Assembly: GCA_900299055.1 (NCBI GenBank)
Contig: OMII01000059.1
Coordinates: forward strand, 1-46,053
Length of the DNA: 46,053 bases
Source of the DNA: Pseudomonadota bacterium
GTDB lineage: Bacteria > Bdellovibrionota_C > UBA2361 > OMII01
Reading direction: 5' to 3'
This document shows, one piece after another, positions 1-46,053 of this stretch. Made by a program: the position numbers and the translations under genes. The notes under the pieces are model-generated. The model saw only the letters and a program-made list of their open reading frames with translations. It had not been told where the DNA came from and did no database searches. Each line of letters begins with the position of its first letter. Position 1 is the first letter of the stretch.

Positions 1-246
1 ATTCGCCAAGAAAATGATGTGTCTCAACCGAACGCTCTGGCAGGAGGACAGACAGCAGCGGTAACGAACACGGATGTGAGTGTCGGTGAAGACATTAAGG
101 CGTTGCAGTTGGTTGGAGGAGAAGTGACGTTAGGGGATGTCGTGCAGGCGCTCAACTCGCTCGGAGCCACACCGCGTGATTTGATCGCGATCTTTACGGC
201 GCTGAAGGCTGCTGGTGCTCTCAACGCTGAGCTAGTTGTGATGTAG
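1..246 (+). CDS. flgI: Flagellar P-ring protein FlgI, C-terminal fragment (5' end lies off-window)
   Basis: Frame 1 is open from base 1 to the TAG at 244-246. The tail ..VSQPN..GGQT...VVQALNSLGATPRDLIAIFTALKAAGALNAELVVM matches the conserved FlgI C-terminus as I recall it from E. coli FlgI. Confidence 0.85.
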   Translation: MRQENDVSQPNALAGGQTAAVTNTDVSVGEDIKALQLVGGEVTLGDVVQALNSLGATPRDLIAIFTALKAAGALNAELVVM

Positions 247-248
247 GT

Positions 249-560
249 GTGAGTATGAACAAGATAAAGCCTCTTGAAAGTGTCGCGGCCCCGGATCTTC
301 GCGGAGCTCAGAAGCCGTTGCCCGCGACGAAGGATCCTGAGGTCGCGGCACAGCAGTTTGAGGCTTTATTAGTTAAGCAGATGATAGACTCCATGTGGAG
401 TACAGTGCCTAAGAAGGGCTTGCTGACGGGCAGTAATGAGGAGTCGATGTACCGCGATATGCTGAACGAAGCTCTCGCAAACTCCATTTCAGAGGGCCGG
501 GGCATGGGTGTGAAGGATGTTATCCTTAAGGATATTAACAAGTTGTCAAAAAGTAAGTAA
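249..560 (+). CDS. flgJ: FlgJ-type rod-binding domain protein, with no muramidase domain
   Basis: 103 aa. The segment AAQQFEALLVKQMIDSMW resembles the FlgJ N-terminal rod-binding motif. It sits directly after flgI. The start is GTG at 249 or ATG at 255. It is too short to hold a glucosaminidase domain. Confidence 0.7.
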   Translation: MSMNKIKPLESVAAPDLRGAQKPLPATKDPEVAAQQFEALLVKQMIDSMWSTVPKKGLLTGSNEESMYRDMLNEALANSISEGRGMGVKDVILKDINKLSKSK

Positions 561-641
561 CCTTTTGGCCGGTTGTAGCATCGAAAGTGATAGGCTGCTC
601 GTGTAGCGGGCGCCTCGGCGGTTTATTCCATAGGATGGATT

Positions 642-1007
642 ATGAAAGTACCGGGATCAGAGGGAAATGAAGGGGTTCTAAAGCGCATCCAGGAAGGACG
701 CGTTGGTGAACAGTCAGCTACTCGCCGTGCAGCGACATCAAACGGGGTCGCGGACGGATTGTCTGGGGAGCTTCAGAAGACCCAGGTAGACACAATGAAG
801 TTCTCGTCGTTAGGCGCCGTGCTTCGCCAAGAGCTCGATCCGGCAAAGATGGCAGAAGAGCGTCGTGCTAAAATAGAGTCCCTTAAGGAGCGAATCCGAA
901 ACGGTTCGTATGCGCCACCGGTAGAGGGTATTGCTCAAGCCTTTGGCGAAGAGATCTCAACAGAGGTTATCTTTGGCGCGCGATTTATGACGGGTGAAGA
1001 GGGGTAA
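642..1007 (+). CDS. flgM: Anti-sigma-28 factor FlgM
   Basis: 121 aa. The C-terminal segment AKIESLKERIRNGSYAPPVEGIAQAF resembles the FlgM sigma-28-binding region. An AGGATGG RBS precedes the start. The position between flgJ and flgN fits. Confidence 0.7.
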   Translation: MKVPGSEGNEGVLKRIQEGRVGEQSATRRAATSNGVADGLSGELQKTQVDTMKFSSLGAVLRQELDPAKMAEERRAKIESLKERIRNGSYAPPVEGIAQAFGEEISTEVIFGARFMTGEEG

Positions 1008-1066
1008 CTCACCTTCCGATACTCGCAGTTCGATTGAAAACGTCACGATAGCCAGGTGTTTCTTAC

Positions 1067-1579
1067 ATGAAGCTCGAACCTAACGTTCTTAAAAACCTGG
1101 AAAGCGCGCTTACAGAAGAGCTGCGGCACTATCAGGAATATTTGCGGATATTAGACGAGGAACAGGAGCGTGTGGTAACGCTCAAAACGGATGAACTTGT
1201 TGAGTTCTCGGCCACACGATCTAAAATAATTGATCGCCTTTCACAGCTCCGGGACACGCGAGTTTCGATCGTTGCCTCAATAGTTGGCAGCGAATCGACC
1301 AAGTTAAGCGATTTTGTGGATACGCTTCCGGCGTCTACCGATAAAAATCGCCTATCCTCCCTTGTGGACAAAATTAAGAGTGCGGTTGAGACGGTAGATA
1401 GAAAGACCAAAGAGTTCAATCAGGTTCTCAATTACTCACTCGGACTTGTGAACGGCGAAATTTCCCTTCTGTGGTCTGCCTCCCAGACTGTAAGTCGGGT
1501 TTATAATGCCTTTGGCTCCGTTATAGAGGGTGCCCAGCCAGCACCCCAACGTGTTGGATCTCTTCTAGGAGAGGCGTAG
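1067..1579 (+). CDS. flgN: FlgN-like flagellar export chaperone
   Basis: 170-aa helical protein (LTEELRHYQEYLRILDEEQERVV...) immediately upstream of flgK, the usual flgN position. The call rests mainly on context. Confidence 0.5.
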   Translation: MKLEPNVLKNLESALTEELRHYQEYLRILDEEQERVVTLKTDELVEFSATRSKIIDRLSQLRDTRVSIVASIVGSESTKLSDFVDTLPASTDKNRLSSLVDKIKSAVETVDRKTKEFNQVLNYSLGLVNGEISLLWSASQTVSRVYNAFGSVIEGAQPAPQRVGSLLGEA

Positions 1580-1609
1580 ATCGCCCTCTATTCGCACGGC
1601 TGCTCATCC

Positions 1610-1625
1610 CGGCACACTCATTGCT
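1610..1625 (+). promoter_or_regulatory. Candidate sigma-54 (-24/-12) promoter for flgK-flgL and downstream genes
   Basis: The sequence cGGCACactcaTTGCt has exact GG-N10-GC spacing and matches TGGCAC-N5-TTGC at 9 of 10 fixed positions. It lies about 60 nt upstream of the flgK ATG. rpoN is encoded in the same window. Confidence 0.55.
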
Positions 1626-1685
1626 TAGTTACAAGAGGACCACCAGCTTCCGGCATATTTTGCCGAGCTGCAGAAGGCGCTCTCG

Positions 1686-3326
1686 ATGGCAAATTTCACA
1701 GCTAAGATCCTCGGCAACTCAGTTAGCGCCATGACGGCGTCGCAGGCCTTGCTGTCAAACGCCTCCAACAACATCGCCAACGTTAATACCCCCGGCTATT
1801 CACGTCGGGATATATCGATACAGACCAGAATTGATCCCGCCGCGGTTGATGGAATACTCCGTATTGGTAGCGGAGTACAACTCGGGGAGATCTCACGAGT
1901 CACAAACTCCTTCCTCGAGGACTCCCTGCGTAGGGCAGTGTCTCGACAAGGTGCGGCGACGGTGCGGAATGAATATCTTGCCCGAGTAGAAAACGTTTTT
2001 AGTCTCAGTGGTCCCACGATGACGGTGGGGTCGACTCTGAATGACTTCTTTTCTGCGGTTAACCAGCTTGGGGTAGACCCATCCAATTTAGATCTGCGCC
2101 TCAATGTTCTGCAGAAGGGAGAAGACCTAGTTGGTACAATCCGTTCGACGTTTCAAGAGATCGCTAATAGCCAGAACGAGCTCGATAAGCGTGTATCTAT
2201 GGAGGTTGGCTCAATTAACTCCATTACAAAAGAGGTTGCTCATCTAAACAGTGTGATAGCACAGCGAGAATCAGTAGGGGTAACAGCGACTGATGAGCGT
2301 GATCAGAGGGATACTGTGCTCTCGAAGTTAGCGGAAAAGATCTCGTTCAACATCGTAGAGACGCCAAATGGCATGGTCAATTGCGTATTGGAGAATGGGT
2401 TTCCACTGGTTAATCAGGAAACCTCGCGTGATCTAAGCGTCACAGCCACACCGACATTTGGGGGCGCTACCATGCCGCGATCGCTGTCCGATAGCGTGCT
2501 TTCGTATGTCGTATATAACTTTGGTTCAGCAGACGCCCCCTCCCACCTTGATCTTACTCAGATGATAAAAAATGGCGGGGGCTCTCTCGCAGGTGTGCTG
2601 CAAATGCGCGGCTACGCGGACCCATCCAATACATCGCCGTATGAAGCGGATGGAGATCTAGTCGCGCTGGCTACTCGAATTGAAGCCCTCACTCGGAACC
2701 TAATAACGGAAGTCAATCAAGTATATCGAGGTGGTGATGAGGATCCAGTTACTGCCGGAGTGCAACCCAGAGCAGGTGACTTGAATGGGAACACGCCAGA
2801 TGTATTCGGTCTATTCGATTTTGATTTCTCTGGGGTTAAAGACTCAGATGGAGATGGAGCGGCTACCGCAACCGATCTCGCAGCGACCGGCCTTCATACC
2901 TTCTCGAATCTGTTGAAATTAGGGATCTCTAGCCCAGATCAATTCGCTGCCGCTCGTGACTTAGACCCAACCCCCGGCAGCCTCGAGTTTGCGACAGGAG
3001 ACGGTTCTAATGCACAAGCTCTGGCAGGTCTACGAACCGACGCATTTTCGTACTCTCTTGGAGCACTGTCGTTTACCGGCACTTTTGATGAGCTGTACAA
3101 CTCGGCGGTAAGTACGGCTGGTAATATGAAGTCAGCAGCTCAGCTTGAGTCAGATGTAGCCAACGCAAGCTATATGACAGCGAGTAGTAAAAGAGACGAG
3201 TTCTCATCAGTGAATCTCGATGAAGAATTTGCGAATGTGATTAAATACCAAAAAGCCTTCCAAGCGTCCGCCCGGATGATCAAGACGGCAAGTGAGATAA
3301 TTGACGTGATCGTGAGCCTTATATGA
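1686..3326 (+). CDS. flgK: Flagellar hook-associated protein 1, FlgK
   Basis: 546 aa. The N-terminus SAMTASQALLSNASNNIANVNTPGYSRRD and the C-terminus EEFANVIKYQKAFQASARMIKTASEIIDVIVSL are FlgK signatures. Confidence 0.9.
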   Translation: MANFTAKILGNSVSAMTASQALLSNASNNIANVNTPGYSRRDISIQTRIDPAAVDGILRIGSGVQLGEISRVTNSFLEDSLRRAVSRQGAATVRNEYLARVENVFSLSGPTMTVGSTLNDFFSAVNQLGVDPSNLDLRLNVLQKGEDLVGTIRSTFQEIANSQNELDKRVSMEVGSINSITKEVAHLNSVIAQRESVGVTATDERDQRDTVLSKLAEKISFNIVETPNGMVNCVLENGFPLVNQETSRDLSVTATPTFGGATMPRSLSDSVLSYVVYNFGSADAPSHLDLTQMIKNGGGSLAGVLQMRGYADPSNTSPYEADGDLVALATRIEALTRNLITEVNQVYRGGDEDPVTAGVQPRAGDLNGNTPDVFGLFDFDFSGVKDSDGDGAATATDLAATGLHTFSNLLKLGISSPDQFAAARDLDPTPGSLEFATGDGSNAQALAGLRTDAFSYSLGALSFTGTFDELYNSAVSTAGNMKSAAQLESDVANASYMTASSKRDEFSSVNLDEEFANVIKYQKAFQASARMIKTASEIIDVIVSLI

Positions 3327-4309
3327 GACGCGTGTCAGAGAATCAAACTACTCGAAACTTAGTTTCGTATGCGCTGGAGAATAAGCGCCGAGTGGGAGAG
3401 TATTCAAAACAACTCACCACAGGTCTCAAAGTCGAAAAGCCGAGCGATTCGATTGACGCGGGGACAATCTCGCGTTACCAGCAGCAGATAGCAAAAATTG
3501 ATACGTATAATAGCACTATCGCCCAAGCAAAGAGCTTTTTGCAGTCCCAGGACGACATTGTCAGTCAAGCAAGTCAGCTCTTAGTGAGGGCAAATGAGAT
3601 TGCGCAACAGGGCGCAAACGAGACGTTGAGTGAGTTTTCTCGCTCGCAGCTCGCTGAAGAGGTATTTCAGATACGGGATCAGATGGCGAGTCTGGCCAAC
3701 TCTACCTTTCAGGGGAAATATGTTTATGGTGGCGTTGATGACGATGACGCTCCATATGATCTCCAGACCTATGCTGAGCCTGTAGATGGAGATGCTAATA
3801 AGCGCTATGTGTTCGATGCAGAGCCAGGTACCGACGTCAGCAAGACAGTGCGGGTCTCCGATGATATCAGTGTGACGCTCAACACTCCGGCGGATAAAGT
3901 TTTTGGTACCTCTATGGAGGCACTCGAGCGTTTATCCAGGGCGCTTGCGGGATATTCGACGAATCCAGCCAGTGGAACCCCCGATGGAACTGGCACTGCG
4001 TACACATTCCCAGATGACTTTCACACCCAAACATCCGATATAAAGGCGTGCATTGATCTTTTAAACTTTGCTCGCGATAAAGAGATGATCCCAGAGCGAG
4101 TCGCTTTAGGCGGACGTTTACGAAGAATTGAGACTGGCACAGCCCTACTTGAGCTGACCAAGAACTCGGCAAAAGAGGCGCTCAGTCGGCTGCAAGATGC
4201 GGACGAGGCGGAGGCGGCGTCCAACCTCCAGCAGGCCCAGACAGCCCTTCAGGCCTCATACTCCGTTACAGCAAAGGTTCTTCGGCTCTCGATCCTTGAT
4301 TACGTATAG
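3323..4309 (+). CDS. flgL: Flagellar hook-associated protein 3, FlgL
   Basis: 328 aa. It overlaps the flgK stop by ATGA. It has flagellin-like terminal helices; the C-terminus reads AEAASNLQQAQTALQASYSVTAKVLRLSILDYV. Confidence 0.8.
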   Translation: MRRVSENQTTRNLVSYALENKRRVGEYSKQLTTGLKVEKPSDSIDAGTISRYQQQIAKIDTYNSTIAQAKSFLQSQDDIVSQASQLLVRANEIAQQGANETLSEFSRSQLAEEVFQIRDQMASLANSTFQGKYVYGGVDDDDAPYDLQTYAEPVDGDANKRYVFDAEPGTDVSKTVRVSDDISVTLNTPADKVFGTSMEALERLSRALAGYSTNPASGTPDGTGTAYTFPDDFHTQTSDIKACIDLLNFARDKEMIPERVALGGRLRRIETGTALLELTKNSAKEALSRLQDADEAEAASNLQQAQTALQASYSVTAKVLRLSILDYV

Positions 4310-4332
4310 CCTTATCGGTCTATACTCGGTTC

Positions 4333-5040
4333 ATGTCTCGAACTGTTGTTTTTATTCCAGTGTACAATGAGGAACCGCATCTTGTTGGCCTGCTGCAGAG
4401 GTTGCGCCAAGTCTACTCGGGAGATGTACTCTGTGTCGACGATGGTTCAGTTGATCGTTCGGGGGAGGTGCTTCGTTCGCTTGAGGGGCCCAGTACTCGG
4501 GTCATCGTCGAACCTAGCAATCGAGGCTATGGCGCAACGCTGCTTCGCGGGTTCAGGGAAGTGATCTCCGAAGGGTATGATTTTGTCATTACTATGGACT
4601 CCGATGGACAGCACCGGCCAGACTGGATTCCTGAGTTCTTCGCGACTATCCCGACGTGGGATGTTGTATCAGGAAGTCGCTATCACTCGGAGATTGACGG
4701 CAATGGAACCGCTCCTGCAGATCGTAGGCGCATAAACATCGAGGTGACAAAGCTAATTAATCAGATAACAGGGTTCGGGATTACCGATGCTTTCTGTGGA
4801 TTTAAAGCCTATCGAGTAGAGGCACTGAAGCAGCTGGATTTGCGAGAGTCGGGATACGCCATGCCACTACAACTCTGGATTCAGGCGAAAGCGCTCGGGC
4901 TGCGGGTGAGGGAGATGCCAGTGTCTCGTATTTACGATGACCCACATCGGACCTTTGGCGGTGAATTGGATGTACCAGAGACGCGATTGGCTTATTATCT
5001 TGATACAATTACCCAGGAGAGGAAGCGATGGAACCTGTAG
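4333..5040 (+). CDS. Family 2 glycosyltransferase of the DPM1/GtrB type, with no transmembrane segment
   Basis: 235 aa. Motifs seen: VFIPVYNEE, VDDGSVDRS, ITMDSDGQH (DxD-type) and DAFCGFKAYR, which is the GT2 polyprenol-phosphate-sugar-synthase-like pattern. The gap after flgL is 23 nt. Confidence 0.8.
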   Translation: MSRTVVFIPVYNEEPHLVGLLQRLRQVYSGDVLCVDDGSVDRSGEVLRSLEGPSTRVIVEPSNRGYGATLLRGFREVISEGYDFVITMDSDGQHRPDWIPEFFATIPTWDVVSGSRYHSEIDGNGTAPADRRRINIEVTKLINQITGFGITDAFCGFKAYRVEALKQLDLRESGYAMPLQLWIQAKALGLRVREMPVSRIYDDPHRTFGGELDVPETRLAYYLDTITQERKRWNL

Positions 5041-5720
5041 TTATGGTAGTCGCGCCGCATCAGGACGACGCGGAAATCGGAATGGGCGGTACTATAGCCT
5101 CTCTGCGGAGCGAGGGAGTACGAGTAGTGATAGTGGACCTCAGTGATGGTGAGCCCACGCCATTTGGTAGTCCTGAAATACGGGCACGAGAAACGAAAGC
5201 TGCTTCCTCGATCTTAAAGATAGAGGAGCGAGAGCTGCTTGGTCTCCCTAATCGTGAGATTACTGACTCTACGGAGAATCGTAAGCGACTTGCATCATGC
5301 ATTCGCAGATACAAGCCTGAGATAATATTCGCCCCGTATTGGAGTGACGCGCATCCTGACCACGTACAAGCCTCCGCCCTGGTTGATGCTGCGCGCTTTT
5401 ACGCAAAGTTCGTAAAGACAGATATGCCCTATGAACCCTGGTACGTACGGTCTCAGTTTTATTTCTTCTCGACACATATGAAAGTGAGAATTCAACCGTC
5501 ATATGTGTACGACATCTCAGGATTCTTGGAGAGTAAATTGTCTGCGATCCGTGCGTTTGAGTCGCAGTTCGTGTTGCATCAGAAGAACGCCCAGCGCCTG
5601 CAAGAGATAGAGACAGAGGCTCGTTATTGGGGTAACCAACTAGGGGTAGAAGCGGGGGAGCCCTTCGTGAGTAAAGAGAACGTGCGGGTCAAGAGCGCTG
5701 CGCAACTGTTTTCGTTGTAG
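5028..5720 (+). CDS. PIG-L/LmbE family N-acetylglucosaminyl deacetylase, BshB1-like
   Basis: 230 aa. Motifs seen: VVAPHQDDAEIGMGGTIA, DLSDGEPTPFGSPEIRARE and DAHPDH. These parallel B. subtilis BshB1 (AHADDVEIGMGGTIAK...DLT...HPDH) as I recall it. It overlaps the GT2 gene by 13 nt. Confidence 0.8.
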   Translation: MEPVVMVVAPHQDDAEIGMGGTIASLRSEGVRVVIVDLSDGEPTPFGSPEIRARETKAASSILKIEERELLGLPNREITDSTENRKRLASCIRRYKPEIIFAPYWSDAHPDHVQASALVDAARFYAKFVKTDMPYEPWYVRSQFYFFSTHMKVRIQPSYVYDISGFLESKLSAIRAFESQFVLHQKNAQRLQEIETEARYWGNQLGVEAGEPFVSKENVRVKSAAQLFSL

Positions 5721-5729
5721 GTTTGACGA

Positions 5730-7205
5730 ATGTCAGATGTGATCGTTCCCCCATACCCTGACTGGAAGGCGCTGCTTGAGCAGAGTATGAAGGCCCGCCC
5801 AGAAATAGCAGCTGCTGTTGGTGCTCATGAAGTCTTAAATGCTCGGGCAGACGTAGCTGAGTGCGCACAAAGATACACCGATTATCTGCTACGCGCAGCT
5901 TCGGAGCGCGGTATTCGTTTAGTTGATGCGGGCGATCTGCCTGACAATAGCCAAGATGCAGCCGTAATGGCTGGTCATCAGCCGGTGGTATTTCATCCTG
6001 GGCTACTCCTCAAGGCGCAGATCCTCTCTAAGTTCTCCAGGGAATCGGGAGCGCTTGGTATACCGGTGATTATCGATACAGATGCGGGAGATCTGTGTGA
6101 AATTAGCTGGCCGCGCGTCAGTGGTGATGCGCTCCTGGTACGGCGTGCCTCAATAGCGTGTGCCACAGTGCCGAGCAATCAGAACGTTGATGCTCCAGTG
6201 CTCTACTCAGCGCAACAAATTAAGACTCGAGATGAAATTCATGAAATTTTTAGCGAGATGCAGACCGATCTTCTCGCAGCCGGTCTGGATAGTGCGGCAG
6301 AGCGCGCTAGAAAAGTTGGTGCAGTATACGAGCTCCTTGCCGGTTGTTCTCTAGCGATGGCGAACTCGATTGCTCGCTGGAGTTTTGAGCGAAGAGGGTA
6401 CCGAGAAGTGCCACTCTCAATGCTCCTACGAGATACGTCGCTACGTCATGTTGTTTCAAAGCTAGCGCAAGATTCAACTAGGTTATTTGAGACGTATAAC
6501 GGATGTCTCGACAATTATCGGCGCGAACATTCGATTAAGAACGTAGCGAATCCATTTCCAAACCTGAAAAAGCGTGATGACTCGTTTGAGTTGCCATTCT
6601 GGGTCGTCCGAGATGGTGAACGGCAGCCTTTGTGGAGTAGTGACAAGGACCTCGTCGATTTCGGAGAAGAGACATACCTTGCGACGCGGGGAAGTATTAC
6701 CACCATGATACTGCGAGCGTATTGCTCAGATCTGTTTATCCATGGGATAGGTGGTGGAAAATACGATCGGTTCGTTGATAGCTTTGGCGCGCATTACTTA
6801 GGCACTCCGCTTTCACCGTTTGTAGTGGCGAGCCGCACGCGTGTAATCAATCCGAGTCGAGTGGATGAGTTATCCGCAGCTGTGTTGAGAGGAAGCTCCA
6901 TGAAACAAGTGGTGTCCCAGACAGAGCTTTATTTAGGGAAGGGTATCTTCACGGCTCAGGAGGAGTGTCGATTGCGGGAGGTGCTGGCGAAGCGGGCTCG
7001 ATTACGCGAGCAGTTGGGGACGGCTGCCAGTCCGGAAGAAAAGAGCACGGTCGCGCACGCTTTAAATCAGATGAATACGGAAGTTCGCGAAGTTGTCCAA
7101 GGGAGCATCTTGCAGTCGGATGTCGCTGAGCTACCGAGAAATCAGAAGCTGCTAGAAGGGTGGAGCTATCGGGAGTTTCCATATTTTCTCTTTGAAGGTG
7201 ACTGA
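5730..7205 (+). CDS. Conserved hypothetical protein, a distant BshC-like (putative cysteine/amino-acid ligase family) candidate
   Basis: 491 aa. AAVMAGHQPVVFHPGLLLKAQIL...GIPVIIDTDAGDLCEI parallels BshC AAVVGGQQAGLLTGPLYTIHKII...VPVIPIFWVAGEDHDLDEI. DLFIHGIGGGKYDRF parallels LAFIAGPGEINYW. The tail is helical and charged. The similarity was judged by eye only. Confidence 0.4.
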   Translation: MSDVIVPPYPDWKALLEQSMKARPEIAAAVGAHEVLNARADVAECAQRYTDYLLRAASERGIRLVDAGDLPDNSQDAAVMAGHQPVVFHPGLLLKAQILSKFSRESGALGIPVIIDTDAGDLCEISWPRVSGDALLVRRASIACATVPSNQNVDAPVLYSAQQIKTRDEIHEIFSEMQTDLLAAGLDSAAERARKVGAVYELLAGCSLAMANSIARWSFERRGYREVPLSMLLRDTSLRHVVSKLAQDSTRLFETYNGCLDNYRREHSIKNVANPFPNLKKRDDSFELPFWVVRDGERQPLWSSDKDLVDFGEETYLATRGSITTMILRAYCSDLFIHGIGGGKYDRFVDSFGAHYLGTPLSPFVVASRTRVINPSRVDELSAAVLRGSSMKQVVSQTELYLGKGIFTAQEECRLREVLAKRARLREQLGTAASPEEKSTVAHALNQMNTEVREVVQGSILQSDVAELPRNQKLLEGWSYREFPYFLFEGD

Positions 7206-7219
7206 CAGGGAAGGCGCGG

Positions 7220-7240
7220 CACACCTTCGGTAGAAGTGTG
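7220..7240 (+). terminator. Stem-loop after the BshC-like gene, possibly a terminator (no U-tract)
   Basis: CACAC(C)TTC-GGTA-GAAGTGTG forms 8 bp with one bulge and a 4-nt loop, starting 15 nt after the TGA at 7203-7205. No T-run follows it. Confidence 0.3.
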
Positions 7241-7470
7241 GACAAGAGGCGTGTCTAATCTCGACTCGGGTTGGGTCGAATTGGTCGGTTGTGATCGTAT
7301 CACGTGAGGCGCGAATAGTCGGTTTAAGCTCTACACTCATCGCAATCTCACCCAAATGAACTGCCCTAGCGGCGATTATCCGAGAACTCAGAAATGAATT
7401 GACTCCTCTTTCGGCAAACGACAGACTCATCGGCTACGGTTTTTCTGACTTCCCGTAAGAGAGGATTATC

Positions 7471-8133
7471 ATGCGAGACAATCCCTTTCGGCCTGGAACG
7501 ATGGAGCATTGGTTAGTTGGTAGACCAAACCAAGTGTCAGCGAAAATCATGTTGTGCTTAGTTACATTGCTAACGGCGACTCCATTTTTTTCGCTTCCTG
7601 GGACTTTCGTTTTGATGTCTATCATCGCTGTTCACGAGTATGGCCACATAGCGGCAATGCGAGTGTGCGGGATCCCCACTGCTGGGTTTTATTTTTTGCC
7701 GATGGCGGGTGGAATCGCGATTCCGCTGCGAGGATGGCGTTCGCTGGAGTCCACTGTGATGGTATCTCTCGGCGGCGCGGTTGTTGGCGCCATCGGAACG
7801 CTCGCGCTGATGGTGGTGTATCTAGTCTATCCAGATGTGATTCTGGGGGGGGTGATTTGGTTGTCGGCTTTGGGCAATCTTGTTGGTCTGATTCCCCTAT
7901 CGCGTTTGGACGGCGGAAGGTGTCTGCAAGCGGTCTTCTGCTCTCTCTGTGGAAGAGAGACTGCGACGTGCGACCCTGGTTCGGGATGGGAGGATCTCCT
8001 CGCCATCTTGAGTTATCTTGGGATCGTTGGGGCACTTGTGGCGATTATCGTCGATTCAACGCTCCTCAGTGATGCACTCGAGGCGTGGGTATACTGGCGG
8101 TTTTTGGTATATGGTGGATACTTTTCACCCTAG
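7471..8133 (+). CDS. Peptidase M50 (site-2 protease family), minimal membrane-core form
   Basis: 220 aa. It has HEYGH (HExxH) inside a hydrophobic segment and a second motif GNLVGLIPLSRLDGG (NxxPxxxLDG). It is hydrophobic throughout. A GAGAGGA RBS precedes the start. Confidence 0.8.
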   Translation: MRDNPFRPGTMEHWLVGRPNQVSAKIMLCLVTLLTATPFFSLPGTFVLMSIIAVHEYGHIAAMRVCGIPTAGFYFLPMAGGIAIPLRGWRSLESTVMVSLGGAVVGAIGTLALMVVYLVYPDVILGGVIWLSALGNLVGLIPLSRLDGGRCLQAVFCSLCGRETATCDPGSGWEDLLAILSYLGIVGALVAIIVDSTLLSDALEAWVYWRFLVYGGYFSP

Positions 8134-8157
8134 CTGCTTCGGCACTAGGGTTTTTTT
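8128..8157 (+). terminator. Rho-independent terminator of the M50 protease gene
   Basis: CCCTAG(C)TGC-TTCG-GCACTAGGG followed by TTTTTTT. That is a 9-bp stem with one bulge, a UUCG tetraloop and a T7 tract. The stop codon TAG (8131-8133) lies within the 5' arm. Confidence 0.8.
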
Positions 8158-8410
8158 GTGCCCAATACTTTCGGGGGAGACGACGGCGACAATGCAGCCA
8201 GTCGATAGCTTGCGTGTCTACACTGGCGGTTAATGCGCTCGGATGTGGGCCGCCCTTGGGGAGGTCCGTTGTCGTGGCGGCAGTAGCTCCTCTAATGGTC
8301 TAATATGACTAAGTAGTTAAGTCTGTTTTGGTGCTGCCAGCGAGCAAGGTCTATATCGCGAGACCTGGCCATCGCCGGAGATACCGTTTGATTAACGCTG
8401 GGCTTTTGTT

Positions 8411-9001
8411 ATGCTTCCAGCGTCTGTCGTACTTTTTGGAGCCTTAGCGGTCATGAAATACGTAAAGCACGCTGTATGTGTACTTGTTCTCGTTCTGATA
8501 ATGACTTCTTCGGAAGTTTTCGCGGCAACAAATCCGTGTTACGTGGCTCAGTCAAATGCAACGCGTGCCCAGCGTAATCTCGATTACGCGAGCCAGCAGT
8601 TGCTGAGAACACAAGATGCGTATTACGACGCACAGAATCGAGTGAGCTATCAACAGTCGCTCTATCAGGGTTACGTAGATCAGGCATACGCTAATGTGCA
8701 GGCTAGCCGCACGATCAATACCGGTTATGCTGGAGCTTGCGTGGTAAATTTTTTCTTCTTTCGACGTTCGTACGGATGTTTCTCTGGTGCGATATCTTCT
8801 TCTGCGGCTCGCCAGGCGAGCGCCAACTCGCAATATAACGCAGCGGTGGGCAGACGTAATGCGTACATTGTGTACGCGCAGGGCTACATCCGGCGTGCCG
8901 CTGACAGAGTGAATTACGCGCAGACACAAGTAAACAACTTCACCATCGCCAATGATCAGGCGCAGGTGCAATATCAGCAGTGTCTTAGTTCTAACGCCTA
9001 A
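8411..9001 (+). CDS. Secreted Q/Y/N/A-rich protein with two Cys-bracketed repeats (hypothetical)
   Basis: The likely true start is the ATG at 8453, giving MKYVKHAVCVLVLVLIMTSSEVFA|ATNP, a classic signal peptide. The mature part has four Cys that delimit segments of 68 and 69 aa, joined by VVNFFFFRRSYG. I recognise no family. Confidence 0.55.
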   Translation: MLPASVVLFGALAVMKYVKHAVCVLVLVLIMTSSEVFAATNPCYVAQSNATRAQRNLDYASQQLLRTQDAYYDAQNRVSYQQSLYQGYVDQAYANVQASRTINTGYAGACVVNFFFFRRSYGCFSGAISSSAARQASANSQYNAAVGRRNAYIVYAQGYIRRAADRVNYAQTQVNNFTIANDQAQVQYQQCLSSNA

Positions 9002-9010
9002 GGTTCTCCA

Positions 9011-10195
9011 CTACAGTCCCAGAGCGCTGGCTGCTTGATTGTACAGGTACAGCAAGCTCTCAATAGGGAGCTCCGCTCCGCGCAAGGTCGGAGCGTCTAG
9101 TTTATTTCGATTTGGATCTACCAAGCAAAGGTCAGGATCGGCGATGGGGGATTCTCCTTCGTAGTTACGCTCTAACAGGGTGCGGAGAGCCCAGTATCGT
9201 GATGCGTAGAGATCGTAAGCCTCGTGCTCGCTTCCAGCTTTGGATTCCATTTCGGTGGCACTTTGTTCCCCAGAGAGATGGGCTTCGCTGGTGACGATGT
9301 CTGAGCCGAAGAGAACGCGGCCTCTCCATCTCTCAAAGAAGTCTCTTAGTTCAAGCGGTGTATGTTTGCTTAGCTCACGAACGATCCATTTAGTAGCGCT
9401 ACAATCGAGGTAGAGATTTTGATGACGGCTGAGGAGTTTAGATAGGAACGGAAGATCTTCAGGGTAACCTCCCATGTGAGCGGCTATCCAGGGATTGGGA
9501 AAAAGGTCGAGCACTTCTTCGAGCGTTTCATATTGCTCGCATTTCGTACCGTATTTAGTTGAGTCGGAGTATTTTGTTTGGAACCACGTGTCGGGGTCTC
9601 CGATGTGCACCATAAACATCATCCCTAGGTCCGCCGCCGCGCGCATCGCCTCTTTACGCAGCGCAGAGTTGAGTCGAAGCCGGCTTGAAGCAAACGGCTC
9701 AGAAGTAACTTCGTATATTCGCGGCGCGTTCCAAAACTTAGCTATTCGAGTTCCCGCTCTTTTGAATGCCTGCAGATCTCGGATAAACCCCGGGCCGAAG
9801 GCCTGAAGTCTGTCGTTGTTACTGAAGTTTGGAATGGCAATGAATCGTACGCTGTCTCCGAGGATGTTCTGGACTGCTGGGATCTCGCTGAGGCTCGTCA
9901 TGGAGTATGTTCGAACGATGCCGTAGTGTTGAGCTGCCTGCGCGTATATCCTCGCCGCCCTCTCTCCGTGAATGTGTGAGTGAACATCGATAATACCGTC
10001 TTGTATCGGTGGAAAGGACTGACTCTCGAGGGCGTAGCGTAGGTTAAGGCGATTTGCGGGTTTCATAGGGGCCACCTGGTAGTATGCCAAAAACTGCAGT
10101 AGGGCGTCATTCCATATAGTGTGGAACGCCCAATCTAGCGATCGAACTCCGTTTTTCGGTAAAATAAGCGGAAGTTCTTGGTTAGCCAAGATCAT
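9011..10195 (-). CDS. Metal-dependent amidohydrolase (TIM-barrel, Amidohydro_2-like)
   Basis: 394 aa. It has IDVHSHIHG (HxH metal motif), then FMVHIGD, AAHMGG, LYLDCSA and VLFGSD, which is the typical strand-end pattern of amidohydrolase-superfamily enzymes. Confidence 0.7.
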   Translation of the reverse strand: MILANQELPLILPKNGVRSLDWAFHTIWNDALLQFLAYYQVAPMKPANRLNLRYALESQSFPPIQDGIIDVHSHIHGERAARIYAQAAQHYGIVRTYSMTSLSEIPAVQNILGDSVRFIAIPNFSNNDRLQAFGPGFIRDLQAFKRAGTRIAKFWNAPRIYEVTSEPFASSRLRLNSALRKEAMRAAADLGMMFMVHIGDPDTWFQTKYSDSTKYGTKCEQYETLEEVLDLFPNPWIAAHMGGYPEDLPFLSKLLSRHQNLYLDCSATKWIVRELSKHTPLELRDFFERWRGRVLFGSDIVTSEAHLSGEQSATEMESKAGSEHEAYDLYASRYWALRTLLERNYEGESPIADPDLCLVDPNRNKLDAPTLRGAELPIESLLYLYNQAASALGL

Positions 10196-10281
10196 AGGGG
10201 GTTGCTCCCGAAAAAGGGGGAGCCGGGTAGTTCTAAACTGGGTTATACTTTCCCAATGTCAATTGAACAGCAGGTGCGGAC

Positions 10282-11778
10282 ATGAAGCGACTCGACGTGG
10301 GACCTTCCCTCACATGGCCGACCGAGGCACTGCGAGCGAGGAGCTTAATAGGTGGTGAGTGGGTCTCTGGCTCTGCTAACACCACGACCGTAACTAGCCC
10401 GTACAACGGGCAATCCCTGGGAGAGCTCCACCACGCATCGTCGTCGGATGTAAGCCGAGCGGTAGAAAGCGCAGCCAGCGTATCGAAGGAGTGGCGGCTG
10501 GTTCCTATAAAGGAGCGAGCGTCGCTGCTTCTCGAATTTCGGAATCTTCTCGCGCGGGACATCGATCGCCTAAGCGTGAGCGCTGCCTTAGAGTCTGGAA
10601 AGACGTTCTCAGAAGCAAAAGCGGAGGTCCTAAAGGCGATAGAAGTCGTCGAGTTTGCCTCAAGTCTAGAAAATAGTGACCTTGGTGGAGCGATCGAAGT
10701 TAGCCGCGGAGTTTCGTGTGAATATCGGAGGGAGCCTCTTGGAGTAGTTGCAGGTATCACGCCATTCAATTTTCCGGCAATGGTCCCGATGTGGATGATA
10801 CCAATCGCACTAGCTCTGGGTAACGCGTTTATCCTAAAGCCCTCGGATAAAGTTCCACTGACCCCATGTATACTAGCCGAGCTTATTGCAGCGGCTGGGT
10901 TTCCTGCTGGAGTCTTTTCGATACTTCAGGGGGGACGCTCAGTCGTAGAGCAGTTAGTTGTAGATCCTCGAGTGCAAGCGGTCGGGTTTGTGGGCTCAAG
11001 TGCAGTCGCTCAGGCGGTATATGCGCAAGCTACATCGACGGGAAAGAGAGCTCTTTGTTTGGGAGGTGCTAAAAATCATCTAATTGTCGCTCCAGACGCG
11101 GACCCTGCAATCACCGTGGACGGCATTGTCGCGTCCTTTACCGGCTGTGCCGGTCAACGATGTATGGCGGCCAGTGTGCTCGTGGCGGTAGGCAATGTTG
11201 ATCACATTATAGACGCGGTCGTTGAGCGGGCATCTCAGATACTGCTTGGGAGAGACATGGGGGCACTTATCGACGCAGCGGCGGTTTCGCGTTTGTCAAA
11301 GGCCGTCGCGACAGCAGCGCGTGAAGGAGCGACCATTCGGCTTGATGGTAGGAATGTGGTTCCACCTACCGGCAGTGAGAAAGGAAACTGGTTTGGCCCG
11401 TCTATAATCGATAACGTGCGGCCTTCGATGGAGTGCTCCTGTGTGGAGTTGTTTGGGCCAGTTTTATCTATTGTACGAGTTCGTACTATTGACGACGCGC
11501 TTAAGCTGGAGCGTGAGAGTGCATACGGCAATGCTCTCTCAATTTTCACGACGAGTGGCTCGGTCGCTCGGCACGTAGCGGACCGTGCCACCTCCGGTAT
11601 GATCGGGATTAATGTTGGCGTTCCTGTTCCTCGCGAGCCCTTCTCGTTTGGAGGAACAAAGGACTCTAAGTTTGGTGTTGGAGATATAACGGGTTGGGGT
11701 GGAGTGGAGCTATGGTCGACTCGCAAAAAGATCACCACCAAGTGGTCGACCCAGAGCGATAAAAATTGGATGTCCTGA
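10282..11778 (+). CDS. mmsA: CoA-acylating (methyl)malonate-semialdehyde dehydrogenase
   Basis: 498 aa aldehyde dehydrogenase. It has FNFPAMVPMWMIPIALALGNAFILKPS and the catalytic-Cys context FTGCAGQRCMAASVLV, which is characteristic of the MMSDH subfamily. Confidence 0.85.
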   Translation: MKRLDVGPSLTWPTEALRARSLIGGEWVSGSANTTTVTSPYNGQSLGELHHASSSDVSRAVESAASVSKEWRLVPIKERASLLLEFRNLLARDIDRLSVSAALESGKTFSEAKAEVLKAIEVVEFASSLENSDLGGAIEVSRGVSCEYRREPLGVVAGITPFNFPAMVPMWMIPIALALGNAFILKPSDKVPLTPCILAELIAAAGFPAGVFSILQGGRSVVEQLVVDPRVQAVGFVGSSAVAQAVYAQATSTGKRALCLGGAKNHLIVAPDADPAITVDGIVASFTGCAGQRCMAASVLVAVGNVDHIIDAVVERASQILLGRDMGALIDAAAVSRLSKAVATAAREGATIRLDGRNVVPPTGSEKGNWFGPSIIDNVRPSMECSCVELFGPVLSIVRVRTIDDALKLERESAYGNALSIFTTSGSVARHVADRATSGMIGINVGVPVPREPFSFGGTKDSKFGVGDITGWGGVELWSTRKKITTKWSTQSDKNWMS

Positions 11779-11797
11779 GAGAATTTCGAGGAAGTGC

Positions 11798-13057
11798 ATG
11801 ACTGAGAAGAAGAGAGCAGTAAAGCCGATAGTACTAACATCACACCCATCGGCGCGAACGCCGGTCTCCTATCCGATTCAGTGGGGAGAGCGCGATCCTA
11901 AACGTAGAGGGCCAATTATCGGAACGCTCACCACACCGGAGCACCGCAATTGCATGGGCACTCACTCTGGAGCTTATTCGGTATATCGTGCGTTGGCAGT
12001 GGCCGCAGGCAGTCTTGATCCGCTTCATGTGCCGGATTTAACTAACACTGCGCCAGTAGATCGAATCGGCCCTTTTGATAGCTGGTACGAGCCTAAGCGA
12101 ATCGTATCGATGGATCCGTGGGGGGCTGATGTGGGAGAAGTCTTCCGCGATGAGATTAAGGCAGGTGTAAACATTCAGCCTACCATCGCTATAACTCGAG
12201 CTCATATCACGATGCCTGAGATTGTCGAGGAAGTACGACGCGGAGGTATTTCAGTTGATGGAGAGATAGTTGGTGCTAACGGAGACTGTAAGGTCACAAA
12301 AGCAGCCATAGAGCCAGTGTGGTTTCTTCCGGCGGTCGCTGAGCGGTTTGGCATCGCAGAGTCCGAGCTCAGGCGCGCACTGTTTGAGCATACGGGCGGT
12401 ATGTTTCCTGAGCTCATTACACGGTCAGATCTGCATGTGCTTCTGCCCCCAATCGGAGGACAGACTGTCTATTTCTTTGGAGAGGTAGCTTCGATTCCAG
12501 ACCTTACCAAGGAACTGACAATACGAATTCATGACGAATGCAACGGATCTGATGTGTTTGGGTCTGATATTTGCACCTGTCGACCATATTTGATTCACGG
12601 CATCGAGGAGTGTGTTAAAACGGCGCAGAGAGGTGGTTGCGGAGTCATTGTATATAATCGCAAAGAGGGGCGAGCGCTCGGAGAAGTGACGAAGTTTCTT
12701 GTCTACAACGCGCGTAAACGCCAAGAGGGAGGTGATAGAGCTGATATGTATTTTCACCGCACCGAGTGTATCGCAGGCGTGCAAGATATGCGTTTTCAAG
12801 AGCTCATGCCGGACGTGCTTCATTGGATGGGGATCAAGCGAATAGACCGCCTCGTGTCGATGAGTGACATGAAGTATAACGCGATCACGCGCTCTGGTAT
12901 TGAGGTTGTAGAGCGTGTTTCGATACCGGACGATCGTATCCCAGCGGATGCTCGTGTGGAAATGGATGCTAAGAAGGCAGCCGGATACTTTGCTGAGCAC
13001 GGGGCCCCTACTGAAGAAGATTTGAAGAAAACAAAAGGACGAGGACTTCTTGAGTAA
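11798..13057 (+). CDS. GTP cyclohydrolase II-like protein of the URC1 type
   Basis: I trimmed the start to the ATG at 11798, because the track ORF start at 11699 overlaps mmsA. 419 aa. It has IRIHDECNGSDVFGSDICTCRPYL (a GCH-II zinc motif variant) and a long N-terminal extension, the architecture I recall for yeast URC1 and its bacterial homologs. Confidence 0.75.
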   Translation: MTEKKRAVKPIVLTSHPSARTPVSYPIQWGERDPKRRGPIIGTLTTPEHRNCMGTHSGAYSVYRALAVAAGSLDPLHVPDLTNTAPVDRIGPFDSWYEPKRIVSMDPWGADVGEVFRDEIKAGVNIQPTIAITRAHITMPEIVEEVRRGGISVDGEIVGANGDCKVTKAAIEPVWFLPAVAERFGIAESELRRALFEHTGGMFPELITRSDLHVLLPPIGGQTVYFFGEVASIPDLTKELTIRIHDECNGSDVFGSDICTCRPYLIHGIEECVKTAQRGGCGVIVYNRKEGRALGEVTKFLVYNARKRQEGGDRADMYFHRTECIAGVQDMRFQELMPDVLHWMGIKRIDRLVSMSDMKYNAITRSGIEVVERVSIPDDRIPADARVEMDAKKAAGYFAEHGAPTEEDLKKTKGRGLLE

Positions 13058-13138
13058 GAAGTACTTACCATTCTCTGTGAGGACGCCAATCTTCACAGAA
13101 CCTAGGATAGTGTGCGTAAGGCAAGGGACGTATCGTAT

Positions 13139-13771
13139 ATGAAAAATCCGCAAGTAACAGTTATTTCGCATCCTCTTGTACAACATAAGCTGACTCTGAT
13201 GAGGATGGAGACGACACAAACCTCGGACTTTCGGCGACTTCTTCGAGAGGTGAGTATGCTTTTAGCCTACTAAGTAACGAGAGACCTCCCAGTCGTTATG
13301 ACCGAGATAAAGACGCCAATTCAAATGATGAAGGCGCCTATGATCGAGAAGAAAATTACACTCGTTTCGATTCTCAGGGCAGGGAATGGAATATTAGAGG
13401 GAATGCTAGAGTTGCTGCCATCGGCTCGGGTTGGTCATATCGGGTTGTACCGGGATCCACAGACCCTAACTCCAGTGGAATACTACTTCAAGATGCCGCC
13501 AGATATGTCACAGCGTGATGTGATCGTTGTGGATCCGATGCTGGCCACGGGGAACTCGGCGGCGGCAGCGCTTAGTCGTTTGAAGACTCAGAAGCCCCTA
13601 TCTCTCAAATTTGTCTGCTTAATCGCCTGCCCGGAGGGTGTGGAATTGCTCACCTCTGAGCATCCTGACGTGCCAATTTACACAGGAGCGATCGATGAGA
13701 GGCTTAATGAACATGGATACATAGTGCCAGGATTAGGGGACGCTGGAGATCGCATCTACGGCACCGTTTAA
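13139..13771 (+). pseudogene. upp: Uracil phosphoribosyltransferase interrupted by one in-frame TAA (13271-13273)
   Basis: The ATG at 13139 gives [44 protein letters not shown], then TAA. The same frame continues [13 protein letters not shown]...[10 protein letters not shown]...[17 protein letters not shown]. The whole 210-codon frame is colinear with E. coli Upp, and the stop sits where Upp has Glu (LLTY-E-ATADL). Confidence 0.85.
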
Positions 13772-13786
13772 TTCGGGTTTAGGAGT

Positions 13787-15520
13787 CTATAAGAGACATC
13801 GTTGTAAGGCTCGAGCACCGATTGATATCGACACTCTACCGACGGTGATGTTGATAATTGAAAGCACAGTTACTCCGGATGCTAAAAGCATTAGTGCCGC
13901 CATGTCATCACGGAATACAGATGGTAAAAGGTAGTACGCTCCAAACATAAGCGTCACAGGGACCATATTAATTGCCAGCAGTAAAACGCCCGTGGCCATA
14001 TACGCTAAGTTGCCGGTGTTGGTAGCTAGCTGGCCCGCGTGTTCCCAGTCAAATCGAGCAAATCGAGCCCCAAATCCGAGCCCAAGCGTGACAATTCCGT
14101 GTGATATGATGATACCGCTAACGGCAGATGCGATAATAACGCGGGGCTCTACTCCCATAGCGCATCCTCCAGCGGAGAATATTGCGAGAGAAACGATCAC
14201 GATAAGGGAGAACCAGCTTGTGTACTTTGCTCGAAGGATATCTCGAGGAGAAATCGGGGCGGATTGAATAACCCACAGGGAGTTTCCCTCAAGCGAGACT
14301 GACGGAAATACGAATCGAGACGAGATAGACAGAATAACCATCAAACCGAGAAGCACATTCAGTGCCGTCATAAGAACGTCCCACAACTGTAAAATTTCAA
14401 CCCCGACTCGCGTGGGGGGACTGATGTGGCTGAAGTTGTACGAGTAGAGGGCGCAAATCGTCAGAAGCATCACAAGTTGAAGAGTTTGAGTTAGCTCGCG
14501 AGAAAACGCGAAGATCTCCTTTGTAATGAGCGCTCGAGTCCCTCGTCGAGTCATCGCAAAGAGAACCCTGGCAACAGACCGCCCAAGACGACTATCGAGC
14601 TGTAGTGGCGAGCTAGAGACCTGTAGTTTTGTATGGGTTCTACGAAAGAGCTTCTTAAAAAATACTACAGTGATGACCCACGCTAAAGTGGTTATCCCAG
14701 CGCACGCCCCGATTGCCCATGTGGTGGGTGCAAGATTGCCTTGGGCGAGAGTTTCGATTGAGCGCGCTATCGAAGAAGTCGCTAGTAAGTACCATGGGGA
14801 TCCCGAGGAGAGGAGGGCAAGTACTGATGAGCTCTGAGTTGCTGAAGGCAGCAGGAGTTTAGCTCCATTGTTGATGATAGCGAAAAATAGGCCGATAGAG
14901 ACCGCGAATAAGAGGGCAAAAGCGTGCCTTCCTCCTCTGGCGGGAAGTAGAGAAGAGAAAAGAATAGCCGCTGTTGTACCAAATAAAACAGCGGGGGCCA
15001 AAAAAGCAAAAACAAGTATCGGAGAAATCACATAGTAGAGGACGTCCGCTGAAAGAGCTTCTCCAAAGCTGAGATAAAGAGGAATGCCAAATACAAATAG
15101 CATCCAAAAGAGAGAGAGAGTTATTTCCGCTACTTTGGTTAAGACGAGAGCTTCCTCAGACACTGGGCTCGCGAGGAGGAAATCAATGTCTTTAGAGGCA
15201 TAGAGAGCGCTCATGGCACTCACGCTAGCGGAGAGGAGTGTCATGATGAACATCGCGGCTAAGAGTGCAGCGATGATAGGTGAATAGGTTAGGTGGAAGT
15301 GTGAGAGCGGCTGAGATAGCTCTCTGAGCATCGTGGTGCAGCATGCGTACAGCCCGACTGTCATCATTACAGTTAGTAGTGCCGAGAAAAGCTCTTTACG
15401 AGGCAACCCATAGCGCGAACTCCATCGATTTTTTATTGAAAGGACGGGTGGTGTAAGAAGAGTAATAGCGGCCCGTGCGCGAAATTGCGATTGGTCGTTT
15501 TTAGACGTTTCGACTTCCAT
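13787..15520 (-). CDS. Large polytopic ABC-exporter permease (putative)
   Basis: 577 aa with many hydrophobic helices. It starts 6 nt downstream of the ABC ATPase gene on the same strand. I recognise no substrate-specific motif. Confidence 0.6.
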   Translation of the reverse strand: MEVETSKNDQSQFRARAAITLLTPPVLSIKNRWSSRYGLPRKELFSALLTVMMTVGLYACCTTMLRELSQPLSHFHLTYSPIIAALLAAMFIMTLLSASVSAMSALYASKDIDFLLASPVSEEALVLTKVAEITLSLFWMLFVFGIPLYLSFGEALSADVLYYVISPILVFAFLAPAVLFGTTAAILFSSLLPARGGRHAFALLFAVSIGLFFAIINNGAKLLLPSATQSSSVLALLSSGSPWYLLATSSIARSIETLAQGNLAPTTWAIGACAGITTLAWVITVVFFKKLFRRTHTKLQVSSSPLQLDSRLGRSVARVLFAMTRRGTRALITKEIFAFSRELTQTLQLVMLLTICALYSYNFSHISPPTRVGVEILQLWDVLMTALNVLLGLMVILSISSRFVFPSVSLEGNSLWVIQSAPISPRDILRAKYTSWFSLIVIVSLAIFSAGGCAMGVEPRVIIASAVSGIIISHGIVTLGLGFGARFARFDWEHAGQLATNTGNLAYMATGVLLLAINMVPVTLMFGAYYLLPSVFRDDMAALMLLASGVTVLSIINITVGRVSISIGARALQRCLL

Positions 15521-15526
15521 ACGTAC

Positions 15527-16261
15527 CTAGTGTTCAAACCGAGGAGTCGTAAGCTCGAGGAACATACCCTCAAGGTCCTCACTTGGCCGACCCGATATTT
15601 CGCGAATCTCGTCTAACGTTCCACTGGTGAGAATAGATCCTTTGTGGATGATAGCGAGATGATCGGCCAGTTCTTCGGCCACATCGAGTGAGTGTGTAGA
15701 CAAGAATACAGTGACACCACTCTTGGCATAGCGTTTGAGCGATTCCTTAAAATCATGAGCGCCATGCGGGTCAAGCCCAACCATAGGCTCGTCCACGACG
15801 AGTATCTGCGGTTGATGCACCATCGCGGCGCACATCGCGATTCTTTGCCGCATGCCATGAGAGTAGCTCTCAACGAGAGCGTCTTGCCATGGTCGCATGG
15901 AGTATTCGTCGAGCACTCGATCGATATTATGATCGATTCGAGACGCGGGTACTCGATAGAGGTCACAAATGAAGTATAAGAACTCTCGCCCTGTGAGTTT
16001 CGGGTAGATGTGTGGGCGATCCGGAACGTATCCAATGATCGCCTTTGCCTCGAGTGGGCTGCGGAAAAGGTCAAAGCCACCGACCGTTATGCTGCCCGAT
16101 GTCGGCTGGGTAATTCCTGTCATCATGCGGATGGTAGTAGTCTTGCCGGCCCCGTTGATACCGAGAAACGCAAAGATGCTCCCAGCTGGAACGCTGAGCG
16201 AGATGTTGTCCACCGCGAGAAAAGACCCAAAACGCTTTGATACTTGGGTTAGTTTGATCAT
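15527..16261 (-). CDS. ABC transporter ATP-binding protein (ABC-2/CcmA-like)
   Basis: 244 aa. It has Walker A GINGAGKTT, the signature region YSHGMRQR and Walker B ILVVDEP. Confidence 0.9.
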   Translation of the reverse strand: MIKLTQVSKRFGSFLAVDNISLSVPAGSIFAFLGINGAGKTTTIRMMTGITQPTSGSITVGGFDLFRSPLEAKAIIGYVPDRPHIYPKLTGREFLYFICDLYRVPASRIDHNIDRVLDEYSMRPWQDALVESYSHGMRQRIAMCAAMVHQPQILVVDEPMVGLDPHGAHDFKESLKRYAKSGVTVFLSTHSLDVAEELADHLAIIHKGSILTSGTLDEIREISGRPSEDLEGMFLELTTPRFEH

Positions 16262-16453
16262 GTTCTGACTGCTGGTGCTCGATTGCTCATTAGGCAGGAT
16301 TGGCGCTTCCCTTACGTAAGATGCTCGCTGAGGCGGTATGTATTCCGGATGAGTGGCGTCACAAGAGGTTGAAAACGCCTAGAATAATCAGCTACTTGTG
16401 CTAGTATTGTATGGGCAGGAGCGGCTAACTCCCTGTGCTCAAAAGGAAGCTGG

Positions 16454-16981
16454 ATGGAACGAGAAATCAGACTTGTGTTCATGGGGGTGTGCGGATGTGG
16501 AAAAACCACCCTGGCACGGAGAGTGGCGGCCTACCTAGGGTGCGGCGACATTATCGAAGCTGATGAATTTCACACCCCTGAGATGAAAAAAAAGATGGCG
16601 TCGGGCGTACCGCTTACCGACGAGGATCGTTGGCCCTGGCTAGAGCGACTTAATGAGGCGATGAGGCAGGTACGCCGACCATGGACAGTGGTAACGTGCT
16701 CAGCGCTACGAAAAGTGTACCGAGAAAAGCTGGCGTGTGGCCTCACTGAGTCAGTCATATTTATTCTTTTACGTGCCCCAAAGGAACTGATTAGAGAGCG
16801 AATGCTCCAGCGACAGCACGAGTATATGCCGGTCTCGCTCCTGGAAAGTCAGTTCGCGACCTTGGAGGCTCCTAGCCCCGATGAGTCTGTGATTGAAATC
16901 TCTGTCGAGGGTACAGAGGAGGAAAGCTTCAAGCTGCTTACGCGGGAGATTGAGCGGTTGTCGTGTCCGAGCGCTTTGTAG
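16454..16981 (+). CDS. gntK: Gluconokinase
   Basis: 175 aa. It has the P-loop FMGVCGCGKTT, then EADEFHTPEMKKKMASGVPLTDEDRWPWL, the gluconate-kinase family pattern. Confidence 0.8.
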   Translation: MEREIRLVFMGVCGCGKTTLARRVAAYLGCGDIIEADEFHTPEMKKKMASGVPLTDEDRWPWLERLNEAMRQVRRPWTVVTCSALRKVYREKLACGLTESVIFILLRAPKELIRERMLQRQHEYMPVSLLESQFATLEAPSPDESVIEISVEGTEEESFKLLTREIERLSCPSAL

Positions 16982-17618
16982 CCTCTACGATGCAGAGCGG
17001 TTTGTTCTGCGACTTGAACAGATACTCAAATTCAGTGGGAATGTTTCCCTCACACCACGGACTCTGAAGGAGGTCGATAGAGTGCTTGCGCTGCGTCCAT
17101 AGCGCAGGCTTTAACAGCTCCACTGTTGAAGCGAAATACTCCTGATGGTCTGTCTTGTAACGTAGAAACCCATCCGGTCGCAGTAAGTTGTGCATAGTAG
17201 CGAGCATCGATTCATTGAGGATGCGATTTTTAAGCCAGCGCCTTTTATCCCAAGGGTCTGGATAGTTAACAAAAAACGCATCTACCTCTCCTGGCCCAAA
17301 TAGGTCAGCGATACACCGCGCATCAGTTCGAATGACAAGGACGTTTGAGAGGCCTAGTCGCTCTGCTTTTTCTCCGGTTTTAAAAGCTCGCTTGAAGCGA
17401 ATCTCCATGCCAACGCAGAGAGTGTCCGGATTTTGCTCAGCGAGCTTTAAGAGGTGTAGTCCCGAGCCGGAGCCGATCTCTACGTAGCATTTGGGAAATC
17501 GTGGTAGGTGCTCACGAATAGTTGCTTTGGCGCGGATAGGATCTTCGCGGTCACGTTCGGCCACGATGATATCTGGCTTTGTCTCTACCAGCTGAATGTA
17601 TTGGTTTTCCCACGTCAT
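16938..17618 (-). CDS. trmB: tRNA (guanine-N7)-methyltransferase
   Basis: 226 aa. It has EIGSGSGLHL (SAM motif I) and FVNYPDPWDKRRWLKNRIL (TrmB signature). Its 3' end overlaps the gntK 3' end by 44 nt, convergently. Confidence 0.85.
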   Translation of the reverse strand: MTWENQYIQLVETKPDIIVAERDREDPIRAKATIREHLPRFPKCYVEIGSGSGLHLLKLAEQNPDTLCVGMEIRFKRAFKTGEKAERLGLSNVLVIRTDARCIADLFGPGEVDAFFVNYPDPWDKRRWLKNRILNESMLATMHNLLRPDGFLRYKTDHQEYFASTVELLKPALWTQRKHSIDLLQSPWCEGNIPTEFEYLFKSQNKPLCIVEATKRSDTTTAQSPA

Positions 17619-17747
17619 ACGAGAGGTATACCTAAAGCGCTGAACTTATTCAAATTGGCCCTATCCACGGCGCCAAAAACCACGAGGCGCCGTAGCGGGG
17701 GTGCCTGTCTGCCTACAACGCGCATCTTACTCCTCAGCAGGAGAGAG

Positions 17748-18563
17748 ATGGTTTCAACGAGTGATTTCGAATACATGGGTCTTGGTATTGAGCGACGATT
17801 TGCTCGTTGTGCCGCATGGTGGGCGCCGCATCTCTCGTGTTCACGGGAGTTCATTGCGCGGTACTCGTATCCGGCATCCTCTATAGCGGTACTCGGAGCT
17901 GGACGCCTGCTTGACGTGGATCTGCAGCGGCTTCTCACTCGCTGCGAGATAGTGCATCTATTCGATGCCGATCCTCGCTGTGTTTCAGTGTGGAAGAGAC
18001 AAGCAGGTGATCTCTTCGGACGAAGAGTAGTGCCGCACATCGGCGACCTCACTCGTTCTCTTGTGACTTGGACTCGCGGGGTACCAGCAGCGCTGCGGGC
18101 ACGATCTCTTGGTGAGTACCTTCTTTCACTACAACCCGACAGGGATTTGCAACTAGGGCAATTCGACGCAATTATCTCCCTCAATCTCTTAGGTCAGCTA
18201 CCTTTGTATTGGCGTGACAAAGTCCAGGGCATCGTGCGTGACCTAGAGGTTGCTGATTGTGAAGCACTCGTCCACTCCATGGGAGAGCTTCAAAACGCAC
18301 ATCTTCATTTGCTTCATCAGAGTGGAGCATCGTGGAGTGTTGTTATTTCGGATACCGAATATTACTTCTATGATATCGACGCCTCGGAGTGGCGCGTTGA
18401 ACCCGCTTTGTTTGGATCTGGTCGCGAATCATGGCTAAATAGGGAGGCGAACGCCGAACTAATCGCCGTTGATTCGTGGTTGTGGCACATAGCGCCACAA
18501 CTTATTGAAGCAGAAGACGAGGGGGAAATTCACCGTGTTGAGGCACGCCTTTATCGCTACTAA
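17748..18563 (+). CDS. Hypothetical protein, possibly a Rossmann/class-I methyltransferase-like fold
   Basis: I trimmed the start to the ATG at 17748, which has an AGGAGAGAG RBS; the track ORF start at 17508 overlaps trmB. 271 aa. IAVLGAGRLLDVD and VHLFDADP resemble MTase motifs I and II. I recognise no family. Confidence 0.4.
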   Translation: MVSTSDFEYMGLGIERRFARCAAWWAPHLSCSREFIARYSYPASSIAVLGAGRLLDVDLQRLLTRCEIVHLFDADPRCVSVWKRQAGDLFGRRVVPHIGDLTRSLVTWTRGVPAALRARSLGEYLLSLQPDRDLQLGQFDAIISLNLLGQLPLYWRDKVQGIVRDLEVADCEALVHSMGELQNAHLHLLHQSGASWSVVISDTEYYFYDIDASEWRVEPALFGSGRESWLNREANAELIAVDSWLWHIAPQLIEAEDEGEIHRVEARLYRY

Positions 18564-18577
18564 GAGATGCAGTAGTT

Positions 18578-19399
18578 CTATTTCAGTGGCAAAAGAACAT
18601 TGGCGCCACCATGACCAACCGCAACTGACATCGGCGTCTTCCCATCCCATCGCTGAGCTATCTCGAGTTGAATCACCTCTGGTGACGCTTTGAGGGCATC
18701 ACCTTTGATGCTCACCGCCTTCGCCTCAGCTTCTGCTCGGACAATGGTAATCTCTGCCTGCTTTCGTTCCTTTTCCAATTCAAAATTTTTCGCAAGCGCT
18801 TCCTGCTCGCGAACTACTTTTTGTTCGATGGCGGCCTCCAGTTGATCGGATAGATCTATGTTAGTTAGGTTTATGTCTACGATCTGAAGAAGGTTTCCTA
18901 CCGCAGGGCGGAGCTTGGTGACGACGTCTTCTTTGACTCTCTCGCGGTTTTTTACAAGATCTTCCGCGCGAGACATTGCCGCTACTTGCTTCACAGTCTC
19001 TTGAATGCGGGGCTCGATAAGTGAAGCATAAGGTTCACCGCGGTACTGCTGAAAAAGCGTAACCACCTGACTTTCTGGCACTCGGTACATCACAGTGTAG
19101 CCGATGATCATGTTTTGCAGATCGCTTGAGAAACTCGCTGCACGTCCATCTGCCTTAAGTTGCATGATCGGAAAGTCAACGATTTGTTCCGCGAAGGGCC
19201 ATTTGAAAGTAATCCCCTCAGGGCGCTGCATCGGGTCGACTTTTCCCAGGAAGATCGAGATTCCTCGATGTCCCGGAGGAACGATGTGATACGCCTGAAA
19301 CGCGACAAAAAGAGCCGCGATTCCAAGGATAATAAACGAGCTAAAGGCCCGCTCCCGTTTGCCAAATGGAGGTGTGACGTCAATAATTCTCTCGTTCAT
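18578..19399 (-). CDS. SPFH/band-7 (prohibitin-like) membrane protein
   Basis: 273 aa. It has an N-terminal TM helix (FSSFIILGIAALFVAFQAY), an SPFH core (GHRGISIFLGKV...) and a C-terminal charged coiled-coil (EQEALAKNFELEKERKQAEI...). Confidence 0.85.
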   Translation of the reverse strand: MNERIIDVTPPFGKRERAFSSFIILGIAALFVAFQAYHIVPPGHRGISIFLGKVDPMQRPEGITFKWPFAEQIVDFPIMQLKADGRAASFSSDLQNMIIGYTVMYRVPESQVVTLFQQYRGEPYASLIEPRIQETVKQVAAMSRAEDLVKNRERVKEDVVTKLRPAVGNLLQIVDINLTNIDLSDQLEAAIEQKVVREQEALAKNFELEKERKQAEITIVRAEAEAKAVSIKGDALKASPEVIQLEIAQRWDGKTPMSVAVGHGGANVLLPLK

Positions 19400-19550
19400 G
19401 CTGTCCTTGCCTACTACTCACGCAGAGTATCCCTAAAAGCCTCTCCCGCAACAATCACAAAAGGCAGTGGATGCTGGAGGGTGTAGCAGCGAGGATGGGA
19501 AGAGTGTAGTCTACCGTTTAAAACTAGCACTATCGGAAGGAAGAGCTGGC

Positions 19551-20267
19551 ATGGACCTTTTTACCATCGAGAACGCGATCGCCGTTTTGACGCTCACATC
19601 GTTAGAGATCGTACTGGGAATTGATAATATTGTTTTTATAGCGATTATTGCTTCGCGTTTGGGGCCGGAGCGGCGCGATACTGCCCGTTTAATTGGTTTG
19701 TCAGTGGCGGTAGTTACGCGGCTGTTGCTCCTACTTACGCTGTCGTATCTGGCTTCCCTTACGTCACCACTTCTGGCTGCTATGGGCAAAAGTTTTAGTG
19801 GGCGAGACCTTATATTGATAGCTGGAGGTGTGTTTCTCATCTACAAAGCCACAAAAGAGATTCATGAGAAAACTGAGAAGCATGAGAGTGAACTCGATGT
19901 GGCGGGAGGAGCTGCTGTAGTGTCGCTGGCTGGCGTGGTCTCTCAGATCGTACTAATTGATATTATTTTCTCGCTCGACTCGGTTATTACAGCCGTTGGA
20001 ATGACGAATAATCTGCCGGTGATGGCCGCAGCTGTCGTGCTCGCAGTGGTGGTGATGCTTATCTTTTCGGGGGCGATCGTTGACTTTATTGAGGCAAACC
20101 CAACCGTCAAGATGTTAGCACTTTCATTTCTGCTTATGATCGGTTTTGTGCTTGTCCTGGATGGTGCTGGGCATCATATCGAGAAGGGATACATATATTT
20201 CGCCATGGCGTTTTCGCTCTCAGTTGAAATGCTAAACCTTCGAGCTGCCAAGAATCAGCGGTCCTGA
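19551..20267 (+). CDS. TerC family integral membrane protein
   Basis: I trimmed the start to the ATG at 19551. 238 aa. It has LEIVLGIDNIVFIAII and LIDIIFSLDSVITAVG, the duplicated TerC motifs. Confidence 0.85.
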   Translation: MDLFTIENAIAVLTLTSLEIVLGIDNIVFIAIIASRLGPERRDTARLIGLSVAVVTRLLLLLTLSYLASLTSPLLAAMGKSFSGRDLILIAGGVFLIYKATKEIHEKTEKHESELDVAGGAAVVSLAGVVSQIVLIDIIFSLDSVITAVGMTNNLPVMAAAVVLAVVVMLIFSGAIVDFIEANPTVKMLALSFLLMIGFVLVLDGAGHHIEKGYIYFAMAFSLSVEMLNLRAAKNQRS

Positions 20268-20287
20268 GAACGTCGAATAGTGTGGAA

Positions 20288-21274
20288 CTAAAGCGTTGAT
20301 GCTATTGCAGCGGCGCCATAGAGAGCCGCATGGTCGTCGTTGACGATAAATACAGGCGTAGCTTCGACACTTTCGCGCTGCTTTCCTTTGTTCAGATAGC
20401 CTTCAAGGAATCGCCCTTTGAGCAAGAATGGAGCTATCTTGGGAGGAATGCCCCCTCCAAGATAGACCCCGCCAGTGGCCAAAAAAGTAAGTACGATATT
20501 GCCGCAGTGGGCGCCAAGCATAGAGCAGAAGAGCTCTAGCGCTTGAGAAGCTAGCTCGTTTGATCCATCCATCGCATTTGCGGCGATAGCAGATGCTGAG
20601 ATGTTTTCCTGCTGGGCAAGGTCTACCTGAAGCGAAGAGTTTTGAGTGTCGCGAAGAAAACAATAGATGTTGACGAGGCCTGGACCGCACAGTACGGACT
20701 CAACGCTCACGTGTCCCAGCTTTTGTTGTAGATATTGCAACAACTCAATCTCGATCTTATTTGTTGGTGCGAAGTTCGCGTGCCCTCCCTCGGAGGGAAG
20801 CAGAACGCTCCAGCCTCCTTCTCGGTGTATCAAGGCGTGTCCGATGCCAGTTCCAGGGGCGACCACAACGCATGACCCAGCCCTGTCAACACTCCCGCTG
20901 CCTTCATACACTGTCGTAAGGCTTGTTGGGCCTAAGGTAGGAATTGCGGCCGCGGTGCTCACAAGGTCGTTGACTAATTTGACTTTGGTAATCCCGAGCC
21001 GATTAGCCACGCCTGATTGTACGACTTCCCACGGGAGATTCGTCACGCGCACTCTTCCGTTAATTACGGGGCCTGGGAGCCCGAAACACGCGGCCTCTAT
21101 TGGACTCTGGCTTGAAGTGGTGTGGGCGCTGAGAAAAGCATCAAGAATGCTCTCTAGGGTTTTAAAATCCTTGCTCGTATACTGGTCGGAGACCACAAGC
21201 TCGACTTTGCCTCCTCGGCGGTCGAACAATCCAATGCGGGCTTTCGTTCCACCAATATCTCCGGCAAGTATCAT
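20288..21274 (-). CDS. glk: Glucokinase
   Basis: 328 aa. It has the N-terminus MILAGDIGGTKARIGLF (ATP-binding motif of bacterial Glk) and a length typical of the Glk family. Confidence 0.85.
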   Translation of the reverse strand: MILAGDIGGTKARIGLFDRRGGKVELVVSDQYTSKDFKTLESILDAFLSAHTTSSQSPIEAACFGLPGPVINGRVRVTNLPWEVVQSGVANRLGITKVKLVNDLVSTAAAIPTLGPTSLTTVYEGSGSVDRAGSCVVVAPGTGIGHALIHREGGWSVLLPSEGGHANFAPTNKIEIELLQYLQQKLGHVSVESVLCGPGLVNIYCFLRDTQNSSLQVDLAQQENISASAIAANAMDGSNELASQALELFCSMLGAHCGNIVLTFLATGGVYLGGGIPPKIAPFLLKGRFLEGYLNKGKQRESVEATPVFIVNDDHAALYGAAAIASTL

Positions 21275-21660
21275 TGATTTATTTCCTTCGTATGAGTTCG
21301 TGATGTAGCCAGCACACAGCTACCATGCGCATCTGCTCCATCTCTTCTAATCATCGCTTACGCGATGACCGACTGCAAACCGCTCTCGGTATCGCTGGGG
21401 TGCGTCCAGTAGGGGCGCGCCCTAATCTGCGGTCGTTCCGCAGGTCTATCCTATAGCATTCAAAACAAAGTTCTCCAATAAAGGAAGATTCTGCGTCAAG
21501 ACGCTCGGCTCAGATGGTAATCACCTGCGATTTCATGGACTTCCCCGATAGGCCCTCGTATACTTCCCCTCTGTATGGAAAAGGTCGTCAGGGTAATGAT
21601 TCACGGCGCGGAGAGAGTAAGACCATCTTCTTGTGGTGCTGACAGTCGGGTGACGGGCCT

Positions 21661-23046
21661 ATGAAGATCCTTATGCTCGGATGGGAATATCCACCGCACA
21701 TTGCGGGGGGTCTTGGTACCGCGTGTGAGGGGCTAACTTCTGCTCTCGCCGACCAGGGAGTATCAATTCATTTTGTAGTCCCGCAGATCTTTGGAGACGA
21801 GAGAGTCGAGCACATGGTTTTTACCGACTCGGCTCGGAGAGGCATCGGGCCAACGACAATATCAGAGACTCCGAGTGGTAATGATCGAAGTGTACCACCG
21901 TACGAGGTAACCCGGGTACCTGCTTTTCTGACACCCTACTGGAGCCCAACGCAGTTTCGAGAAGCTGTTGCGGCAGCAACGCAGCAACAATGGGCATCTT
22001 TGCCAAGAGCGGTGCGAGAAGAACCGGTGGCAAAAGCGCTGCTTGAAGGGGAGGTCTACGGAGTGGACCTGATAAGCGCACTCGCACCTGCTCAAGAACC
22101 TAGCCATCAGGGTGAAGCGCAGGATAAGCTCGCGCCTGATATCTTCCGTGAGGTAGAGCGATTTACAGCGGACGTCATTGCGAGATTCTCGCGAGAAAGT
22201 TTTGATCTAATTCATGCCCACGATTGGATGACTTTTCCTGCGGCAGTCGCGCTAGCACAAGCGACACAAAAGCCGCTCGTTGTCCACATCCATAGCCTGG
22301 AGCAGGATCGAAGTGGGCTGCTTGGTAATGAATCTATAAAGCAAATTGAGCGTCTTGGTTTGGTCACAGCTGACCGTGTGATCGCAGTCAGCCATTACAC
22401 CAAGCGATCAATTGAACAATACCACGGCATCTCCTCAAAAAAGATCTTCGTCGTTCACAACGGGGTCTATCCCAGAAATGCGGTCATCGATTACCGCCTC
22501 AAAAAGACATGGCCACGGCACGTGGTGCTCTTCTTGGGGCGTGTTACATTCCAGAAAGGCCCAGATTATTTTGTGGATATTGCGTCTAGAGTTATTCCTC
22601 ACGTCCCGGATGTGCTTTTTGTGCTCGCCGGTAGTGGCGATATGCTGCCAGCGGTGATGGAGCAGGTTCGTTCGATGAAGCTCGGCTCCCACTTTCTCTT
22701 TCCGGGATTTCTCCAAGGTGACGAACTCGAAGAGATGTTCTCAATCGCCGATCTGTATGTGATGCCGTCAGTCTCGGAGCCCTTTGGGATTACCGCTCTT
22801 GAGGCGATCAGTTTTGATACGCCAGTGCTCATATCGAAACAATCGGGAGTCGCAGAGGTGTTGCAGCATGCGCTCAAAGCTGATTTTTGGGATATTGAGA
22901 GGATGGCCGACCTAATTATCAATTCTCTTTTGCACGAGGAGCTACGGCAGGAGATGGTAACTCGGGCACGGGATGAGGTGCGACGTCTTCACTGGGATGC
23001 TGCAGCGCTCAAGACGATAGAGGTCTACCATGACATGGTTCTCTGA
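21661..23046 (+). CDS. GT-B glycosyltransferase (GT4/GT5, glycogen/alpha-glucan synthase-like)
   Basis: 461 aa. It has MKILMLGWEYPPHIAGGLGTACEGL at the N-terminus and VMPSVSEPFGITALEA (EX7E-type motif). It is paired with a GH57 gene 40 nt downstream. Confidence 0.75.
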   Translation: MKILMLGWEYPPHIAGGLGTACEGLTSALADQGVSIHFVVPQIFGDERVEHMVFTDSARRGIGPTTISETPSGNDRSVPPYEVTRVPAFLTPYWSPTQFREAVAAATQQQWASLPRAVREEPVAKALLEGEVYGVDLISALAPAQEPSHQGEAQDKLAPDIFREVERFTADVIARFSRESFDLIHAHDWMTFPAAVALAQATQKPLVVHIHSLEQDRSGLLGNESIKQIERLGLVTADRVIAVSHYTKRSIEQYHGISSKKIFVVHNGVYPRNAVIDYRLKKTWPRHVVLFLGRVTFQKGPDYFVDIASRVIPHVPDVLFVLAGSGDMLPAVMEQVRSMKLGSHFLFPGFLQGDELEEMFSIADLYVMPSVSEPFGITALEAISFDTPVLISKQSGVAEVLQHALKADFWDIERMADLIINSLLHEELRQEMVTRARDEVRRLHWDAAALKTIEVYHDMVL

Positions 23047-23086
23047 CGAACTTTAATCGGTTCTTACGTTCGCCATTTGATACGCT

Positions 23087-24241
23087 ATGGCCACAGTTTG
23101 CTTCTATTTTCAAGTGCATCAGCCGTATCGAATACGCCGTTACTCTTTTTTTGATCGAGGCGCTTCGACCGAATATTTTAACGAAGCACTGAATCGCGAG
23201 GTTATGCAGCGAATCGCTGAGCGGTGCTATATACCGGCAAACAAGGCGCTCATGCGCTCGATAGAGCGGAGCGAAGGGCGTGTTCGGTTTGCTTTTTCTA
23301 TCTCAGGCACCGCAATTGCTCAGATGCGCGAATACGCACCCGAAGCGCTTGAGAGCTTTCGCCAGCTTTCTAGAACAGGGTGCGTTGAATTTCTTGCCGA
23401 AACCTACCATCACTCACTGGCAGCGCTTCGAAGTGAGGAAGAGTTTCGAGTTCAAGTAGCAATGCACCATGCGATTATACGCGAGGAGTTTGGTGTCTCG
23501 CCGAAAGTCTTTCGCAATACTGAATTACTCTACAGCGACCATATCGGAGCATTGATATCACAGCTTGGATATTCTGCTGTACTCGCAGAGGGCGTCTCAA
23601 GTGTTTTAGGATGGAGATCGGCGCATACGACATACAATGCGCCTGGGTCGTCTCTAAGAATTTTGCCAAAGAGTTCGACACTCTCGGATGATATCGCTTT
23701 TCGTTTTCGGACGGGACAAGGTGAGGGCGGTACGCTAACGGTTAACGCATTCATTGAGCGACTGCGTGTGGGGGTAGAAGACGGCGGGTTCGTTGGCCTG
23801 TTCATGGACTATGAGACGTTCGGAGAGCACCACTCTGAAAGTTTGGGAATTATGGCATTTCTTGAGAGCCTGCCATGTGCAATCTCGGCATTGCCAGGGT
23901 GGGAGACTCTTTCGCCTTCGGAGATCGTAGCGCGCTATGCATCGGCGGGAGCTCTTTCCTATCCTGACGTGACATCGTGGGCAGATGAGGCTCGTGATCT
24001 AAGCGCGTGGTGCGGCAACTCTATGCAACAAAGCGCATTAGAGAAAATATATGCCTTTATTCCGAAGAGTGAGTCCGTGAGGGAAGAGTGGAGAAGGTTG
24101 CAAGCTTCAGACCACTTTTATTATATGTCCACAAAGTCAGGACCAGATGGAGATGTACACTCATACTTCAGTCCGTTTGAGAGTCCGTATGATGCATTCA
24201 TTTCATACGCGAACGTGCTTTCCGATCTCGTGACGCGGTAG
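23087..24241 (+). CDS. Glycoside hydrolase family 57 (alpha-amylase-like)
   Basis: 384 aa. It has VCFYFQVHQPYRIRRY, FSISGTAIAQM, GCVEFLAETYHHSL and MDYETFGEH, which are GH57 conserved regions as I recall them. Confidence 0.8.
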   Translation: MATVCFYFQVHQPYRIRRYSFFDRGASTEYFNEALNREVMQRIAERCYIPANKALMRSIERSEGRVRFAFSISGTAIAQMREYAPEALESFRQLSRTGCVEFLAETYHHSLAALRSEEEFRVQVAMHHAIIREEFGVSPKVFRNTELLYSDHIGALISQLGYSAVLAEGVSSVLGWRSAHTTYNAPGSSLRILPKSSTLSDDIAFRFRTGQGEGGTLTVNAFIERLRVGVEDGGFVGLFMDYETFGEHHSESLGIMAFLESLPCAISALPGWETLSPSEIVARYASAGALSYPDVTSWADEARDLSAWCGNSMQQSALEKIYAFIPKSESVREEWRRLQASDHFYYMSTKSGPDGDVHSYFSPFESPYDAFISYANVLSDLVTR

Positions 24242-24276
24242 ATGTGTATTGAGCCCAGGATAGTAGAACGATACTT

Positions 24277-25014
24277 CTACCTTGGATTGAGCTTCTCGAA
24301 GATTTGATCGAGCGCCTCTCGTGAGGATAATCTGTTCCGTTCCGAAAACTCGAAGCCGAATTCCTGAGAACCTGATGCCAGTTGGTGCCAAGCGTGATCG
24401 GCAAAGGTATCGAGTGGTACTCCGTCGTCGTGAAGGCCTACTCCGCCTAGGTCGGTTTGTACCTTGGGCGGAATTACTTCCACAACGCGCACTGATGTGT
24501 CACGTAGCTGATGGCGCAAACTCAGTGTATAAGAATGAAGTGCCGCTTTTGTTGCGCAGTACATTGGCATGAATGCTAATGGCGAAAATGCCAAGCCAGA
24601 TGAAATGTTAATAATTGCAGCGTTGGGCTTGTTAATGAAGTGTTTGGCGAAGAGTAGAGAGAGATGGACGGGGGCTTCGAAGTTGATCGCAAGCTCTTGT
24701 CGATAAGTCGCGAAATCTTGTTCTGTCATCACCGATGGTGGACGATTCTGTATCCCCGCGTTGTTGATCAAAATATCGATGTCAGGGTGGTCGCTAGCAA
24801 CCTGCTCGAAGAGTTGCAGGCGCTCGCTCTCTGACGAGACGTCAGATCGGATTGTTATAAGTCCAGGCAGTTCGTGACGTGCGGCGTTGAGGCGATCGGC
24901 GCGGCGCCCACAGACGATCACCTTGCTGCGCACCGCTATAAATCTCTTCGCCAGAGCGAAGCCGATGCCTGTTGCGCCACCAGTGATAAGTACCGTCCTA
25001 TTACTCAAAATCAT
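24277..25014 (-). CDS. Short-chain dehydrogenase/reductase (SDR)
   Basis: 245 aa. It has the cofactor motif LITGGATGIGFA, then NNAG, and the catalytic YCATKAALHSY (YxxxK). Confidence 0.85.
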   Translation of the reverse strand: MILSNRTVLITGGATGIGFALAKRFIAVRSKVIVCGRRADRLNAARHELPGLITIRSDVSSESERLQLFEQVASDHPDIDILINNAGIQNRPPSVMTEQDFATYRQELAINFEAPVHLSLLFAKHFINKPNAAIINISSGLAFSPLAFMPMYCATKAALHSYTLSLRHQLRDTSVRVVEVIPPKVQTDLGGVGLHDDGVPLDTFADHAWHQLASGSQEFGFEFSERNRLSSREALDQIFEKLNPR

Positions 25015-25400
25015 TGTTATCTCTCCCTAGAGGGGTAGCTATAGCCGATCTATCCTACACTGCGGCTCCCTTCGCTAGGCTCGTAGTGATTATTCGTAGG
25101 CCAAACCTAAATAGTACCTATGCTACCCTTTTCACGGTGGAGTCGGTAGAGCTGCGTTGTTGAGCGTGCAATATCTACGTTTATACGGGTCTGTTGACCC
25201 GGCTTTTCAGGTGTCTCGTTGTAGGCTCGTTCCTGGGCTTCTCGAATATTCGGCCATAGCGGCTCTAAAAGTTGCGTACGCTGGAGAGCGCGATATGCTC
25301 CCTGCGCAGGGAGAAATGAGCTTTACGCTCATGACTAGTATGTGCCCCGACTTTATAAGACAGAGCTACGCAGCTAAGAATAAGAAGAGCCGATAGCGTC

Positions 25401-26321
25401 ATGAACAGATTACCCGAAACCGCACAAACCCCTGACAATCGAGCAGGTGAGATATCTTTGCAGCTGCCGGCGAGTGAAGTGGGCATAGCACAGGCACGTG
25501 AACGGGCATTTCAGAGGCTATACGAAGAGCGAGTTGCTGATCGCGCTCGTGCAAATGAATCTCGAGAAATTCGTCGGCGGGATTTCGTTAGAGCTGCCTC
25601 GCTGGGCGTCATTGCGACTCTCAGTTTTGGAAGCACCGTACGCACCATGATCAACGCGACTCCTCCCCGGGCTGCTACTTCCACCGATCCACGTTCCTCA
25701 ACAGCACCTCTAGTGTTTGCTACCTCGCGAGCGGGGAGCTTTGTGTGGGAAAATATCCTCTTTCAAGTCGGACAGTGGGCATTTGCTATGCTCGCTCAGG
25801 AGCATAAGCTTCCTATTGGAAACGCCTCGATGGCGGTGAATAACAACACTCTTCGCCAGGTAGATATAGAGCGAGCAGTGCGGTTATATGAGAAGAACCC
25901 CAGTCAGACATTTGAAATCTACAACATGGTCGGTGTTGTCGGACCAATAGTCGAAGAGGCAATATTCCGAGTGCTCCCGTCCCTTATAACCAGCTCGCCA
26001 GGAATTGAATGGCGTGTGGGTATACCGTTTAATGTTATTTATGCGCTAATGCACTCAGTTGTTCCTGAGAGTGCAGTAACGAAGCTATCCATCCCTATTT
26101 CAAACGACCAAAAGATAAGTCTCGATCATCTTCCTATCTCTCAGTTTTTGCTCGGTGCTTTTTGTTGGTACTGCGCGAGAAGCTACGGCTCGCTTGCGCC
26201 TATTTTGACACATACGCTCAATAATCAGTTTCCCGCTATAGTGCTCGCATGGGGTGGTAAGGAGACGTATGAGAGATTCCAAACTTTGTGCGCTGAGGAG
26301 CTTGCTCGGGGTGGGGAGTAG
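25401..26321 (+). CDS. CPBP (CAAX/Abi) family intramembrane glutamic protease with a long N-terminal extension
   Basis: 306 aa. It has VGPIVEEAIFRVLP (EExxxR motif), YALMHS and HTLNNQ (HxxxN/D motif). About 60 hydrophilic residues precede the first hydrophobic segment, RRRDFVRAASLGVIATLSF. Confidence 0.6.
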   Translation: MNRLPETAQTPDNRAGEISLQLPASEVGIAQARERAFQRLYEERVADRARANESREIRRRDFVRAASLGVIATLSFGSTVRTMINATPPRAATSTDPRSSTAPLVFATSRAGSFVWENILFQVGQWAFAMLAQEHKLPIGNASMAVNNNTLRQVDIERAVRLYEKNPSQTFEIYNMVGVVGPIVEEAIFRVLPSLITSSPGIEWRVGIPFNVIYALMHSVVPESAVTKLSIPISNDQKISLDHLPISQFLLGAFCWYCARSYGSLAPILTHTLNNQFPAIVLAWGGKETYERFQTLCAEELARGGE

Positions 26322-26470
26322 CTAGCTCCGGCGGGATTGAGTGCAAGTAGTTGAATTTCCGCCATGTCACGCCTCGTGTTTCATAAAGAGCAGCGTGCAA
26401 AGCACATTCACCATTCTATCTGTCATATCTAGTCAGGAGACCTGCCCGTCGAGCGAGAGGCGATAGGCGG

Positions 26471-27640
26471 ATGGAGAGAGGTGTTATGGTTGCTATTGCT
26501 CGTGATTCGGCTGTCACTGAACCTGCCTTGGATTCGCTACAGGTGGGCGCTGCTCACCCTTTAGTCTCAGCACGGAAGGCAGAAGTCACTTCAGAGATGC
26601 TGGAATCCGTAAATCGCTGGAATGAGAAATACTCCACGCTAGCAGGATATCGGACTGGCTCAAGCTATGCGCCGGGGCAGATGCAAGAATCTATAGAGGT
26701 GTCGTCGGCCCTGCAACTTCCAGGCATTCTTGCCAGGCTACACGGCCCGGACTCATCTTCGATTCGATTGCAGTTTCCGAAACCCGATTCAAGTGACCCA
26801 CATAACTCAGAGATTAGAGTGGAGCAAGAGAAGCTGCATAAGTTCCTCCAAGAGTCTCACGGCAAGGAGCTGAGCCAGTTACTGCAGGAGGTGGAGGCAC
26901 TCATTGATCAGTCAGTGAGCTTCAAGGTCGACCGCAATGGTACGGTCTTGTCCCATGACTTTAGTGCTAAGCAATGGATTCAGGCGACAGTGGGGGACAA
27001 GCTAGAGCAGATCGCGAAACTCCCGCAAAAGCTCGATGTTTCTGACGTGGTCGAGATTGGCCGACGAAAAATCGACAATGTTAAGGGGGAGCTAGATGTA
27101 GCCCTCAAGGAATCGGTGGAGTCTGGGCGGGGCCTGATCATTACCCTACCTAATAATCCGGCTAAGGTTAACCAGTTGCGGGAGGTGCTACGGCAGATCG
27201 TCGATGCGCGGACCCAGACAGACGGGCTTCAGGCGGAGAAGCTAGCAAGGATAGAAGTGTGGGTGGGTCCGACTAAGAACTCGATTGACTCGGGGCCGGT
27301 CGCCGGAGCGCCGTGCGAAAAGATCAAGAGAATGTCACTCGCTGACTTTTTCGATGACCAAGGCTCGATGTCGCAGGTCTCAAAAAGTGCAAAAAAAGAG
27401 CACTCAACTGTCAGTGAGGATTCGCAGATATTGCCGGTAACAGCACAGGCTGAAGTCGAAGTGTCGAAGGCTACTGTGGTGGACGAACCTGAACCTGTGG
27501 TAGTGGTCGCACAGGGCGTAGTGAGTGCAGAAGCTAATCCGCTCTGTTGGTCTCACCTTGTGCTGCCAGCGAGTGAGCCGCATTGGACTTATACCACGCA
27601 CGGTGGTGTATCGACCGTGGAGTCAGAAAGTAAAACGTAG
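26471..27640 (+). CDS. Hypothetical soluble acidic protein (orphan)
   Basis: 389-aa ORF. The ATG at 26486 has the better RBS (GGAGAGAGG). It has no signal peptide, TM segment or motif that I recognise. Coding is inferred from ORF length and the lack of a competing ORF. Confidence 0.45.
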   Translation: MERGVMVAIARDSAVTEPALDSLQVGAAHPLVSARKAEVTSEMLESVNRWNEKYSTLAGYRTGSSYAPGQMQESIEVSSALQLPGILARLHGPDSSSIRLQFPKPDSSDPHNSEIRVEQEKLHKFLQESHGKELSQLLQEVEALIDQSVSFKVDRNGTVLSHDFSAKQWIQATVGDKLEQIAKLPQKLDVSDVVEIGRRKIDNVKGELDVALKESVESGRGLIITLPNNPAKVNQLREVLRQIVDARTQTDGLQAEKLARIEVWVGPTKNSIDSGPVAGAPCEKIKRMSLADFFDDQGSMSQVSKSAKKEHSTVSEDSQILPVTAQAEVEVSKATVVDEPEPVVVVAQGVVSAEANPLCWSHLVLPASEPHWTYTTHGGVSTVESESKT

Positions 27641-27685
27641 CAGCGGCGTCACTCAGATGTGTGCGGCGCTTTCTCTGGGCTCTTG

Positions 27686-30463
27686 TCACGCGTGTTGTGT
27701 CGCTGAATCTTCGGTTTGACCTGCGCTAGCGAGCGGCGTGCAAGACACTCCTGCATCTCGGGCGCGGTTTCTGATGATCCGATCGAGACACAGTGCTACG
27801 AGACTCGTCCATCCAGTCTGGTGACTCGCGCCGATTCCCTTGCCTGTGTCACCATGGAAGTGTTCGTAGAATAATACCAGGTCTCGCCAGTGGGGGTCGT
27901 CGAGGTATCGAGTGTCTTCTCCATGGCAAGCGCGTCTTCCCGATGCGTCTGGCATGAATAGCGAACTAAGACGACCTGACAGCTCGTCAGCTACCTGTCG
28001 TAGTGTCATCATTGTGCCGGAGCCCGTCGGACATTCAACCTTAAACGCGTCCCCGTAGAACGAGTGGTACCGATCAAGAGCCTCTATAAGAAGAGCGTTT
28101 ATCGGGAACCAAATAGGACCACGCCAGTTTGAGTTCCCGCCGAAGAAGTCTGTGTTTGAGTCTCCAGGGCAGTAATCGATCCCGTAATCTCTATTTTCGA
28201 GAGTTAAGCGGTAGGGAAACTCAGCGTGAATTTTGGAAAGTGACCGTATTCCATGCGGTGAGAGAAACTCATTACTATCGAGGACGTACTTCAAAAGTCG
28301 TGACAGGCGTTCGGTAGAGGGAATCGCCAGAAGCTTCTGTCCGACCGGTGGTGCAGCTGAAGCTGAATGGTTTCGCTGAGCCCATAACTGCTGGGATGAC
28401 GCGAGTTGTTTTGCGAGCTCAGGTTTGTTTGCAATGAACCACTCAAGCCTCTTCTTGAATCCAGGAAGTCGGTTGACGAGGTCGTCCCGGAGTACCTCGA
28501 CTACAAGCATCGGGATAATGCCAACTAGTGACCTAGCTCGCAGTGGAATGTTCTGACTCTCGATCTCGAGTTGATCGTAATAGAAACCATCGAGCTGGTC
28601 CCAGAGACCAGTGCCTCCAAAGTGGTTCATGGCAGCGGAAATAGCTATAAAGTGCTCGAAGAACTTCGAAGCCAAGTCTTCGTACTCCTCCTCTTCGCTC
28701 GCGAGCTCAAGAGCCATAGAAAGCATCGTGGTGCAGTAGAAAGCCATCCATGCGGTAGCATCAGCCTGTTGTAGCGTTCCGCCCTTGGGAAGAGGAGCGC
28801 TGCGATCAAAGACCCCGATATTGTCGAGCCCGAGAAAGCCTCCAGAGAAGAGGTTTTTGCCTTTTGTGTCGGTCCGATTGACCCACCACGTAAAATTAAG
28901 GAGCAACTTTGTGAAGACTCGCTTTAGGAAAGTTCTGTCACGCTGACCTTGCTGAGCGGTGATTTGGTACACCCTCCAGCAAGCCCAGGCATGCACAGGG
29001 GGATTAACATTTGAGAACTCGAATTCGTAAGCTGGAATCTGCCCGTTGGGGTGCATATACCATTCACGGAGTAGGAGAATTAATTGTTCCTTAGTAAAGT
29101 CTGGATCAATATTCGCGAAAGGAATCATATGAAATGCAAGGTCCCATGCTGCGTACCATGGATACTCCCACTTATCTGGTACGGAGATGATGTCGCGATT
29201 GTAGAGGTGGTCCCAGGATTGGTTTTTGAGCTTCTTCCGTGAGGCCGCGGGGACGGGCTGAGTCGGATCTCCTTCAAGCCACTCTCGGACTGAGTAGTAG
29301 TAGAACTGCTTGGTCCAAAGAAGTCCTGCGTAGGATTGTGTGATGATGTTTCGCTCTGCTTCGGTCGCGTTTGGCGGAACTATGGTGCGGTAGAACTCTT
29401 CGCACTCTGCTTTGCGCTGCTCGAATATCTGGTCAAAGTTATTGGCGAACTTCTCTTTCGTTGGCTTAGTGGAATTTTTTAATTGAAATTTGAACTGAAT
29501 GTGCTCCCCCGGGGGAACTACAGCATGGTGCAATATTCCGGCCTTTGTTCCTGTAAGCTTTGAGTTTACGAGTTCATGCTGGTTGTGAATGACGTAGTTG
29601 TGGAAAGCGTCCTTTACATAGGGAGTTGAATTTTCGCCGCCGAATAGCCTCCACCGATTAGATTCGTTCTCGGTAAAGAGCGGAATCGGTGTGTCCCCGG
29701 GGTTGTTCGAGTCGGCCAGAAATACACACGGATCAAGGTTGGGATGAATAAGGAGAAATGTGTCGGGCTTGATAGCAGAGACGCAGGGCTTCGCGGTGTA
29801 TCCTTCACCCGAGCGGCCCCAGCTCCACGTGTTGCGAAACCATACTGTTGGAAGGAGCCAAATGGGAGCGGCCGTAGTAGCACGGTTGTGAACGGTAATC
29901 CGGACCAGTAGATCGTTTGGCCCATTTTTCGCATACTCAAAAAAGACGTCGAAATACTTATTATCATCGAAGATGCCGGTATCAGTTAGCTCGAACTCCG
30001 GCTGGAGGCGATCTCGAACGCGATTTTCATGCACGAGCTGATCATAAGGAAACGCATTGTGCGGATACTTGTAGAGTGCCCGCATATACGAGTGCGTGGG
30101 AGTTGAATCGAGATAGTAGTAGCACTCTTTGACGTCTTCGCCGTGATTTCCCTCTGTGCCAGCTAGGCCGAAGAGACGCTCTTTAAGAATTGAGTCGTTG
30201 CCATTCCAAAGAGCTGCTGAGAAACAGATGCGACACTGACGGTCGGTAATCCCCAGAAGGCCGTCTTCTCCCCAACGATACGTCCGACTGCGCGCCTGGT
30301 CGTGAGTGAAGTATGACCACACGGAGCCGTCTGGGGAGTAGTCCTCTCGCACGGTTCCCCACTGACGCTCTGGCAGATATGGCCCCCAGCGCTTCCAGTT
30401 CTTGGAGCGACGAGAGTCTTCGTGTAATCGGCGCTCCTCGGCGGTCAGGATCTTTTTAGTCAT
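27686..30463 (-). CDS. Large GH63-like (MGH1/glucosidase-type) glycoside hydrolase
   Basis: 925 aa. The N-terminus WKRWGPYLPERQWGTVREDYSPDGSVWSYF...YRWGEDGL and the later WEYPWYAAWDLAFH and NPPVHAWA match the (alpha/alpha)6 glucosidase family as I recall it. Confidence 0.65.
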   Translation of the reverse strand: MTKKILTAEERRLHEDSRRSKNWKRWGPYLPERQWGTVREDYSPDGSVWSYFTHDQARSRTYRWGEDGLLGITDRQCRICFSAALWNGNDSILKERLFGLAGTEGNHGEDVKECYYYLDSTPTHSYMRALYKYPHNAFPYDQLVHENRVRDRLQPEFELTDTGIFDDNKYFDVFFEYAKNGPNDLLVRITVHNRATTAAPIWLLPTVWFRNTWSWGRSGEGYTAKPCVSAIKPDTFLLIHPNLDPCVFLADSNNPGDTPIPLFTENESNRWRLFGGENSTPYVKDAFHNYVIHNQHELVNSKLTGTKAGILHHAVVPPGEHIQFKFQLKNSTKPTKEKFANNFDQIFEQRKAECEEFYRTIVPPNATEAERNIITQSYAGLLWTKQFYYYSVREWLEGDPTQPVPAASRKKLKNQSWDHLYNRDIISVPDKWEYPWYAAWDLAFHMIPFANIDPDFTKEQLILLLREWYMHPNGQIPAYEFEFSNVNPPVHAWACWRVYQITAQQGQRDRTFLKRVFTKLLLNFTWWVNRTDTKGKNLFSGGFLGLDNIGVFDRSAPLPKGGTLQQADATAWMAFYCTTMLSMALELASEEEEYEDLASKFFEHFIAISAAMNHFGGTGLWDQLDGFYYDQLEIESQNIPLRARSLVGIIPMLVVEVLRDDLVNRLPGFKKRLEWFIANKPELAKQLASSQQLWAQRNHSASAAPPVGQKLLAIPSTERLSRLLKYVLDSNEFLSPHGIRSLSKIHAEFPYRLTLENRDYGIDYCPGDSNTDFFGGNSNWRGPIWFPINALLIEALDRYHSFYGDAFKVECPTGSGTMMTLRQVADELSGRLSSLFMPDASGRRACHGEDTRYLDDPHWRDLVLFYEHFHGDTGKGIGASHQTGWTSLVALCLDRIIRNRARDAGVSCTPLASAGQTEDSATQHA

Positions 30464-30714
30464 AGCAGTAGGTTAGATGCGATCTGGCTAAGAAAGGAGG
30501 GGTAAAAAGCTTTTGTTGGGCGGGCAGCACCCCGTCCCTCTTGTTTATACGGGGGGCTGGCCAAGAACGCCAGCAAAATCCACGTGTAACATATTGAAAT
30601 AAGGCGTTGTTCGGCAAAAGCCGTTATGGCAAACCGATAATCTGATACCCTTAAGTAACTGGCCAGACCAGGTAAAACATAACCAGATAAAGTTCGTTTA
30701 GGTGCGGTTTAGGT

Positions 30715-31143
30715 ATGTATCGATCGATTGTGGCTCTGGTGATGTGCGGTGTGATGACGACGAGCTCGGGATGTAGCTCCTTTCACGCGGAGCCGCTCGC
30801 CATCGGCTCGCTTGGTGGCGCTGCGGCCGGCGCAGGAACGGGAGCGATTGTAGGCAGCCTCATCGCAAATGGCGATGTCGCGATGAGCGCGCTCCTCGGT
30901 GGAGCGATCGGTATCCCCGTTGGCCTCGCGATCGGCGCAATCTATGACTATCACAGCGAGCCAACCCAGCGAGAGCGAAATGAAGTGATTATTCAAAAAA
31001 ATCAGGACGAGATATTTAATCGACAGCGGCAGCTTGATGATCTGCGCGAGCAGATTCGAAATGAAGGCCCGCACGGTAATCCAAGTGAGTCTGACCGACA
31101 CTATCATTACAACGGTCCGACGTACGGCAGTTATTATCGATAG
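30715..31143 (+). CDS. Glycine-zipper outer-membrane lipoprotein (SlyB/PCP-like)
   Basis: 142 aa. It has the lipobox TSSGC after a hydrophobic leader, and Gly-zipper runs GSLGGAAAGAGTGAIVGSLIANG and GGAIGIPVGLAIGAIY. Confidence 0.65.
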   Translation: MYRSIVALVMCGVMTTSSGCSSFHAEPLAIGSLGGAAAGAGTGAIVGSLIANGDVAMSALLGGAIGIPVGLAIGAIYDYHSEPTQRERNEVIIQKNQDEIFNRQRQLDDLREQIRNEGPHGNPSESDRHYHYNGPTYGSYYR

Positions 31144-31170
31144 ATTCAGCGTTTTCAGAATCTAGTTTTT
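31141..31170 (+). terminator. Rho-independent terminator of the lipoprotein gene
   Basis: TAGATTC-agcgttttca-GAATCTA forms a 7-bp stem followed by GTTTTT. The stop codon TAG is the first 3 nt of the stem. Confidence 0.6.
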
Positions 31171-31229
31171 CGTGGCACTCTCTTCCGTGAGCGGCTTTAT
31201 GCTCGCTCAAGGCTGATTGAGAGAATAAT

Positions 31230-32366
31230 ATGCCACAGAAAAAGATACGCTCACGCGCCGCGCAGAAACCTTATAAACCAACGATCATAACGCCAGCATC
31301 GCGGACATTCCTAGAAAAATACATAAATAATCCATCACCGACGGGATTCGAAGCCGAAGGGCAAAAGTTGTGGAGTTCGTATGTCAGGCCGTTCGTGGAT
31401 CAGATGGCAGTGGACGCCTACGGATCGGTGTATGGCGTGATCAACCCGAAGGCTCCGTTTAGAGTGGTAATAGAGGCTCACGCAGACGAGATCTCATGGT
31501 TTGTGTCATATATTACCGAGAGCGGCCTAATTCATGTTAAGCGCAATGGTGGTAGCGACCATCAGATAGCGCCCTCGAAGCGCGTAAATATCCACACAAA
31601 AAAGGGGATGGTAAAAGCGGTATTTGGGTGGCCAGCGATCCATACTCGTCGCGATGGTGGTAAGGAAGAGGCTCCTAATCTGAAGAATATCTGCCTCGAT
31701 GTAGGGGCGAAGACCAAAGCAGAAGTTGAATCGCTCGGCATTCATGTTGGGTGCGTAATTACGTACGAAGATGAGTTTATGGTGCTCAACGACCGTTATT
31801 TCGTTGGTCGAGCTCTCGATAATCGAATCGGAGGCTTCATGATTGCTGAGGTTGCGAGACTCTTGAAGATCAACAAGAAGAAGCTCGATTTCGGGCTCTA
31901 TATAGCTAACTGTGTGCAGGAAGAAGTCGGACTTCGAGGTGCCGAGATGCTTGTGCATACAATTCAGCCACACGTAGCTATCGTAACTGACGTATGTCAC
32001 GACACCTCAACACCGATGATCCAGAAAGTAGTGGAGGGGGACACCGCCTGTGGTCGTGGTCCGGTTGTGACGTACGGACCCGCTGTGCACAACAAGTTGC
32101 TTGATTTGATTATTGATACTGCTGATAAGCGAAAGATCCGGTTGCAGCGTGATGCGGCGTCTCGCTCCACAGGAACTGATACAGATGCGTTTGCGTACGC
32201 GAATGGTGGAGTGCCCTCAGCACTTATCTCCTTGCCGCTTCGATATATGCACACGACAGTCGAGATGGCAGAGATATCTGATGTAGAAGCGACGATTACC
32301 TTGATCTACGAGACATTATTGCGCTTGTCTCCAAAGTTTGATTTCAAATACCTTCGCGTCTCGTAG
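31230..32366 (+). CDS. M42 family metallo-aminopeptidase (FrvX/PepA-like)
   Basis: 378 aa. It has VIEAHADEI, GRALDNRIGGFMIAEVARLL, CVQEEVGLRGA and IVTDVCHDT, which is the M42 metal-ligand pattern. Confidence 0.8.
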   Translation: MPQKKIRSRAAQKPYKPTIITPASRTFLEKYINNPSPTGFEAEGQKLWSSYVRPFVDQMAVDAYGSVYGVINPKAPFRVVIEAHADEISWFVSYITESGLIHVKRNGGSDHQIAPSKRVNIHTKKGMVKAVFGWPAIHTRRDGGKEEAPNLKNICLDVGAKTKAEVESLGIHVGCVITYEDEFMVLNDRYFVGRALDNRIGGFMIAEVARLLKINKKKLDFGLYIANCVQEEVGLRGAEMLVHTIQPHVAIVTDVCHDTSTPMIQKVVEGDTACGRGPVVTYGPAVHNKLLDLIIDTADKRKIRLQRDAASRSTGTDTDAFAYANGGVPSALISLPLRYMHTTVEMAEISDVEATITLIYETLLRLSPKFDFKYLRVS

Positions 32367-32377
32367 AGACTTCGAGT

Positions 32378-33007
32378 TTAGAAATCAAATCGGTAAATCT
32401 CATCGATGGGTGCTCCAGGCTCAATTTTGTAAAGGCTCTTCAGTAACCCATCGTCGATGCTGTACGCCCATCCATGCAGGATAGGCCTGCGATCGTCGTG
32501 CCATGCCTTCTGAATAATGTTTGTTTTGAGCAAGTTTTTCACCTGCTGGAGCACATTCATCTCGACCAACTTGTCAGCTTGCGCGTCGATACTCGAGAGA
32601 GCTGAAAGAGTGTCGCTATTAGCTTGATATACGTCCTTTATCTGGCGAAGCCACTCATCGAGAACTCCATATCGATGGCTTGAGAGCGCTGCCTTGATTC
32701 CTCCACATCCGTAATGACCGCATACAATTACGTGTTTTACCTTAAGGTACTCGACCGCGAAGGACAGGACGCTCAGTAGATTGAAATCAGTATGGTTTAC
32801 CAAGTTTGCGATATTTCGGTGAGTGAAGATCTCTCCGGGTTGGGTGCCCGTTATTTCCTCAGCAGGCACGCGACTATCAGAGCATCCGATCCAAAGAAAC
32901 TCGGGCTTTTGTTCCTTGGCGAGCTCTTCAAAAAAATTAGGAGCGAGCGTGAGCCTTTCCTGAACCCATGCTTTGTTTGCCAGTAAAAGTCTTTTGTACG
33001 AGTCCAT
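32378..33007 (-). CDS. can: Beta-class carbonic anhydrase
   Basis: 209 aa. It has WIGCSDSRVP and VCGHYGCGG (zinc ligands Cys/His/Cys). An AAGGAAG RBS precedes the start. Confidence 0.9.
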   Translation of the reverse strand: MDSYKRLLLANKAWVQERLTLAPNFFEELAKEQKPEFLWIGCSDSRVPAEEITGTQPGEIFTHRNIANLVNHTDFNLLSVLSFAVEYLKVKHVIVCGHYGCGGIKAALSSHRYGVLDEWLRQIKDVYQANSDTLSALSSIDAQADKLVEMNVLQQVKNLLKTNIIQKAWHDDRRPILHGWAYSIDDGLLKSLYKIEPGAPIDEIYRFDF

Positions 33008-33586
33008 TACATCTTCCTTTGTTGAATGAGTATTGTGAGCAGATTTGGCATCGAGGAGGGCATATTTCGGAAAGGCTTGGAGAAGTGTTCGTTAGAGGTA
33101 AAATCCGTGTAATGCGCTACTAATTCGTCTCTGCTGGATAGTCTATTGCCACCAACAGGAAGAATGTAAGCGCGATTCGAAATTTTCGCGAGATTTTTAT
33201 TGTATGTTATTCCCTGATGAAAAAAGACTAGTCGTAGCAGTAAAAATAGCCACGCGGTTCGCTAAGTTTGCCGTCGGGAAGATGTGTTGATTCCTTGCTA
33301 TGGACGCGAGCAAGCCGAGAATCTGACAGATGTAAGGCTTGCTTGATAAGGTCAAGAAGTGAGGCGTCTGCAAACACACTGAAGGAAAATAAAACTGGTC
33401 TAAGCTCGTACCTCTCATATGGGGCGATTCTACGAGGCGTACGGCTCTTGGGTCTAAAGTTGGTTCTCTACATTTGCAGCCTCTATACCAAGCGCGCAGA
33501 ACTCTCTCAGCTGTCAGTTGACTTGCTACTGATAATGCAATATCAATAACGCCCAAGGTGTAGAGCCATATATAAATTAGGTATAT

Positions 33587-33985
33587 ATGTCCGGAAATAC
33601 TAGAGATACCAAGCAAAAGCGAGCGATTCTTTCTGCATTTGAGGAGGCTCATCGCCCTCTAACACCCGTGCAGGTCCAAGCGGCGGTATTACGCGAGCTG
33701 CCGAAAGTGAGTCTCGCAACGGTGTATCGAGTCATTAAAACCTTTGTCGAGCAGGGAAGCCTCGTTCCCGTTTCTTTTCCAGGGGCAGCTGATCGTTATG
33801 AGAGTAAGGAGTGCGCAGCGCGCCATCATCATCACTTCTTATGTACGAGCTGCGATCGGGCGTTCGACCTTCCAGGGTGCGGATTGAGGGTTTCGAGTGG
33901 GTTACCGGATGGCTTTGCGATTAGTCGGCATGAAGTAGTTCTGTACGGCTCCTGCGATAGCTGCAAAGGCGCGACAAGCATATGA
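33587..33985 (+). CDS. Fur family metalloregulator (Zur or Fur; type unresolved)
   Basis: 132 aa. It has a winged-helix region KQKRAILSAFEE...SLATVYRVIKTFVEQG, a metal-site segment HHHHFLCTSC and a C-terminal CDSC. Confidence 0.85.
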   Translation: MSGNTRDTKQKRAILSAFEEAHRPLTPVQVQAAVLRELPKVSLATVYRVIKTFVEQGSLVPVSFPGAADRYESKECAARHHHHFLCTSCDRAFDLPGCGLRVSSGLPDGFAISRHEVVLYGSCDSCKGATSI

Positions 33986-36063
33986 ACGGGCACTCTAGCG
34001 GTATAGTCATCCTAGCTAGGCAGGTTGTTCGATGTTTTGGGTGTGCTCTTAGCATCGGTCTTGCGTCATGGGTAGATTGCACTTACGCCGACGAAAATGA
34101 CGTCACGCAGCATTCTGATATTGAGTATCACCTCGATAAGGTGATTGTTGAGTCCTCTCCTTTGCAGGACACGCTTTTTAATTCGACTCAGTCAGTATCC
34201 GTTCTCTCCGGGGCAGACCTCGACGAGCAAGCGAGAAATTCTCTGGGAGATACCCTTGCGCACCAACCAGGTGTGACCTCATCCAGTTTTGGTCCGGGCG
34301 CGGGCAGGCCGATTATTCGTGGCGTAGGAGGAGATAGAGTCCGAATCCTTGAGAATGGCGTCAGCACCCAGGATGTCTCGAGTGTCAGTCCGGATCATCC
34401 TACGACGATCGAGTCTAGCCTCGTAGATAAGATCGAAGTGGTACGTGGCCCCGCAGCGCTGCTGTATGGAACAAGCGCTATCGGAGGAGTCGTAAATACA
34501 TTTGATAAGCGCATCGCCGAGAAGCTTCCCACTAAGCCCGTCAGTGGCACGATGGAGATGCGTGCTGATTCAGTTGATCAGACGCGGTCTGGTGTGTTCG
34601 GTCTCGACGCCCCGGCTGGCCCAATCGTGTTTCATGTCGACGGCTTTAAGCGTCGCTCCGGTGATATCGGGATACCGGGCTTCGCTCGAACTGCGGATCT
34701 ACGGGATTCAGAGCCGCTAGACTATCCTGAGCCAAAAGGGCGTCTGCCTTGGAGTGATACCGATAACAGCAATCTCACACTGGGCTCCTCATATGTCTTC
34801 TCAAAGGGCTTCGTCGGTGCTGCAGTCAGTGAATACGACACGAGATATGGTGTGCCTAATGGTGAGCCTGATGTCAGCATCGATGCTACTCGAAGACGAG
34901 TCGATGTTCGCGCAGGAGTGCGAGACGTAGGAGATGTTATTGAGTCAGTAATTGCACGAGCTGGTCTTGTTTCGTATGACCATACGGAGTACCAGCGAAG
35001 TGACCCTGGCACTCGTTTTAACCAGGATAGTTTTGATAGTCGTCTCGATATCACTCATAAGGAGATCCACTCCCTTCGAGGTACGTGGGGAGTGCAGGTC
35101 CAGGGGGCCACATTTGAGGCGATTGGAGAGGAGGCGTTTCAGCCTCCAACCGATACCGGTATATACTCGGCATTTGGCCTCGAGGAGCTGCTCGTGCGTG
35201 ATGATCTAACGTGGCAGCTTGGAGGCAGGCTTGATTGGAATAACACGTCAACAACTGGGTTTGAGGCTGGAGGGACGGATAATTTCAACGTCGACCAAAC
35301 CACTCTCAGTCAATCAACAGGGGTAGTCTGGGATGTGACCCCAGACTACGCCGCAGCACTCTCAGTGGCGCACACTGAGCGGGCACCTACTGGCCAGGAG
35401 CTCTTTGCTGATGGGCCGCATATTGCGACGGGGGCGTATGAAATAGGAGATCAGAATCTGGGTATTGAGCGCTCTATAGGGACAGATCTTACGTTGCGAA
35501 AAAAAGAGGGAGTAGTTCGAGGATTCATCGGGGGGTTCTTTAATCGGTATTGGAACTATATAAGCCTTAATCCGACTGGAGCAGAGGAAGACAATCTGCC
35601 CGTATATACGTTTCAGGCTGTTAACGCGGACTTTATTGGCTTTGAGTCACAAGTGGCGCTCTTTGTTAGAGATAGAGCTGGAGAGGAGCTGTCGTTTGAT
35701 ATCCAGCCTGATTATGTGTGGGCCAGAGATCGCAATAACGATGAGTATCTCCCTCGTATTCCACCGTTTCGGTTGCAAATCGGTAGCACCTACTACAACA
35801 AAGATATCTGCAGGATTAGGCTCGAGGCGCAGCAGGTTTTTTCACAGAGGAATACCGCGGATTACGAGACCTCGACCGACTCATACACCATGCTCAATCT
35901 CTATGTTACTAAAGAGCTACCGTCGATTATGAGAAATCTTGAGGTCTTTGCCCGGGGAACAAACCTACTCTCAGAGAAGGCGCGGAATCATACATCATTT
36001 ATCAAAGATGTAGCTCCGTTGCCCGGAGCCTCTGCGATGGTCGGGCTACGGATTCGATTTTAG
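33982..36063 (+). CDS. TonB-dependent outer-membrane receptor (metal uptake type)
   Basis: 693 aa. It has the plug motif GAGRPIIRGVGGDRVRILENGV and a C-terminal beta-barrel ending GLRIRF. Its ATG overlaps the fur-family stop (ATGA). Confidence 0.85.
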   Translation: MNGHSSGIVILARQVVRCFGCALSIGLASWVDCTYADENDVTQHSDIEYHLDKVIVESSPLQDTLFNSTQSVSVLSGADLDEQARNSLGDTLAHQPGVTSSSFGPGAGRPIIRGVGGDRVRILENGVSTQDVSSVSPDHPTTIESSLVDKIEVVRGPAALLYGTSAIGGVVNTFDKRIAEKLPTKPVSGTMEMRADSVDQTRSGVFGLDAPAGPIVFHVDGFKRRSGDIGIPGFARTADLRDSEPLDYPEPKGRLPWSDTDNSNLTLGSSYVFSKGFVGAAVSEYDTRYGVPNGEPDVSIDATRRRVDVRAGVRDVGDVIESVIARAGLVSYDHTEYQRSDPGTRFNQDSFDSRLDITHKEIHSLRGTWGVQVQGATFEAIGEEAFQPPTDTGIYSAFGLEELLVRDDLTWQLGGRLDWNNTSTTGFEAGGTDNFNVDQTTLSQSTGVVWDVTPDYAAALSVAHTERAPTGQELFADGPHIATGAYEIGDQNLGIERSIGTDLTLRKKEGVVRGFIGGFFNRYWNYISLNPTGAEEDNLPVYTFQAVNADFIGFESQVALFVRDRAGEELSFDIQPDYVWARDRNNDEYLPRIPPFRLQIGSTYYNKDICRIRLEAQQVFSQRNTADYETSTDSYTMLNLYVTKELPSIMRNLEVFARGTNLLSEKARNHTSFIKDVAPLPGASAMVGLRIRF

Positions 36064-36228
36064 AGTGGTGACGGCACCCGGCTTATAAAAGCACAGCATA
36101 TCTCCGATGAGGAGCTTCAGAGGTGCAGCTTTACGTAGCTAACCTAGGTTATCAAAAGAATTGCGTAGGGAATCTTCTATGACCGAAGGAATCAGTGCCA
36201 GAAGTGCCGGCTCGCGAGAGTCCGGCAC

Positions 36229-36263
36229 TCCCTCTGTGGTTTGGCACTCCTGCCACAGAGGGA
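36229..36263. terminator. Perfect 11-bp stem-loop in the convergent gap (TonB-receptor gene / metK), preceded by a 7-bp stem-loop at 36204-36228
   Basis: TCCCTCTGTGG-tttggcactcctg-CCACAGAGGGA lies 11 nt beyond the metK stop. The adjacent hairpin is GTGCCGG-N11-CCGGCAC. There is no U-tract on either strand, so terminator function is inferred from position only. Confidence 0.45.
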
Positions 36264-36273
36264 GTAACGGCGA

Positions 36274-37452
36274 CTAGGAGCCCAATAAAGACTTTAACTG
36301 CTGAGCCTTGTCGGCGCGCTCCCAGGAGAAGCTGCCATCTGCTCCAGCTTCGCGCCCGAAGTGACCATACGAGGCGGTTGGGCGATAGATTGGCTTCAGG
36401 AGATCAAGGGAGCGAATGATGCCTCTAGGTGTTAGGTCAAACACTTCCTGAACAGTGGCCGAGATCTTCGCTTCACTGACCTTTCCGGTACCGAACGTGT
36501 TTACGTAGACGGATACAGGCTTGGCGACACCAATCGCATATGCCACCTGAACTTCGCACTTGGATGCAAGTCCAGCAGCCACGACATTTTTGGCGATATA
36601 ACGAGCCGCGTAGGCCGCGGAACGATCTACCTTCGATGGATCTTTTCCTGAGAAAGCTCCGCCGCCGTGTCTGCTATAGCCTCCGTAGGTGTCAACGATA
36701 ATTTTTCGACCGGTGAGACCACAGTCTCCAACTGGTCCGCCGATAACAAAACGGCCGGTAGGGTTGATTAGATATTTCGTTTTTGAGGTTAGGTACTGAC
36801 TGGGTATAACTCTCTTAACGATGTTCTCTACGACGTATTCCTCAACATCCTTTAGGGATGCGGCCTCGGCGTGCTGCGTCGAGATAACAATTGTATCAAC
36901 CGCGTGTGGCCGTCCGTCACGATACTCAACCGTTACTTGGCTCTTAGCGTCTGGCTTCAAGAAGGAGCCTGTCTCGCCTCTGCGAGCGCGCGACAGAGCT
37001 CGCATAAGCTGGTGAGAGAGTGATATCGGAAGTGGCATCAACTCAGGTGTCTCATCGCACGCGAAACCAAACATGAGTCCTTGGTCACCGGCGCCTTGCT
37101 CTTTGTGAAGGCCCTCGTGTTCATTCACTCCCATGCTGATGTCAGGAGATTGTTGACTGATAAAGGTCATGATTGAGCAGCTCTGGGAGTCGAAGCCAAG
37201 CGCTGGGTCATCGTACCCGATGTCCTTGATGACGTTTCTCGCCAAGTGCTCGTAGTTAACAACTTTGGTCGAGGTTATCTCGCCTGCCAGTATCACGACG
37301 TCATTCTTAACGAGAGCCTCGCACGCGACGCGCGCTGAAGGGTCTTCTTTTAAAAAGGCGTCGAGCACTGAGTCGCTTAGTTGATCGGCGACCTTGTCTG
37401 GGTGTCCTTCTCCCACGGATTCTGAGGTGAAGAGGAAGTCTTTGAGGGTCAT
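36274..37452 (-). CDS. metK: S-adenosylmethionine synthetase
   Basis: I trimmed the start to the ATG at complement 37450-37452, which has an AGGAGA RBS 7 nt upstream. The product begins [24 protein letters not shown] and also has [12 protein letters not shown] and [19 protein letters not shown]. Confidence 0.95.
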
Positions 37453-37635
37453 GAAGTAGTCTCCTAGCTTTAGCTCGTTAGGGATATTTGGCGCAGAATA
37501 CGCCGTAACTCCCGATTTGGACAAGCGGAAACCTGAACCGTTGTTATTAAGATGCTGTTAGAATGCAAGGGGCTCTCGGTGATATCAAAATGGTGCTTTC
37601 TAGCCCGTAATCGCCCAGTTGCTTGATGCCTAGAG

Positions 37636-38529
37636 CTAGAGGTCTCGGTGTTTTACACTTACGAGGTAGTCTGCGCCCGATACTTTGGCGCTGAGAGCTT
37701 CGGCGATAGCCACGGAGCGGTGCTTGCCACCAGTGCATCCGATACCCACGTTAAGGTACGCCTTACCTTCGAACTGATATTTCGGAAGGAGAAAGCCAAG
37801 TAGCTCAGCATAGCGCGAAACAAATTCCCCCGCGTCGGGGGAGGCGAAAACGTAATCTTTCACCTCAATCTCACGACCGTCGCGTTCTCGGAGCGATTCT
37901 ATAAAATGCGGATTGCGAAGAAACCTGACATCAACAATCAGGTCGCAGTCGAGAGGGATTCCGTGCTTAAACCCGAAGGAGAGGAAGTTAACTCGCAAGT
38001 GCCTTCCTTTAACAGTTCCTAGACTCTCAAGGAAATCTCGCAGCTCACGTTTCAGCGCGTGAACGTTGAAGGATGATGTGTCTACGACGAGGTCCGCCGT
38101 CTCTTTGACCGGCTGTAGTCGAGCGCGCTCGCGCTCGATCGTGTCTTCGAGGGACTTATCTTTTACTGGGTCAAAGCCGGGGTGTGGGCGACGAGTTTCG
38201 CTGTAGCGTTTAACGATTGAGCGGGTGTCCGCGTCGAGAAAGATGACTTTGAGGTTCTGCGGACGATGGGGGCCAGAGCCAATCAGGGGCAGAATGTGTT
38301 TGCGGCTCTCCTGTGAATCGATATCAAGCAGGAGGGCAGTGTTGGCATATCGAGCGCCAGACGATGCGGACAAAGCGAGGAAGCTCGTCACTAAGGGCAC
38401 CGGGAGATTATCCACCACGTAGTACCCGCTGTCACCGAGTAGGTCCATGGCGGTAGATTTGCCAGCTCCCGATAGCCCTGTGACTATGATGAGCGATGTA
38501 AAATGTGAAAATGATTCGAGCGAGCTCAA
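37636..38529 (-). CDS. rapZ: RNase adapter / nucleotide-binding protein RapZ (YhbJ)
   Basis: 297 aa. It has IIVTGLSGAGKSTAMDLLGDSGYYVVDNLP and the C-terminal IGCTGGKHRSV. The TTG start overlaps the hpf stop (TTGA). Confidence 0.9.
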   Translation of the reverse strand: MSSLESFSHFTSLIIVTGLSGAGKSTAMDLLGDSGYYVVDNLPVPLVTSFLALSASSGARYANTALLLDIDSQESRKHILPLIGSGPHRPQNLKVIFLDADTRSIVKRYSETRRPHPGFDPVKDKSLEDTIERERARLQPVKETADLVVDTSSFNVHALKRELRDFLESLGTVKGRHLRVNFLSFGFKHGIPLDCDLIVDVRFLRNPHFIESLRERDGREIEVKDYVFASPDAGEFVSRYAELLGFLLPKYQFEGKAYLNVGIGCTGGKHRSVAIAEALSAKVSGADYLVSVKHRDL

Positions 38530-38840
38530 TGGTGACTGGTGACCTTCTCTTTATGTTTGCGCAGTTGCTGCGTGAGTGAGTCTGTAAGCATATCAATAGA
38601 CGCGTATAGATCTTCGCTCTCTTCCTTTACAATAAAGTCAGCGCCTGAGAGATGCATCGACAATTCTGCTATCTGGCGGCTCTTTTCTACCTTGAGCACC
38701 ATATGAGCTTCGGTGTCTTGATGCGCAAACTTCCGTACACAATGCGTGACCTTGTCAGTTGCATACTGCTTGATGGCATCTGTGGCATCAAGATTTAAAA
38801 AAGCTATATTTATGTGTACGGATTTTGATGAGTCGCCCAT
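38526..38840 (-). CDS. hpf: Ribosome hibernation promoting factor (short HPF/YhbH type)
   Basis: 104 aa. It has INIAFLNLDATDAIKQYATDKV...MVLKVEKSRQIAELSMHLSGADF. An AGGAGGAACC sequence sits directly upstream of the ATG. Confidence 0.85.
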   Translation of the reverse strand: MGDSSKSVHINIAFLNLDATDAIKQYATDKVTHCVRKFAHQDTEAHMVLKVEKSRQIAELSMHLSGADFIVKEESEDLYASIDMLTDSLTQQLRKHKEKVTSHH

Positions 38841-39214
38841 GGTTCCTCCTAATGTGAGCTACACGTGTTTTTTAAAAAAATCTGAAAACGCCTAGTGGAA
38901 AATCCAAAGAAAGCGGGCGGTGCGTCGAAATGAAGAACGAGTGGTGTTGATGTCATGAACCCTCTCTCTTCAAAAATAACCACGCTCTCACTGAAAGGCA
39001 AAGAGAAAGTGGGTTTTTTAGAATAGGTGAAGACCCGGTAGTAGTATCGTGTGCGGTGAAGGAAGAAGGCCCTAGCAGCATCTAAGAAGTGATTCGGCGG
39101 TTTTGCGTGGCGCCATAATGTTTTACAGCTTCTTCGCGCAAAATAGTCGTGCCAGTTGTTGCAGACTCACGTAACCCCCTGATTGTGCAACTCTATGGCC
39201 TTGGTTTGTAGCGG

Positions 39215-40684
39215 CTACAGTATTTGTTTGCGCTGCGAAGACGAGGGGATGCCCAGCGTTTCTCGATATTTGGCTACAGTGCGTCGGGCGATATCGATAT
39301 TTTTGGCCTTAAGCATATCGACAATCTGCTGATCGCTAATGGGGCTCGTGGGGGATTCTGCCGCAATTATGTTTTTGATCTGATCCTTCACAGACGACGA
39401 AGAAATATCGCCCGCGTCGGTTTTAATCCCCGAGGTGAAGAAAAACTTGAGCTCAAAAAGACCTTGAGGAGTGTGAACATACTTCTCGGTAGTAACGCGG
39501 CTGACAGTAGATTCGTGCATCCCAATGTCATCTGCTACATCCTTAAGCACTAACGGCTTGAGGTGAGAAACGCCGTGTTCAAAGAAAGCTCGCTGAAATT
39601 TTACAATGCTCTCTGTTACTCGAAATATTGTTTGCTGCCGCTGTTGAATACTTTTAATCAGCCACGAAGCAGCACGTACTCGCTCCGTTAAGTACGCTTT
39701 GTGCTCGTCTTGCGATGAGCCTGCTTCCTTAAGCAAGCTAGTGTACATGGGATTAATCTGCAACCGTGGAACACCTTCTTCGTTGAGTGTTACTACAAAA
39801 TCTCGACCTACCTTTTGTACGTACACGTCAGGCACGATGTAACGAACTGCCTCGTCTGCGAAGGGGCGACCTGGGCGAGGTTCAAGAGTCCTTATCATCG
39901 CGATTGCGCGCGCGATATCCTCGCGTGTTACGCCCTCTGTCTTGGCAATCGCGTCGTATTTTCGCTTTTCTAATTTATCTAGATGCGAGGAGATGATGCG
40001 TGACTCAAGTCCGTTTGATAATCCGCGCGCCTCAAGCTGTGTTAGGAGACACTCTTGAAGATTCTTCGTGCAGCATCCAATCGGGTCGAGAAATCGTAGC
40101 GTGTCAGCCACCATGGCGACATCTTCGGCCGGGCATCCGCAAATGCTAGCGAGTTCCTCGAATGAGCAATCGAGAAATCCATCGCGGTTGAGGTTCCCGA
40201 CGATGTTTTGAGCGATCATTACGTCCTCGGATGAGAAATCTTGGAACCGAATTTGGGCGAGCAGATGCTGCTCTAGAGTCTCGTTCTGAGTAGCTACGAC
40301 CTCTGGTGGTTGGCGATCCTCAAAATTTGAGGCGCCTTTGGCCGATGCGGAGCCTTGGTAATCAGTAAAGTTCTCAGAGTAATCCTCCCAGTCTACCTTT
40401 GGTTCCGAGCTTGAGGCGTTCGAGGAGTCTTCGGAGTCGGGTGTGCTCAGGGGCCCGGAGAGAACTGTTGGTCCTACCTCCATGCCCTCTGGTGCAGATG
40501 GACTGGCTTTGCTCTCGAACTCCTCTCGGTTCTCTTCAAGTACCGGATTCTCCAGTAGTTCCTTCTGGATCGCCTCTTGGTATTCCAAGCGACCGAGTTG
40601 GAGCAGCTTGATCGCCTGCTGAAGCTGGGGCGTCATTAAGAGCGACTGTCCCATCTTCTGTACGAGTTTGTGCTCTAACCCCAT
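39215..40684 (-). CDS. rpoN: RNA polymerase sigma-54 factor
   Basis: 489 aa. It has the N-terminus LMTPQLQQAIKLLQL, an acidic region II, the HTH MHESTVSRV and the RpoN box ARRTVAKYRETLGIPSS. Confidence 0.95.
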   Translation of the reverse strand: MGLEHKLVQKMGQSLLMTPQLQQAIKLLQLGRLEYQEAIQKELLENPVLEENREEFESKASPSAPEGMEVGPTVLSGPLSTPDSEDSSNASSSEPKVDWEDYSENFTDYQGSASAKGASNFEDRQPPEVVATQNETLEQHLLAQIRFQDFSSEDVMIAQNIVGNLNRDGFLDCSFEELASICGCPAEDVAMVADTLRFLDPIGCCTKNLQECLLTQLEARGLSNGLESRIISSHLDKLEKRKYDAIAKTEGVTREDIARAIAMIRTLEPRPGRPFADEAVRYIVPDVYVQKVGRDFVVTLNEEGVPRLQINPMYTSLLKEAGSSQDEHKAYLTERVRAASWLIKSIQQRQQTIFRVTESIVKFQRAFFEHGVSHLKPLVLKDVADDIGMHESTVSRVTTEKYVHTPQGLFELKFFFTSGIKTDAGDISSSSVKDQIKNIIAAESPTSPISDQQIVDMLKAKNIDIARRTVAKYRETLGIPSSSQRKQIL

Positions 40685-41043
40685 GGCGTTCCTTTCATTT
40701 CTGCAGACCAGGCTGTGTCAGCTTTTGGTCACAGGTGTTCTAGTCTAAATCATTTCCTCTCTAATAGATGTCAGAAGTAGGGGGGAAGGGAGTAAGAAAA
40801 TGGAGCTCGTTAGCAAAAACTGGACCGAGGCGGGGCTTGCTCCATTAAATCAGATAGTTAGTAGGTGTCGTGAATTGGCAACGGCGGTCTTTTCAGTTGT
40901 ATGGCACGGATGGTGGCGATAATCAGCTCTGAGCTCTCCTGCTTGCTTTGGGAGCGTCCGACGAGAGTCAGCGAGACGAATGTTTGACGCGTAGCTCCTC
41001 GCTAGAGACATGACGCGGGGAAGAGTCGTAAGGGTAGGTAAAA

Positions 41044-41604
41044 GTGTATCACGACAAGCAGCCACAGCGACCAGCCAGGGTTATACTGATATCAGGACCC
41101 GGGGGAGCGGGCAAAACGTCCATGGGCGAACGGATTGCGCGTGTGCCTGGTTGGTGCCACATCGCTGAGGATTCGGTGTGGGATGAAATGCCGCGCGACC
41201 CACACTCACCCAGGACTGAAGCCGAGAAGGCTGCGGTGCAGCGACGAGTGGTTGCGTTAGTTGCGCAAAGAGTCCACGAAAGCACAAATGTCGCACTGGA
41301 TTTCATATTGTATGAGGCGCCACCTCAACCGATCGTATACTACCAAACGGAGCTAGCGAAGCTCGGAGTCCAGGTCATAACGTATGTGCTATGCCCATCT
41401 GTCGAGCAAATTCTCGAACGGCAGGCAAAGCGTGGCAATTCTCACGACTCCCAAGCTGGACTCTCCGAACGAAGACGAAATGCACAACACCAAGTAGCGT
41501 GTGCGAGATCCGCTGATATTGACTGCGCGTGGTTAGTGGATTCGTTAGATAATTCAATTGAGATGACGTACCAGCACTTCTTTCGCGCACGAGTGGAAGA
41601 GTAG
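41044..41604 (+). CDS. Small P-loop NTPase/kinase (AAA_33 / chloramphenicol-phosphotransferase-like)
   Basis: 186 aa with a GTG start. It has Walker A ISGPGGAGKTS followed by HIAEDSVWDEM. It is divergent from rpoN. The substrate is unknown. Confidence 0.55.
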   Translation: MYHDKQPQRPARVILISGPGGAGKTSMGERIARVPGWCHIAEDSVWDEMPRDPHSPRTEAEKAAVQRRVVALVAQRVHESTNVALDFILYEAPPQPIVYYQTELAKLGVQVITYVLCPSVEQILERQAKRGNSHDSQAGLSERRRNAQHQVACARSADIDCAWLVDSLDNSIEMTYQHFFRARVEE

Positions 41605-41705
41605 TGTGTTCCTGGCGCTAGCTATGATTGTCCCACAGCGGCGTGATCAATCGTTTTCAAAGAGCAACGACTCACGCTCTGACGCGAGTTTGTGCACGAT
41701 GCAAA

Positions 41706-42131
41706 CTAGGGTTCCTGGGCTTCTATCGAGCGATCAGGTTGCACGATGAATGTTCTCGATATCTGCGACTGGCCAGCTGGGCTCAGGTACTCCTGTGAAG
41801 CGTATTGGATTCCCTGTTTGTGGATGGAGAGCGAGACTCGTTCGCCCGCCATGACCCGGAGGCCAACACCACACGTTCCTTCATTGGTTGTGACGCACGA
41901 AAAGCTACCGACTGACGAGATTACACGAAGGGTCGTATTGGCCTGCGGTTTTCCGGCGACGTTGACTATTCTCGCACGAAGTGTGAACGACAGTGGTTCG
42001 TTGGCTCGTCCGGTAAATCCGGCGAACTCCGCCCCTCGAGTTCCAAGGCCTGTGCCGATAGTGCCTCCTCCGCAGGCGCTGCTTGTGAGGCAAATAAGTG
42101 TGAGGAATAACGACGCGAGCTGCTTTCTCAT
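41706..42131 (-). CDS. Lipoprotein with a beta-sandwich-like (CarboxypepD_reg-like?) body, hypothetical
   Basis: 141 aa. It has the lipobox LTSSAC after MRKQLASLFLTLIC. Its start lies 1 nt after the stop of the upstream gene. The competing plus-strand ORF 41746-42144 has no such features. Confidence 0.55.
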   Translation of the reverse strand: MRKQLASLFLTLICLTSSACGGGTIGTGLGTRGAEFAGFTGRANEPLSFTLRARIVNVAGKPQANTTLRVISSVGSFSCVTTNEGTCGVGLRVMAGERVSLSIHKQGIQYASQEYLSPAGQSQISRTFIVQPDRSIEAQEP

Positions 42132-42132
42132 A

Positions 42133-43029
42133 TCAGAATCCTGATGGTTTCTTGCTTCGCTCTACTCGAGCGAAGCAACTTACAATAACTTTGCAACCAG
42201 CTGTCTTCCCCGGTTGAGGGCGAATATCGCCATCGTGTTCGGACAGCATAGAGCGGGCTTTTTGATGGAATAGCGCCCCTTCATCGAGTAACCAGTCCTG
42301 CACCGATGACAGGGATTCCTCGTACACATTATCAAACTCTGTGCGGGCGTGGAGGTTTGGAACTCGTGGTTGTAGCAGGAGATTCTGTTCGACTGAAAGA
42401 GAGAGGTCGTCGACATCTCGAGCGAGAATTTCATACCCTCGGCCAATGTCACGCGTAATTTCATGGCCAGGGGCTATTAATTTAAGCCCGTGAGGAGTTC
42501 TTTTTACCACACCCATGCGTTCCACTTGCGACAAGATGCTGCTGGGATGAACGTCGCTGGTCACTTCGCGTACCAGCGCATAGAAGCTTTGCGGAGATCC
42601 ATCGATTTCAAGTACACGCGGAGATCCAGAAGCTGTACGCCAGTCCCGCTGATTCTCCCAGGCCGTTAGCACCTTGCGGACGGCGCTATCAGATTCAACG
42701 GGGAGGGTCTCATGAGAGATGATTCTGTCCACGTCCCGTCGGTGCAGGCCAGTGGCGACACTAATACGACTGATGTTGACCTTGGCACCCTCCTGGACTA
42801 GCTGCTCCTGTGCTGTGAGGACAAAGGCTGTTTTGGCACTCTCTAGGAAATCCTGAATGCCAAAACCAGTTCTGAGACATAGACGCGCGACTGGGCGAAG
42901 CATGATGAGCAGTAGGGAGTGCACTGTTTTTGCGTCCAGCCTCATATGTGTAATCATACCATAAATAGATGCGAGGGCACTAAGGGATGACGACGATAGT
43001 ACAGAAAATAAACAACTACCTGACTTCAT
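42133..43029 (-). CDS. Cytoplasmic hypothetical protein with a probable HTH (DUF6502-like, from memory)
   Basis: 298 aa. The segment NISRISVATGLHRRDVDRII looks like a helix-turn-helix. There is no signal peptide. Alternative starts lie at M25 and M29. The family assignment is from recall only. Confidence 0.4.
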   Translation of the reverse strand: MKSGSCLFSVLSSSSLSALASIYGMITHMRLDAKTVHSLLLIMLRPVARLCLRTGFGIQDFLESAKTAFVLTAQEQLVQEGAKVNISRISVATGLHRRDVDRIISHETLPVESDSAVRKVLTAWENQRDWRTASGSPRVLEIDGSPQSFYALVREVTSDVHPSSILSQVERMGVVKRTPHGLKLIAPGHEITRDIGRGYEILARDVDDLSLSVEQNLLLQPRVPNLHARTEFDNVYEESLSSVQDWLLDEGALFHQKARSMLSEHDGDIRPQPGKTAGCKVIVSCFARVERSKKPSGF

Positions 43030-43046
43030 TGTCTAATCCGGTTGCT

Positions 43047-43814
43047 CTAGTGCCGATCACCTGAACTATCAAGCTCGTGAGGCGTAAGAAGAGCCTGGTG
43101 TAACTTCTGGGCTACGTCGTTCAACGCTATTCGTTGCGCCTGACCAAGCGCGCTCGATGCGGAGTGTTCGGAAGTTCCGCCTATTCCCAAGATCTGAGTC
43201 GATGACTGCTCGTCAACCGTGACGAATCTGCCGTTGGCAGAGAACGACAACAGTATTCGGTGAGTGTTAACATCAATTATCTGAATATCAAGACCAACCA
43301 TTCCCACCGTGCGAGAAGATGACTCGTGATATTCGGGGTTAGCTGCGGCTACACCAACGCCGCTCCATAACAAGCCCGGCTCGCCGGTAACAGCGCCTGC
43401 AATTGCAGCGACGAACCCAATCCACCCAAATGAGAAGTCTCTACTCGTCGAGTCTCTCTCTGCCAATTCATTGTATTCCGTAGTCGATGCGCGCACCATG
43501 TAGGGTCCCATCTGCGAGCCTCGTGGTATCGCTTTGCCGCCCGGCACAGAATCATAGAGCACAAAGTTTCCAACACGAGATAGTGTCGTTGTTAGCTGTG
43601 CTGCGATGCGTTGATCGCATGAGGTTGAATCGACAATAATACTTACTCGAGGTTTGGTAGGGTCATAAGGTAGAGAAATCTGCTCGACGCTTGCAGAGGC
43701 AGGACCGTTTGCTAAAGCCCGTGCGTCTAGTGGAGTCCTTGATGAGCAGGCCGAGGTCGTTACGGCAAGGCAGATAAGGCTCATTAGAGTGGAGTGGCAG
43801 CGATATGTCTTCAC
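43047..43814 (-). CDS. CsgG-family lipoprotein (curli-secretion-channel-like fold)
   Basis: 255 aa. It has the lipobox VTTSAC. KPRVSIIVDS...IAAQLTTTLSRVGNFVLYD and TVGMVGLDIQIIDVNTHRILLSFSANG parallel CsgG (...IAVNLRVVNVSTGEILSSVNTS) as I recall it. Confidence 0.6.
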   Translation of the reverse strand: MKTYRCHSTLMSLICLAVTTSACSSRTPLDARALANGPASASVEQISLPYDPTKPRVSIIVDSTSCDQRIAAQLTTTLSRVGNFVLYDSVPGGKAIPRGSQMGPYMVRASTTEYNELAERDSTSRDFSFGWIGFVAAIAGAVTGEPGLLWSGVGVAAANPEYHESSSRTVGMVGLDIQIIDVNTHRILLSFSANGRFVTVDEQSSTQILGIGGTSEHSASSALGQAQRIALNDVAQKLHQALLTPHELDSSGDRH

Positions 43815-43852
43815 GGTAATCCTTGGGGAAATAGTTGTCTTCTTGTCTTGAG

Positions 43853-43878
43853 GCAGCGCTCGAAAATCCGAGCGCTGC
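43853..43878 (-). promoter_or_regulatory. Perfect 10-bp GC-rich intercistronic stem-loop
   Basis: GCAGCGCTCG-aaaatc-CGAGCGCTGC lies between the stop of the secreted-protein gene (43896) and the start of the CsgG-like gene (43814). No U-tract follows it on the transcribed strand. Confidence 0.6.
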
Positions 43879-43895
43879 TGTATTAGTGCGAGTAG

Positions 43896-44399
43896 TTAAT
43901 TGACCTGAAGATTGCCCTCGAACACTGCTTGGCAGCTGGCACCATCAACGTTGCGACGTAAGGTCGCTGTATATCGGAAGTTTGCTGTATAGTCGCTGAG
44001 CACTGGCCCTGCTGATATGACATGAGTGGTTGTGACACCGGCGCGGCGATCAAGTTTTCTGGTGCTGACAGAAAAGCCAGCTCGATTGCCTCTCCCTGTG
44101 AGCTTCATCCCGCCGGAGTCTTGCACTATGAATCGGTATCCACTTTGTCGCACAGAGAAGAGAGCATTAAATGCATCTGATGTTCCGACGCAGCTGGTGC
44201 TTACAAGGTAGAAGGTGCCATGGACGATGGCTGTACTCGATGCGCTCATTCGTTGCCCAGAGCTCGTCTGCGACATTGCCTGCGCTTTCGCAGGATGTGA
44301 GGTCTTAGCCCACGTAGTGTCGGCGAGTGCCGCACTTCGAGTCGTCAGAATAGAGGCAGCTACGAAGATGGTCTTGGTGATGATTGAAACAGAACGCAT
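43896..44399 (-). CDS. Secreted/periplasmic hypothetical protein, first gene of the CsgG-like module
   Basis: I trimmed the start to the ATG at complement 44397-44399, which has an AAGGAG RBS 7 nt upstream. It begins MRSVSIITKTIFVAASILTTRSAALA|DTTW, a signal peptide. The body is Ser/Thr-rich and beta-like with two Cys. Confidence 0.55.
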   Translation of the reverse strand: MRSVSIITKTIFVAASILTTRSAALADTTWAKTSHPAKAQAMSQTSSGQRMSASSTAIVHGTFYLVSTSCVGTSDAFNALFSVRQSGYRFIVQDSGGMKLTGRGNRAGFSVSTRKLDRRAGVTTTHVISAGPVLSDYTANFRYTATLRRNVDGASCQAVFEGNLQVN

Positions 44400-44566
44400 G
44401 ATGTACTCCTTATAAAAATGGAACATTTACCCATATTCGTCGGAGCCGGTTTATCTGCTTCTGTTTTTTTAAGAAAATGCGTAACTAGTTAATAATACGC
44501 GTGTTTTCGCCAGCTGATTTTTAAACTGCCGAGGCTTTGCACCTAGCGCATGAGTATTTGTCGCGA

Positions 44567-45292
44567 TTAGAGCCGGAAATCTCCCCCGAGGTAGTATCGC
44601 CTCGCGCGCTCGGAGTTTGCGATTTGATCAGGGGTTCCCTCTTCAAGCACCTTTCCGTCAACGAGGATATACGACCGATCACAGATCCCTAGGGTCTCTC
44701 GAACGTTATGATCGGTGATAAGCACTCCAATCCCTTTTGCCTTTAACTTCCACACGATCTCTTGGATGTCCTTAATCGCTAGGGGGTCGATGCCGGCGAA
44801 TGGCTCATCCAGAAGGATGAACTGAGGGTTGCGAGCTAAGCATCTACTGATTTCAACTCGGCGGCGCTCTCCGCCTGAAAGAGCACTGGCCATACTTGAG
44901 GACAGGTGAGAAAGCCCCAGCTCTTCGAGTAATTCGGTAAGGCGAGCCTCACGCTCTGTGGACGAAGGAAAATCCATCGTCTCTAGAATTGACATGACAT
45001 TGTCCCGAACTGAAAGTTTGCGGAACACAGAGGCTTCTTGGGGCAGGTAGCCGATGCCGAGTCGTGCTCGAGCATACATCGGCTGCTTGGTGATATCTGA
45101 ATCATTTAGGGTTACAGAGCCGGTATCGGGGGCTGCCAGTCCGACGCACATATAAAATGTCGTGGTCTTTCCAGCGCCGTTGGGGCCTAAAAGGCCAACG
45201 ACCTCTCCTGCGTGTACTGATACGCTCACTCCGTTGACTACACGTCTCCCGCTGTAGGCTTTGGTGACGTTATTCGTTTTGAGCGTCGTCAT
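44567..45292 (-). CDS. lptB: LPS export ABC transporter ATP-binding protein LptB
   Basis: 241 aa. It has GLLGPNGAGKTTTFYM, LSGGERRRVEISR, ILLDEPFAGIDP and the C-terminal ARRYYLGGDF. Confidence 0.9.
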   Translation of the reverse strand: MTTLKTNNVTKAYSGRRVVNGVSVSVHAGEVVGLLGPNGAGKTTTFYMCVGLAAPDTGSVTLNDSDITKQPMYARARLGIGYLPQEASVFRKLSVRDNVMSILETMDFPSSTEREARLTELLEELGLSHLSSSMASALSGGERRRVEISRCLARNPQFILLDEPFAGIDPLAIKDIQEIVWKLKAKGIGVLITDHNVRETLGICDRSYILVDGKVLEEGTPDQIANSERARRYYLGGDFRL

Positions 45293-45306
45293 GTTGCTAT
45301 CGAAAA

Positions 45307-46023
45307 TCAGTGGCGTCTGCGAGTGTGAAATGGTCTCTGCGGGTGATCGTGATGCTCGTGCACTGAATGCTCTGAGTCAAGCATGGTCTTTAGTATCTGA
45401 GCTCTTTGCGTATCCTCTCGGGAGAATCCTGTAATTTCTAGGAGGCTAATCAGCTCATGGAGCAGGGGCGAGCGTTTGTAAGAGCCAGCTTTGAGATTTT
45501 TCGGCGCTATTGTGCGCACTTTTGTCCAAAGGGTTAGAAGCATGACGATTCTTTCACGCTCCTTTCGGGGCACCATCAGATGAGTGAAGCATTCGCTTAA
45601 ACGCTCGTTTAGATCGGCCGATGTCGTGATTGACTCCGCTAGGTCACGCAGCCAAATCGAATCGCCAGAGGCAAAGAGGCCGATAATAGAGAGCACAACG
45701 GTGGGCGAGATGTCGGCCCCTTCCACGATAGCGTCATCTATCTTTTCCATGCAGATACTAAAATCGCTCTCAGCGGAAAGGAGTCGCCCACTGTTTTCTA
45801 ATAGTTCAGGAAGTAGGTGCTCGAGGAGCCCAGTTTCTCCGAGAAGTGATAAAATTGTCAGAAAACATCCAGACGTGAGATCTTTTTTAAGTTCATCAAA
45901 AACTCGAACTTGCGAGCTTTGATTGATCAACTGGGCGTTGGCAACGATGGAGGACCAGCATTGGGGATCGATATGGAACCCGTTTCGTGCTGAGTGTCTC
46001 ACCACACGAAGCATACGCACTGG
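45307..46023 (-). CDS. Poly(A) polymerase / CCA-adding enzyme family protein, C-terminal part (5' end truncated by the contig end)
   Basis: The reading frame stays open to the contig end. It begins ..DPVRMLRVVRHSARNGFHI, the DPxRxLRAxRF motif that links the head and RNA-binding regions of this family. The tail is His-rich (HEHHDHPQRPFHTRRRH). Confidence 0.7.
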   Translation of the reverse strand, partial: PVRMLRVVRHSARNGFHIDPQCWSSIVANAQLINQSSQVRVFDELKKDLTSGCFLTILSLLGETGLLEHLLPELLENSGRLLSAESDFSICMEKIDDAIVEGADISPTVVLSIIGLFASGDSIWLRDLAESITTSADLNERLSECFTHLMVPRKERERIVMLLTLWTKVRTIAPKNLKAGSYKRSPLLHELISLLEITGFSREDTQRAQILKTMLDSEHSVHEHHDHPQRPFHTRRRH

Positions 46024-46025
46024 GT

Positions 46026-46053
46026 CTGTCTCTTATACACATCTCCGAGCCCA
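46026..46053. other. Nextera transposase adapter read-through (non-biological)
   Basis: CTGTCTCTTATACACATCT (19-nt mosaic end) followed by CCGAGCCCA. This equals the first 28 nt of the standard Nextera adapter CTGTCTCTTATACACATCTCCGAGCCCACGAGAC. Confidence 0.9.

What the first reader, a model, noticed from the sequence alone, without database searches (positions are those of the whole stretch)
4333..7205. GT2 + BshB1-like deacetylase + BshC-like protein joined to the flgK-flgL operon: a candidate non-canonical thiol or aminosugar-conjugate pathway
Three genes follow flgL with a 23-nt gap, a 13-nt overlap and a 9-nt gap. I found no terminator between them, and the first hairpin comes after 7205. 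They are therefore probably co-transcribed from the sigma-54 promoter at 1610. The middle gene reads as a BshB1-type PIG-L deacetylase. The 491-aa gene shows by-eye parallels to BshC in its G(H/Q)Q..(F/L)..G.L...K strand-helix, its IPVI...D.D segment, a later FI.G.G motif and a helical tail. Known bacillithiol synthesis uses a GT4 enzyme (BshA), then BshB, then BshC. Mycothiol and GPI synthesis follow the same glycosyltransferase-then-PIG-L logic. Here the transferase is instead a TM-less DPM1/GtrB-like GT2. That suggests a different acceptor, either a polyprenyl phosphate or a small acid, and so a different product. In Bacillus the slot after flgL is occupied by fliW-csrA, and I believe the same holds in various other lineages. 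Finding this triad there raises the possibility of a flagellum-linked glycoconjugate or redox-cofactor pathway.
Basis: partly seen in the sequence, partly recalled or inferred. Interest (0 to 1): 0.75.

Follow-up and report, generated by a model that had tools for sequence, protein, structure and literature searches.

The report
Hidden bacillithiol-like biosynthesis gene cassette
Three genes after flgL (a sugar transferase, a deacetylase and an unannotated protein with the fold of the bacillithiol cysteine-adding enzyme) form a cassette conserved across many phyla that probably makes an undescribed bacillithiol-like molecule, including in groups with no known protective thiol.

Summary
GT2 (4333-5040), a PIG-L deacetylase (5028-5720) and a 491-aa ORF, X (5730-7205), follow flgL with a 23-nt gap, a 13-nt overlap and a 9-nt gap.

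The deacetylase passes the curated BshB1 cutoff.

X matches no Pfam, NCBIfam or PDB sequence, and hhalign against BshC is null. However, two independent AlphaFold models have B. subtilis BshC (4WBD) as their top structural hit over essentially full length (E 6.9e-11 and 2.2e-13). Two Rossmann motifs are collinear in both families.

X defines an unannotated family of about 3,800 clusters at 50% identity, found in at least 549 species genomes. A specific TM-less GT2 is immediately upstream in 70 of 84 loci, with the deacetylase between them in every group except Planctomycetes. Neighbours include OsmC, Thioredoxin_9 and DinB. The flgKL linkage occurs only in one Bdellovibrionota subclade.

All cassette deacetylases lack the Arg109 found in BSH-type BshB, and GT2 replaces GT4 BshA. 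The product is therefore probably not bacillithiol itself.

Most likely this is a glycosyltransferase, deacetylase, amino-acid-ligase pathway for a new BSH/MSH-like conjugate, probably a thiol. The flagellar link looks like lineage-specific placement.

The parts
1610..1624 (+). sigma-54-type promoter-like site (CGGCAC-N5-TTGC) upstream of flgK. It is the possible origin of read-through transcription into the cassette.
   Evidence: One mismatch to TGGCAC-N5-TTGC. The GGCAC-N5-TTGC core is conserved at -71 to -75 of flgK in L001, L002 and L004-L008 while the flanks diverge. rpoN is present at 39215-40684.
1686..3326 (+). flgK (hook-associated protein 1). Upstream context, not part of the cassette's function.
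   Evidence: TIGR02492 at 292.1 bits against a cutoff of 170.75.
3323..4309 (+). flgL (hook-associated protein 3). Upstream context.
   Evidence: TIGR02550 at 164.7 bits against a cutoff of 127.2. It is adjacent to the cassette only in one Bdellovibrionota subclade.
4333..5040 (+). TM-less GT2 glycosyltransferase (235 aa), proposed first step of the pathway.
   Evidence: PF00535 at 1.5e-26. Its nearest solved relatives are PfDPMS at 1.1e-13 and ArnC at 7e-12. The best NCBIfam hit is PpgS at 73 bits, far below the 370 cutoff. A D-x-D-x-Q-H motif is present in all 70 orthologs and there is no TM segment. An ortholog lies directly upstream of X in 70 of 84 loci.
5028..5720 (+). BshB1-type PIG-L/LmbE Zn deacetylase (230 aa), proposed second step.
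   Evidence: TIGR04001 at 189.8 bits against a cutoff of 182.5. Nearest PDB entries are TT1542 at 1.5e-41, BC1534 BshB at 1.7e-32 and B. subtilis BshB1 at 2.5e-30. The H11-x-D13-D14 and H109-P-D-H112 metal and catalytic motifs are intact. The Arg53 equivalent is kept, but the Arg109 equivalent is Ala108.
5730..7205 (+). X: a 491-aa protein with the BshC fold (class-I-aaRS-like Rossmann core plus a helical tail). It founds an unannotated family and is the proposed third step, an amino-acid ligase.
   Evidence: No Pfam, NCBIfam or PDB sequence hit. The AF2 model has pLDDT 92.9. Foldseek returns 4WBD BshC at E 6.9e-11 with 483 aligned columns. The replicate with the Planctomycete member gives E 2.2e-13 and TM 0.50. 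The family has 3,799 representatives at E<=1e-3.
9011..10195 (-). Amidohydro_2 protein, a possible accessory gene. This is a weak lead only.
   Evidence: PF04909 at 4.9e-11. Homologs lie within a few kb of the cassette in six Bdellovibrionota loci, and between GT2 and X in the frameshifted Planctomycetales MAG L011.

Best explanation
The three genes form a self-contained cytoplasmic pathway with the same logic as bacillithiol and mycothiol synthesis but with different enzymes.

- Step 1 (inferred): the TM-less GT2 transfers GlcNAc from UDP-GlcNAc to an unidentified acceptor. GT2 enzymes invert, so the product would be beta-linked, unlike the alpha-linked products of the retaining GT4 enzymes BshA and MshA.
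- Step 2 (family shown, substrate inferred): the BshB1-type zinc deacetylase frees the 2-amino group.
- Step 3 (fold shown, chemistry inferred): the BshC-fold, class-I-aaRS-like protein X acylates that amine with an amino acid, most likely cysteine.

The product would be a low-molecular-weight thiol related to bacillithiol but not identical to it. In this Bdellovibrionota lineage the cassette sits directly behind flgK-flgL and is probably read through from the conserved sigma-54 flgK promoter. That placement is lineage-specific and is not part of the cassette's function.
For: - Fold: two independent models (window protein and Blastopirellula P0072, 27% identical) both return BshC 4WBD as the top hit, far ahead of the next, over 483 and 528 columns. 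E-values are 6.9e-11 and 2.2e-13. Class I aaRS are the only other matches.
- Motifs: family-invariant motifs are collinear with BshC invariants. G-H-Q aligns with G-Q-Q at the first Rossmann strand. F-I-x-G-x-G-x-x-x-Y has identical internal spacing in both families and lies 254 and 257 residues downstream of that motif.
- Deacetylase: it passes the BshB1 equivalog cutoff here and in an actinobacterial locus.
- Gene order: GT2 lies directly upstream of X in 36 of 39 Planctomycete loci, 9 of 9 Actinomycetota/Coriobacteriia loci, 9 of 10 Bdellovibrionota loci and 5 of 5 Firmicutes-type loci. PIG-L lies between them in all groups except Planctomycetes.
- Localisation: all three proteins lack TM segments, and no membrane protein is conserved with them.
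- Redox-type neighbours arise independently. OsmC is directly upstream in 12 loci, Thioredoxin_9 (WCGDC) is between flgL and GT2 in 3 loci, and DinB-like genes occur in 2 Planctomycete loci.
- Phyletic fit: the cassette occurs in Planctomycetes and Leptospiraceae. [quoted passage not shown]
- Different product: all 31 cassette deacetylases and 120 close homologs lack the Arg that BC1534, B. subtilis BshB1 and TT1542 share. This is BshB Arg109, a docked GlcNAc-Mal contact.
Against: - No sequence-level link between X and BshC exists. Foldseek TM-scores are only 0.43-0.50.
- BshC's own reaction has never been reconstituted in vitro (PMC5790435), so ligase chemistry and cysteine specificity are doubly inferred.
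- The GT2's nearest characterised relatives all use polyprenyl phosphates, not soluble acceptors.
- Planctomycete loci lack a nearby PIG-L.
- The redox neighbours are each clade-limited and could reflect shared ancestry. None is present in this window.
- Absence of GSH, BSH or MSH genes from these genomes was not tested here.
Confidence: 0.45

Rival explanations
1. Lipid-linked aminosugar pathway. The GT2 is a PpgS/DPM1/ArnC-type polyprenyl-phosphate GlcNAc synthase acting at the membrane surface. The PIG-L enzyme deacetylates the lipid-linked sugar, as PIG-L does on GlcNAc-PI. X then modifies or aminoacylates polyprenyl-P-GlcN. The product serves as a donor for decorating an envelope polymer.
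For: The best NCBIfam and PDB relatives of the GT2 are all polyprenyl-phosphate transferases: PpgS 2e-20, Dol-P hexose transferase, ArnC and PfDPMS. UniProt auto-names the Blastopirellula ortholog undecaprenyl-phosphate mannosyltransferase. The interface-helix segment resembles ArnC's. TM-less members such as PpgS and human DPM1 do act on lipid carriers (own knowledge).
Against: No flippase, GT-C transferase or any other membrane protein is conserved with the cassette in any of 84 loci. All equivalog scores are far below cutoff, for example 73 against 370. The deacetylase is BshB1-type rather than GlcNAc-PI-type. The conserved neighbours are soluble redox proteins.
Confidence: 0.2
2. Non-thiol aminoacyl-glucosaminide. 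The pathway logic is the same, but X adds an amino acid other than cysteine or another carboxylate. The product would be a compatible solute, cofactor precursor or signalling molecule rather than a redox buffer.
For: Nothing in the sequence specifies cysteine. No invariant Cys or obvious zinc site like that of CysRS or MshC appears among the X invariants. A tandem GNAT directly follows X in only 4 Planctomycete loci. The redox neighbours are clade-limited.
Against: The only characterised protein with this fold adds cysteine, by genetics (PMC5790435). OsmC, Thioredoxin_9 and DinB associations arise in three different phyla. The cassette occurs in lineages that lack a known thiol.
Confidence: 0.15
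3. Genuine bacillithiol made by non-orthologous enzymes. The GT2 replaces BshA and X is simply a very divergent BshC, so the product is ordinary Cys-GlcN-malate.
For: The deacetylase passes the BshB1 equivalog cutoff, and pipelines already name it BshB1. X has the BshC fold.
Against: GT2 enzymes invert, whereas bacillithiol is alpha-linked and made by a retaining GT4 (established CAZy and BshA knowledge). All cassette deacetylases have replaced BshB Arg109, the proposed GlcNAc-Mal contact kept from Bacillus to Thermus. X is undetectable with BshC models.
Confidence: 0.08
4. Flagellum-specific function. The cassette makes a glycan or cofactor used to modify hook-associated proteins or flagellin, which would explain its place in the flgKL operon.
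For: There is tight spacing behind flgL, no convincing terminator and a conserved sigma-54 promoter upstream. The flgKL adjacency is retained in about 9 loci of one Bdellovibrionota subclade, down to 36-39% identity of X.
Against: About 75 other loci in at least 7 other phylum-level groups have no flagellar genes nearby. A more distant Bdellovibrionota locus (L026) has the triad without flgKL. The proteins are cytoplasmic and no glycan transferase for flagellar proteins is present. In L006-L008 a thioredoxin gene and 84-342 nt gaps separate flgL from the cassette.
Confidence: 0.05

Closest known systems
Bacillithiol biosynthesis (BshA GT4, BshB1/B2 PIG-L deacetylase, BshC)
   Same: It follows the same three-step logic. 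The deacetylase meets the BshB1 equivalog cutoff. The third protein has the BshC fold over its full length, including the helical tail, and shares two Rossmann-type motifs.
   Different: The first enzyme is an inverting GT-A GT2, not a retaining GT-B GT4. X is undetectable by BshC HMMs or hhalign. The deacetylase subfamily lacks BshB Arg109. The three genes are contiguous, whereas B. subtilis bshC is separate from bshA-bshB1 (PMC5790435).
Mycothiol biosynthesis (MshA GT4, MshB PIG-L, MshC CysRS-like ligase, MshD GNAT)
   Same: The sequence is glycosyltransferase, then PIG-L deacetylase, then a class-I-aaRS-fold ligase acting on the freed amine. In 4 Planctomycete loci a large GNAT follows X, which recalls MshD.
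   Different: MshB and Mca models score far below cutoff: 31 against 224 and 23 against 277. X is not a CysRS homolog by sequence. The transferase is GT2, not GT4.
Polyprenyl-phosphate aminosugar routes (PpgS/Rv3631 route to GalN on arabinogalactan; ArnC-ArnD route to L-Ara4N on lipid A)
   Same: The GT2 is most similar to PpgS, ArnC and DPMS. Those routes also pair the GT2 with removal of an N-acyl group from the lipid-linked sugar (own knowledge).
   Different: Those routes end with a membrane GT-C transferase (Rv3779, ArnT), and ArnD is a NodB-type enzyme rather than PIG-L (own knowledge). Here the third enzyme is a soluble BshC-fold protein, and no membrane partner is conserved.
GPI anchor initiation (PIG-A GT4 complex, then PIG-L)
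   Same: GlcNAc transfer is followed by PIG-L family de-N-acetylation.
   Different: The acceptor there is phosphatidylinositol, the transferase is GT4 and there is no ligase step. The deacetylase here is BshB1-type.

Membership tests
BshC (Pfam PF10079 + PF24850; NCBIfam TIGR03998) | Significant match to the family HMMs | tested here: not met
   No hit for the window protein even at E<=10. 0 of 49 family members hit PF10079 or PF24850 at E<=10. The control, B. subtilis BshC, scores 667.7 bits on TIGR03998. hhalign of the X profiles against a BshC profile gives probability 0.15% and 0.29%.
BshC (Pfam PF10079 + PF24850; NCBIfam TIGR03998) | BshC three-dimensional architecture (class-I-aaRS-like Rossmann core with a C-terminal helical domain) | tested here: met
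   Foldseek returns 4WBD as the top hit at E 6.9e-11 (483 columns, TM 0.46/0.43) and E 2.2e-13 (528 columns, TM 0.50/0.49) for two independent models. The next hits are class I LysRS, TyrRS and TrpRS.
BshC (Pfam PF10079 + PF24850; NCBIfam TIGR03998) | Conserved G-G-Q-Q...K and F-I-A-G-P-G-E..Y-W motifs | tested here: inconclusive
   Analogous invariant motifs G-H-Q-P...K and F-I-H-G-I-G-G..Y-D sit at matching positions and on matching secondary-structure elements. However, they were matched by eye, not by a significant alignment.
BshC (Pfam PF10079 + PF24850; NCBIfam TIGR03998) | Required for adding cysteine to GlcN-malate | not testable with these tools
   This needs genetics or biochemistry. 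Even for BshC the reaction has not been reconstituted in vitro (PMC5790435).
BshB1 (NCBIfam TIGR04001; PIG-L/LmbE superfamily PF02585) | Score above the curated equivalog cutoff | tested here: met
   189.8 bits against 182.5, only just above the cutoff. The actinobacterial cassette ortholog scores 187.5.
BshB1 (NCBIfam TIGR04001; PIG-L/LmbE superfamily PF02585) | H-x-D-D plus H zinc-binding and catalytic motif | tested here: met
   P-H11-Q-D13-D14 and H109-P-D111-H112 are present. HPDH is present in all 31 orthologs. The motif definition comes from PMC4101496.
BshB1 (NCBIfam TIGR04001; PIG-L/LmbE superfamily PF02585) | Substrate-contact arginines proposed for GlcNAc-Mal (BshB Arg53 and Arg109) | tested here: not met
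   The Arg53 equivalent is kept. The Arg109 equivalent is Ala108 here. It is A, V or S in 31 of 31 cassette orthologs and A, V, L, I or Q in 120 of 120 close homologs, but Arg in BC1534, B. subtilis BshB1 and TT1542.
BshA (NCBIfam TIGR03999, GT4) | A GT4 retaining glycosyltransferase matching the BshA equivalog, in or near the cassette | tested here: not met
   The cassette transferase is GT2. The only GT4 in the window (21661-23046) scores 87.4 against the 273.7 cutoff and is glycogen-synthase-like, lying next to a GH57 gene. The rest of the genome was not available.
GT2 polyprenyl-phosphate glycosyltransferases (PpgS NF058614, ArnC NF007986, DPMS) | Score above an equivalog cutoff | tested here: not met
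   PpgS scores 73.2 against 370, the Dol-P hexose transferase 57.9 against 375 and ArnC 55.2 against 529. General GT2 membership is met, with PF00535 at 93.8 bits against a cutoff of 23.3.
GT2 polyprenyl-phosphate glycosyltransferases (PpgS NF058614, ArnC NF007986, DPMS) | Use of a polyprenyl phosphate acceptor | not testable with these tools
   There is no TM segment. The interface-helix-equivalent segment resembles ArnC's but is not decisive.
sigma-54-dependent promoter | GG-N10-GC (-24/-12) elements upstream of the operon, with rpoN present | tested here: met
   CGGCAC-N5-TTGC lies at 1610-1624. The GGCAC-N5-TTGC core is conserved in 7 relatives at the same distance from flgK. rpoN is at 39215-40684. 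Transcription from the site was not tested.

The most novel reading that the evidence does not exclude
The GT2, A-HPDH deacetylase and X cassette synthesises a previously undescribed low-molecular-weight thiol, a beta-linked cysteinyl-glucosaminide with a non-malate aglycone. This thiol would be the missing major redox buffer of Planctomycetota and of parts of Bdellovibrionota, Coriobacteriia and other Actinomycetota, Armatimonadota, Nitrospirota, some Firmicutes and Leptospiraceae. The X family would also be a second, independent entry point to the still unsolved BshC reaction.
Probability: 0.35. Interest if true: 0.9.

Novelty: new variant of a known kind. Interest (0 to 1): 0.72.

Why it matters
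Low-molecular-weight thiols (glutathione, mycothiol, bacillithiol) underpin redox homeostasis and detoxification. Planctomycetes, Spirochaetes and other major lineages have no documented or predicted thiol (PMC6282198). This cassette is a concrete, testable candidate for that missing pathway. It is present in cultured Planctomycetes such as Blastopirellula, Pirellula staleyi, Novipirellula, Roseiconus and Stieleria.

It also exposes an annotation problem. Pipelines already call the deacetylase 'bacillithiol biosynthesis deacetylase BshB1' in organisms where no BshA or BshC is recognisable, while the third gene is left as 'hypothetical protein'.

Finally, the reaction catalysed by BshC is still unknown. 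A distant family with the same fold and conserved motifs shows which residues are truly essential, and it offers alternative proteins for reconstitution.

Tried and rejected
- Sequence links between X and BshC all came back null. These were Pfam and NCBIfam scans at E<=10, PDB phmmer and profile hmmsearch, and hhalign of two X profiles against a Bacillaceae BshC profile. The BshC profile held only Bacillaceae sequences of at least 45% identity, which limits its reach.
- The BshC structure paper (PMC4303302) is not held. I could not map X residues onto the citrate and ADP pockets.
- The window's GT4 (21661-23046) was considered as a hidden BshA and rejected: 87 bits against 273.7, in a glycogen-type context.
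- I tried to decide between a soluble and a lipid acceptor from the interface-helix segment of the GT2. It resembles ArnC's, so it is not decisive.
- The hairpin at 4327-4345 was considered as a flgL terminator and rejected: z -1.3, overlapping the GT2 start codon.
- The last homolog search, on the deacetylase, was meant to reveal unlinked Planctomycete PIG-L genes. It returned only close relatives of at least 55% identity.
- The L011 ORFs are broken by frameshifts, so its GT2, Amidohydro_2, X order rests on tblastn only.
- Rfam found no RNA element in the locus.
- Other conserved neighbours are housekeeping genes and were set aside: NIF3, IF3, EVE, PlsY, DAG kinase, T2SS ATPase, TPR, NDK.
- Literature searches found no description of the cassette. 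The library lacks most subscription journals.

Full report
**Observation.** The window carries, on the + strand, flgM (642-1007), flgN (1067-1579), flgK (1686-3326) and flgL (3323-4309).
- a 235-aa GT2 (4333-5040), after a 23-nt gap from flgL;
- a 230-aa PIG-L protein (5028-5720), overlapping GT2 by 13 nt;
- a 491-aa ORF, here called X (5730-7205), after a 9-nt gap.

Pfam and NCBIfam confirm the flagellar genes, the GT2 (PF00535, 1.5e-26) and the deacetylase (PF02585). The deacetylase scores 189.8 bits on TIGR04001 BshB1, just above the 182.5 cutoff. None of the three proteins has a transmembrane segment, whereas the M50 control nearby shows 44 hydrophobic windows.

**Transcription.** A terminator-pattern scan finds no enrichment: 12 sites against 7.1 +/- 2.8 in shuffles. 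The one candidate at the flgL/GT2 junction (4327-4345) overlaps the GT2 start codon and folds no better than shuffled sequence (z -1.3). The sigma-54-like site at 1610 (CGGCAC-N5-TTGC) has one mismatch. Its GGCAC-N5-TTGC core recurs at -71 to -75 from flgK in seven related loci whose flanks have diverged. The window also encodes rpoN. Read-through from that promoter into the cassette is therefore plausible, but it is untested.

**Is X BshC-like?** At sequence level it is not.
- X has no Pfam or NCBIfam match even at E<=10.
- It has no PDB sequence match, alone or as a 49-member profile.
- None of the 49 family members touches the BshC models PF10079 or PF24850.
- hhalign of two X-family profiles against a BshC profile gives probabilities of 0.15% and 0.29%. 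The BshC profile was built after recovering the true 4WBD sequence.
- The positive control, B. subtilis BshC, scores 667.7 bits on TIGR03998.

At fold level it is.
- An AlphaFold2 model of X (pLDDT 92.9) has B. subtilis BshC (4WBD) as its only PDB match below E 1e-3. That match has E 6.9e-11, probability 1.00 and 483 aligned columns. TyrRS and other class I aminoacyl-tRNA synthetases follow at E>2e-3.
- An independent model of the Blastopirellula homolog P0072 (27% identical, pLDDT 94.0) repeats the result more strongly. 4WBD scores E 2.2e-13, TM 0.50/0.49 and 528 columns, and class I LysRS is next at 2e-6.

- X has G82-H-Q-P..H89.G91...K95, against BshC G90-Q-Q-A-G...G98-P-L-Y-T-I-H-K105, at the first Rossmann strand-helix junction.
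- An acidic D116.D118, against E133-D-H-D136, follows the next strand.
- X has F336-I-H-G-I-G-G-G-K-Y345, against BshC F347-I-A-G-P-G-E-I-N-Y356. The F, G, G and Y spacing is identical, and the motif lies 254 and 257 residues after the first one.

I therefore file X as a distinct family with the BshC architecture. It is not a member of the BshC family as currently defined.

**Distribution and context.** An exhaustive HMM search of 1.84 billion cluster representatives finds 3,799 family members at E<=1e-3 and 2,365 at E<=1e-30. Sources call them 'hypothetical protein'. A scan of one genome per species returned at least 549 confirmed loci. The 80 best come from these groups:
- Bdellovibrionota, which are the closest relatives, so the window is almost certainly from this phylum;
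- Planctomycetota, which are the majority;
- Coriobacteriia and other Actinomycetota;
- Firmicutes-type MAGs;
- Armatimonadota, Nitrospirota, Nitrospinota and Leptospiraceae.

Across 84 loci, an ortholog of the window GT2 (43-52% identical across phyla) lies directly upstream on the same strand in 70. By group, for loci with enough flank, the counts are 36 of 39 Planctomycetes, 9 of 9 Actinomycetota/Coriobacteriia, 9 of 10 Bdellovibrionota and 5 of 5 Firmicutes-type. The BshB1-type deacetylase lies between GT2 and X in every group except Planctomycetes, where none is found within 8 kb. The D-x-D-x-Q-H motif of the GT2 and the HPDH motif of the deacetylase are present in all orthologs.

**The flagellar link.** flgK-flgL adjoin the cassette only in one Bdellovibrionota subclade: the window, L001, L002, L004-L008 and the contig of P0020. 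A more distant Bdellovibrionota locus (L026) has the triad without flgKL. In L006-L008 a 196-aa Thioredoxin_9 protein with a WCGDC motif is inserted between flgL and GT2, with gaps of 84-342 nt after flgL. The flagellar linkage therefore looks like lineage-specific placement, not a property of the cassette.

**Clues to function.**
- Redox-type neighbours recur independently. An OsmC-family peroxidase is directly upstream of GT2 in 12 actinobacterial and Firmicutes-type loci. Thioredoxin_9 occurs in 3 Bdellovibrionota loci. DinB-like proteins occur in 2 Planctomycete loci. A 446-aa GNAT directly follows X in 4 Planctomycete loci.
- No membrane protein, flippase or GT-C transferase is conserved with the cassette.
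- The GT2's nearest characterised relatives are polyprenyl-phosphate transferases: PfDPMS at 1.1e-13, ArnC at 7e-12, and PpgS at 73 bits against a 370 cutoff. A lipid acceptor cannot be excluded, and the interface-helix segment is not decisive.
- The deacetylase's nearest structures are TT1542, BC1534 and B. subtilis BshB1. It keeps the zinc and catalytic residues and the Arg53 equivalent.
- BshB Arg109 is proposed from docking to contact GlcNAc-Mal (PMC4101496) and is present in all three of those enzymes. The equivalent is Ala108 here. It is A, V or S in 31 of 31 cassette orthologs and never Arg in 120 close homologs.
- GT2 enzymes invert, whereas BshA and MshA are retaining GT4 enzymes (established knowledge).

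The last three points together suggest a product related to bacillithiol but not identical to it.

**Interpretation.** The best-supported reading (confidence about 0.45) is a cytoplasmic pathway of glycosyltransferase, then deacetylase, then amino-acid ligase. It would make a bacillithiol/mycothiol-like conjugate, most likely a cysteinyl thiol. The families, the fold, the motifs and the conserved gene order are shown. The donor, the acceptor, the amino acid, the ligase chemistry and co-transcription are inferred. BshC's own reaction has never been reconstituted in vitro (PMC5790435), so the inference about X is weaker than the fold match suggests. The rivals are:
- a lipid-linked aminosugar route (0.2);
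- a non-thiol aminoacyl-glucosaminide (0.15);
- ordinary bacillithiol made by non-orthologous enzymes (0.08);
- a flagellum-specific glycan (0.05).

[quoted passage not shown] A 2025 survey of BSH pathway genes, which used CtBshA, CtBshB and CtBshC BLAST with identity and coverage thresholds, would not have detected X (PMC12719100). I found no paper describing this cassette. Neither Pfam (2025) nor NCBIfam (June 2026) has a model for X. Pipelines nevertheless name the deacetylase 'bacillithiol biosynthesis deacetylase BshB1'. I rate this a new variant of a known kind of pathway. It is of high interest because it makes the question of the 'missing' thiol in Planctomycetes and other lineages directly testable in cultured organisms.

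**Limits.**
- Whole genomes could not be searched. Absence of canonical thiol pathways from carriers, and the location of the Planctomycete deacetylase, remain open.
- Foldseek TM-scores are moderate (0.43-0.50).
- The redox neighbours are each clade-limited, and none is present in this window.

Noticed in passing
window 1652-1666 (flgK 5' leader); same position in L001, L002, L004-L008: A palindrome, CGGCA-N5-TGCCG, lies about 20-35 nt upstream of the flgK start and downstream of the sigma-54-like site. It is conserved across Bdellovibrionota relatives (variants GGGCA..TGCC and GGCAC..TGCC in L006 and L007). It forms the tip of a predicted hairpin (z -1.8) and has no Rfam match. It could be a regulator-binding or mRNA-stability element.
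   Followed up: partly
L006:4739-5329, L007:5522-6112, L008:5991-6581: A 196-aa Thioredoxin_9 (PF14595) protein with a WCGDC active-site motif is inserted between flgL and the GT2 gene in three Bdellovibrionota relatives. No homolog occurs anywhere in the 46-kb window.
   Followed up: partly
window 9011-10195 (-); L011 about 6648-7692: An Amidohydro_2 (PF04909) gene stays within a few kb of the cassette in six Bdellovibrionota loci. A 41-43% identical homolog lies between GT2 and X in a frameshifted Planctomycetales MAG that lacks an adjacent PIG-L. It may be an accessory or alternative hydrolase.
   Followed up: partly
window 7471-8133 (+): A small M50-like membrane metalloprotease gene (HEYGH motif; PF02163 at 31.6 bits against a 27.2 cutoff) lies between X and the next conserved ORF in this window. 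It is absent from the otherwise syntenic L001 and L002.
   Followed up: no
window 8411-9001 (+): A 196-aa ORF has a signal-peptide-like N-terminus, a Q/Y/N/A-rich sequence and no Pfam or NCBIfam match. It is conserved just downstream of X in L001 and L002 (69% identity), and a 181-aa ORF sits in the same slot in the contig of P0020.
   Followed up: no
window 10282-13771 (+): An aldehyde dehydrogenase, a GTP_CH_N plus GTP cyclohydrolase II protein (URC1-like) and a uracil phosphoribosyltransferase lie in a row. This resembles the URC pathway of uracil catabolism and is syntenic in L001 and L002. The listed GTG start of the second ORF (11699) overlaps the first by 80 nt, so the real start is probably later.
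   Followed up: no
window 20288-30463: This region holds a glucokinase (-), a GT4 glycogen-synthase-like gene (21661-23046), a GH57 gene (23087-24241) and a 925-aa GH63/MGH1-like hydrolase (27686-30463, -). It looks like an alpha-glucan or glucosyl-solute metabolism cluster. The GT4 is not BshA (87 bits against 273.7).
   Followed up: partly
window 37636-45292 (-): A classical lptB-like ABC ATPase, rpoN (39215-40684), rapZ (37636-38529) neighbourhood, followed by S-adenosylmethionine synthetase (36274-37524). It confirms that the organism has sigma-54.
   Followed up: no
L003:9652-10992 and homologs in L056, L061, L068: A 446-aa GNAT acetyltransferase lies directly downstream of X in four Planctomycete loci, and a DinB_2 gene is nearby in L003. 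This recalls MshD and the DinB-type thiol transferases of the mycothiol and bacillithiol systems.
   Followed up: partly
public annotation of P0391-P0503 (homologs of window 5028-5720): JGI and NCBI pipelines label these deacetylases 'bacillithiol biosynthesis deacetylase BshB1', and occasionally 'Mycothiol S-conjugate amidase' or MshB. The organisms have no recognisable BshA or BshC next to them, and all of the proteins lack the BshB Arg109 equivalent. This is probably over-specific annotation.
   Followed up: partly

Follow-up and report, generated by a model that had tools for sequence, protein, structure and literature searches.

Does the stretch at 9011-13771 of the window, meaning the whole 46,053-nt DNA analysed here, encode a self-contained pathway for uracil degradation? 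Four routes of pyrimidine breakdown are known, and to our knowledge URC is the least understood among them. A sequence-only reading had proposed such a pathway for this locus, running from uracil through UMP and ring opening to malonic semialdehyde and acetyl-CoA. Fungi and bacteria alike have conserved URC1 and URC4 genes that cluster with genes for uracil phosphoribosyltransferase (UPRT) (PMC3869809, which also describes the work of Andersen et al., J Mol Biol 2008, on the bacterial URC genes). The yeast pathway has been outlined for URC1-URC6 and URC8 of Lachancea kluyveri (PMC7530994), and urg1, urg2, and urg3 of S. pombe are clustered and uracil-induced (PMC2174524).

The ORFs and spacings described in the sequence-only reading were all found where it had placed them. 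The features are as follows.

9011-10066, minus strand: Amidohydro_2-type metal hydrolase; the ORF extends to 10195, with Met44 as probable start; a neighbour outside the module.
10282-11778, plus strand: mmsA, CoA-acylating malonate/methylmalonate-semialdehyde dehydrogenase, first gene of the module, assigned by TIGR01722 and PDB matches.
11798-13057, plus strand: URC1/UrcA-family cyclohydrolase, 419 aa, with an N-terminal GTP_CH_N domain and a zinc GTP-cyclohydrolase-II core.
13058-13138, no strand: spacer of 81 nt, at the position where relatives have URC4 (DUF1688, about 1.25 kb).
13139-13771, plus strand: upp, uracil phosphoribosyltransferase, 210 codons, PF14681, interrupted in this assembly.
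13271-13273, plus strand: in-frame TAA at upp codon 45, which is GAA (Glu) in all relatives.

The URC1-like ORF starts 19 nt past the mmsA stop, and the upp ATG (13139) lies 81 nt past the URC1-like stop. Scans of 8000-16500 for promoters, terminators, and Rfam families gave nothing above chance; co-transcription is indicated by the tight spacing alone, to which no promoter, terminator, or RNA motif adds.

Profile searches detected two domains in the 419-aa protein, PF12471 GTP_CH_N (266.7 bits, residues 43-231) and PF00925 (59.4 bits). The protein passed the NF005536 model (736.8 bits against a cut-off of 403) and matched the bacterial homologues PDB 7EEV/7EJ3 with an E-value of 1.5e-179 over residues 11-417, at roughly 65-70% identity as estimated by eye from the printed alignment. 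An alignment of 89 homologues has 162 columns with at least 97% conservation, and the protein departs from none of them; it also carries the HDECNGSDVFGSDICTC motif, which is invariant across the family. Cys248, Cys259, and Cys261 align with the zinc ligands Cys54, Cys65, and Cys67 of RibA. Fungal URC1 presumably has the same PF12471 + PF00925 architecture. We take 7EEV/7EJ3 to be the bacterial UTP cyclohydrolase structures of Zhang et al. (ACS Catal 2021). Judged by profile and structure matches, the protein is a member of the URC1/UrcA (UTP cyclohydrolase) family and not RibA, in agreement with the URC1-like identity originally given to it. Its tie to fungal URC1/urg1 would follow from PMC3869809 and PMC2174524 together with the shared architecture, and UTP as its substrate, like the products, is suggested by the title of the UTP cyclohydrolase paper and by yeast genetics. 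A view of the URC1 family's chemistry as undefined is dated: to judge from its citation for the URC pathway in PMC12507026, a bacterial UTP cyclohydrolase has already been the subject of structural and biochemical work (Zhang et al., ACS Catal 2021).

The product of mmsA narrowly passed the TIGR01722 model for malonate/methylmalonate-semialdehyde dehydrogenase (MMSDH), with 451.5 bits against a cut-off of 448.5. Its ten best PDB sequence matches were MMSDH without exception (E-values of 4e-106 to 2e-91), and its translation has GQRCMA, the motif around the catalytic Cys in MMSDH enzymes. This gene is the sole MMSDH above the cut-off in the window's genome (G000), and no MMSDH above the cut-off was found in four congeners lacking URC1 (G004, G006, G012, G050). 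A private Asp434 in mmsA, considered as an extra damaging mutation of the strain, was rejected because Asp434 is common in relatives.

We mapped ten congener loci at wide range. All had mmsA-URC1 and upp in the same order, and URC4 lay between URC1 and upp in nine, the exception being G002. The four congeners without URC1 lacked all four module genes, with an ABC permease gene close beside the amidohydrolase gene. The ancestral unit in this Bdellovibrionota genus is mmsA-URC1-URC4(DUF1688)-upp, and we regard it as a functional module because four congeners lack exactly those genes as one block. The co-inheritance of mmsA with URC1 in this block argues for a role of MmsA in the URC module, where it is predicted to fill the place of the yeast URC8 reductase in the disposal of malonic semialdehyde. 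The genus thus offers a natural experiment, in which the four genomes without the module define it and tie an acetyl-CoA-forming dehydrogenase to it.

In 80 other bacterial species, drawn from Cyanobacteriota, Myxococcota, Bdellovibrionota, Pseudomonadota, Actinomycetota, and Planctomycetota, URC1 had URC4 as a neighbour in 73 species, upp in 59, and mmsA in 14. URC1-URC4-upp is the standard operon across these species, and mmsA-URC1-URC4-upp is an extended form of it. Operons of the type mmsA-URC1-URC4-upp(-udk) occur in other Bdellovibrionota and in Myxococcota (L050, L056, L058, L083, L096), with the four-gene order that is the ancestral state of the genus. The proposed link of URC1 to a semialdehyde dehydrogenase gene was borne out by these 14 species, by the presence of an MMSDH-type gene upstream of URC1 in every genus member examined, and by the joint gain and loss of the two genes within the genus. 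The window resembles the standard operon in its first enzyme, which belongs to the same family with two domains and the zinc triad, and in the upp gene downstream, but differs from it by the MMSDH gene before URC1, the stop codon in upp, and the lack of URC4 in both operon and genome. Compared with the extended operons, the window's subclade has deleted URC4 and has no udk after upp.

DUF1688 (PF07958) was absent from G000 by an HMM search that gave 446-460 bits in congeners, and tblastn with URC4 found no match in G000, a MAG that is 96.7% complete, so that a copy might strictly still lie in the unassembled 3%. G002 has a DUF1688 gene at a second locus, and the matching site in G000 is empty. 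A DUF1688 gene sits between URC1 and upp in ten congeners, whereas only 52-83 nt separate the two genes in G002, G003, four same-species assemblies, and a 95%-identical species. No remnant of URC4 was detectable in the 81-nt spacer, and no gene for a substitute enzyme is inserted in the window's operon. All sequences lacking URC4 group in a single clade (support 99/95), which lies within the genus clade and has the URC4-positive G022 as sister; we conclude that a single loss of URC4 took place, in an ancestor common to the window's subclade. Between G000 and G002, synonymous differences are saturated (pS about 0.8), whereas non-synonymous differences are 0.054 for URC1, 0.064 for upp, and 0.138 for mmsA; URC1 is 90% identical. 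URC1, mmsA, and upp have been under strong purifying selection since the loss of URC4. The conservation of upp could reflect a salvage role, as it is the only upp of the genome, and that of mmsA could reflect another substrate.

The only structures resembled by an AF2 model of a congener's URC4 (pLDDT 91.9) were those of Qng1/DUF2419 (E 6e-10, TM 0.61-0.82); the next match was at E 0.6. The URC4 profile gave no match against PDB by sequence; Qng1 was seen by fold comparison alone. Given this exclusive resemblance to Qng1/DUF2419, a queuosine-5'-phosphate N-glycosylase, URC4 would split ribosylurea 5'-phosphate.

The upp gene scored 245 bits with PF14681 and has one internal TAA, at which the translation reads LLAY*VTRDL; the longest uninterrupted ORF is 13298-13771. 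Position 13271 is G, giving GAA, in four independent same-species assemblies (99.5-99.8% nucleotide identity), and in L036 it is the sole difference within upp. Codon 45 also encodes Glu in G002 and in the 95%-identical species. The single-base change to TAA is private to this assembly and reflects either an error in the consensus or a mutation that arose very recently in the strain. Recoding of the stop codon was ruled out because the same-species assemblies carry GAA there. The claimed association of upp with URC1 was upheld by synteny in 59 of the 80 other species but not by an intact gene here, as the genome's sole upp is interrupted. If the TAA is real, uracil itself would be barred from entry, and uridine or nucleotide-derived UMP could still enter; the genome has a Udk-like gene with 171.5 bits, under its cut-off of 220.3.

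We then considered the other pyrimidine and urea pathways. No RutA was found in the genome, and no dihydropyrimidinase scored above the cut-off; no marker of the competing Rut or reductive pathway turned up. A search for urea enzymes in G000 and 34 congeners, covering urease and urea carboxylase, gave no urease alpha subunit and no urea carboxylase above the cut-off. Because no urease or urea amidolyase is recognisable in the genus, the pathway here probably does not serve to obtain urea nitrogen. The notion of a self-contained route did not survive these results, since the genome lacks URC4, which lies beside URC1 in most other species and congeners, has no detected urease or urea carboxylase, and carries a stop codon in its sole upp.

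On the family assignments given above, Upp would make UMP from uracil and PRPP, and housekeeping kinases would convert UMP to UTP. The zinc cyclohydrolase UrcA would then free pyrophosphate and open the uracil ring hydrolytically, releasing carbons C4-C6 as malonic semialdehyde, which MmsA would oxidise to acetyl-CoA and CO2. The remainder of the molecule would be ribosylurea 5'-phosphate. Relatives with URC4 would convert it to ribose 5-phosphate and urea, and the window's subclade would discard it, or it would be split spontaneously or by some other enzyme. We infer the substrates and products at every step of this scheme. As in yeast URC, a UPRTase would make the uridine nucleotide and a GTP-cyclohydrolase-II-like enzyme would open the ring, with release of a C3 unit and a ribosylurea moiety. 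Yeast URC8, however, reduces the C3 unit to 3-hydroxypropionate, whereas MmsA is predicted to oxidise it to acetyl-CoA, and yeast recovers nitrogen via URC4 and urea amidolyase (URC3,5), neither of which is detectable in the window's genome.

We hold with high confidence that 10282-13771 is a URC4-less, three-gene mmsA-urcA(URC1)-upp derivative of mmsA-URC1-URC4-upp. This makes the locus a reduced form of the known URC operon and no new pathway. Because the remaining genes are under purifying selection, the truncated route of URC1 and MmsA without URC4 may well still work, taking carbon from uracil nucleotides, and on the sequence evidence we lean slightly towards a functional route. Taken jointly, a URC4-less derivative and a functional truncated route make a likely reading of the locus. 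The subclade has long been without URC4, and therefore the URC4 step, a predicted N-glycosidic cleavage of ribosylurea 5'-phosphate, appears dispensable or replaceable.

Two genes of the locus each invite a different interpretation. The 419-aa protein could be a paralogue of RibA in the riboflavin pathway, with its neighbours there by chance. It shares the catalytic core fold of E. coli RibA (PDB 2BZ0), with the PF00925 match and the zinc-binding Cys triad kept, and public annotations label the whole URC1 family 'GTP cyclohydrolase II'. But it scored only 55.9 bits with the RibA model TIGR00505, far below the cut-off of 205.85, and the genome has a separate, bona fide RibBA elsewhere that passes both the ribA and ribB cut-offs (TIGR00505, 231.1 bits, and TIGR00506). 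RibA structures match the protein at the E 1e-9 level (2BZ0, E 6e-9), compared with E 1e-179 for 7EEV/7EJ3; unlike RibA, it has an additional N-terminal domain of 190 residues and a different genomic context, and its synteny with URC4 and upp is kept over six phyla. We consider a RibA paralogue extremely improbable. The divergent gene was said to complete the group, and as a pathway member its amidohydrolase might hydrolyse a ureide or ribosylurea in place of URC4. It matched PF04909 with 43.4 bits in the profile search. Its homologues, of about 352 aa, cover residues 44-394 of the ORF (9011-10195, minus strand), and Met44 is the probable start. The His/Asp metal-binding set is intact (invariant Asp27, His29, His31, His154, His197, and Asp256), the gene lies divergently next to mmsA both here and in the majority of URC-positive congeners, and neither sequence nor fold search assigned a substrate: a sequence search against PDB gave no match, and the best PDB fold match of the AF2 model (pLDDT 92) was the LigI-like hydrolase 4I6K (E 5e-7). 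We propose no substrate because this fold match is weak and came among matches to generic TIM barrels. However, the amidohydrolase occurs together with URC4 in most congeners, and therefore is no replacement for it. The four congeners that lack the URC block retain it directly beside the ABC permease gene. It was not found in G018 (97% complete), G019, and G022, all URC-positive, and is missing at 77 of the 80 URC1 loci of other species. Homologues at 56-58% identity lie in unrelated gene neighbourhoods; in one relative it is the first gene of a run that includes HPPD and a member of the fumarylacetoacetase family. The amidohydrolase belongs to the genomic backbone and is not a component of the URC module, and its participation in the pathway is highly unlikely.

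The remaining question is whether the truncated route is alive. A decaying remnant would mean that the pathway died after the loss of URC4, that the nonsense codon in upp is the next step of erosion, and that the genes appear intact merely through other jobs of upp and mmsA. The missing URC4, the stop codon in the sole upp, and the lack of a detected urea-using enzyme fit such decay. Yet URC1, for which we know of no second role, has kept its identity between G000 and G002 despite saturated synonymous sites, together with its 162 conserved columns; the URC4-less arrangement is maintained in at least four species-level lineages; four same-species assemblies are without the TAA; and mmsA was found above the cut-off in URC-positive congeners only, an observation that speaks against a separate function for it in this genus. 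Decay is thus an unlikely reading. Returning to a functional truncated route, its economy is odd, as without URC4 each uracil costs a ribose phosphate and no nitrogen is gained. We tentatively suggest, at somewhat less than even chances, that URC1/UrcA and MmsA alone form a selected short-cut that turns the C3 unit of uridine nucleotides into acetyl-CoA and throws ribosylurea 5'-phosphate away. If so, URC4 would be dispensable, and URC in these urease-less Bdellovibrionota would provide carbon and energy, or control the nucleotide pool, and would not supply nitrogen. This raises the question of carbon gain versus nitrogen gain from URC in bacteria unable to use urea.

An independent URC1-upp pair without any DUF1688 was also found in an alphaproteobacterial MAG (L108/G051). 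Its neighbours are OmpA, MFS, and LolA genes, which are uninformative on a URC4 substitute, and the pair hints that the reduced form of URC recurs.

The four ORFs lie at the positions reported by the sequence-only reading, and the genes were assigned from Pfam and NCBIfam profile scores:

9011-10195, minus strand: amidohydrolase ORF (Pfam Amidohydro_2)
10282-11778, plus strand: mmsA, aldehyde dehydrogenase gene (malonate/methylmalonate-semialdehyde dehydrogenase [MMSDH] model TIGR01722, 451.5 bits; cut-off 448.5)
11798-13057, plus strand: URC1/UrcA gene, 419 aa (GTP_CH_N and GTP_cyclohydro2; NF005536, 736.8 bits; cut-off 403)
13139 (start codon), plus strand: upp (UPRTase domain)
13271-13273, plus strand: in-frame TAA in upp (codon 45; reading LLAY*VTRDL)

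The mmsA stop is separated from the URC1 gene by 19 nt, and the URC1 gene from the upp start by 81 nt. The 419-aa protein, which passed NF005536, scored only 55.9 bits against the RibA model TIGR00505 (cut-off 205.85). Its best PDB matches were the bacterial entries 7EEV and 7EJ3 (423-425 aa; E 1.5e-179), which we take to be UTP cyclohydrolase structures, and E. coli RibA matched in the PDB search at E 6e-9 only. In the alignment, the zinc ligands Cys54, Cys65, and Cys67 of RibA correspond to Cys248, Cys259, and Cys261. A separate RibBA, on contig C234 of the genome (G000), scores above the cut-offs for each of its domains, ribA and ribB. The TIGR00505 score, the genome's own RibBA, and the similarity to 7EEV/7EJ3 ruled out RibA, and the protein is identified from its sequence as URC1/UrcA, as had been proposed, and is a predicted UTP cyclohydrolase. 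The family comprises more than 8000 candidates, every one annotated as 'GTP cyclohydrolase II'.

Further RibA-related genes were found in G000. On contig C100 (about 800-4100), adjacent genes encode 525-aa and 562-aa proteins of unusual architecture, each matched by PF00925 (GTP cyclohydrolase II) at two distinct places in the genome search; both exceed the cut-off of the RibA subfamily model NF001591 (167 and 164 bits versus 148) but fall under that of the TIGR00505 equivalog. A second RibBA-like protein (387 aa; contig C97, 838-2001) scored under the cut-offs for both ribB (111 bits) and ribA (59.5 bits), the ribA match spanning only the first 88 of 191 model positions; this may be a paralogue that has degenerated or been repurposed.

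In many fungi and bacteria, URC1 and URC4 (DUF1688) are conserved and cluster with genes for uracil phosphoribosyltransferase (PMC3869809); the three S. pombe genes form a cluster induced by uracil (PMC2174524). A survey with one genome per species gave at least about 600 URC1 loci, and the best 80, from Cyanobacteriota, Myxococcota, Bdellovibrionota, Pseudomonadota, Actinomycetota, and Planctomycetota, were examined. Among these best 80, URC4 adjoins URC1 in 73, upp is at the locus in 59, and an MMSDH-like gene lies directly upstream of URC1 in 14, chiefly in Bdellovibrionota and Myxococcota, so that the synteny emphasized by the sequence-only reading recurs elsewhere. The amidohydrolase gene was present at only three of the 80, all from the window's own genus. 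Genes resembling nucleoside-type ABC transporters, as judged by sequence, were further recurrent neighbours. The window operon is a reduced variant of this known, widespread operon and is for that reason of modest interest in itself; its by-products of value are the module boundary, the long persistence without URC4, and a checkable reaction for URC4. A URC-type cluster linked to mmsA was thus upheld, whereas two other parts of the initial interpretation, amidohydrolase membership and a self-contained route, were not.

Against a self-contained route, neither HMM search nor tblastn found any DUF1688 in G000, a MAG with about 3% of the genome unassembled. Congeners have a divergent amidohydrolase gene followed by mmsA-URC1-URC4-upp, in which URC4 was recognised as DUF1688 (460 bits). 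The URC1-upp gap is just 52-83 nt in the window, four same-species assemblies, a 95%-identical species, and the congeners G002 and G003. The URC4-less sequences group together as a clade (support 99/95) within the genus, with the URC4-positive G022 as sister, so the most parsimonious reading is that URC4 was lost once. The model of a congener URC4 (AF2-type, pLDDT 91.9) matched only the fold of the queuine-salvage enzyme Qng1/DUF2419 (E 6e-10, TM 0.61-0.82), including a complex with queuosine 5'-monophosphate; the next match was at E 0.6. This modelled similarity suggests that URC4, where present, would split the N-glycosidic bond of ribosylurea 5'-phosphate, and that this would be the lost step.

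G002 has a divergent DUF1688 gene on a separate contig (C212, 1-6345; 298 bits), outside any URC operon and directly after a PfkB-family kinase gene; a second PfkB kinase gene, an NT5C-like nucleotidase gene, and an OMP decarboxylase-like gene are nearby. DUF1688 is absent from the matching site in G000. This setting suggests that DUF1688 proteins may also act on other ribonucleotide-like substrates, with the ownership of C212 uncertain at the 7% contamination of G002.

A comparison of G000 with G002 shows saturation at synonymous sites (pS about 0.8) and non-synonymous differences of 0.054 in URC1, 0.064 in upp, 0.138 in mmsA, and 0.147 in the amidohydrolase gene. All 162 columns conserved at 97% or more among 89 other homologues are kept in the three URC4-less URC1 sequences. 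This low non-synonymous change and these kept columns show strong purifying selection since URC4 was lost; no other role is known for URC1. A second URC4-less operon occurs in an alphaproteobacterial MAG (G051), whose URC1 (7983-9257) and upp (starting at about 9263) form an independent pair and whose 4.2-Mb genome lacks DUF1688.

The interrupted upp is the only one in G000, which also has a Udk-like gene scoring under the family cut-off. Codon 45 is GAA in four independent same-species assemblies, whose identity to the window is 99.5-99.8% over 5.8-9.3 kb; in one of them it is the sole difference from the window within upp. The TAA has accordingly arisen either by recent mutation in this strain or through one error in the consensus. 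Over 9.3 kb, 17 sites set the window apart from the three assemblies that align with it gaplessly; these private differences are mostly synonymous, and the window therefore represents a genuinely distinct strain.

About 20 of 24 congeners yielded a full-length URC1, and none of the 16 other families sampled from the order did. In the four URC1-less congeners (G004, G006, G012, and G050), the flanking ABC permease gene and the amidohydrolase gene are near neighbours (26 nt apart in G004), so the whole four-gene module is missing as a unit. These four genomes have no MMSDH over the cut-off, whereas URC-positive genomes do, and mmsA is thus part of the module. The ABC_tran_2 permease and ATPase gene pair beside upp (13787-16261) keeps its position in congeners with or without the block, and therefore belongs to the backbone and is no uracil transporter of the module.

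Consistent with a URC route, the search for alternative Rut and reductive pathways in G000 found neither RutA nor a dihydropyrimidinase over the cut-off. As for the benefit of the pathway, urea nitrogen is unlikely in this genus because no urease alpha subunit or urea carboxylase was found in G000 or 34 congeners; the mmsA linkage points to carbon gain.

The amidohydrolase lies outside the URC cluster to which it had been assigned: it is retained in URC-less congeners, was not found in the URC-positive G018, G019, and G022, and has homologues of 56-58% identity in unrelated gene contexts. Its true start is probably Met44, at 10066, since homologues are about 352 aa. The AF2 model is a TIM barrel (pLDDT 92) whose best fold match, LigI-like, is weak. 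The search gave 2696 hits, the best 120 all at least 54% identical and nearly all unnamed, and the protein (9011-10066) belongs to a sizeable uncharacterised Amidohydro_2 subfamily. In one relative (6931-11171), the gene heads a same-strand run with genes for 4-hydroxyphenylpyruvate dioxygenase, a fumarylacetoacetase-family protein, and a 305-aa uncharacterised protein; this arrangement hints at a role in aromatic or tyrosine catabolism.

Follow-up and report, generated by a model that had tools for sequence, protein, structure and literature searches.

The question raised by this locus is whether the organism has really lost UPRT, the enzyme that salvages uracil to UMP, or whether the stop codon that interrupts its upp gene has another origin. 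The window analyzed here is the whole of contig C59 (46,053 bp), from an assembly of 294 contigs and 2.91 Mb that is rated 96.7% complete. In the window, upp occupies positions 13139-13771 on the forward strand and is full-length and colinear, with one in-frame TAA at 13271-13273 and no indel. Its translation gives 44 residues (MKNPQ...SMLLAY), the stop, 165 further residues, and the natural TAA at 13769-13771, while the list of open reading frames for this region holds only 13298..13771 (157 aa, from an ATG) and 13112..13273 (53 aa, from a GTG). The initial annotation had described a upp gene split by one in-frame TAA after 44 residues with no indel, and this was confirmed by translation and by profile matches. 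The two pieces matched NF001097 colinearly at model positions 3-42 and 44-208 of 209 (E-value of 6.5e-11 for the N-terminal piece and 224 bits for the C-terminal piece). Read through the stop, the gene scored 266.2 bits against TIGR01091 (cut-off 208.35) over model positions 2-206 of 207, with "1 TAA" and no frameshift. A single copy of upp was found in a profile search of the assembly.

The gene matches bacterial UPRT (TIGR01091, NF001097, and PF14681) colinearly over its full length, with both motifs of the family present. The read-through product aligned colinearly over residues 6-209 (274 bits) with the Bacillus caldolyticus UPRT in PDB entry 1I5E, the nearest solved structure. According to NF001097 and a structure model, codons 1-44 (13139..13270, forward strand) encode strand 1, helix 1, and most of helix 2. 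Codons 46-210 and the natural stop (13274..13771, forward strand; NF001097 and 1I5E) contain the PRPP-binding loop, in which a run of small residues comes after an acidic pair, and the uracil-binding motif G-L-G-D-A-G-D near the C-terminus, both of which aligned with 1I5E and were invariant in a 29-sequence alignment. The difference from bacterial UPRT lies at codon 45, an invariant Glu in the family and TAA in the window. The uninterrupted frame of about 208-211 codons is therefore broken at this codon, and the gene as written gives 44 aa and an untranslated remainder.

The frame of upp was open (213-230 aa) in all 19 congeneric genomes, where the codon at the position of the stop was GAA in 7 and GAG in 12. 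Residue 45 was Glu in 116 of 116 aligned homologues (71-95% identity), and Glu also stands at the aligned position of 1I5E. Together with the GAA found in the four conspecific contigs described below, these data indicate that the codon at 13271..13273 (forward strand) was ancestrally GAA. They bear out the proposal that a single GAA-to-TAA change replaced a conserved glutamate, and they are consistent with the alignment of this position to the LLTY-E-A motif of E. coli. A programmed read-through was rejected, since the stop is not conserved in the congeners, the conspecific contigs, or the homologues.

Besides the stop, only two residues of the window upp were unseen among the 116 homologues, and both are mild: Met63, which occupies a variable site, and Leu156, a position at which the homologues carry Ile, Val, or Met. 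Compared with the nearest other species, upp was 78% identical at the DNA level and 95% at the protein level (dN 0.03, dS saturated), and upp and the URC1-like gene were the best-conserved genes of the neighbourhood. The gene is under strong purifying selection in the species and its congeners. The statement in the initial annotation that the rest of the gene shows no decay thus held, and a decaying pseudogene was rejected on the basis of the single lesion, the two private residues, and the low dN; there was no indel relative to the four conspecific contigs either.

In JGI contigs of a sister species (L043-L045), upp is called as a 171-aa protein from Met40 (L043:2501-3016), and the URC1-like gene is called as 315 aa and not 419 aa. 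A recurrent N-terminal truncation in relatives was rejected, because these 171-aa "UPRT" calls have wrong starts and the N-terminus is intact in frame. The gene caller is misled by a GAGG that lies inside the gene, 8 nt upstream of Met40. The same GAGG-type motif is present in the window (AGAGGTGA, before 13256).

Sibling strains of the same species were found among the members of the 90% cluster of the best database match. One member (P0121, 210 aa) was identical to the read-through product of the window except for Glu at 45, and another (P0122) was the 143-aa product, starting from Met68, on the public NCBI record for the window contig. P0121 is encoded by contigs from four other samples, which shared 99.55-99.76% DNA identity with the window over 8.2-12.6 kb. 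All four had G at 13271 (GAA) and no gaps inside upp. The comparison with sibling strains that had been proposed beforehand thus gave four assemblies with GAA and a change restricted to this one. Inside upp, the window shares the synonymous alleles at 13651 and 13702 with the sibling L042, from which it differs only by T13271. From these alignments, T13271 is a G-to-T change private to this assembly and lies on its private branch. The sequence around the stop, with any base at 13271, had no exact matches in the metagenome_contigs and genome_contigs collections, and the exact 157-aa product was absent from the protein record look-up.

To widen the comparison with the siblings, exact look-ups were made with metK and a 245-aa protein, which found no match, and with hpf, which gave a second stretch; in all, 30.1 kb were covered by at least two of five conspecific assemblies. 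Over these 30.1 kb, the window carries 48 private substitutions and no private indels. Twenty-three of these substitutions are synonymous, 15 non-synonymous, and 9 intergenic, and one, the upp stop, is nonsense; transitions and transversions stand at 27:21. Random changes in the window genes would be expected to be 24% synonymous, 72% non-synonymous, and 4% nonsense, so that the observed proportion of synonymous changes among private coding substitutions (23/39, 59%, against 24% expected) is in marked excess (p = 3e-6). Moreover, at some private sites it is the window that holds the ancestral residue and the siblings that are derived (e.g., Asp434 of MMSDH). On account of this excess and of these sites, the assembly represents a real, slightly diverged lineage in which most private differences are likely to be biological.

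Three local features were observed in these comparisons. Five private non-synonymous substitutions fall within 105 bp at 18064-18169, inside an ORF encoding a 271-aa Rossmann-like protein (17748-18563), and three of them are at positions conserved in other species (Val106, Val112, and Ala141); this cluster has the appearance of a short recombination tract or of a local stretch of poor consensus. At 9681, in codon 172 of an Amidohydro_2 gene (9011-10195, reverse strand), the window has an Arg that is private to it; Pro stands at this position in two conspecific contigs and in three other species. Together with the upp stop, this makes two private changes at conserved sites within one putative uracil-catabolic cluster. 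Finally, at 33963-34077, which covers the end of a Fur-family gene and the start of a TonB-dependent receptor gene, ERZ23495344 is 78% identical to the window, with many indels, while two other conspecific assemblies are 100% identical to it. This is an allele replacement that spans the signal-peptide region of the receptor.

The age of the stop was estimated from the private synonymous rate. The neutral expectation over the private branch is about 2 changes in the 633-bp gene and none was seen. Had the stop arisen when the branch began, the estimated probability of this outcome would be about 0.12. As no neutral changes are seen in upp on this branch, the stop is younger than the split from the 99.8%-identical siblings, and the absence of decay dates it no more finely. 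These results fit a real and very recent loss-of-function allele, upp(E45*), carried by the strain or by the majority of its population and younger than its split from siblings at about 99.8% identity. Such a cell would have no active UPRT, no salvage of uracil to UMP, and no uracil feed to the putative URC-type route. The lineage itself is real and its private variants show the filtering effect of selection, the identity of upp with the L042 haplotype but for T13271 has the look of one fresh mutation on a real haplotype, and a lack of further decay is expected on so short a branch. We regard this allele as a serious candidate that nonetheless falls short of an even chance, in part because no second sample carries T13271: the four siblings all have G and neither public collection held an exact match.

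Other stops of the same kind were searched for in the whole assembly. A first hexamer scan yielded 423 candidates, mostly abutting genes or shadow frames, and the addition of a best-frame filter reduced these to five verified cases. The scan relied on dicodon scores and retained stops flanked on both sides by a coding-like best frame, after which the junctions were read and Pfam matches checked. Since it requires at least 40 codons per side and strong scores, with a sensitivity of perhaps 50%, the five cases are a lower bound. In addition to upp, at least four more single-base in-frame stops were thus found inside conserved domains, in mlaE, in glmU, in an FGE-like gene, and in a gene encoding an SSF symporter.

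In mlaE, Tyr178 (TAT) is changed to TAA at 5339-5341 of contig C184 (forward strand); five conspecific contigs have TAT, and the conspecific protein P0136 is otherwise identical. The end of mlaE is overlapped by mlaF, and the mlaE stop, if real, would also affect the translational coupling of mlaF. An FGE-sulfatase-like gene, one of 11 paralogues, has a Tyr codon changed to TAA at 2031-2033 of contig C122 (reverse strand), a site occupied by Tyr in nine paralogues and by Tyr or Phe in the two congener loci that were checked. In the gene for the SSF sodium:solute symporter, a Gln codon is changed to TAG at 10930-10932 of contig C229 (reverse strand), and the congeners have Gln. At this site and at that in the FGE-like gene, the frames of relatives are open. 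Two further sites were noted that had no Pfam match, a possible TAG split of a membrane protein at 515-517 of C122 and a possible TAA split at 8488-8490 of C128.

The fourth case, glmU (contig C50, gene at about 5453-6820, reverse strand), carries weight for the origin of the upp stop. The Gly85 codon of its LGTGHA motif is changed from GGA to TGA at 6581-6583, and the conspecific P0376 and L064 have GGA and are otherwise identical. This gene, at 497 bits, is alone in this 96.7%-complete genome in exceeding the TIGR01173 cut-off, and the public record calls it as two pieces of 84 aa and 340 aa. GlmU is essential in bacteria, as it makes UDP-GlcNAc for peptidoglycan and lipid A. The glmU stop is probably a consensus error; if it were supported by reads, it would merit a study of its own. 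As a fixed null allele of a sole and essential glmU is implausible, at least some stops of this class would not be the organism's, and the presence of a private stop in glmU in the same assembly gives weight to an error also in upp and shows that such stops need not be real.

We therefore favor an origin of the upp stop in the assembly. In the species itself, upp is ordinary, intact, and strongly conserved, and it closes a cluster that opens with genes for a malonate-semialdehyde dehydrogenase and a URC1-like GTP cyclohydrolase II. In this one assembly, a single G-to-T change at 13271 turns the GAA of Glu45 into TAA, with nothing programmed about it. T13271 would be an error at the base level, or a minor and unrepresentative allele, that became fixed in the consensus of a metagenome-assembled genome of low coverage, and the upp stop would belong to a group of isolated one-base stops dispersed across the assembly. 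That the stop is a consensus error or an unrepresentative allele, with the assembly and not the organism as its cause, is what we infer with slightly better than even confidence. To judge from the contig names of the sister assemblies, this species was covered only about 8-9x. Consensus errors in metagenome-assembled genomes of low coverage are likewise isolated, private, and set in otherwise perfect genes, and here one stop falls in an essential single-copy gene; unlike in such errors, the bulk of the private differences of this assembly look biological.

Several observations keep a real allele in contention. A wild strain whose private coding variants are estimated at 4,000 would normally have a few nonsense alleles among them, and dispensable genes account for four of the five stops (upp, mlaE, one of the eleven FGE-like paralogues, and the transporter). 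upp is itself non-essential, and de novo pyrimidine synthesis is present (pyrE). A rough count, based on a consensus error near 1e-4 per base and on nonsense variants surviving at a few percent of the neutral rate, gave about ten nonsense hits expected from either source, so that the error and the real-allele readings stay close. Error and mutation were told apart neither by the substitutions that created the five stops (two G-to-T, one T-to-A, one T-or-C-to-A, and one C-to-T) nor by a hand count of transitions and transversions among private synonymous and non-synonymous changes. The view of the initial annotation that a recent nonsense mutation, a strain polymorphism, or an assembly error are the leading readings is thus supported by the G of the conspecifics and the ancestral GAA. 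A comparison of the bin with itself revealed almost no internal redundancy and no sign of two strains assembled side by side. Over 365 bp, located just upstream of a 1290-aa ORF, the ends of contigs C196 (35454-35818) and C251 (7522-7886) are 96% identical, which may point to large paralogues or to a repeat that was not resolved and so interrupted the assembly.

Expression of upp despite the stop was also considered, by read-through of the UAA, by re-initiation at Met54 (13298) or Met68 (13340), or by pieces that reassemble. Met54 (13298..13300, forward strand), the first in-frame ATG after the stop and the start of the 157-aa ORF, lies only 24 nt past it, but it is not preceded by a Shine-Dalgarno motif at the usual spacing (a CGAGAGA ends 13 nt upstream). 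Met68 (13340..13342, forward strand) has a GAAGG 5 nt upstream, which explains why the 143-aa product on the public record is called from this codon. Against either start, the first 53 residues comprise strand 1, helix 1, and helix 2 in an AlphaFold model (mean pLDDT 82.5; strand 1 at 6-8, helix 1 at 12-22, and helix 2 at 28-47) and hold 21 invariant columns of the 29-sequence alignment, including H11, P12, L13, Q15, K17, L18, R22, and E45. The Met68 product would, according to the model, also lack the hairpin 52-69, and an N-terminally truncated UPRT is unlikely to be functional. In addition, no intact relative is split at the position of the stop, and UAA is the least leaky bacterial stop codon. 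Expression by any of these routes is very unlikely, in agreement with the earlier judgment that read-through and re-initiation were the weaker readings, a judgment now backed by the lack of a suppressor tRNA, of conservation of the stop, and of a Shine-Dalgarno motif before Met54.

A recoding of TAA, by an alternative code or a suppressor tRNA that would leave upp intact, would account for the frame being open on both sides of the stop, its one point of support, but the rest of the genome is at odds with it. Of the 1229 open frames in the genome with 300 codons or more, 428 terminate in TAA. A stop-reading anticodon was absent from all 40 tRNAs found, and under table 11 the window contains no other gene that is interrupted. 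The five internal stops involve all three stop codons and four replaced residues (Glu, Gly, Tyr, and Gln), and the conspecific contigs have GAA at codon 45 of upp. We consider recoding to be practically negligible.

The gene cluster begins with a gene for a CoA-acylating (methyl)malonate-semialdehyde dehydrogenase (10282..11778, forward strand; TIGR01722, 451.5 bits against a cut-off of 448.5), followed by a gene for a URC1-like GTP cyclohydrolase II of the PRK07198 type (11798..13057, forward strand; NF005536, 737 bits), the upstream partner of upp. upp is the last of this same-strand run, with the divergent Amidohydro_2 gene upstream and a convergent ABC exporter downstream. The order of the cluster genes also holds for the conspecific contigs and for those of the three other species closest to this one. 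As upp is the last gene before a convergent neighbour, its stop would have no polar effect, and a real stop would therefore carry no polar cost for the operon. In the yeast URC pathway of uracil degradation, URC6 is a UPRT and acts with URC1 (PMC7530994). The window resembles this pairing of URC6 (UPRT) and the GTP-cyclohydrolase-II-like URC1 in that upp directly follows the URC1-like gene and the MSDH-type dehydrogenase gene, and differs from it in that the window cluster is bacterial and putative. No match to DUF1688 (URC4) was found in the genome, but none was found in any control genome either, so that this result is uninformative.

Neither a second UPRT nor an NCS2 uracil permease was found in the genome, and no uridine phosphorylase was found above noise; the genome does have pyrE and a udk-like gene. 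With a real null allele, all uracil salvage would thus be lost, which weighs against the allele being real, and the cell would live on de novo synthesis. A further possibility is that the stop is not only real but selected, a wild strain having switched off its sole UPRT, the entry enzyme of the URC-type cluster. Null alleles of upp are selected in the laboratory by 5-fluorouracil and serve as a standard counter-selection marker. Laboratory nulls likewise arise by a single nonsense change in a dispensable salvage gene while de novo synthesis is intact (pyrE), and a selected stop would be their natural counterpart, caused possibly by pressure from a natural toxic pyrimidine analogue or by a benefit of stopping the drain of uracil. 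Unlike laboratory nulls, the upp stop shows no evidence of selection, and its allele, present in one assembly only, is indistinguishable from a consensus error. We thus judge selection for the stop to be improbable.

The upp stop is either a consensus error, the origin that we favor, or a fresh knockout of a dispensable gene; in both cases it is ordinary and involves no new mechanism. A real allele would amount to an ordinary knockout, at the level of the strain, of a salvage gene that the cell can do without. upp was intact in every other assembly of the species and in every congener examined, and the stop gives no ground for claiming an organism without uracil salvage or without the entry step of a URC-type route. 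As the species has an intact upp beside the URC1-like gene, the stop does not weaken the URC hypothesis for the species. The occurrence of isolated one-base stops, including one in an essential gene, makes gene-loss calls from this genome alone unsafe.

Among the 19 congeners, a URC1-like match was present within the 1.4-kb upstream flank of upp in 7 (adjacent in 2, about 1.0-1.3 kb off in 5), and the same flank held none in the other 12. One congener (genome G024) carries a second, partial copy of upp at 103343-103678 of its contig C19, inside locus L019. This copy spans residues of about 55-163, is 79% identical, and lies 0.9 kb downstream of the intact upp.

What the first reader, a model, noticed from the sequence alone, without database searches (positions are those of the whole stretch)
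40685..44566. The conserved lptB-rpoN linkage is split by a 3.9-kb insert carrying a CsgG-like lipoprotein module
lptB and rpoN are adjacent in most Proteobacteria. Here five genes sit between them. Four are on the same strand as lptB and rpoN and look like one operon: a signal-peptide protein (167 aa), a CsgG-family lipoprotein (255 aa), a cytoplasmic HTH-like protein (298 aa, 17-nt gap) and a second lipoprotein (141 aa, 1-nt gap). A P-loop kinase gene lies divergent from rpoN. CsgG-fold lipoproteins form outer-membrane secretion channels (curli) or periplasmic scaffolds. None of the usual partners is present: no CsgE/F/A/B and none of the small accessory lipoproteins that often accompany CsgG-like genes. 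The upstream secreted protein is not curlin-like. An envelope module of channel-like lipoprotein, small lipoprotein, periplasmic protein and cytoplasmic DNA-binding-like protein, embedded in the LPS-export / sigma-54 locus, is not an arrangement I know.
Basis: partly seen in the sequence, partly recalled or inferred. Interest (0 to 1): 0.65.

Follow-up and report, generated by a model that had tools for sequence, protein, structure and literature searches.

The report
CsgG-like envelope cassette in Bdellovibrionota
Between the LPS-export gene lptB and the sigma-54 gene rpoN, an uncultured predatory-type bacterium carries a conserved, uncharacterised four-gene envelope cassette: a small secreted protein, a curli-channel-like lipoprotein that lacks the channel's narrow gate, a new kind of DNA-binding regulator, and a second lipoprotein.

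Summary
lptB (44567-45292) and rpoN (39215-40684) are separated by five genes with no compositional anomaly.

Four of them form a cassette that recurs in six distinct relatives, all uncultured freshwater Bdellovibrionota:
- **ORF-A:** a secreted protein of 167 aa.
- **C:** a CsgG-like lipoprotein.
- **R:** a DUF6502 protein.
- **D:** a small lipoprotein.

**CsgG-like call.** It passes fold and family tests. The window protein itself is below Pfam's threshold. It also lacks the constriction loop that defines CsgG translocators.

**Two joined units.** R-D is an old pair, found in several copies per genome across Bdellovibrionota. C also occurs alone in other genomes. ORF-A is an orphan family.

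**Regulatory elements.** Conserved palindromes sit at the ORF-A promoter region and directly before R's start codon. Related palindromes precede DUF6502 genes elsewhere. This suggests R is an autoregulator that also controls A-C. A covarying hairpin follows ORF-A.

**Genomic position.** The lptB/rpoN position is lineage-specific. One lineage has the cassette after mltA.

**Most likely function (inferred).** A regulated outer-membrane export or anchoring unit for ORF-A, analogous to HfaA-HfaB or curli.

**Verdict.** New variant of a known kind, of moderate interest.

The parts
44567..45292 (-). lptB, the LPS-export ABC ATPase. It is the upstream flank and is not part of the cassette.
   Evidence: TIGR04406 scores 368 bits against a cut-off of 240. 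A pcnB-like gene precedes it here and in relatives.
44415..44461 (-). Promoter-like region of ORF-A. It has a conserved GAAGCA (44461..44456), a non-conserved 17-nt spacer, GAATAT (44438..44433), and the palindrome ATGGGTAAATGTTCCAT (44434..44418). The palindrome is followed by a T-run and the AAGGAG ribosome-binding site (44411..44406).
   Evidence: It is conserved in six distinct cassettes, including the mltA-context one, while the spacer varies. A PWM built from the palindromes gives 15 hits of at least 17 bits in 565 kb, against a mean of 0.3 in block shuffles. The new hits lie next to DUF6502 genes. No sigma-54 -24/-12 match was found here.
43896..44399 (-). ORF-A, a secreted 167-aa protein. 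It has a signal peptide, a variable linker of about 35 aa, and a beta-rich domain of about 105 aa with two invariant Cys. It belongs to an orphan family.
   Evidence: There are no Pfam or NCBIfam hits. Only 11 clusters were found among 5.8e9 proteins, and 11 representatives among 1.84e9. No PDB relative was found by sequence profile. In the loci examined it was found only inside the cassette.
43853..43878 (-). GC-rich stem-loop between ORF-A and the CsgG-like gene. It has an 11-bp stem, dG about -22 kcal/mol, and no U-tract.
   Evidence: It is present in five distinct cassettes with different sequences. Of 11 predicted pairs, 3 show compensatory double changes.
43047..43814 (-). C, a CsgG/HfaB-superfamily outer-membrane lipoprotein of 255 aa with lipobox Cys23. 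It keeps counterparts of the TM1 and TM2 hairpins but has no constriction loop. A 6-residue linker (DSTSCD), with a clade-conserved Cys66, takes the loop's place.
   Evidence: PF03783 scores 18.4 bits, below the gathering cut-off of 20.8. Of 37 family members, 22 hit PF03783, the best at 6.9e-9. The AF2 model has pLDDT 71.9. The top 25 Foldseek PDB hits are all CsgG, E 1.9e-8. hhalign against E. coli CsgG gives E 5e-5 and aligns helix alpha1 and the TM1 and TM2 regions. The loop deletion is visible in alignment A1.
42946..42962 (-). Palindrome-like element ATGGTATGATTACACAT abutting the DUF6502 start codon. It contains an extended -10-like TGgTATGAT 7 nt before the ATG. This suggests a leaderless R-D transcript and an autoregulatory operator.
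   Evidence: The block TTTATGGTAYNATTRCACAT|ATG is conserved in six cassettes and in L018 and L019. The pattern class occurs within 48 nt upstream of the R start in 13 of 35 loci, against 0.23% of background windows (the pattern was defined after seeing the data).
42133..42945 (-). R, a cytoplasmic DUF6502 protein of about 270 aa (the longest ORF reaches 43029). It has an N-terminal HTH with an invariant TG(L/I)HRRDV recognition helix, a winged helix, and a conserved HARTE(F/Y)DN motif.
   Evidence: PF20112 scores 70.6 bits against a cut-off of 27. The AF2 model has pLDDT 88. No whole-fold match was found in PDB or BFVD, only local winged-helix or HTH hits with E of at least 0.04. No paper mentions DUF6502.
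41706..42131 (-). D, a 141-aa lipoprotein with the motif Cys-GGGTIGTG followed by a beta-sandwich. Its start lies 1 nt after the R stop.
   Evidence: A lipoprotein with the motif C..GG[TS]xG[TS][GS] follows DUF6502 in most of the 32 genome loci. Seven of 8 such partners hit CarboxypepD_reg PF13620 just after the motif. The window protein has no direct Pfam hit, but my HMM links it to them.
41670..41689 (-). Terminator-like hairpin after D, lying between the convergent D and kinase genes.
   Evidence: The consensus scan gives 8 pairs followed by a T-rich tail.
41044..41604 (+). AAA_33 P-loop kinase gene. It is divergent from rpoN and convergent with D. It lies in the insert but is not part of the cassette.
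   Evidence: PF13671 gives E 3.6e-11. The gene is present in L057-L061. It is absent from the cassettes of L001-L004 and L007, where other genes follow D.
39215..40684 (-). rpoN (sigma-54), the downstream flank. It is followed by hpf, rapZ and metK.
   Evidence: The 360-nt divergent intergenic region shared with the kinase gene implies that rpoN has its own promoter.

Best explanation
The insert holds a conserved, lineage-specific envelope cassette of uncultured freshwater Bdellovibrionota. It is built from two juxtaposed units.

**Unit 1, ORF-A to C.** ORF-A is a small, Sec-exported, probably disulfide-bonded orphan protein. C is an outer-membrane lipoprotein of the CsgG/HfaB superfamily. It keeps the two membrane hairpins but has lost the constriction loop. 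I infer that C oligomerises in the outer membrane and exports or anchors ORF-A at the cell surface, much as HfaB does for HfaA or CsgG for CsgA. The conserved hairpin after ORF-A would keep ORF-A in excess over C.

**Unit 2, R to D.** R (DUF6502) is a cytoplasmic HTH and winged-helix protein. D is a small lipoprotein with a transthyretin-like (CarboxypepD_reg-type) beta-sandwich, and its translation is coupled to that of R. I infer that R is a dimeric, autoregulated DNA-binding protein. It would bind the palindrome overlapping its own leaderless promoter and the related palindrome at the ORF-A promoter. That places A-C under R's control.

**Genomic position.** The location between lptB and rpoN is an inherited accident of synteny in one subclade, not a functional coupling. 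The kinase gene is an unrelated neighbour.

**Shown:**
- gene content;
- cassette conservation;
- the CsgG fold and family of C;
- loss of the constriction loop;
- family membership of R;
- the R-D pairing;
- the conserved palindromes and the hairpin.

**Inferred:**
- channel formation by C;
- ORF-A as cargo;
- R as the protein that binds the palindromes;
- the transcription-unit boundaries.
For: - **Cassette conservation.** A-C-R-D recurs in the same order in six distinct relatives, with ORF-A identity from 54 to 80%:
  - L001-4 and L017;
  - L007-9;
  - L057-61.
  My HMM survey confirms this.
- **C belongs to the CsgG superfamily.**
  - 22 of 37 family members hit PF03783.
  - The top 25 Foldseek hits are all CsgG, E down to 1.9e-8, TM about 0.5.
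  - hhalign aligns helix alpha1 and the TM1 and TM2 hairpins.
- **Loss of the constriction loop tracks ORF-A.** The loop is 20-60 aa in the aligned family members from outside the cassette. It is about 20 aa in the mltA-type cassette and deleted in the lptB-type cassettes.
- **ORF-A is encoded first and followed by a covarying stem-loop**. This fits a product made in excess.
- **R-D is a core pair.**
  - Most of the 32 genome loci have R immediately followed by a GGGTxGTG lipoprotein.
  - Several copies occur per MAG.
  - D-class proteins carry CarboxypepD_reg.
- **R as a DNA binder.**
  - The HTH and winged helix appear in a pLDDT-88 model.
  - The recognition-helix motif is invariant.
  - Palindromes abut R start codons in 13 of 35 loci against 0.23% of background windows.
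  - The related palindrome class at the ORF-A promoter also flanks R or C in L012, L029, L034, L036 and L039.
  - A hybrid site in L042 links the two classes.
- **The cassette looks self-contained.**
  - It has its own promoter-like element.
  - A terminator-like hairpin follows D.
  - The kinase gene is convergent with D.
  - The cassette also occurs after mltA.
Against: - No direct evidence shows that C forms a pore or that ORF-A crosses the outer membrane.
- The TM1-equivalent segment, GFVAAIAGAVTGEPGLLWSGVGVAAANP, is almost entirely Gly, Ala and hydrophobic residues. It lacks the alternating polar pattern of CsgG TM1. AF2 models it as two low-confidence helices, pLDDT about 55.
- The window protein is below the Pfam threshold. 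The family profile finds no CsgG in PDB by sequence.
- Most family members of C are stand-alone genes with no obvious cargo. The family may therefore have a cargo-independent role.
- The palindromes are absent or unrecognisable in about half of the R loci. The second pattern was defined after seeing the data.
- No sigma-70 consensus promoter was found by the scan.
- Read-through from lptB cannot be excluded, because no terminator was found after lptB.
Confidence: 0.45

Rival explanations
1. C is not a channel. It is a periplasm-facing outer-membrane lipoprotein scaffold of the LptE, LpoB, PelC or TolB-N type. ORF-A is its periplasmic partner. The cassette would act in envelope or cell-wall maintenance rather than in secretion.
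For: - The constriction loop is missing.
- TM1 is atypically hydrophobic and is modelled with low confidence.
- After CsgG, Foldseek finds DUF330, HpaA, PelC and LptE.
- Neighbouring genes recur from envelope and cell-wall biology:
  - lptB in the window;
  - mltA in L007;
  - SLT-LysM and a PBP-type carboxypeptidase near P0022;
  - M48 peptidases, one with a SPOR domain, and SurA next to R-D pairs.
- Most C homologs are orphan genes with no cargo gene.
Against: - The best structural matches by a wide margin are CsgG chains, headed by the membrane-bound 4uv3.
- Both hairpin regions are retained and strongly conserved. The AAANP and GIAGA blocks are nearly invariant.
- Within the cassette, a secreted protein gene directly precedes C, with a stoichiometry-setting hairpin between them. 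This resembles subunit-plus-exporter operons.
Confidence: 0.3
2. The palindromes are not DUF6502 operators. DUF6502 would have another role, such as a nucleoid-associated, sigma-like or chaperone-type protein. The conserved DNA blocks would be ordinary promoter or 5'-UTR elements recognised by another factor.
For: - No significant structural match ties R to a known repressor family.
- The palindromes overlap -10-like hexamers, so part of their conservation could be promoter conservation.
- About half of the R loci lack a recognisable site.
- The strongly conserved HARTE(F/Y)DN motif lies outside the HTH and is unexplained.
Against: - Dyad symmetry extends beyond the -10 element.
- The same dyad family follows R genes through very different genomic contexts and across protein divergence down to 35-40% identity.
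- In L034, one site precedes each of the divergent C and R genes.
- The recognition helix is invariant, matching a conserved half-site.
Confidence: 0.15
3. The cassette is functionally coupled to its flanks. It would be co-transcribed with lptB, or belong to the sigma-54 regulon, and would serve LPS export or its regulation.
For: - The cassette is adjacent to lptB and on the same strand in five of six cassette types.
- No terminator was detected between lptB and ORF-A.
- In E. coli, lptB and rpoN share an envelope-stress-controlled operon (PMC4635465).
Against: - The cassette lies after mltA, with no lptB or rpoN within 8 kb, in L007-9.
- rpoN is 5.5 kb away in L001-3 and is absent within the 6.6 kb held downstream in L004.
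- There is no -24/-12 sigma-54 element in the lptB/ORF-A spacer with up to 3 mismatches.
- A cassette-specific promoter-like block travels with ORF-A into the mltA context.
- A terminator-like hairpin and a convergent gene separate D from rpoN.
- R-D pairs and C genes occur elsewhere with no lpt genes nearby.
Confidence: 0.07
4. The 3.9-kb segment is a recently acquired mobile or defence island.
For: It interrupts a widely conserved gene linkage and contains orphan genes and a P-loop NTPase.
Against: - GC, GC3 and codon usage are indistinguishable from the rest of the window.
- There are no flanking direct or inverted repeats and no tRNA.
- No integrase or transposase was found among the five products.
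- There are no meaningful PADLOC hits.
- The identical layout persists in relatives at 57% ORF-A identity.
Confidence: 0.03

Closest known systems
Curli secretion system (type VIII secretion): CsgG channel with CsgE, CsgF and the CsgA/CsgB subunits
   Same: - C is an N-terminally lipidated outer-membrane protein with the CsgG fold.
- Family members hit PF03783.
- C has counterparts of helix alpha1 and of the TM1 and TM2 hairpins.
- A secreted protein is encoded in the same transcription direction, immediately upstream.
   Different: - The constriction loop carrying the Phe/Asn/Tyr rings is described as required in CsgG-like translocators (PMC4594475). Here it is replaced by a 6-residue linker.
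- There are no CsgE, CsgF, CsgA or CsgB homologs.
- ORF-A has no curlin repeats and probably has a folded, disulfide-bonded domain.
- TM1 is Gly/Ala-rich and hydrophobic on both faces.
- The window protein is below Pfam's gathering score.
Caulobacter holdfast anchor HfaA-HfaB-HfaD
   Same: The gene logic matches: a small secreted protein is encoded directly upstream of a CsgG-like lipoprotein, on which its outer-membrane targeting depends (PMC6707917). NCBI names one relative of C 'CsgG/HfaB family protein'.
   Different: - C and ORF-A match no NCBIfam model at E up to 1, apart from one weak, unrelated hit for ORF-A (T7SS_EccB, E 0.008).
- There is no HfaD-like gene.
- No hfs gene is among the Pfam-annotated neighbours of the cassette.
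- The partners here are DUF6502 and a TTR-like lipoprotein.
Non-channel lipoproteins of the same superfold (PelC, LptE, LpoB, TolB N-domain, DUF330, HpaA)
   Same: They are lower-ranked Foldseek hits. They are outer-membrane lipoproteins, and PelC forms rings. A scaffold role would fit the missing constriction.
   Different: These proteins lack the two long membrane hairpins that C retains. Their E-values are 4-5 orders of magnitude weaker than for CsgG.
Autoregulated dimeric HTH or winged-helix repressors with a palindromic operator over the -10 element (MarR-type logic)
   Same: - R has an HTH and a winged helix.
- 16-17-bp dyads overlap -10-like hexamers at its own start and at the neighbouring operon.
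   Different: - R has no significant sequence or whole-fold similarity to MarR or any solved regulator; the best E is 0.2.
- Its size is about 270 aa.
- It has an extra conserved HARTE(F/Y)DN motif.
- It is obligatorily paired with a translationally coupled lipoprotein gene.
lptCAB-rpoN-hpf-ptsN-rapZ-npr cluster of Proteobacteria
   Same: lptB, rpoN, hpf and rapZ are present in the same order and on the same strand. E. coli keeps lptB, rpoN, ptsN, ptsO and rapZ in one operon (PMC4635465).
   Different: - lptB is preceded by a pcnB-like gene, not by lptA or lptC.
- 3.9 kb lies between lptB and rpoN.
- rpoN has its own divergent promoter region.
- No ORF of at least 60 aa lies between hpf and rapZ, whose reading frames overlap, so there is no ptsN at that position.

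Membership tests
CsgG (PF03783; curli/T8SS translocator) | Score at or above Pfam's gathering threshold | tested here: not met
   The window protein scores 18.4 bits against 20.8, E 1.4e-3, and only residues 147-239 match. Of 37 homologs, 22 match at E up to 0.01, the best at 6.9e-9. Superfamily membership is therefore supported through the family, not by the window protein's own score.
CsgG (PF03783; curli/T8SS translocator) | N-terminal lipobox and lipidated Cys | tested here: met
   Cys23 is invariant in 37 sequences after a hydrophobic signal peptide. Position +2 is Ser.
CsgG (PF03783; curli/T8SS translocator) | CsgG protomer fold | tested here: met
   The AF2 model has pLDDT 71.9. Foldseek PDB ranks 1-25 are all CsgG, headed by 4uv3, 6l7c, 6l7a and 7brm, with E from 1.9e-8 to 1.5e-4. 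The best TM-scores are about 0.5.
CsgG (PF03783; curli/T8SS translocator) | Two transmembrane beta-hairpins (TM1, TM2) that build the 36-stranded barrel | tested here: inconclusive
   hhalign aligns residues 133-160 with CsgG TM1 and the following strands with the TM2 region. The model has long strands at 102-128, 161-181 and 187-208. The TM1 equivalent itself is modelled as low-confidence helices and is nearly all Gly, Ala and hydrophobic residues.
CsgG (PF03783; curli/T8SS translocator) | Constriction loop with stacked Phe / Asn / Tyr rings (0.9-nm gate), described as required in CsgG-like translocators (PMC4594475) | tested here: not met
   Strand beta1 (57-61) joins helix alpha1 (68-79) through 6 residues, DSTSCD. 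E. coli CsgG has about 14 more residues here, including Y51, N55 and F56. The loop is deleted only in the cassette clade.
CsgG (PF03783; curli/T8SS translocator) | Nonameric ring in the outer membrane | not testable with these tools
   Oligomer modelling is not available.
CsgG (PF03783; curli/T8SS translocator) | Genetic partners CsgE, CsgF and a curlin-repeat substrate | tested here: not met
   No Pfam or NCBIfam hit to any Csg protein was found among the window genes scanned, which run from the pcnB-like gene to rpoN. ORF-A has no repeats and no Pfam hit.
HfaA/HfaB holdfast anchor | Small secreted protein encoded upstream of a CsgG-like lipoprotein | tested here: met
   ORF-A lies 81 nt upstream of C in all six cassette types. 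This is an analogy of gene order only.
HfaA/HfaB holdfast anchor | Sequence homology to HfaA, HfaB or HfaD | tested here: inconclusive
   C hits no NCBIfam family at E up to 1, and ORF-A has only a weak, unrelated one (T7SS_EccB, E 0.008). I could not confirm that Hfa models are in that library, and no Hfa sequences were available for a direct comparison.
DUF6502 (PF20112) | Score at or above Pfam's gathering threshold over most of the model | tested here: met
   The score is 70.6 bits against 27. Residues 43-282 match model positions 11-255 of 268. All 32 homologs carry PF20112.
CarboxypepD_reg-like / transthyretin-like beta-sandwich (PF13620), for ORF-D | Pfam match in the window protein | tested here: inconclusive
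   The window ORF-D has no hit at E up to 5. Seven of 8 DUF6502-partner lipoproteins hit PF13620 just after the shared GGGTxGTG motif, one of them above threshold at 46 bits. My ORF-D HMM reaches some of those partners, with E from 5e-18 to 4e-5.
lptB-rpoN conserved linkage | Both genes present and directly adjacent | tested here: not met
   Both genes are identified above curated cut-offs, but 3,882 bp and five genes separate them.

The most novel reading that the evidence does not exclude
A CsgG-family outer-membrane ring has shed its 0.9-nm constriction. In its place is a short turn with a conserved cysteine. This would give a wide, gate-less pore dedicated to exporting or displaying a folded, disulfide-bonded orphan protein (ORF-A). 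Alternatively the ring could be lipid- or partner-filled.

The unit would be switched by DUF6502, a previously undescribed family of autoregulatory DNA-binding proteins. In Bdellovibrionota these proteins come in several copies per genome, each coupled to a variable surface lipoprotein.
Probability: 0.2. Interest if true: 0.7.

Novelty: new variant of a known kind. Interest (0 to 1): 0.5.

Why it matters
**A natural variant of the CsgG channel.** CsgG-type channels are the only known outer-membrane secretion pores built from a lipoprotein ring, and they are used as commercial nanopores. A natural variant that keeps the barrel hairpins but deletes the constriction, paired with its own small folded partner, would show how far this scaffold can be re-purposed.

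**A testable role for a domain of unknown function.** The analysis gives DUF6502 a concrete hypothesis with sequences to test. It would be an autoregulated repressor with a defined 16-17-bp dyad.

**A possible surface-remodelling module.** DUF6502 travels with a variable lipoprotein gene in several copies per genome in Bdellovibrionota, a phylum that includes predatory bacteria. This may be a regulatory module for surface remodelling.

**Limits.** The lptB/rpoN position itself appears to carry no functional meaning. All carriers are uncultured, which limits near-term experiments to heterologous systems.

Tried and rejected
- **Sigma-54 promoter in front of ORF-A.** No TGGCAC-N5-TTGCW match with up to 3 mismatches lies in 44400-44566. 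Window-wide counts equal chance.
- **Sigma-70 consensus scan.** It found nothing on the minus strand upstream of ORF-A, and overall counts equal the shuffles. The promoter-like elements I report come from cross-locus conservation instead.
- **Mobile or defence island.** Rejected on composition, repeats, tRNA and PADLOC.
- **Rfam scan of the window.** No RNA family was found.
- **CsgG-like family profile against PDB sequences.** No CsgG hit. Only fold search and hhalign recover the relationship.
- **DUF6502.**
  - The PDB sequence profile search found nothing.
  - The PDB and BFVD fold searches gave only local HTH or winged-helix matches with E of at least 0.04.
  - There is no literature.
- **ORF-A.** There was no significant hit in any of the following, so no fold could be assigned:
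  - Pfam and NCBIfam;
  - two PDB profile searches, which gave FHA-like at E 0.047 and a monooxygenase at E 0.09, both insignificant;
  - a 1.84-billion-protein profile search, which found only 11 relatives.
- **First genome scan with the full DUF6502 alignment.** It failed for lack of a conserved stretch. It was repeated with 10 sequences.
- **Apparent truncation of DUF6502 in L059 and L060.** This is a gene-calling artefact. The 269-aa frame is intact.
- **Literature on CsgG in Bdellovibrionota.** None was found.

Full report
**1. What is in the window**

On the minus strand the window reads as follows:
- a pcnB-like gene (45307-46020, cut by the window end);
- lptB (44567-45292; TIGR04406, 368 bits);
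- ORF-A (43896-44399);
- a 255-aa lipoprotein (43047-43814);
- a DUF6502 protein (longest ORF 42133-43029);
- a 141-aa lipoprotein (41706-42131);
- on the plus strand, an AAA_33 P-loop kinase (41044-41604);
- rpoN (39215-40684), then hpf, rapZ and metK.

The 167-aa start of ORF-A is supported by an AAGGAG 7 nt upstream. The 141-aa gene starts 1 nt after the DUF6502 stop. GC, GC3 and codon usage of the five genes fall inside the range of the other 29 genes of the window. No flanking repeats, tRNA or Rfam element mark the segment.

**2. The four genes are a conserved cassette**

Exact look-ups of homologs gave six distinct versions of the cassette. All have the order ORF-A, CsgG-like (C), DUF6502 (R), small lipoprotein (D).
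- L057/58 (ORF-A 80% identical) and L059-61 (57%) repeat the entire window layout: pcnB-lptB-A-C-R-D-(kinase)-rpoN-hpf-rapZ-metK.
- L001-3 and L017 have pcnB-lptB-A-C-R-D. About 5.5 kb of other genes then precedes rpoN.
- L004 has no rpoN within the 6.6 kb held downstream.
- L007-9 have the cassette after mltA, with neither lptB nor rpoN nearby.

Named records place these sequences in uncultured freshwater Bdellovibrionota or 'delta proteobacterium' MAGs. The cassette is real and inherited as a unit. Its position between lptB and rpoN is a property of one subclade. The kinase is a variable neighbour.

**3. The cassette is composite**

I scanned one genome per species with a DUF6502 alignment and obtained 32 loci, almost all labelled Bdellovibrionota, Bdellovibrionales or delta-proteobacterial MAGs. 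I then surveyed them with HMMs built here.
- R is almost always followed, with overlapping or near-touching reading frames, by a lipoprotein. The lipidated Cys of that lipoprotein is followed by GGGTxGTG-like residues. The partners range from 137 to about 400 aa. In L044 the partner is 776 aa and divergent, and in L038 it lies upstream.
- Seven of eight such partners hit the CarboxypepD_reg (transthyretin-like) domain directly after the motif.
- The window's ORF-D has no Pfam hit of its own. It shares the motif and is linked to those partners by my HMM.
- Several MAGs carry two R-D pairs. L032 has two in tandem, and L004 has a second pair.
- M48 peptidases flank R-D in six loci.

C behaves differently. 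Homologs at 46% identity or less are stand-alone genes in unrelated neighbourhoods. In one MAG, C (L010) and R (L031) lie on different contigs. L034 is the exception, where C sits divergently upstream of R-D.

ORF-A is an orphan. It has 11 clusters among 5.8 billion proteins and 11 representatives among 1.84 billion. It has no Pfam, NCBIfam or PDB relative. In the loci examined it occurs only inside the cassette. The cassette is therefore [A-C] joined to [R-D].

**4. Is the 255-aa protein CsgG-like?**

Yes at superfamily level, no as a CsgG-type translocator.

Evidence for the superfamily:
- The window protein scores below Pfam's threshold (18.4 against 20.8 bits), but 22 of 37 family members hit PF03783, down to 6.9e-9.
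- An AlphaFold2 model has pLDDT 71.9. Its 25 best PDB matches are all CsgG (E from 1.9e-8, best TM-scores about 0.5). They are followed by TraT, DUF330, HpaA, PelC and LptE.
- hhalign against E. coli CsgG gives E 5e-5. The alignment pairs three regions:
  - helix alpha1;
  - the Gly/Ala-rich block GFVAAIAGAVTGEPGLLWSGVGVAAANPEY with the TM1 hairpin;
  - the following strands with the TM2 region.

Evidence against a CsgG-type translocator:
- The loop that forms CsgG's 0.9-nm constriction carries the Phe, Asn and Tyr rings, described as required in CsgG-like translocators (PMC4594475). It has no counterpart here.
- Strand beta1 (57-61) is joined to alpha1 (68-79) by six residues, DSTSCD. They include a cysteine conserved in the clade.
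- In the family alignment this loop is 20-60 aa in the members from outside the cassette. It is about 20 aa in the mltA-type cassette and deleted in the lptB-type cassettes. Loss of the loop therefore tracks the presence of ORF-A.

One caveat applies to the hairpins. The TM1 equivalent has only about 4 polar residues in 28, and AF2 models it as low-confidence helices. Barrel formation is therefore not established.

**5. DUF6502**

- The Pfam match is solid (70.6 bits). No paper mentions the family.
- The model is confident (pLDDT 88). It shows an N-terminal helical bundle with an HTH, whose recognition helix carries the invariant TG(L/I)HRRDV. It also shows a winged helix (121-156) and a helical C-terminal part.
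- A further invariant motif, HARTE(F/Y)DN, lies in a loop.
- Neither PDB nor BFVD holds a significant whole-fold match. Only local winged-helix or HTH hits appear, with E of at least 0.04.
- Homolog alignment shows conservation beginning at Met29 of the long ORF, the ATG at 42945.

**6.

(a) *Upstream of ORF-A.* All six cassettes share GAAGCA, a 17-nt non-conserved spacer, GAATAT, the dyad ATGGGTAAATGTTCCAT, a T-run and AAGGAG. This includes the mltA-context cassette. The window coordinates are 44461..44406.

I built a PWM from eight such dyads. It finds 15 sites of at least 17 bits in 565 kb of distinct loci, against a mean of 0.3 (maximum 2) in block shuffles. The seven new sites lie in the following places:
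- next to DUF6502 genes in L012, L029 and L036;
- just after D in L018 (two sites);
- further downstream in L039.

Among the training sites, L034 has one dyad before each of the divergent C and R genes.

(b) *Directly before the R start codon.* All cassettes, and also L018 and L019, share TTTATGGTAYNATTRCACAT|ATG. There is no Shine-Dalgarno sequence. The block contains an extended -10-like TGnTATAAT or TGnTATGAT 7 nt before the ATG. This suggests a leaderless R-D mRNA.

Many other R loci carry GTGTGTAAATTACACAT-type dyads at the same place. The generalised pattern occurs within 48 nt upstream of R in 13 of 35 loci, against 0.23% of background windows. The pattern was chosen post hoc and some loci are related, so the nominal P value is inflated. 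L042 carries a hybrid, ATGGGTAACTTACACTT, that links the two dyad classes.

(c) *Between ORF-A and C.* A GC-rich stem-loop (43878..43853, about -22 kcal/mol) is kept in five cassettes with different sequences. Three of its 11 pairs show compensatory changes. It has no U-tract.

(d) *After D.* A terminator-like hairpin follows D (41689..41670).

**7. Most likely mechanism**

*Shown:*
- the parts;
- their conservation;
- the fold and family of C;
- the loss of the constriction loop;
- the R-D pairing;
- the dyads;
- the hairpin.

*Inferred:*
1. R is a dimeric DNA-binding autoregulator. Its operator overlaps its own leaderless promoter. A related operator at the ORF-A promoter puts A-C under its control.
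2. The hairpin after ORF-A attenuates transcription or stabilises the upstream mRNA, so that ORF-A is made in excess of C.
3. C oligomerises in the outer membrane and exports or anchors ORF-A. This matches HfaB, on which outer-membrane targeting of HfaA and HfaD depends (PMC6707917), and CsgG with CsgA.
4. D is an outer-membrane or periplasmic beta-sandwich lipoprotein. Its function is unknown, but it is the ancestral output of R.

I give this composite model a confidence of 0.45. The sub-claims differ: about 0.95 for cassette conservation, about 0.9 for C in the CsgG superfamily, about 0.7 for R as a DNA-binding autoregulator, and about 0.3 for ORF-A as cargo of a C channel.

**8. Rivals**

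- *Non-channel scaffold role for C (0.3).* It fits the missing constriction, the odd TM1 composition, the orphan status of most C homologs, and the recurring envelope and cell-wall neighbours (mltA, SLT, PBP, M48-SPOR, SurA, lptB).
- *The dyads are recognised by another factor (0.15).*
- *Functional coupling to LPS export or sigma-54 (0.07).* It is contradicted by the mltA-context cassette, the lack of a -24/-12 element, and the cassette's own promoter-like and terminator-like elements.
- *Mobile or defence island (0.03).* It is contradicted by composition, the lack of repeats, the lack of meaningful PADLOC hits, and deep synteny.

**9. Comparison with known systems, and verdict**

The cassette works most like the HfaA-HfaB and CsgA-CsgG pairs. 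It is not a member of either system, because the constriction loop and the partner genes are absent.
- R is a member of DUF6502, which has no described function.
- D is probably a CarboxypepD_reg-type lipoprotein.
- The interruption of lptB-rpoN is real, and E. coli keeps these genes in one operon (PMC4635465). It appears incidental.

I rate the finding a new variant of a known kind, with interest 0.5. It is not a new principle. It does offer a natural constriction-less CsgG relative with a dedicated partner, and a testable function and operator for an uncharacterised protein family that is multi-copy in a phylum that includes predatory bacteria.

Noticed in passing
L012, L014-L048 (genome and metagenome loci); window 41706-42945: DUF6502 genes are almost always followed by a translationally coupled lipoprotein whose lipidated Cys is followed by GGGTxGTG and one or more CarboxypepD_reg-like domains. 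These partners range from 137 to about 400 aa. One carries a dockerin-like C-terminus, and several have long Pro/Thr linkers. Several MAGs carry 2 pairs, and L032 has two in tandem. This looks like an expanded regulator-plus-variable-surface-lipoprotein module of Bdellovibrionota.
   Followed up: partly
L014-L016, L018, L019, L022: An M48 metallopeptidase gene sits next to the DUF6502-lipoprotein pair in six loci. In L014 it carries a SPOR domain, and in L016 it is followed by a SurA-like gene. It lies downstream on the same strand or upstream on the opposite strand.
   Followed up: no
window 45307-46020 and 44567-45292; L001, L004, L057, L059: lptB is preceded by a pcnB/CCA-type nucleotidyltransferase gene with a 14-nt gap, rather than by lptC-lptA. 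This pcnB-lptB pairing is conserved in all lptB-context relatives.
   Followed up: no
window 37636-40684: rpoN, hpf and rapZ are kept in order, but there is no ptsN between hpf and rapZ, whose reading frames overlap by 4 nt. A 374-nt gap separates rpoN from hpf (38841-39214). Gene callers place a 42-aa ORF there in L057 and L058.
   Followed up: no
L001-L003 11913-13073 (-); L017 11049-12185 (-): A protein of 378-386 aa lies between the cassette and rpoN and gives a weak hit to my DUF6502 HMM (E 6e-8 to 8e-10). It may be a distant, longer paralog. A DUF4397 protein gene and a hexapeptide-transferase gene lie beside it.
   Followed up: no
window 43617-43619 (Cys66 of the CsgG-like protein): The short turn that replaces the CsgG constriction loop carries a cysteine (T-S-C-D) conserved in all lptB-type cassette homologs. 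It is the only Cys of the mature protein besides the lipidated one. In a ring it would form a circle of thiols, or it could pair with a partner.
   Followed up: no
L042 about 7965-7991: The site ATAATGGGTAACTTACACTTAT|ATG, directly before a DUF6502 start, combines the left half of the ORF-A-promoter dyad (ATGGGTA) with the right half of the R-start dyad (TTACAC). This suggests that both dyad classes are variants of one operator.
   Followed up: partly
L034 780-960: Here a CsgG-like gene and a DUF6502-lipoprotein pair are divergent. The 124-nt spacer holds two ATGGG-N7-TCCAT dyads. Each overlaps a TATAAT and lies within about 15 nt of the respective start codon. It looks like a minimal divergent, co-regulated arrangement.
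   Followed up: partly
window 34068-34083: A dyad-like match, ATGGGTAGATTGCACT, lies 86 nt inside the 5' end of the 693-aa ORF at 33982-36063. It is probably chance and was not examined.
   Followed up: no
L011 (Candidatus Sumerlaeota MAG) 3474-10534: A distant CsgG-like homolog (32% identity) sits directly after an RND efflux pair (MFP and ACR_tran). It overlaps by 4 nt with a 570-aa protein that has no Pfam hit. This is a different possible operon context for the family.
   Followed up: no
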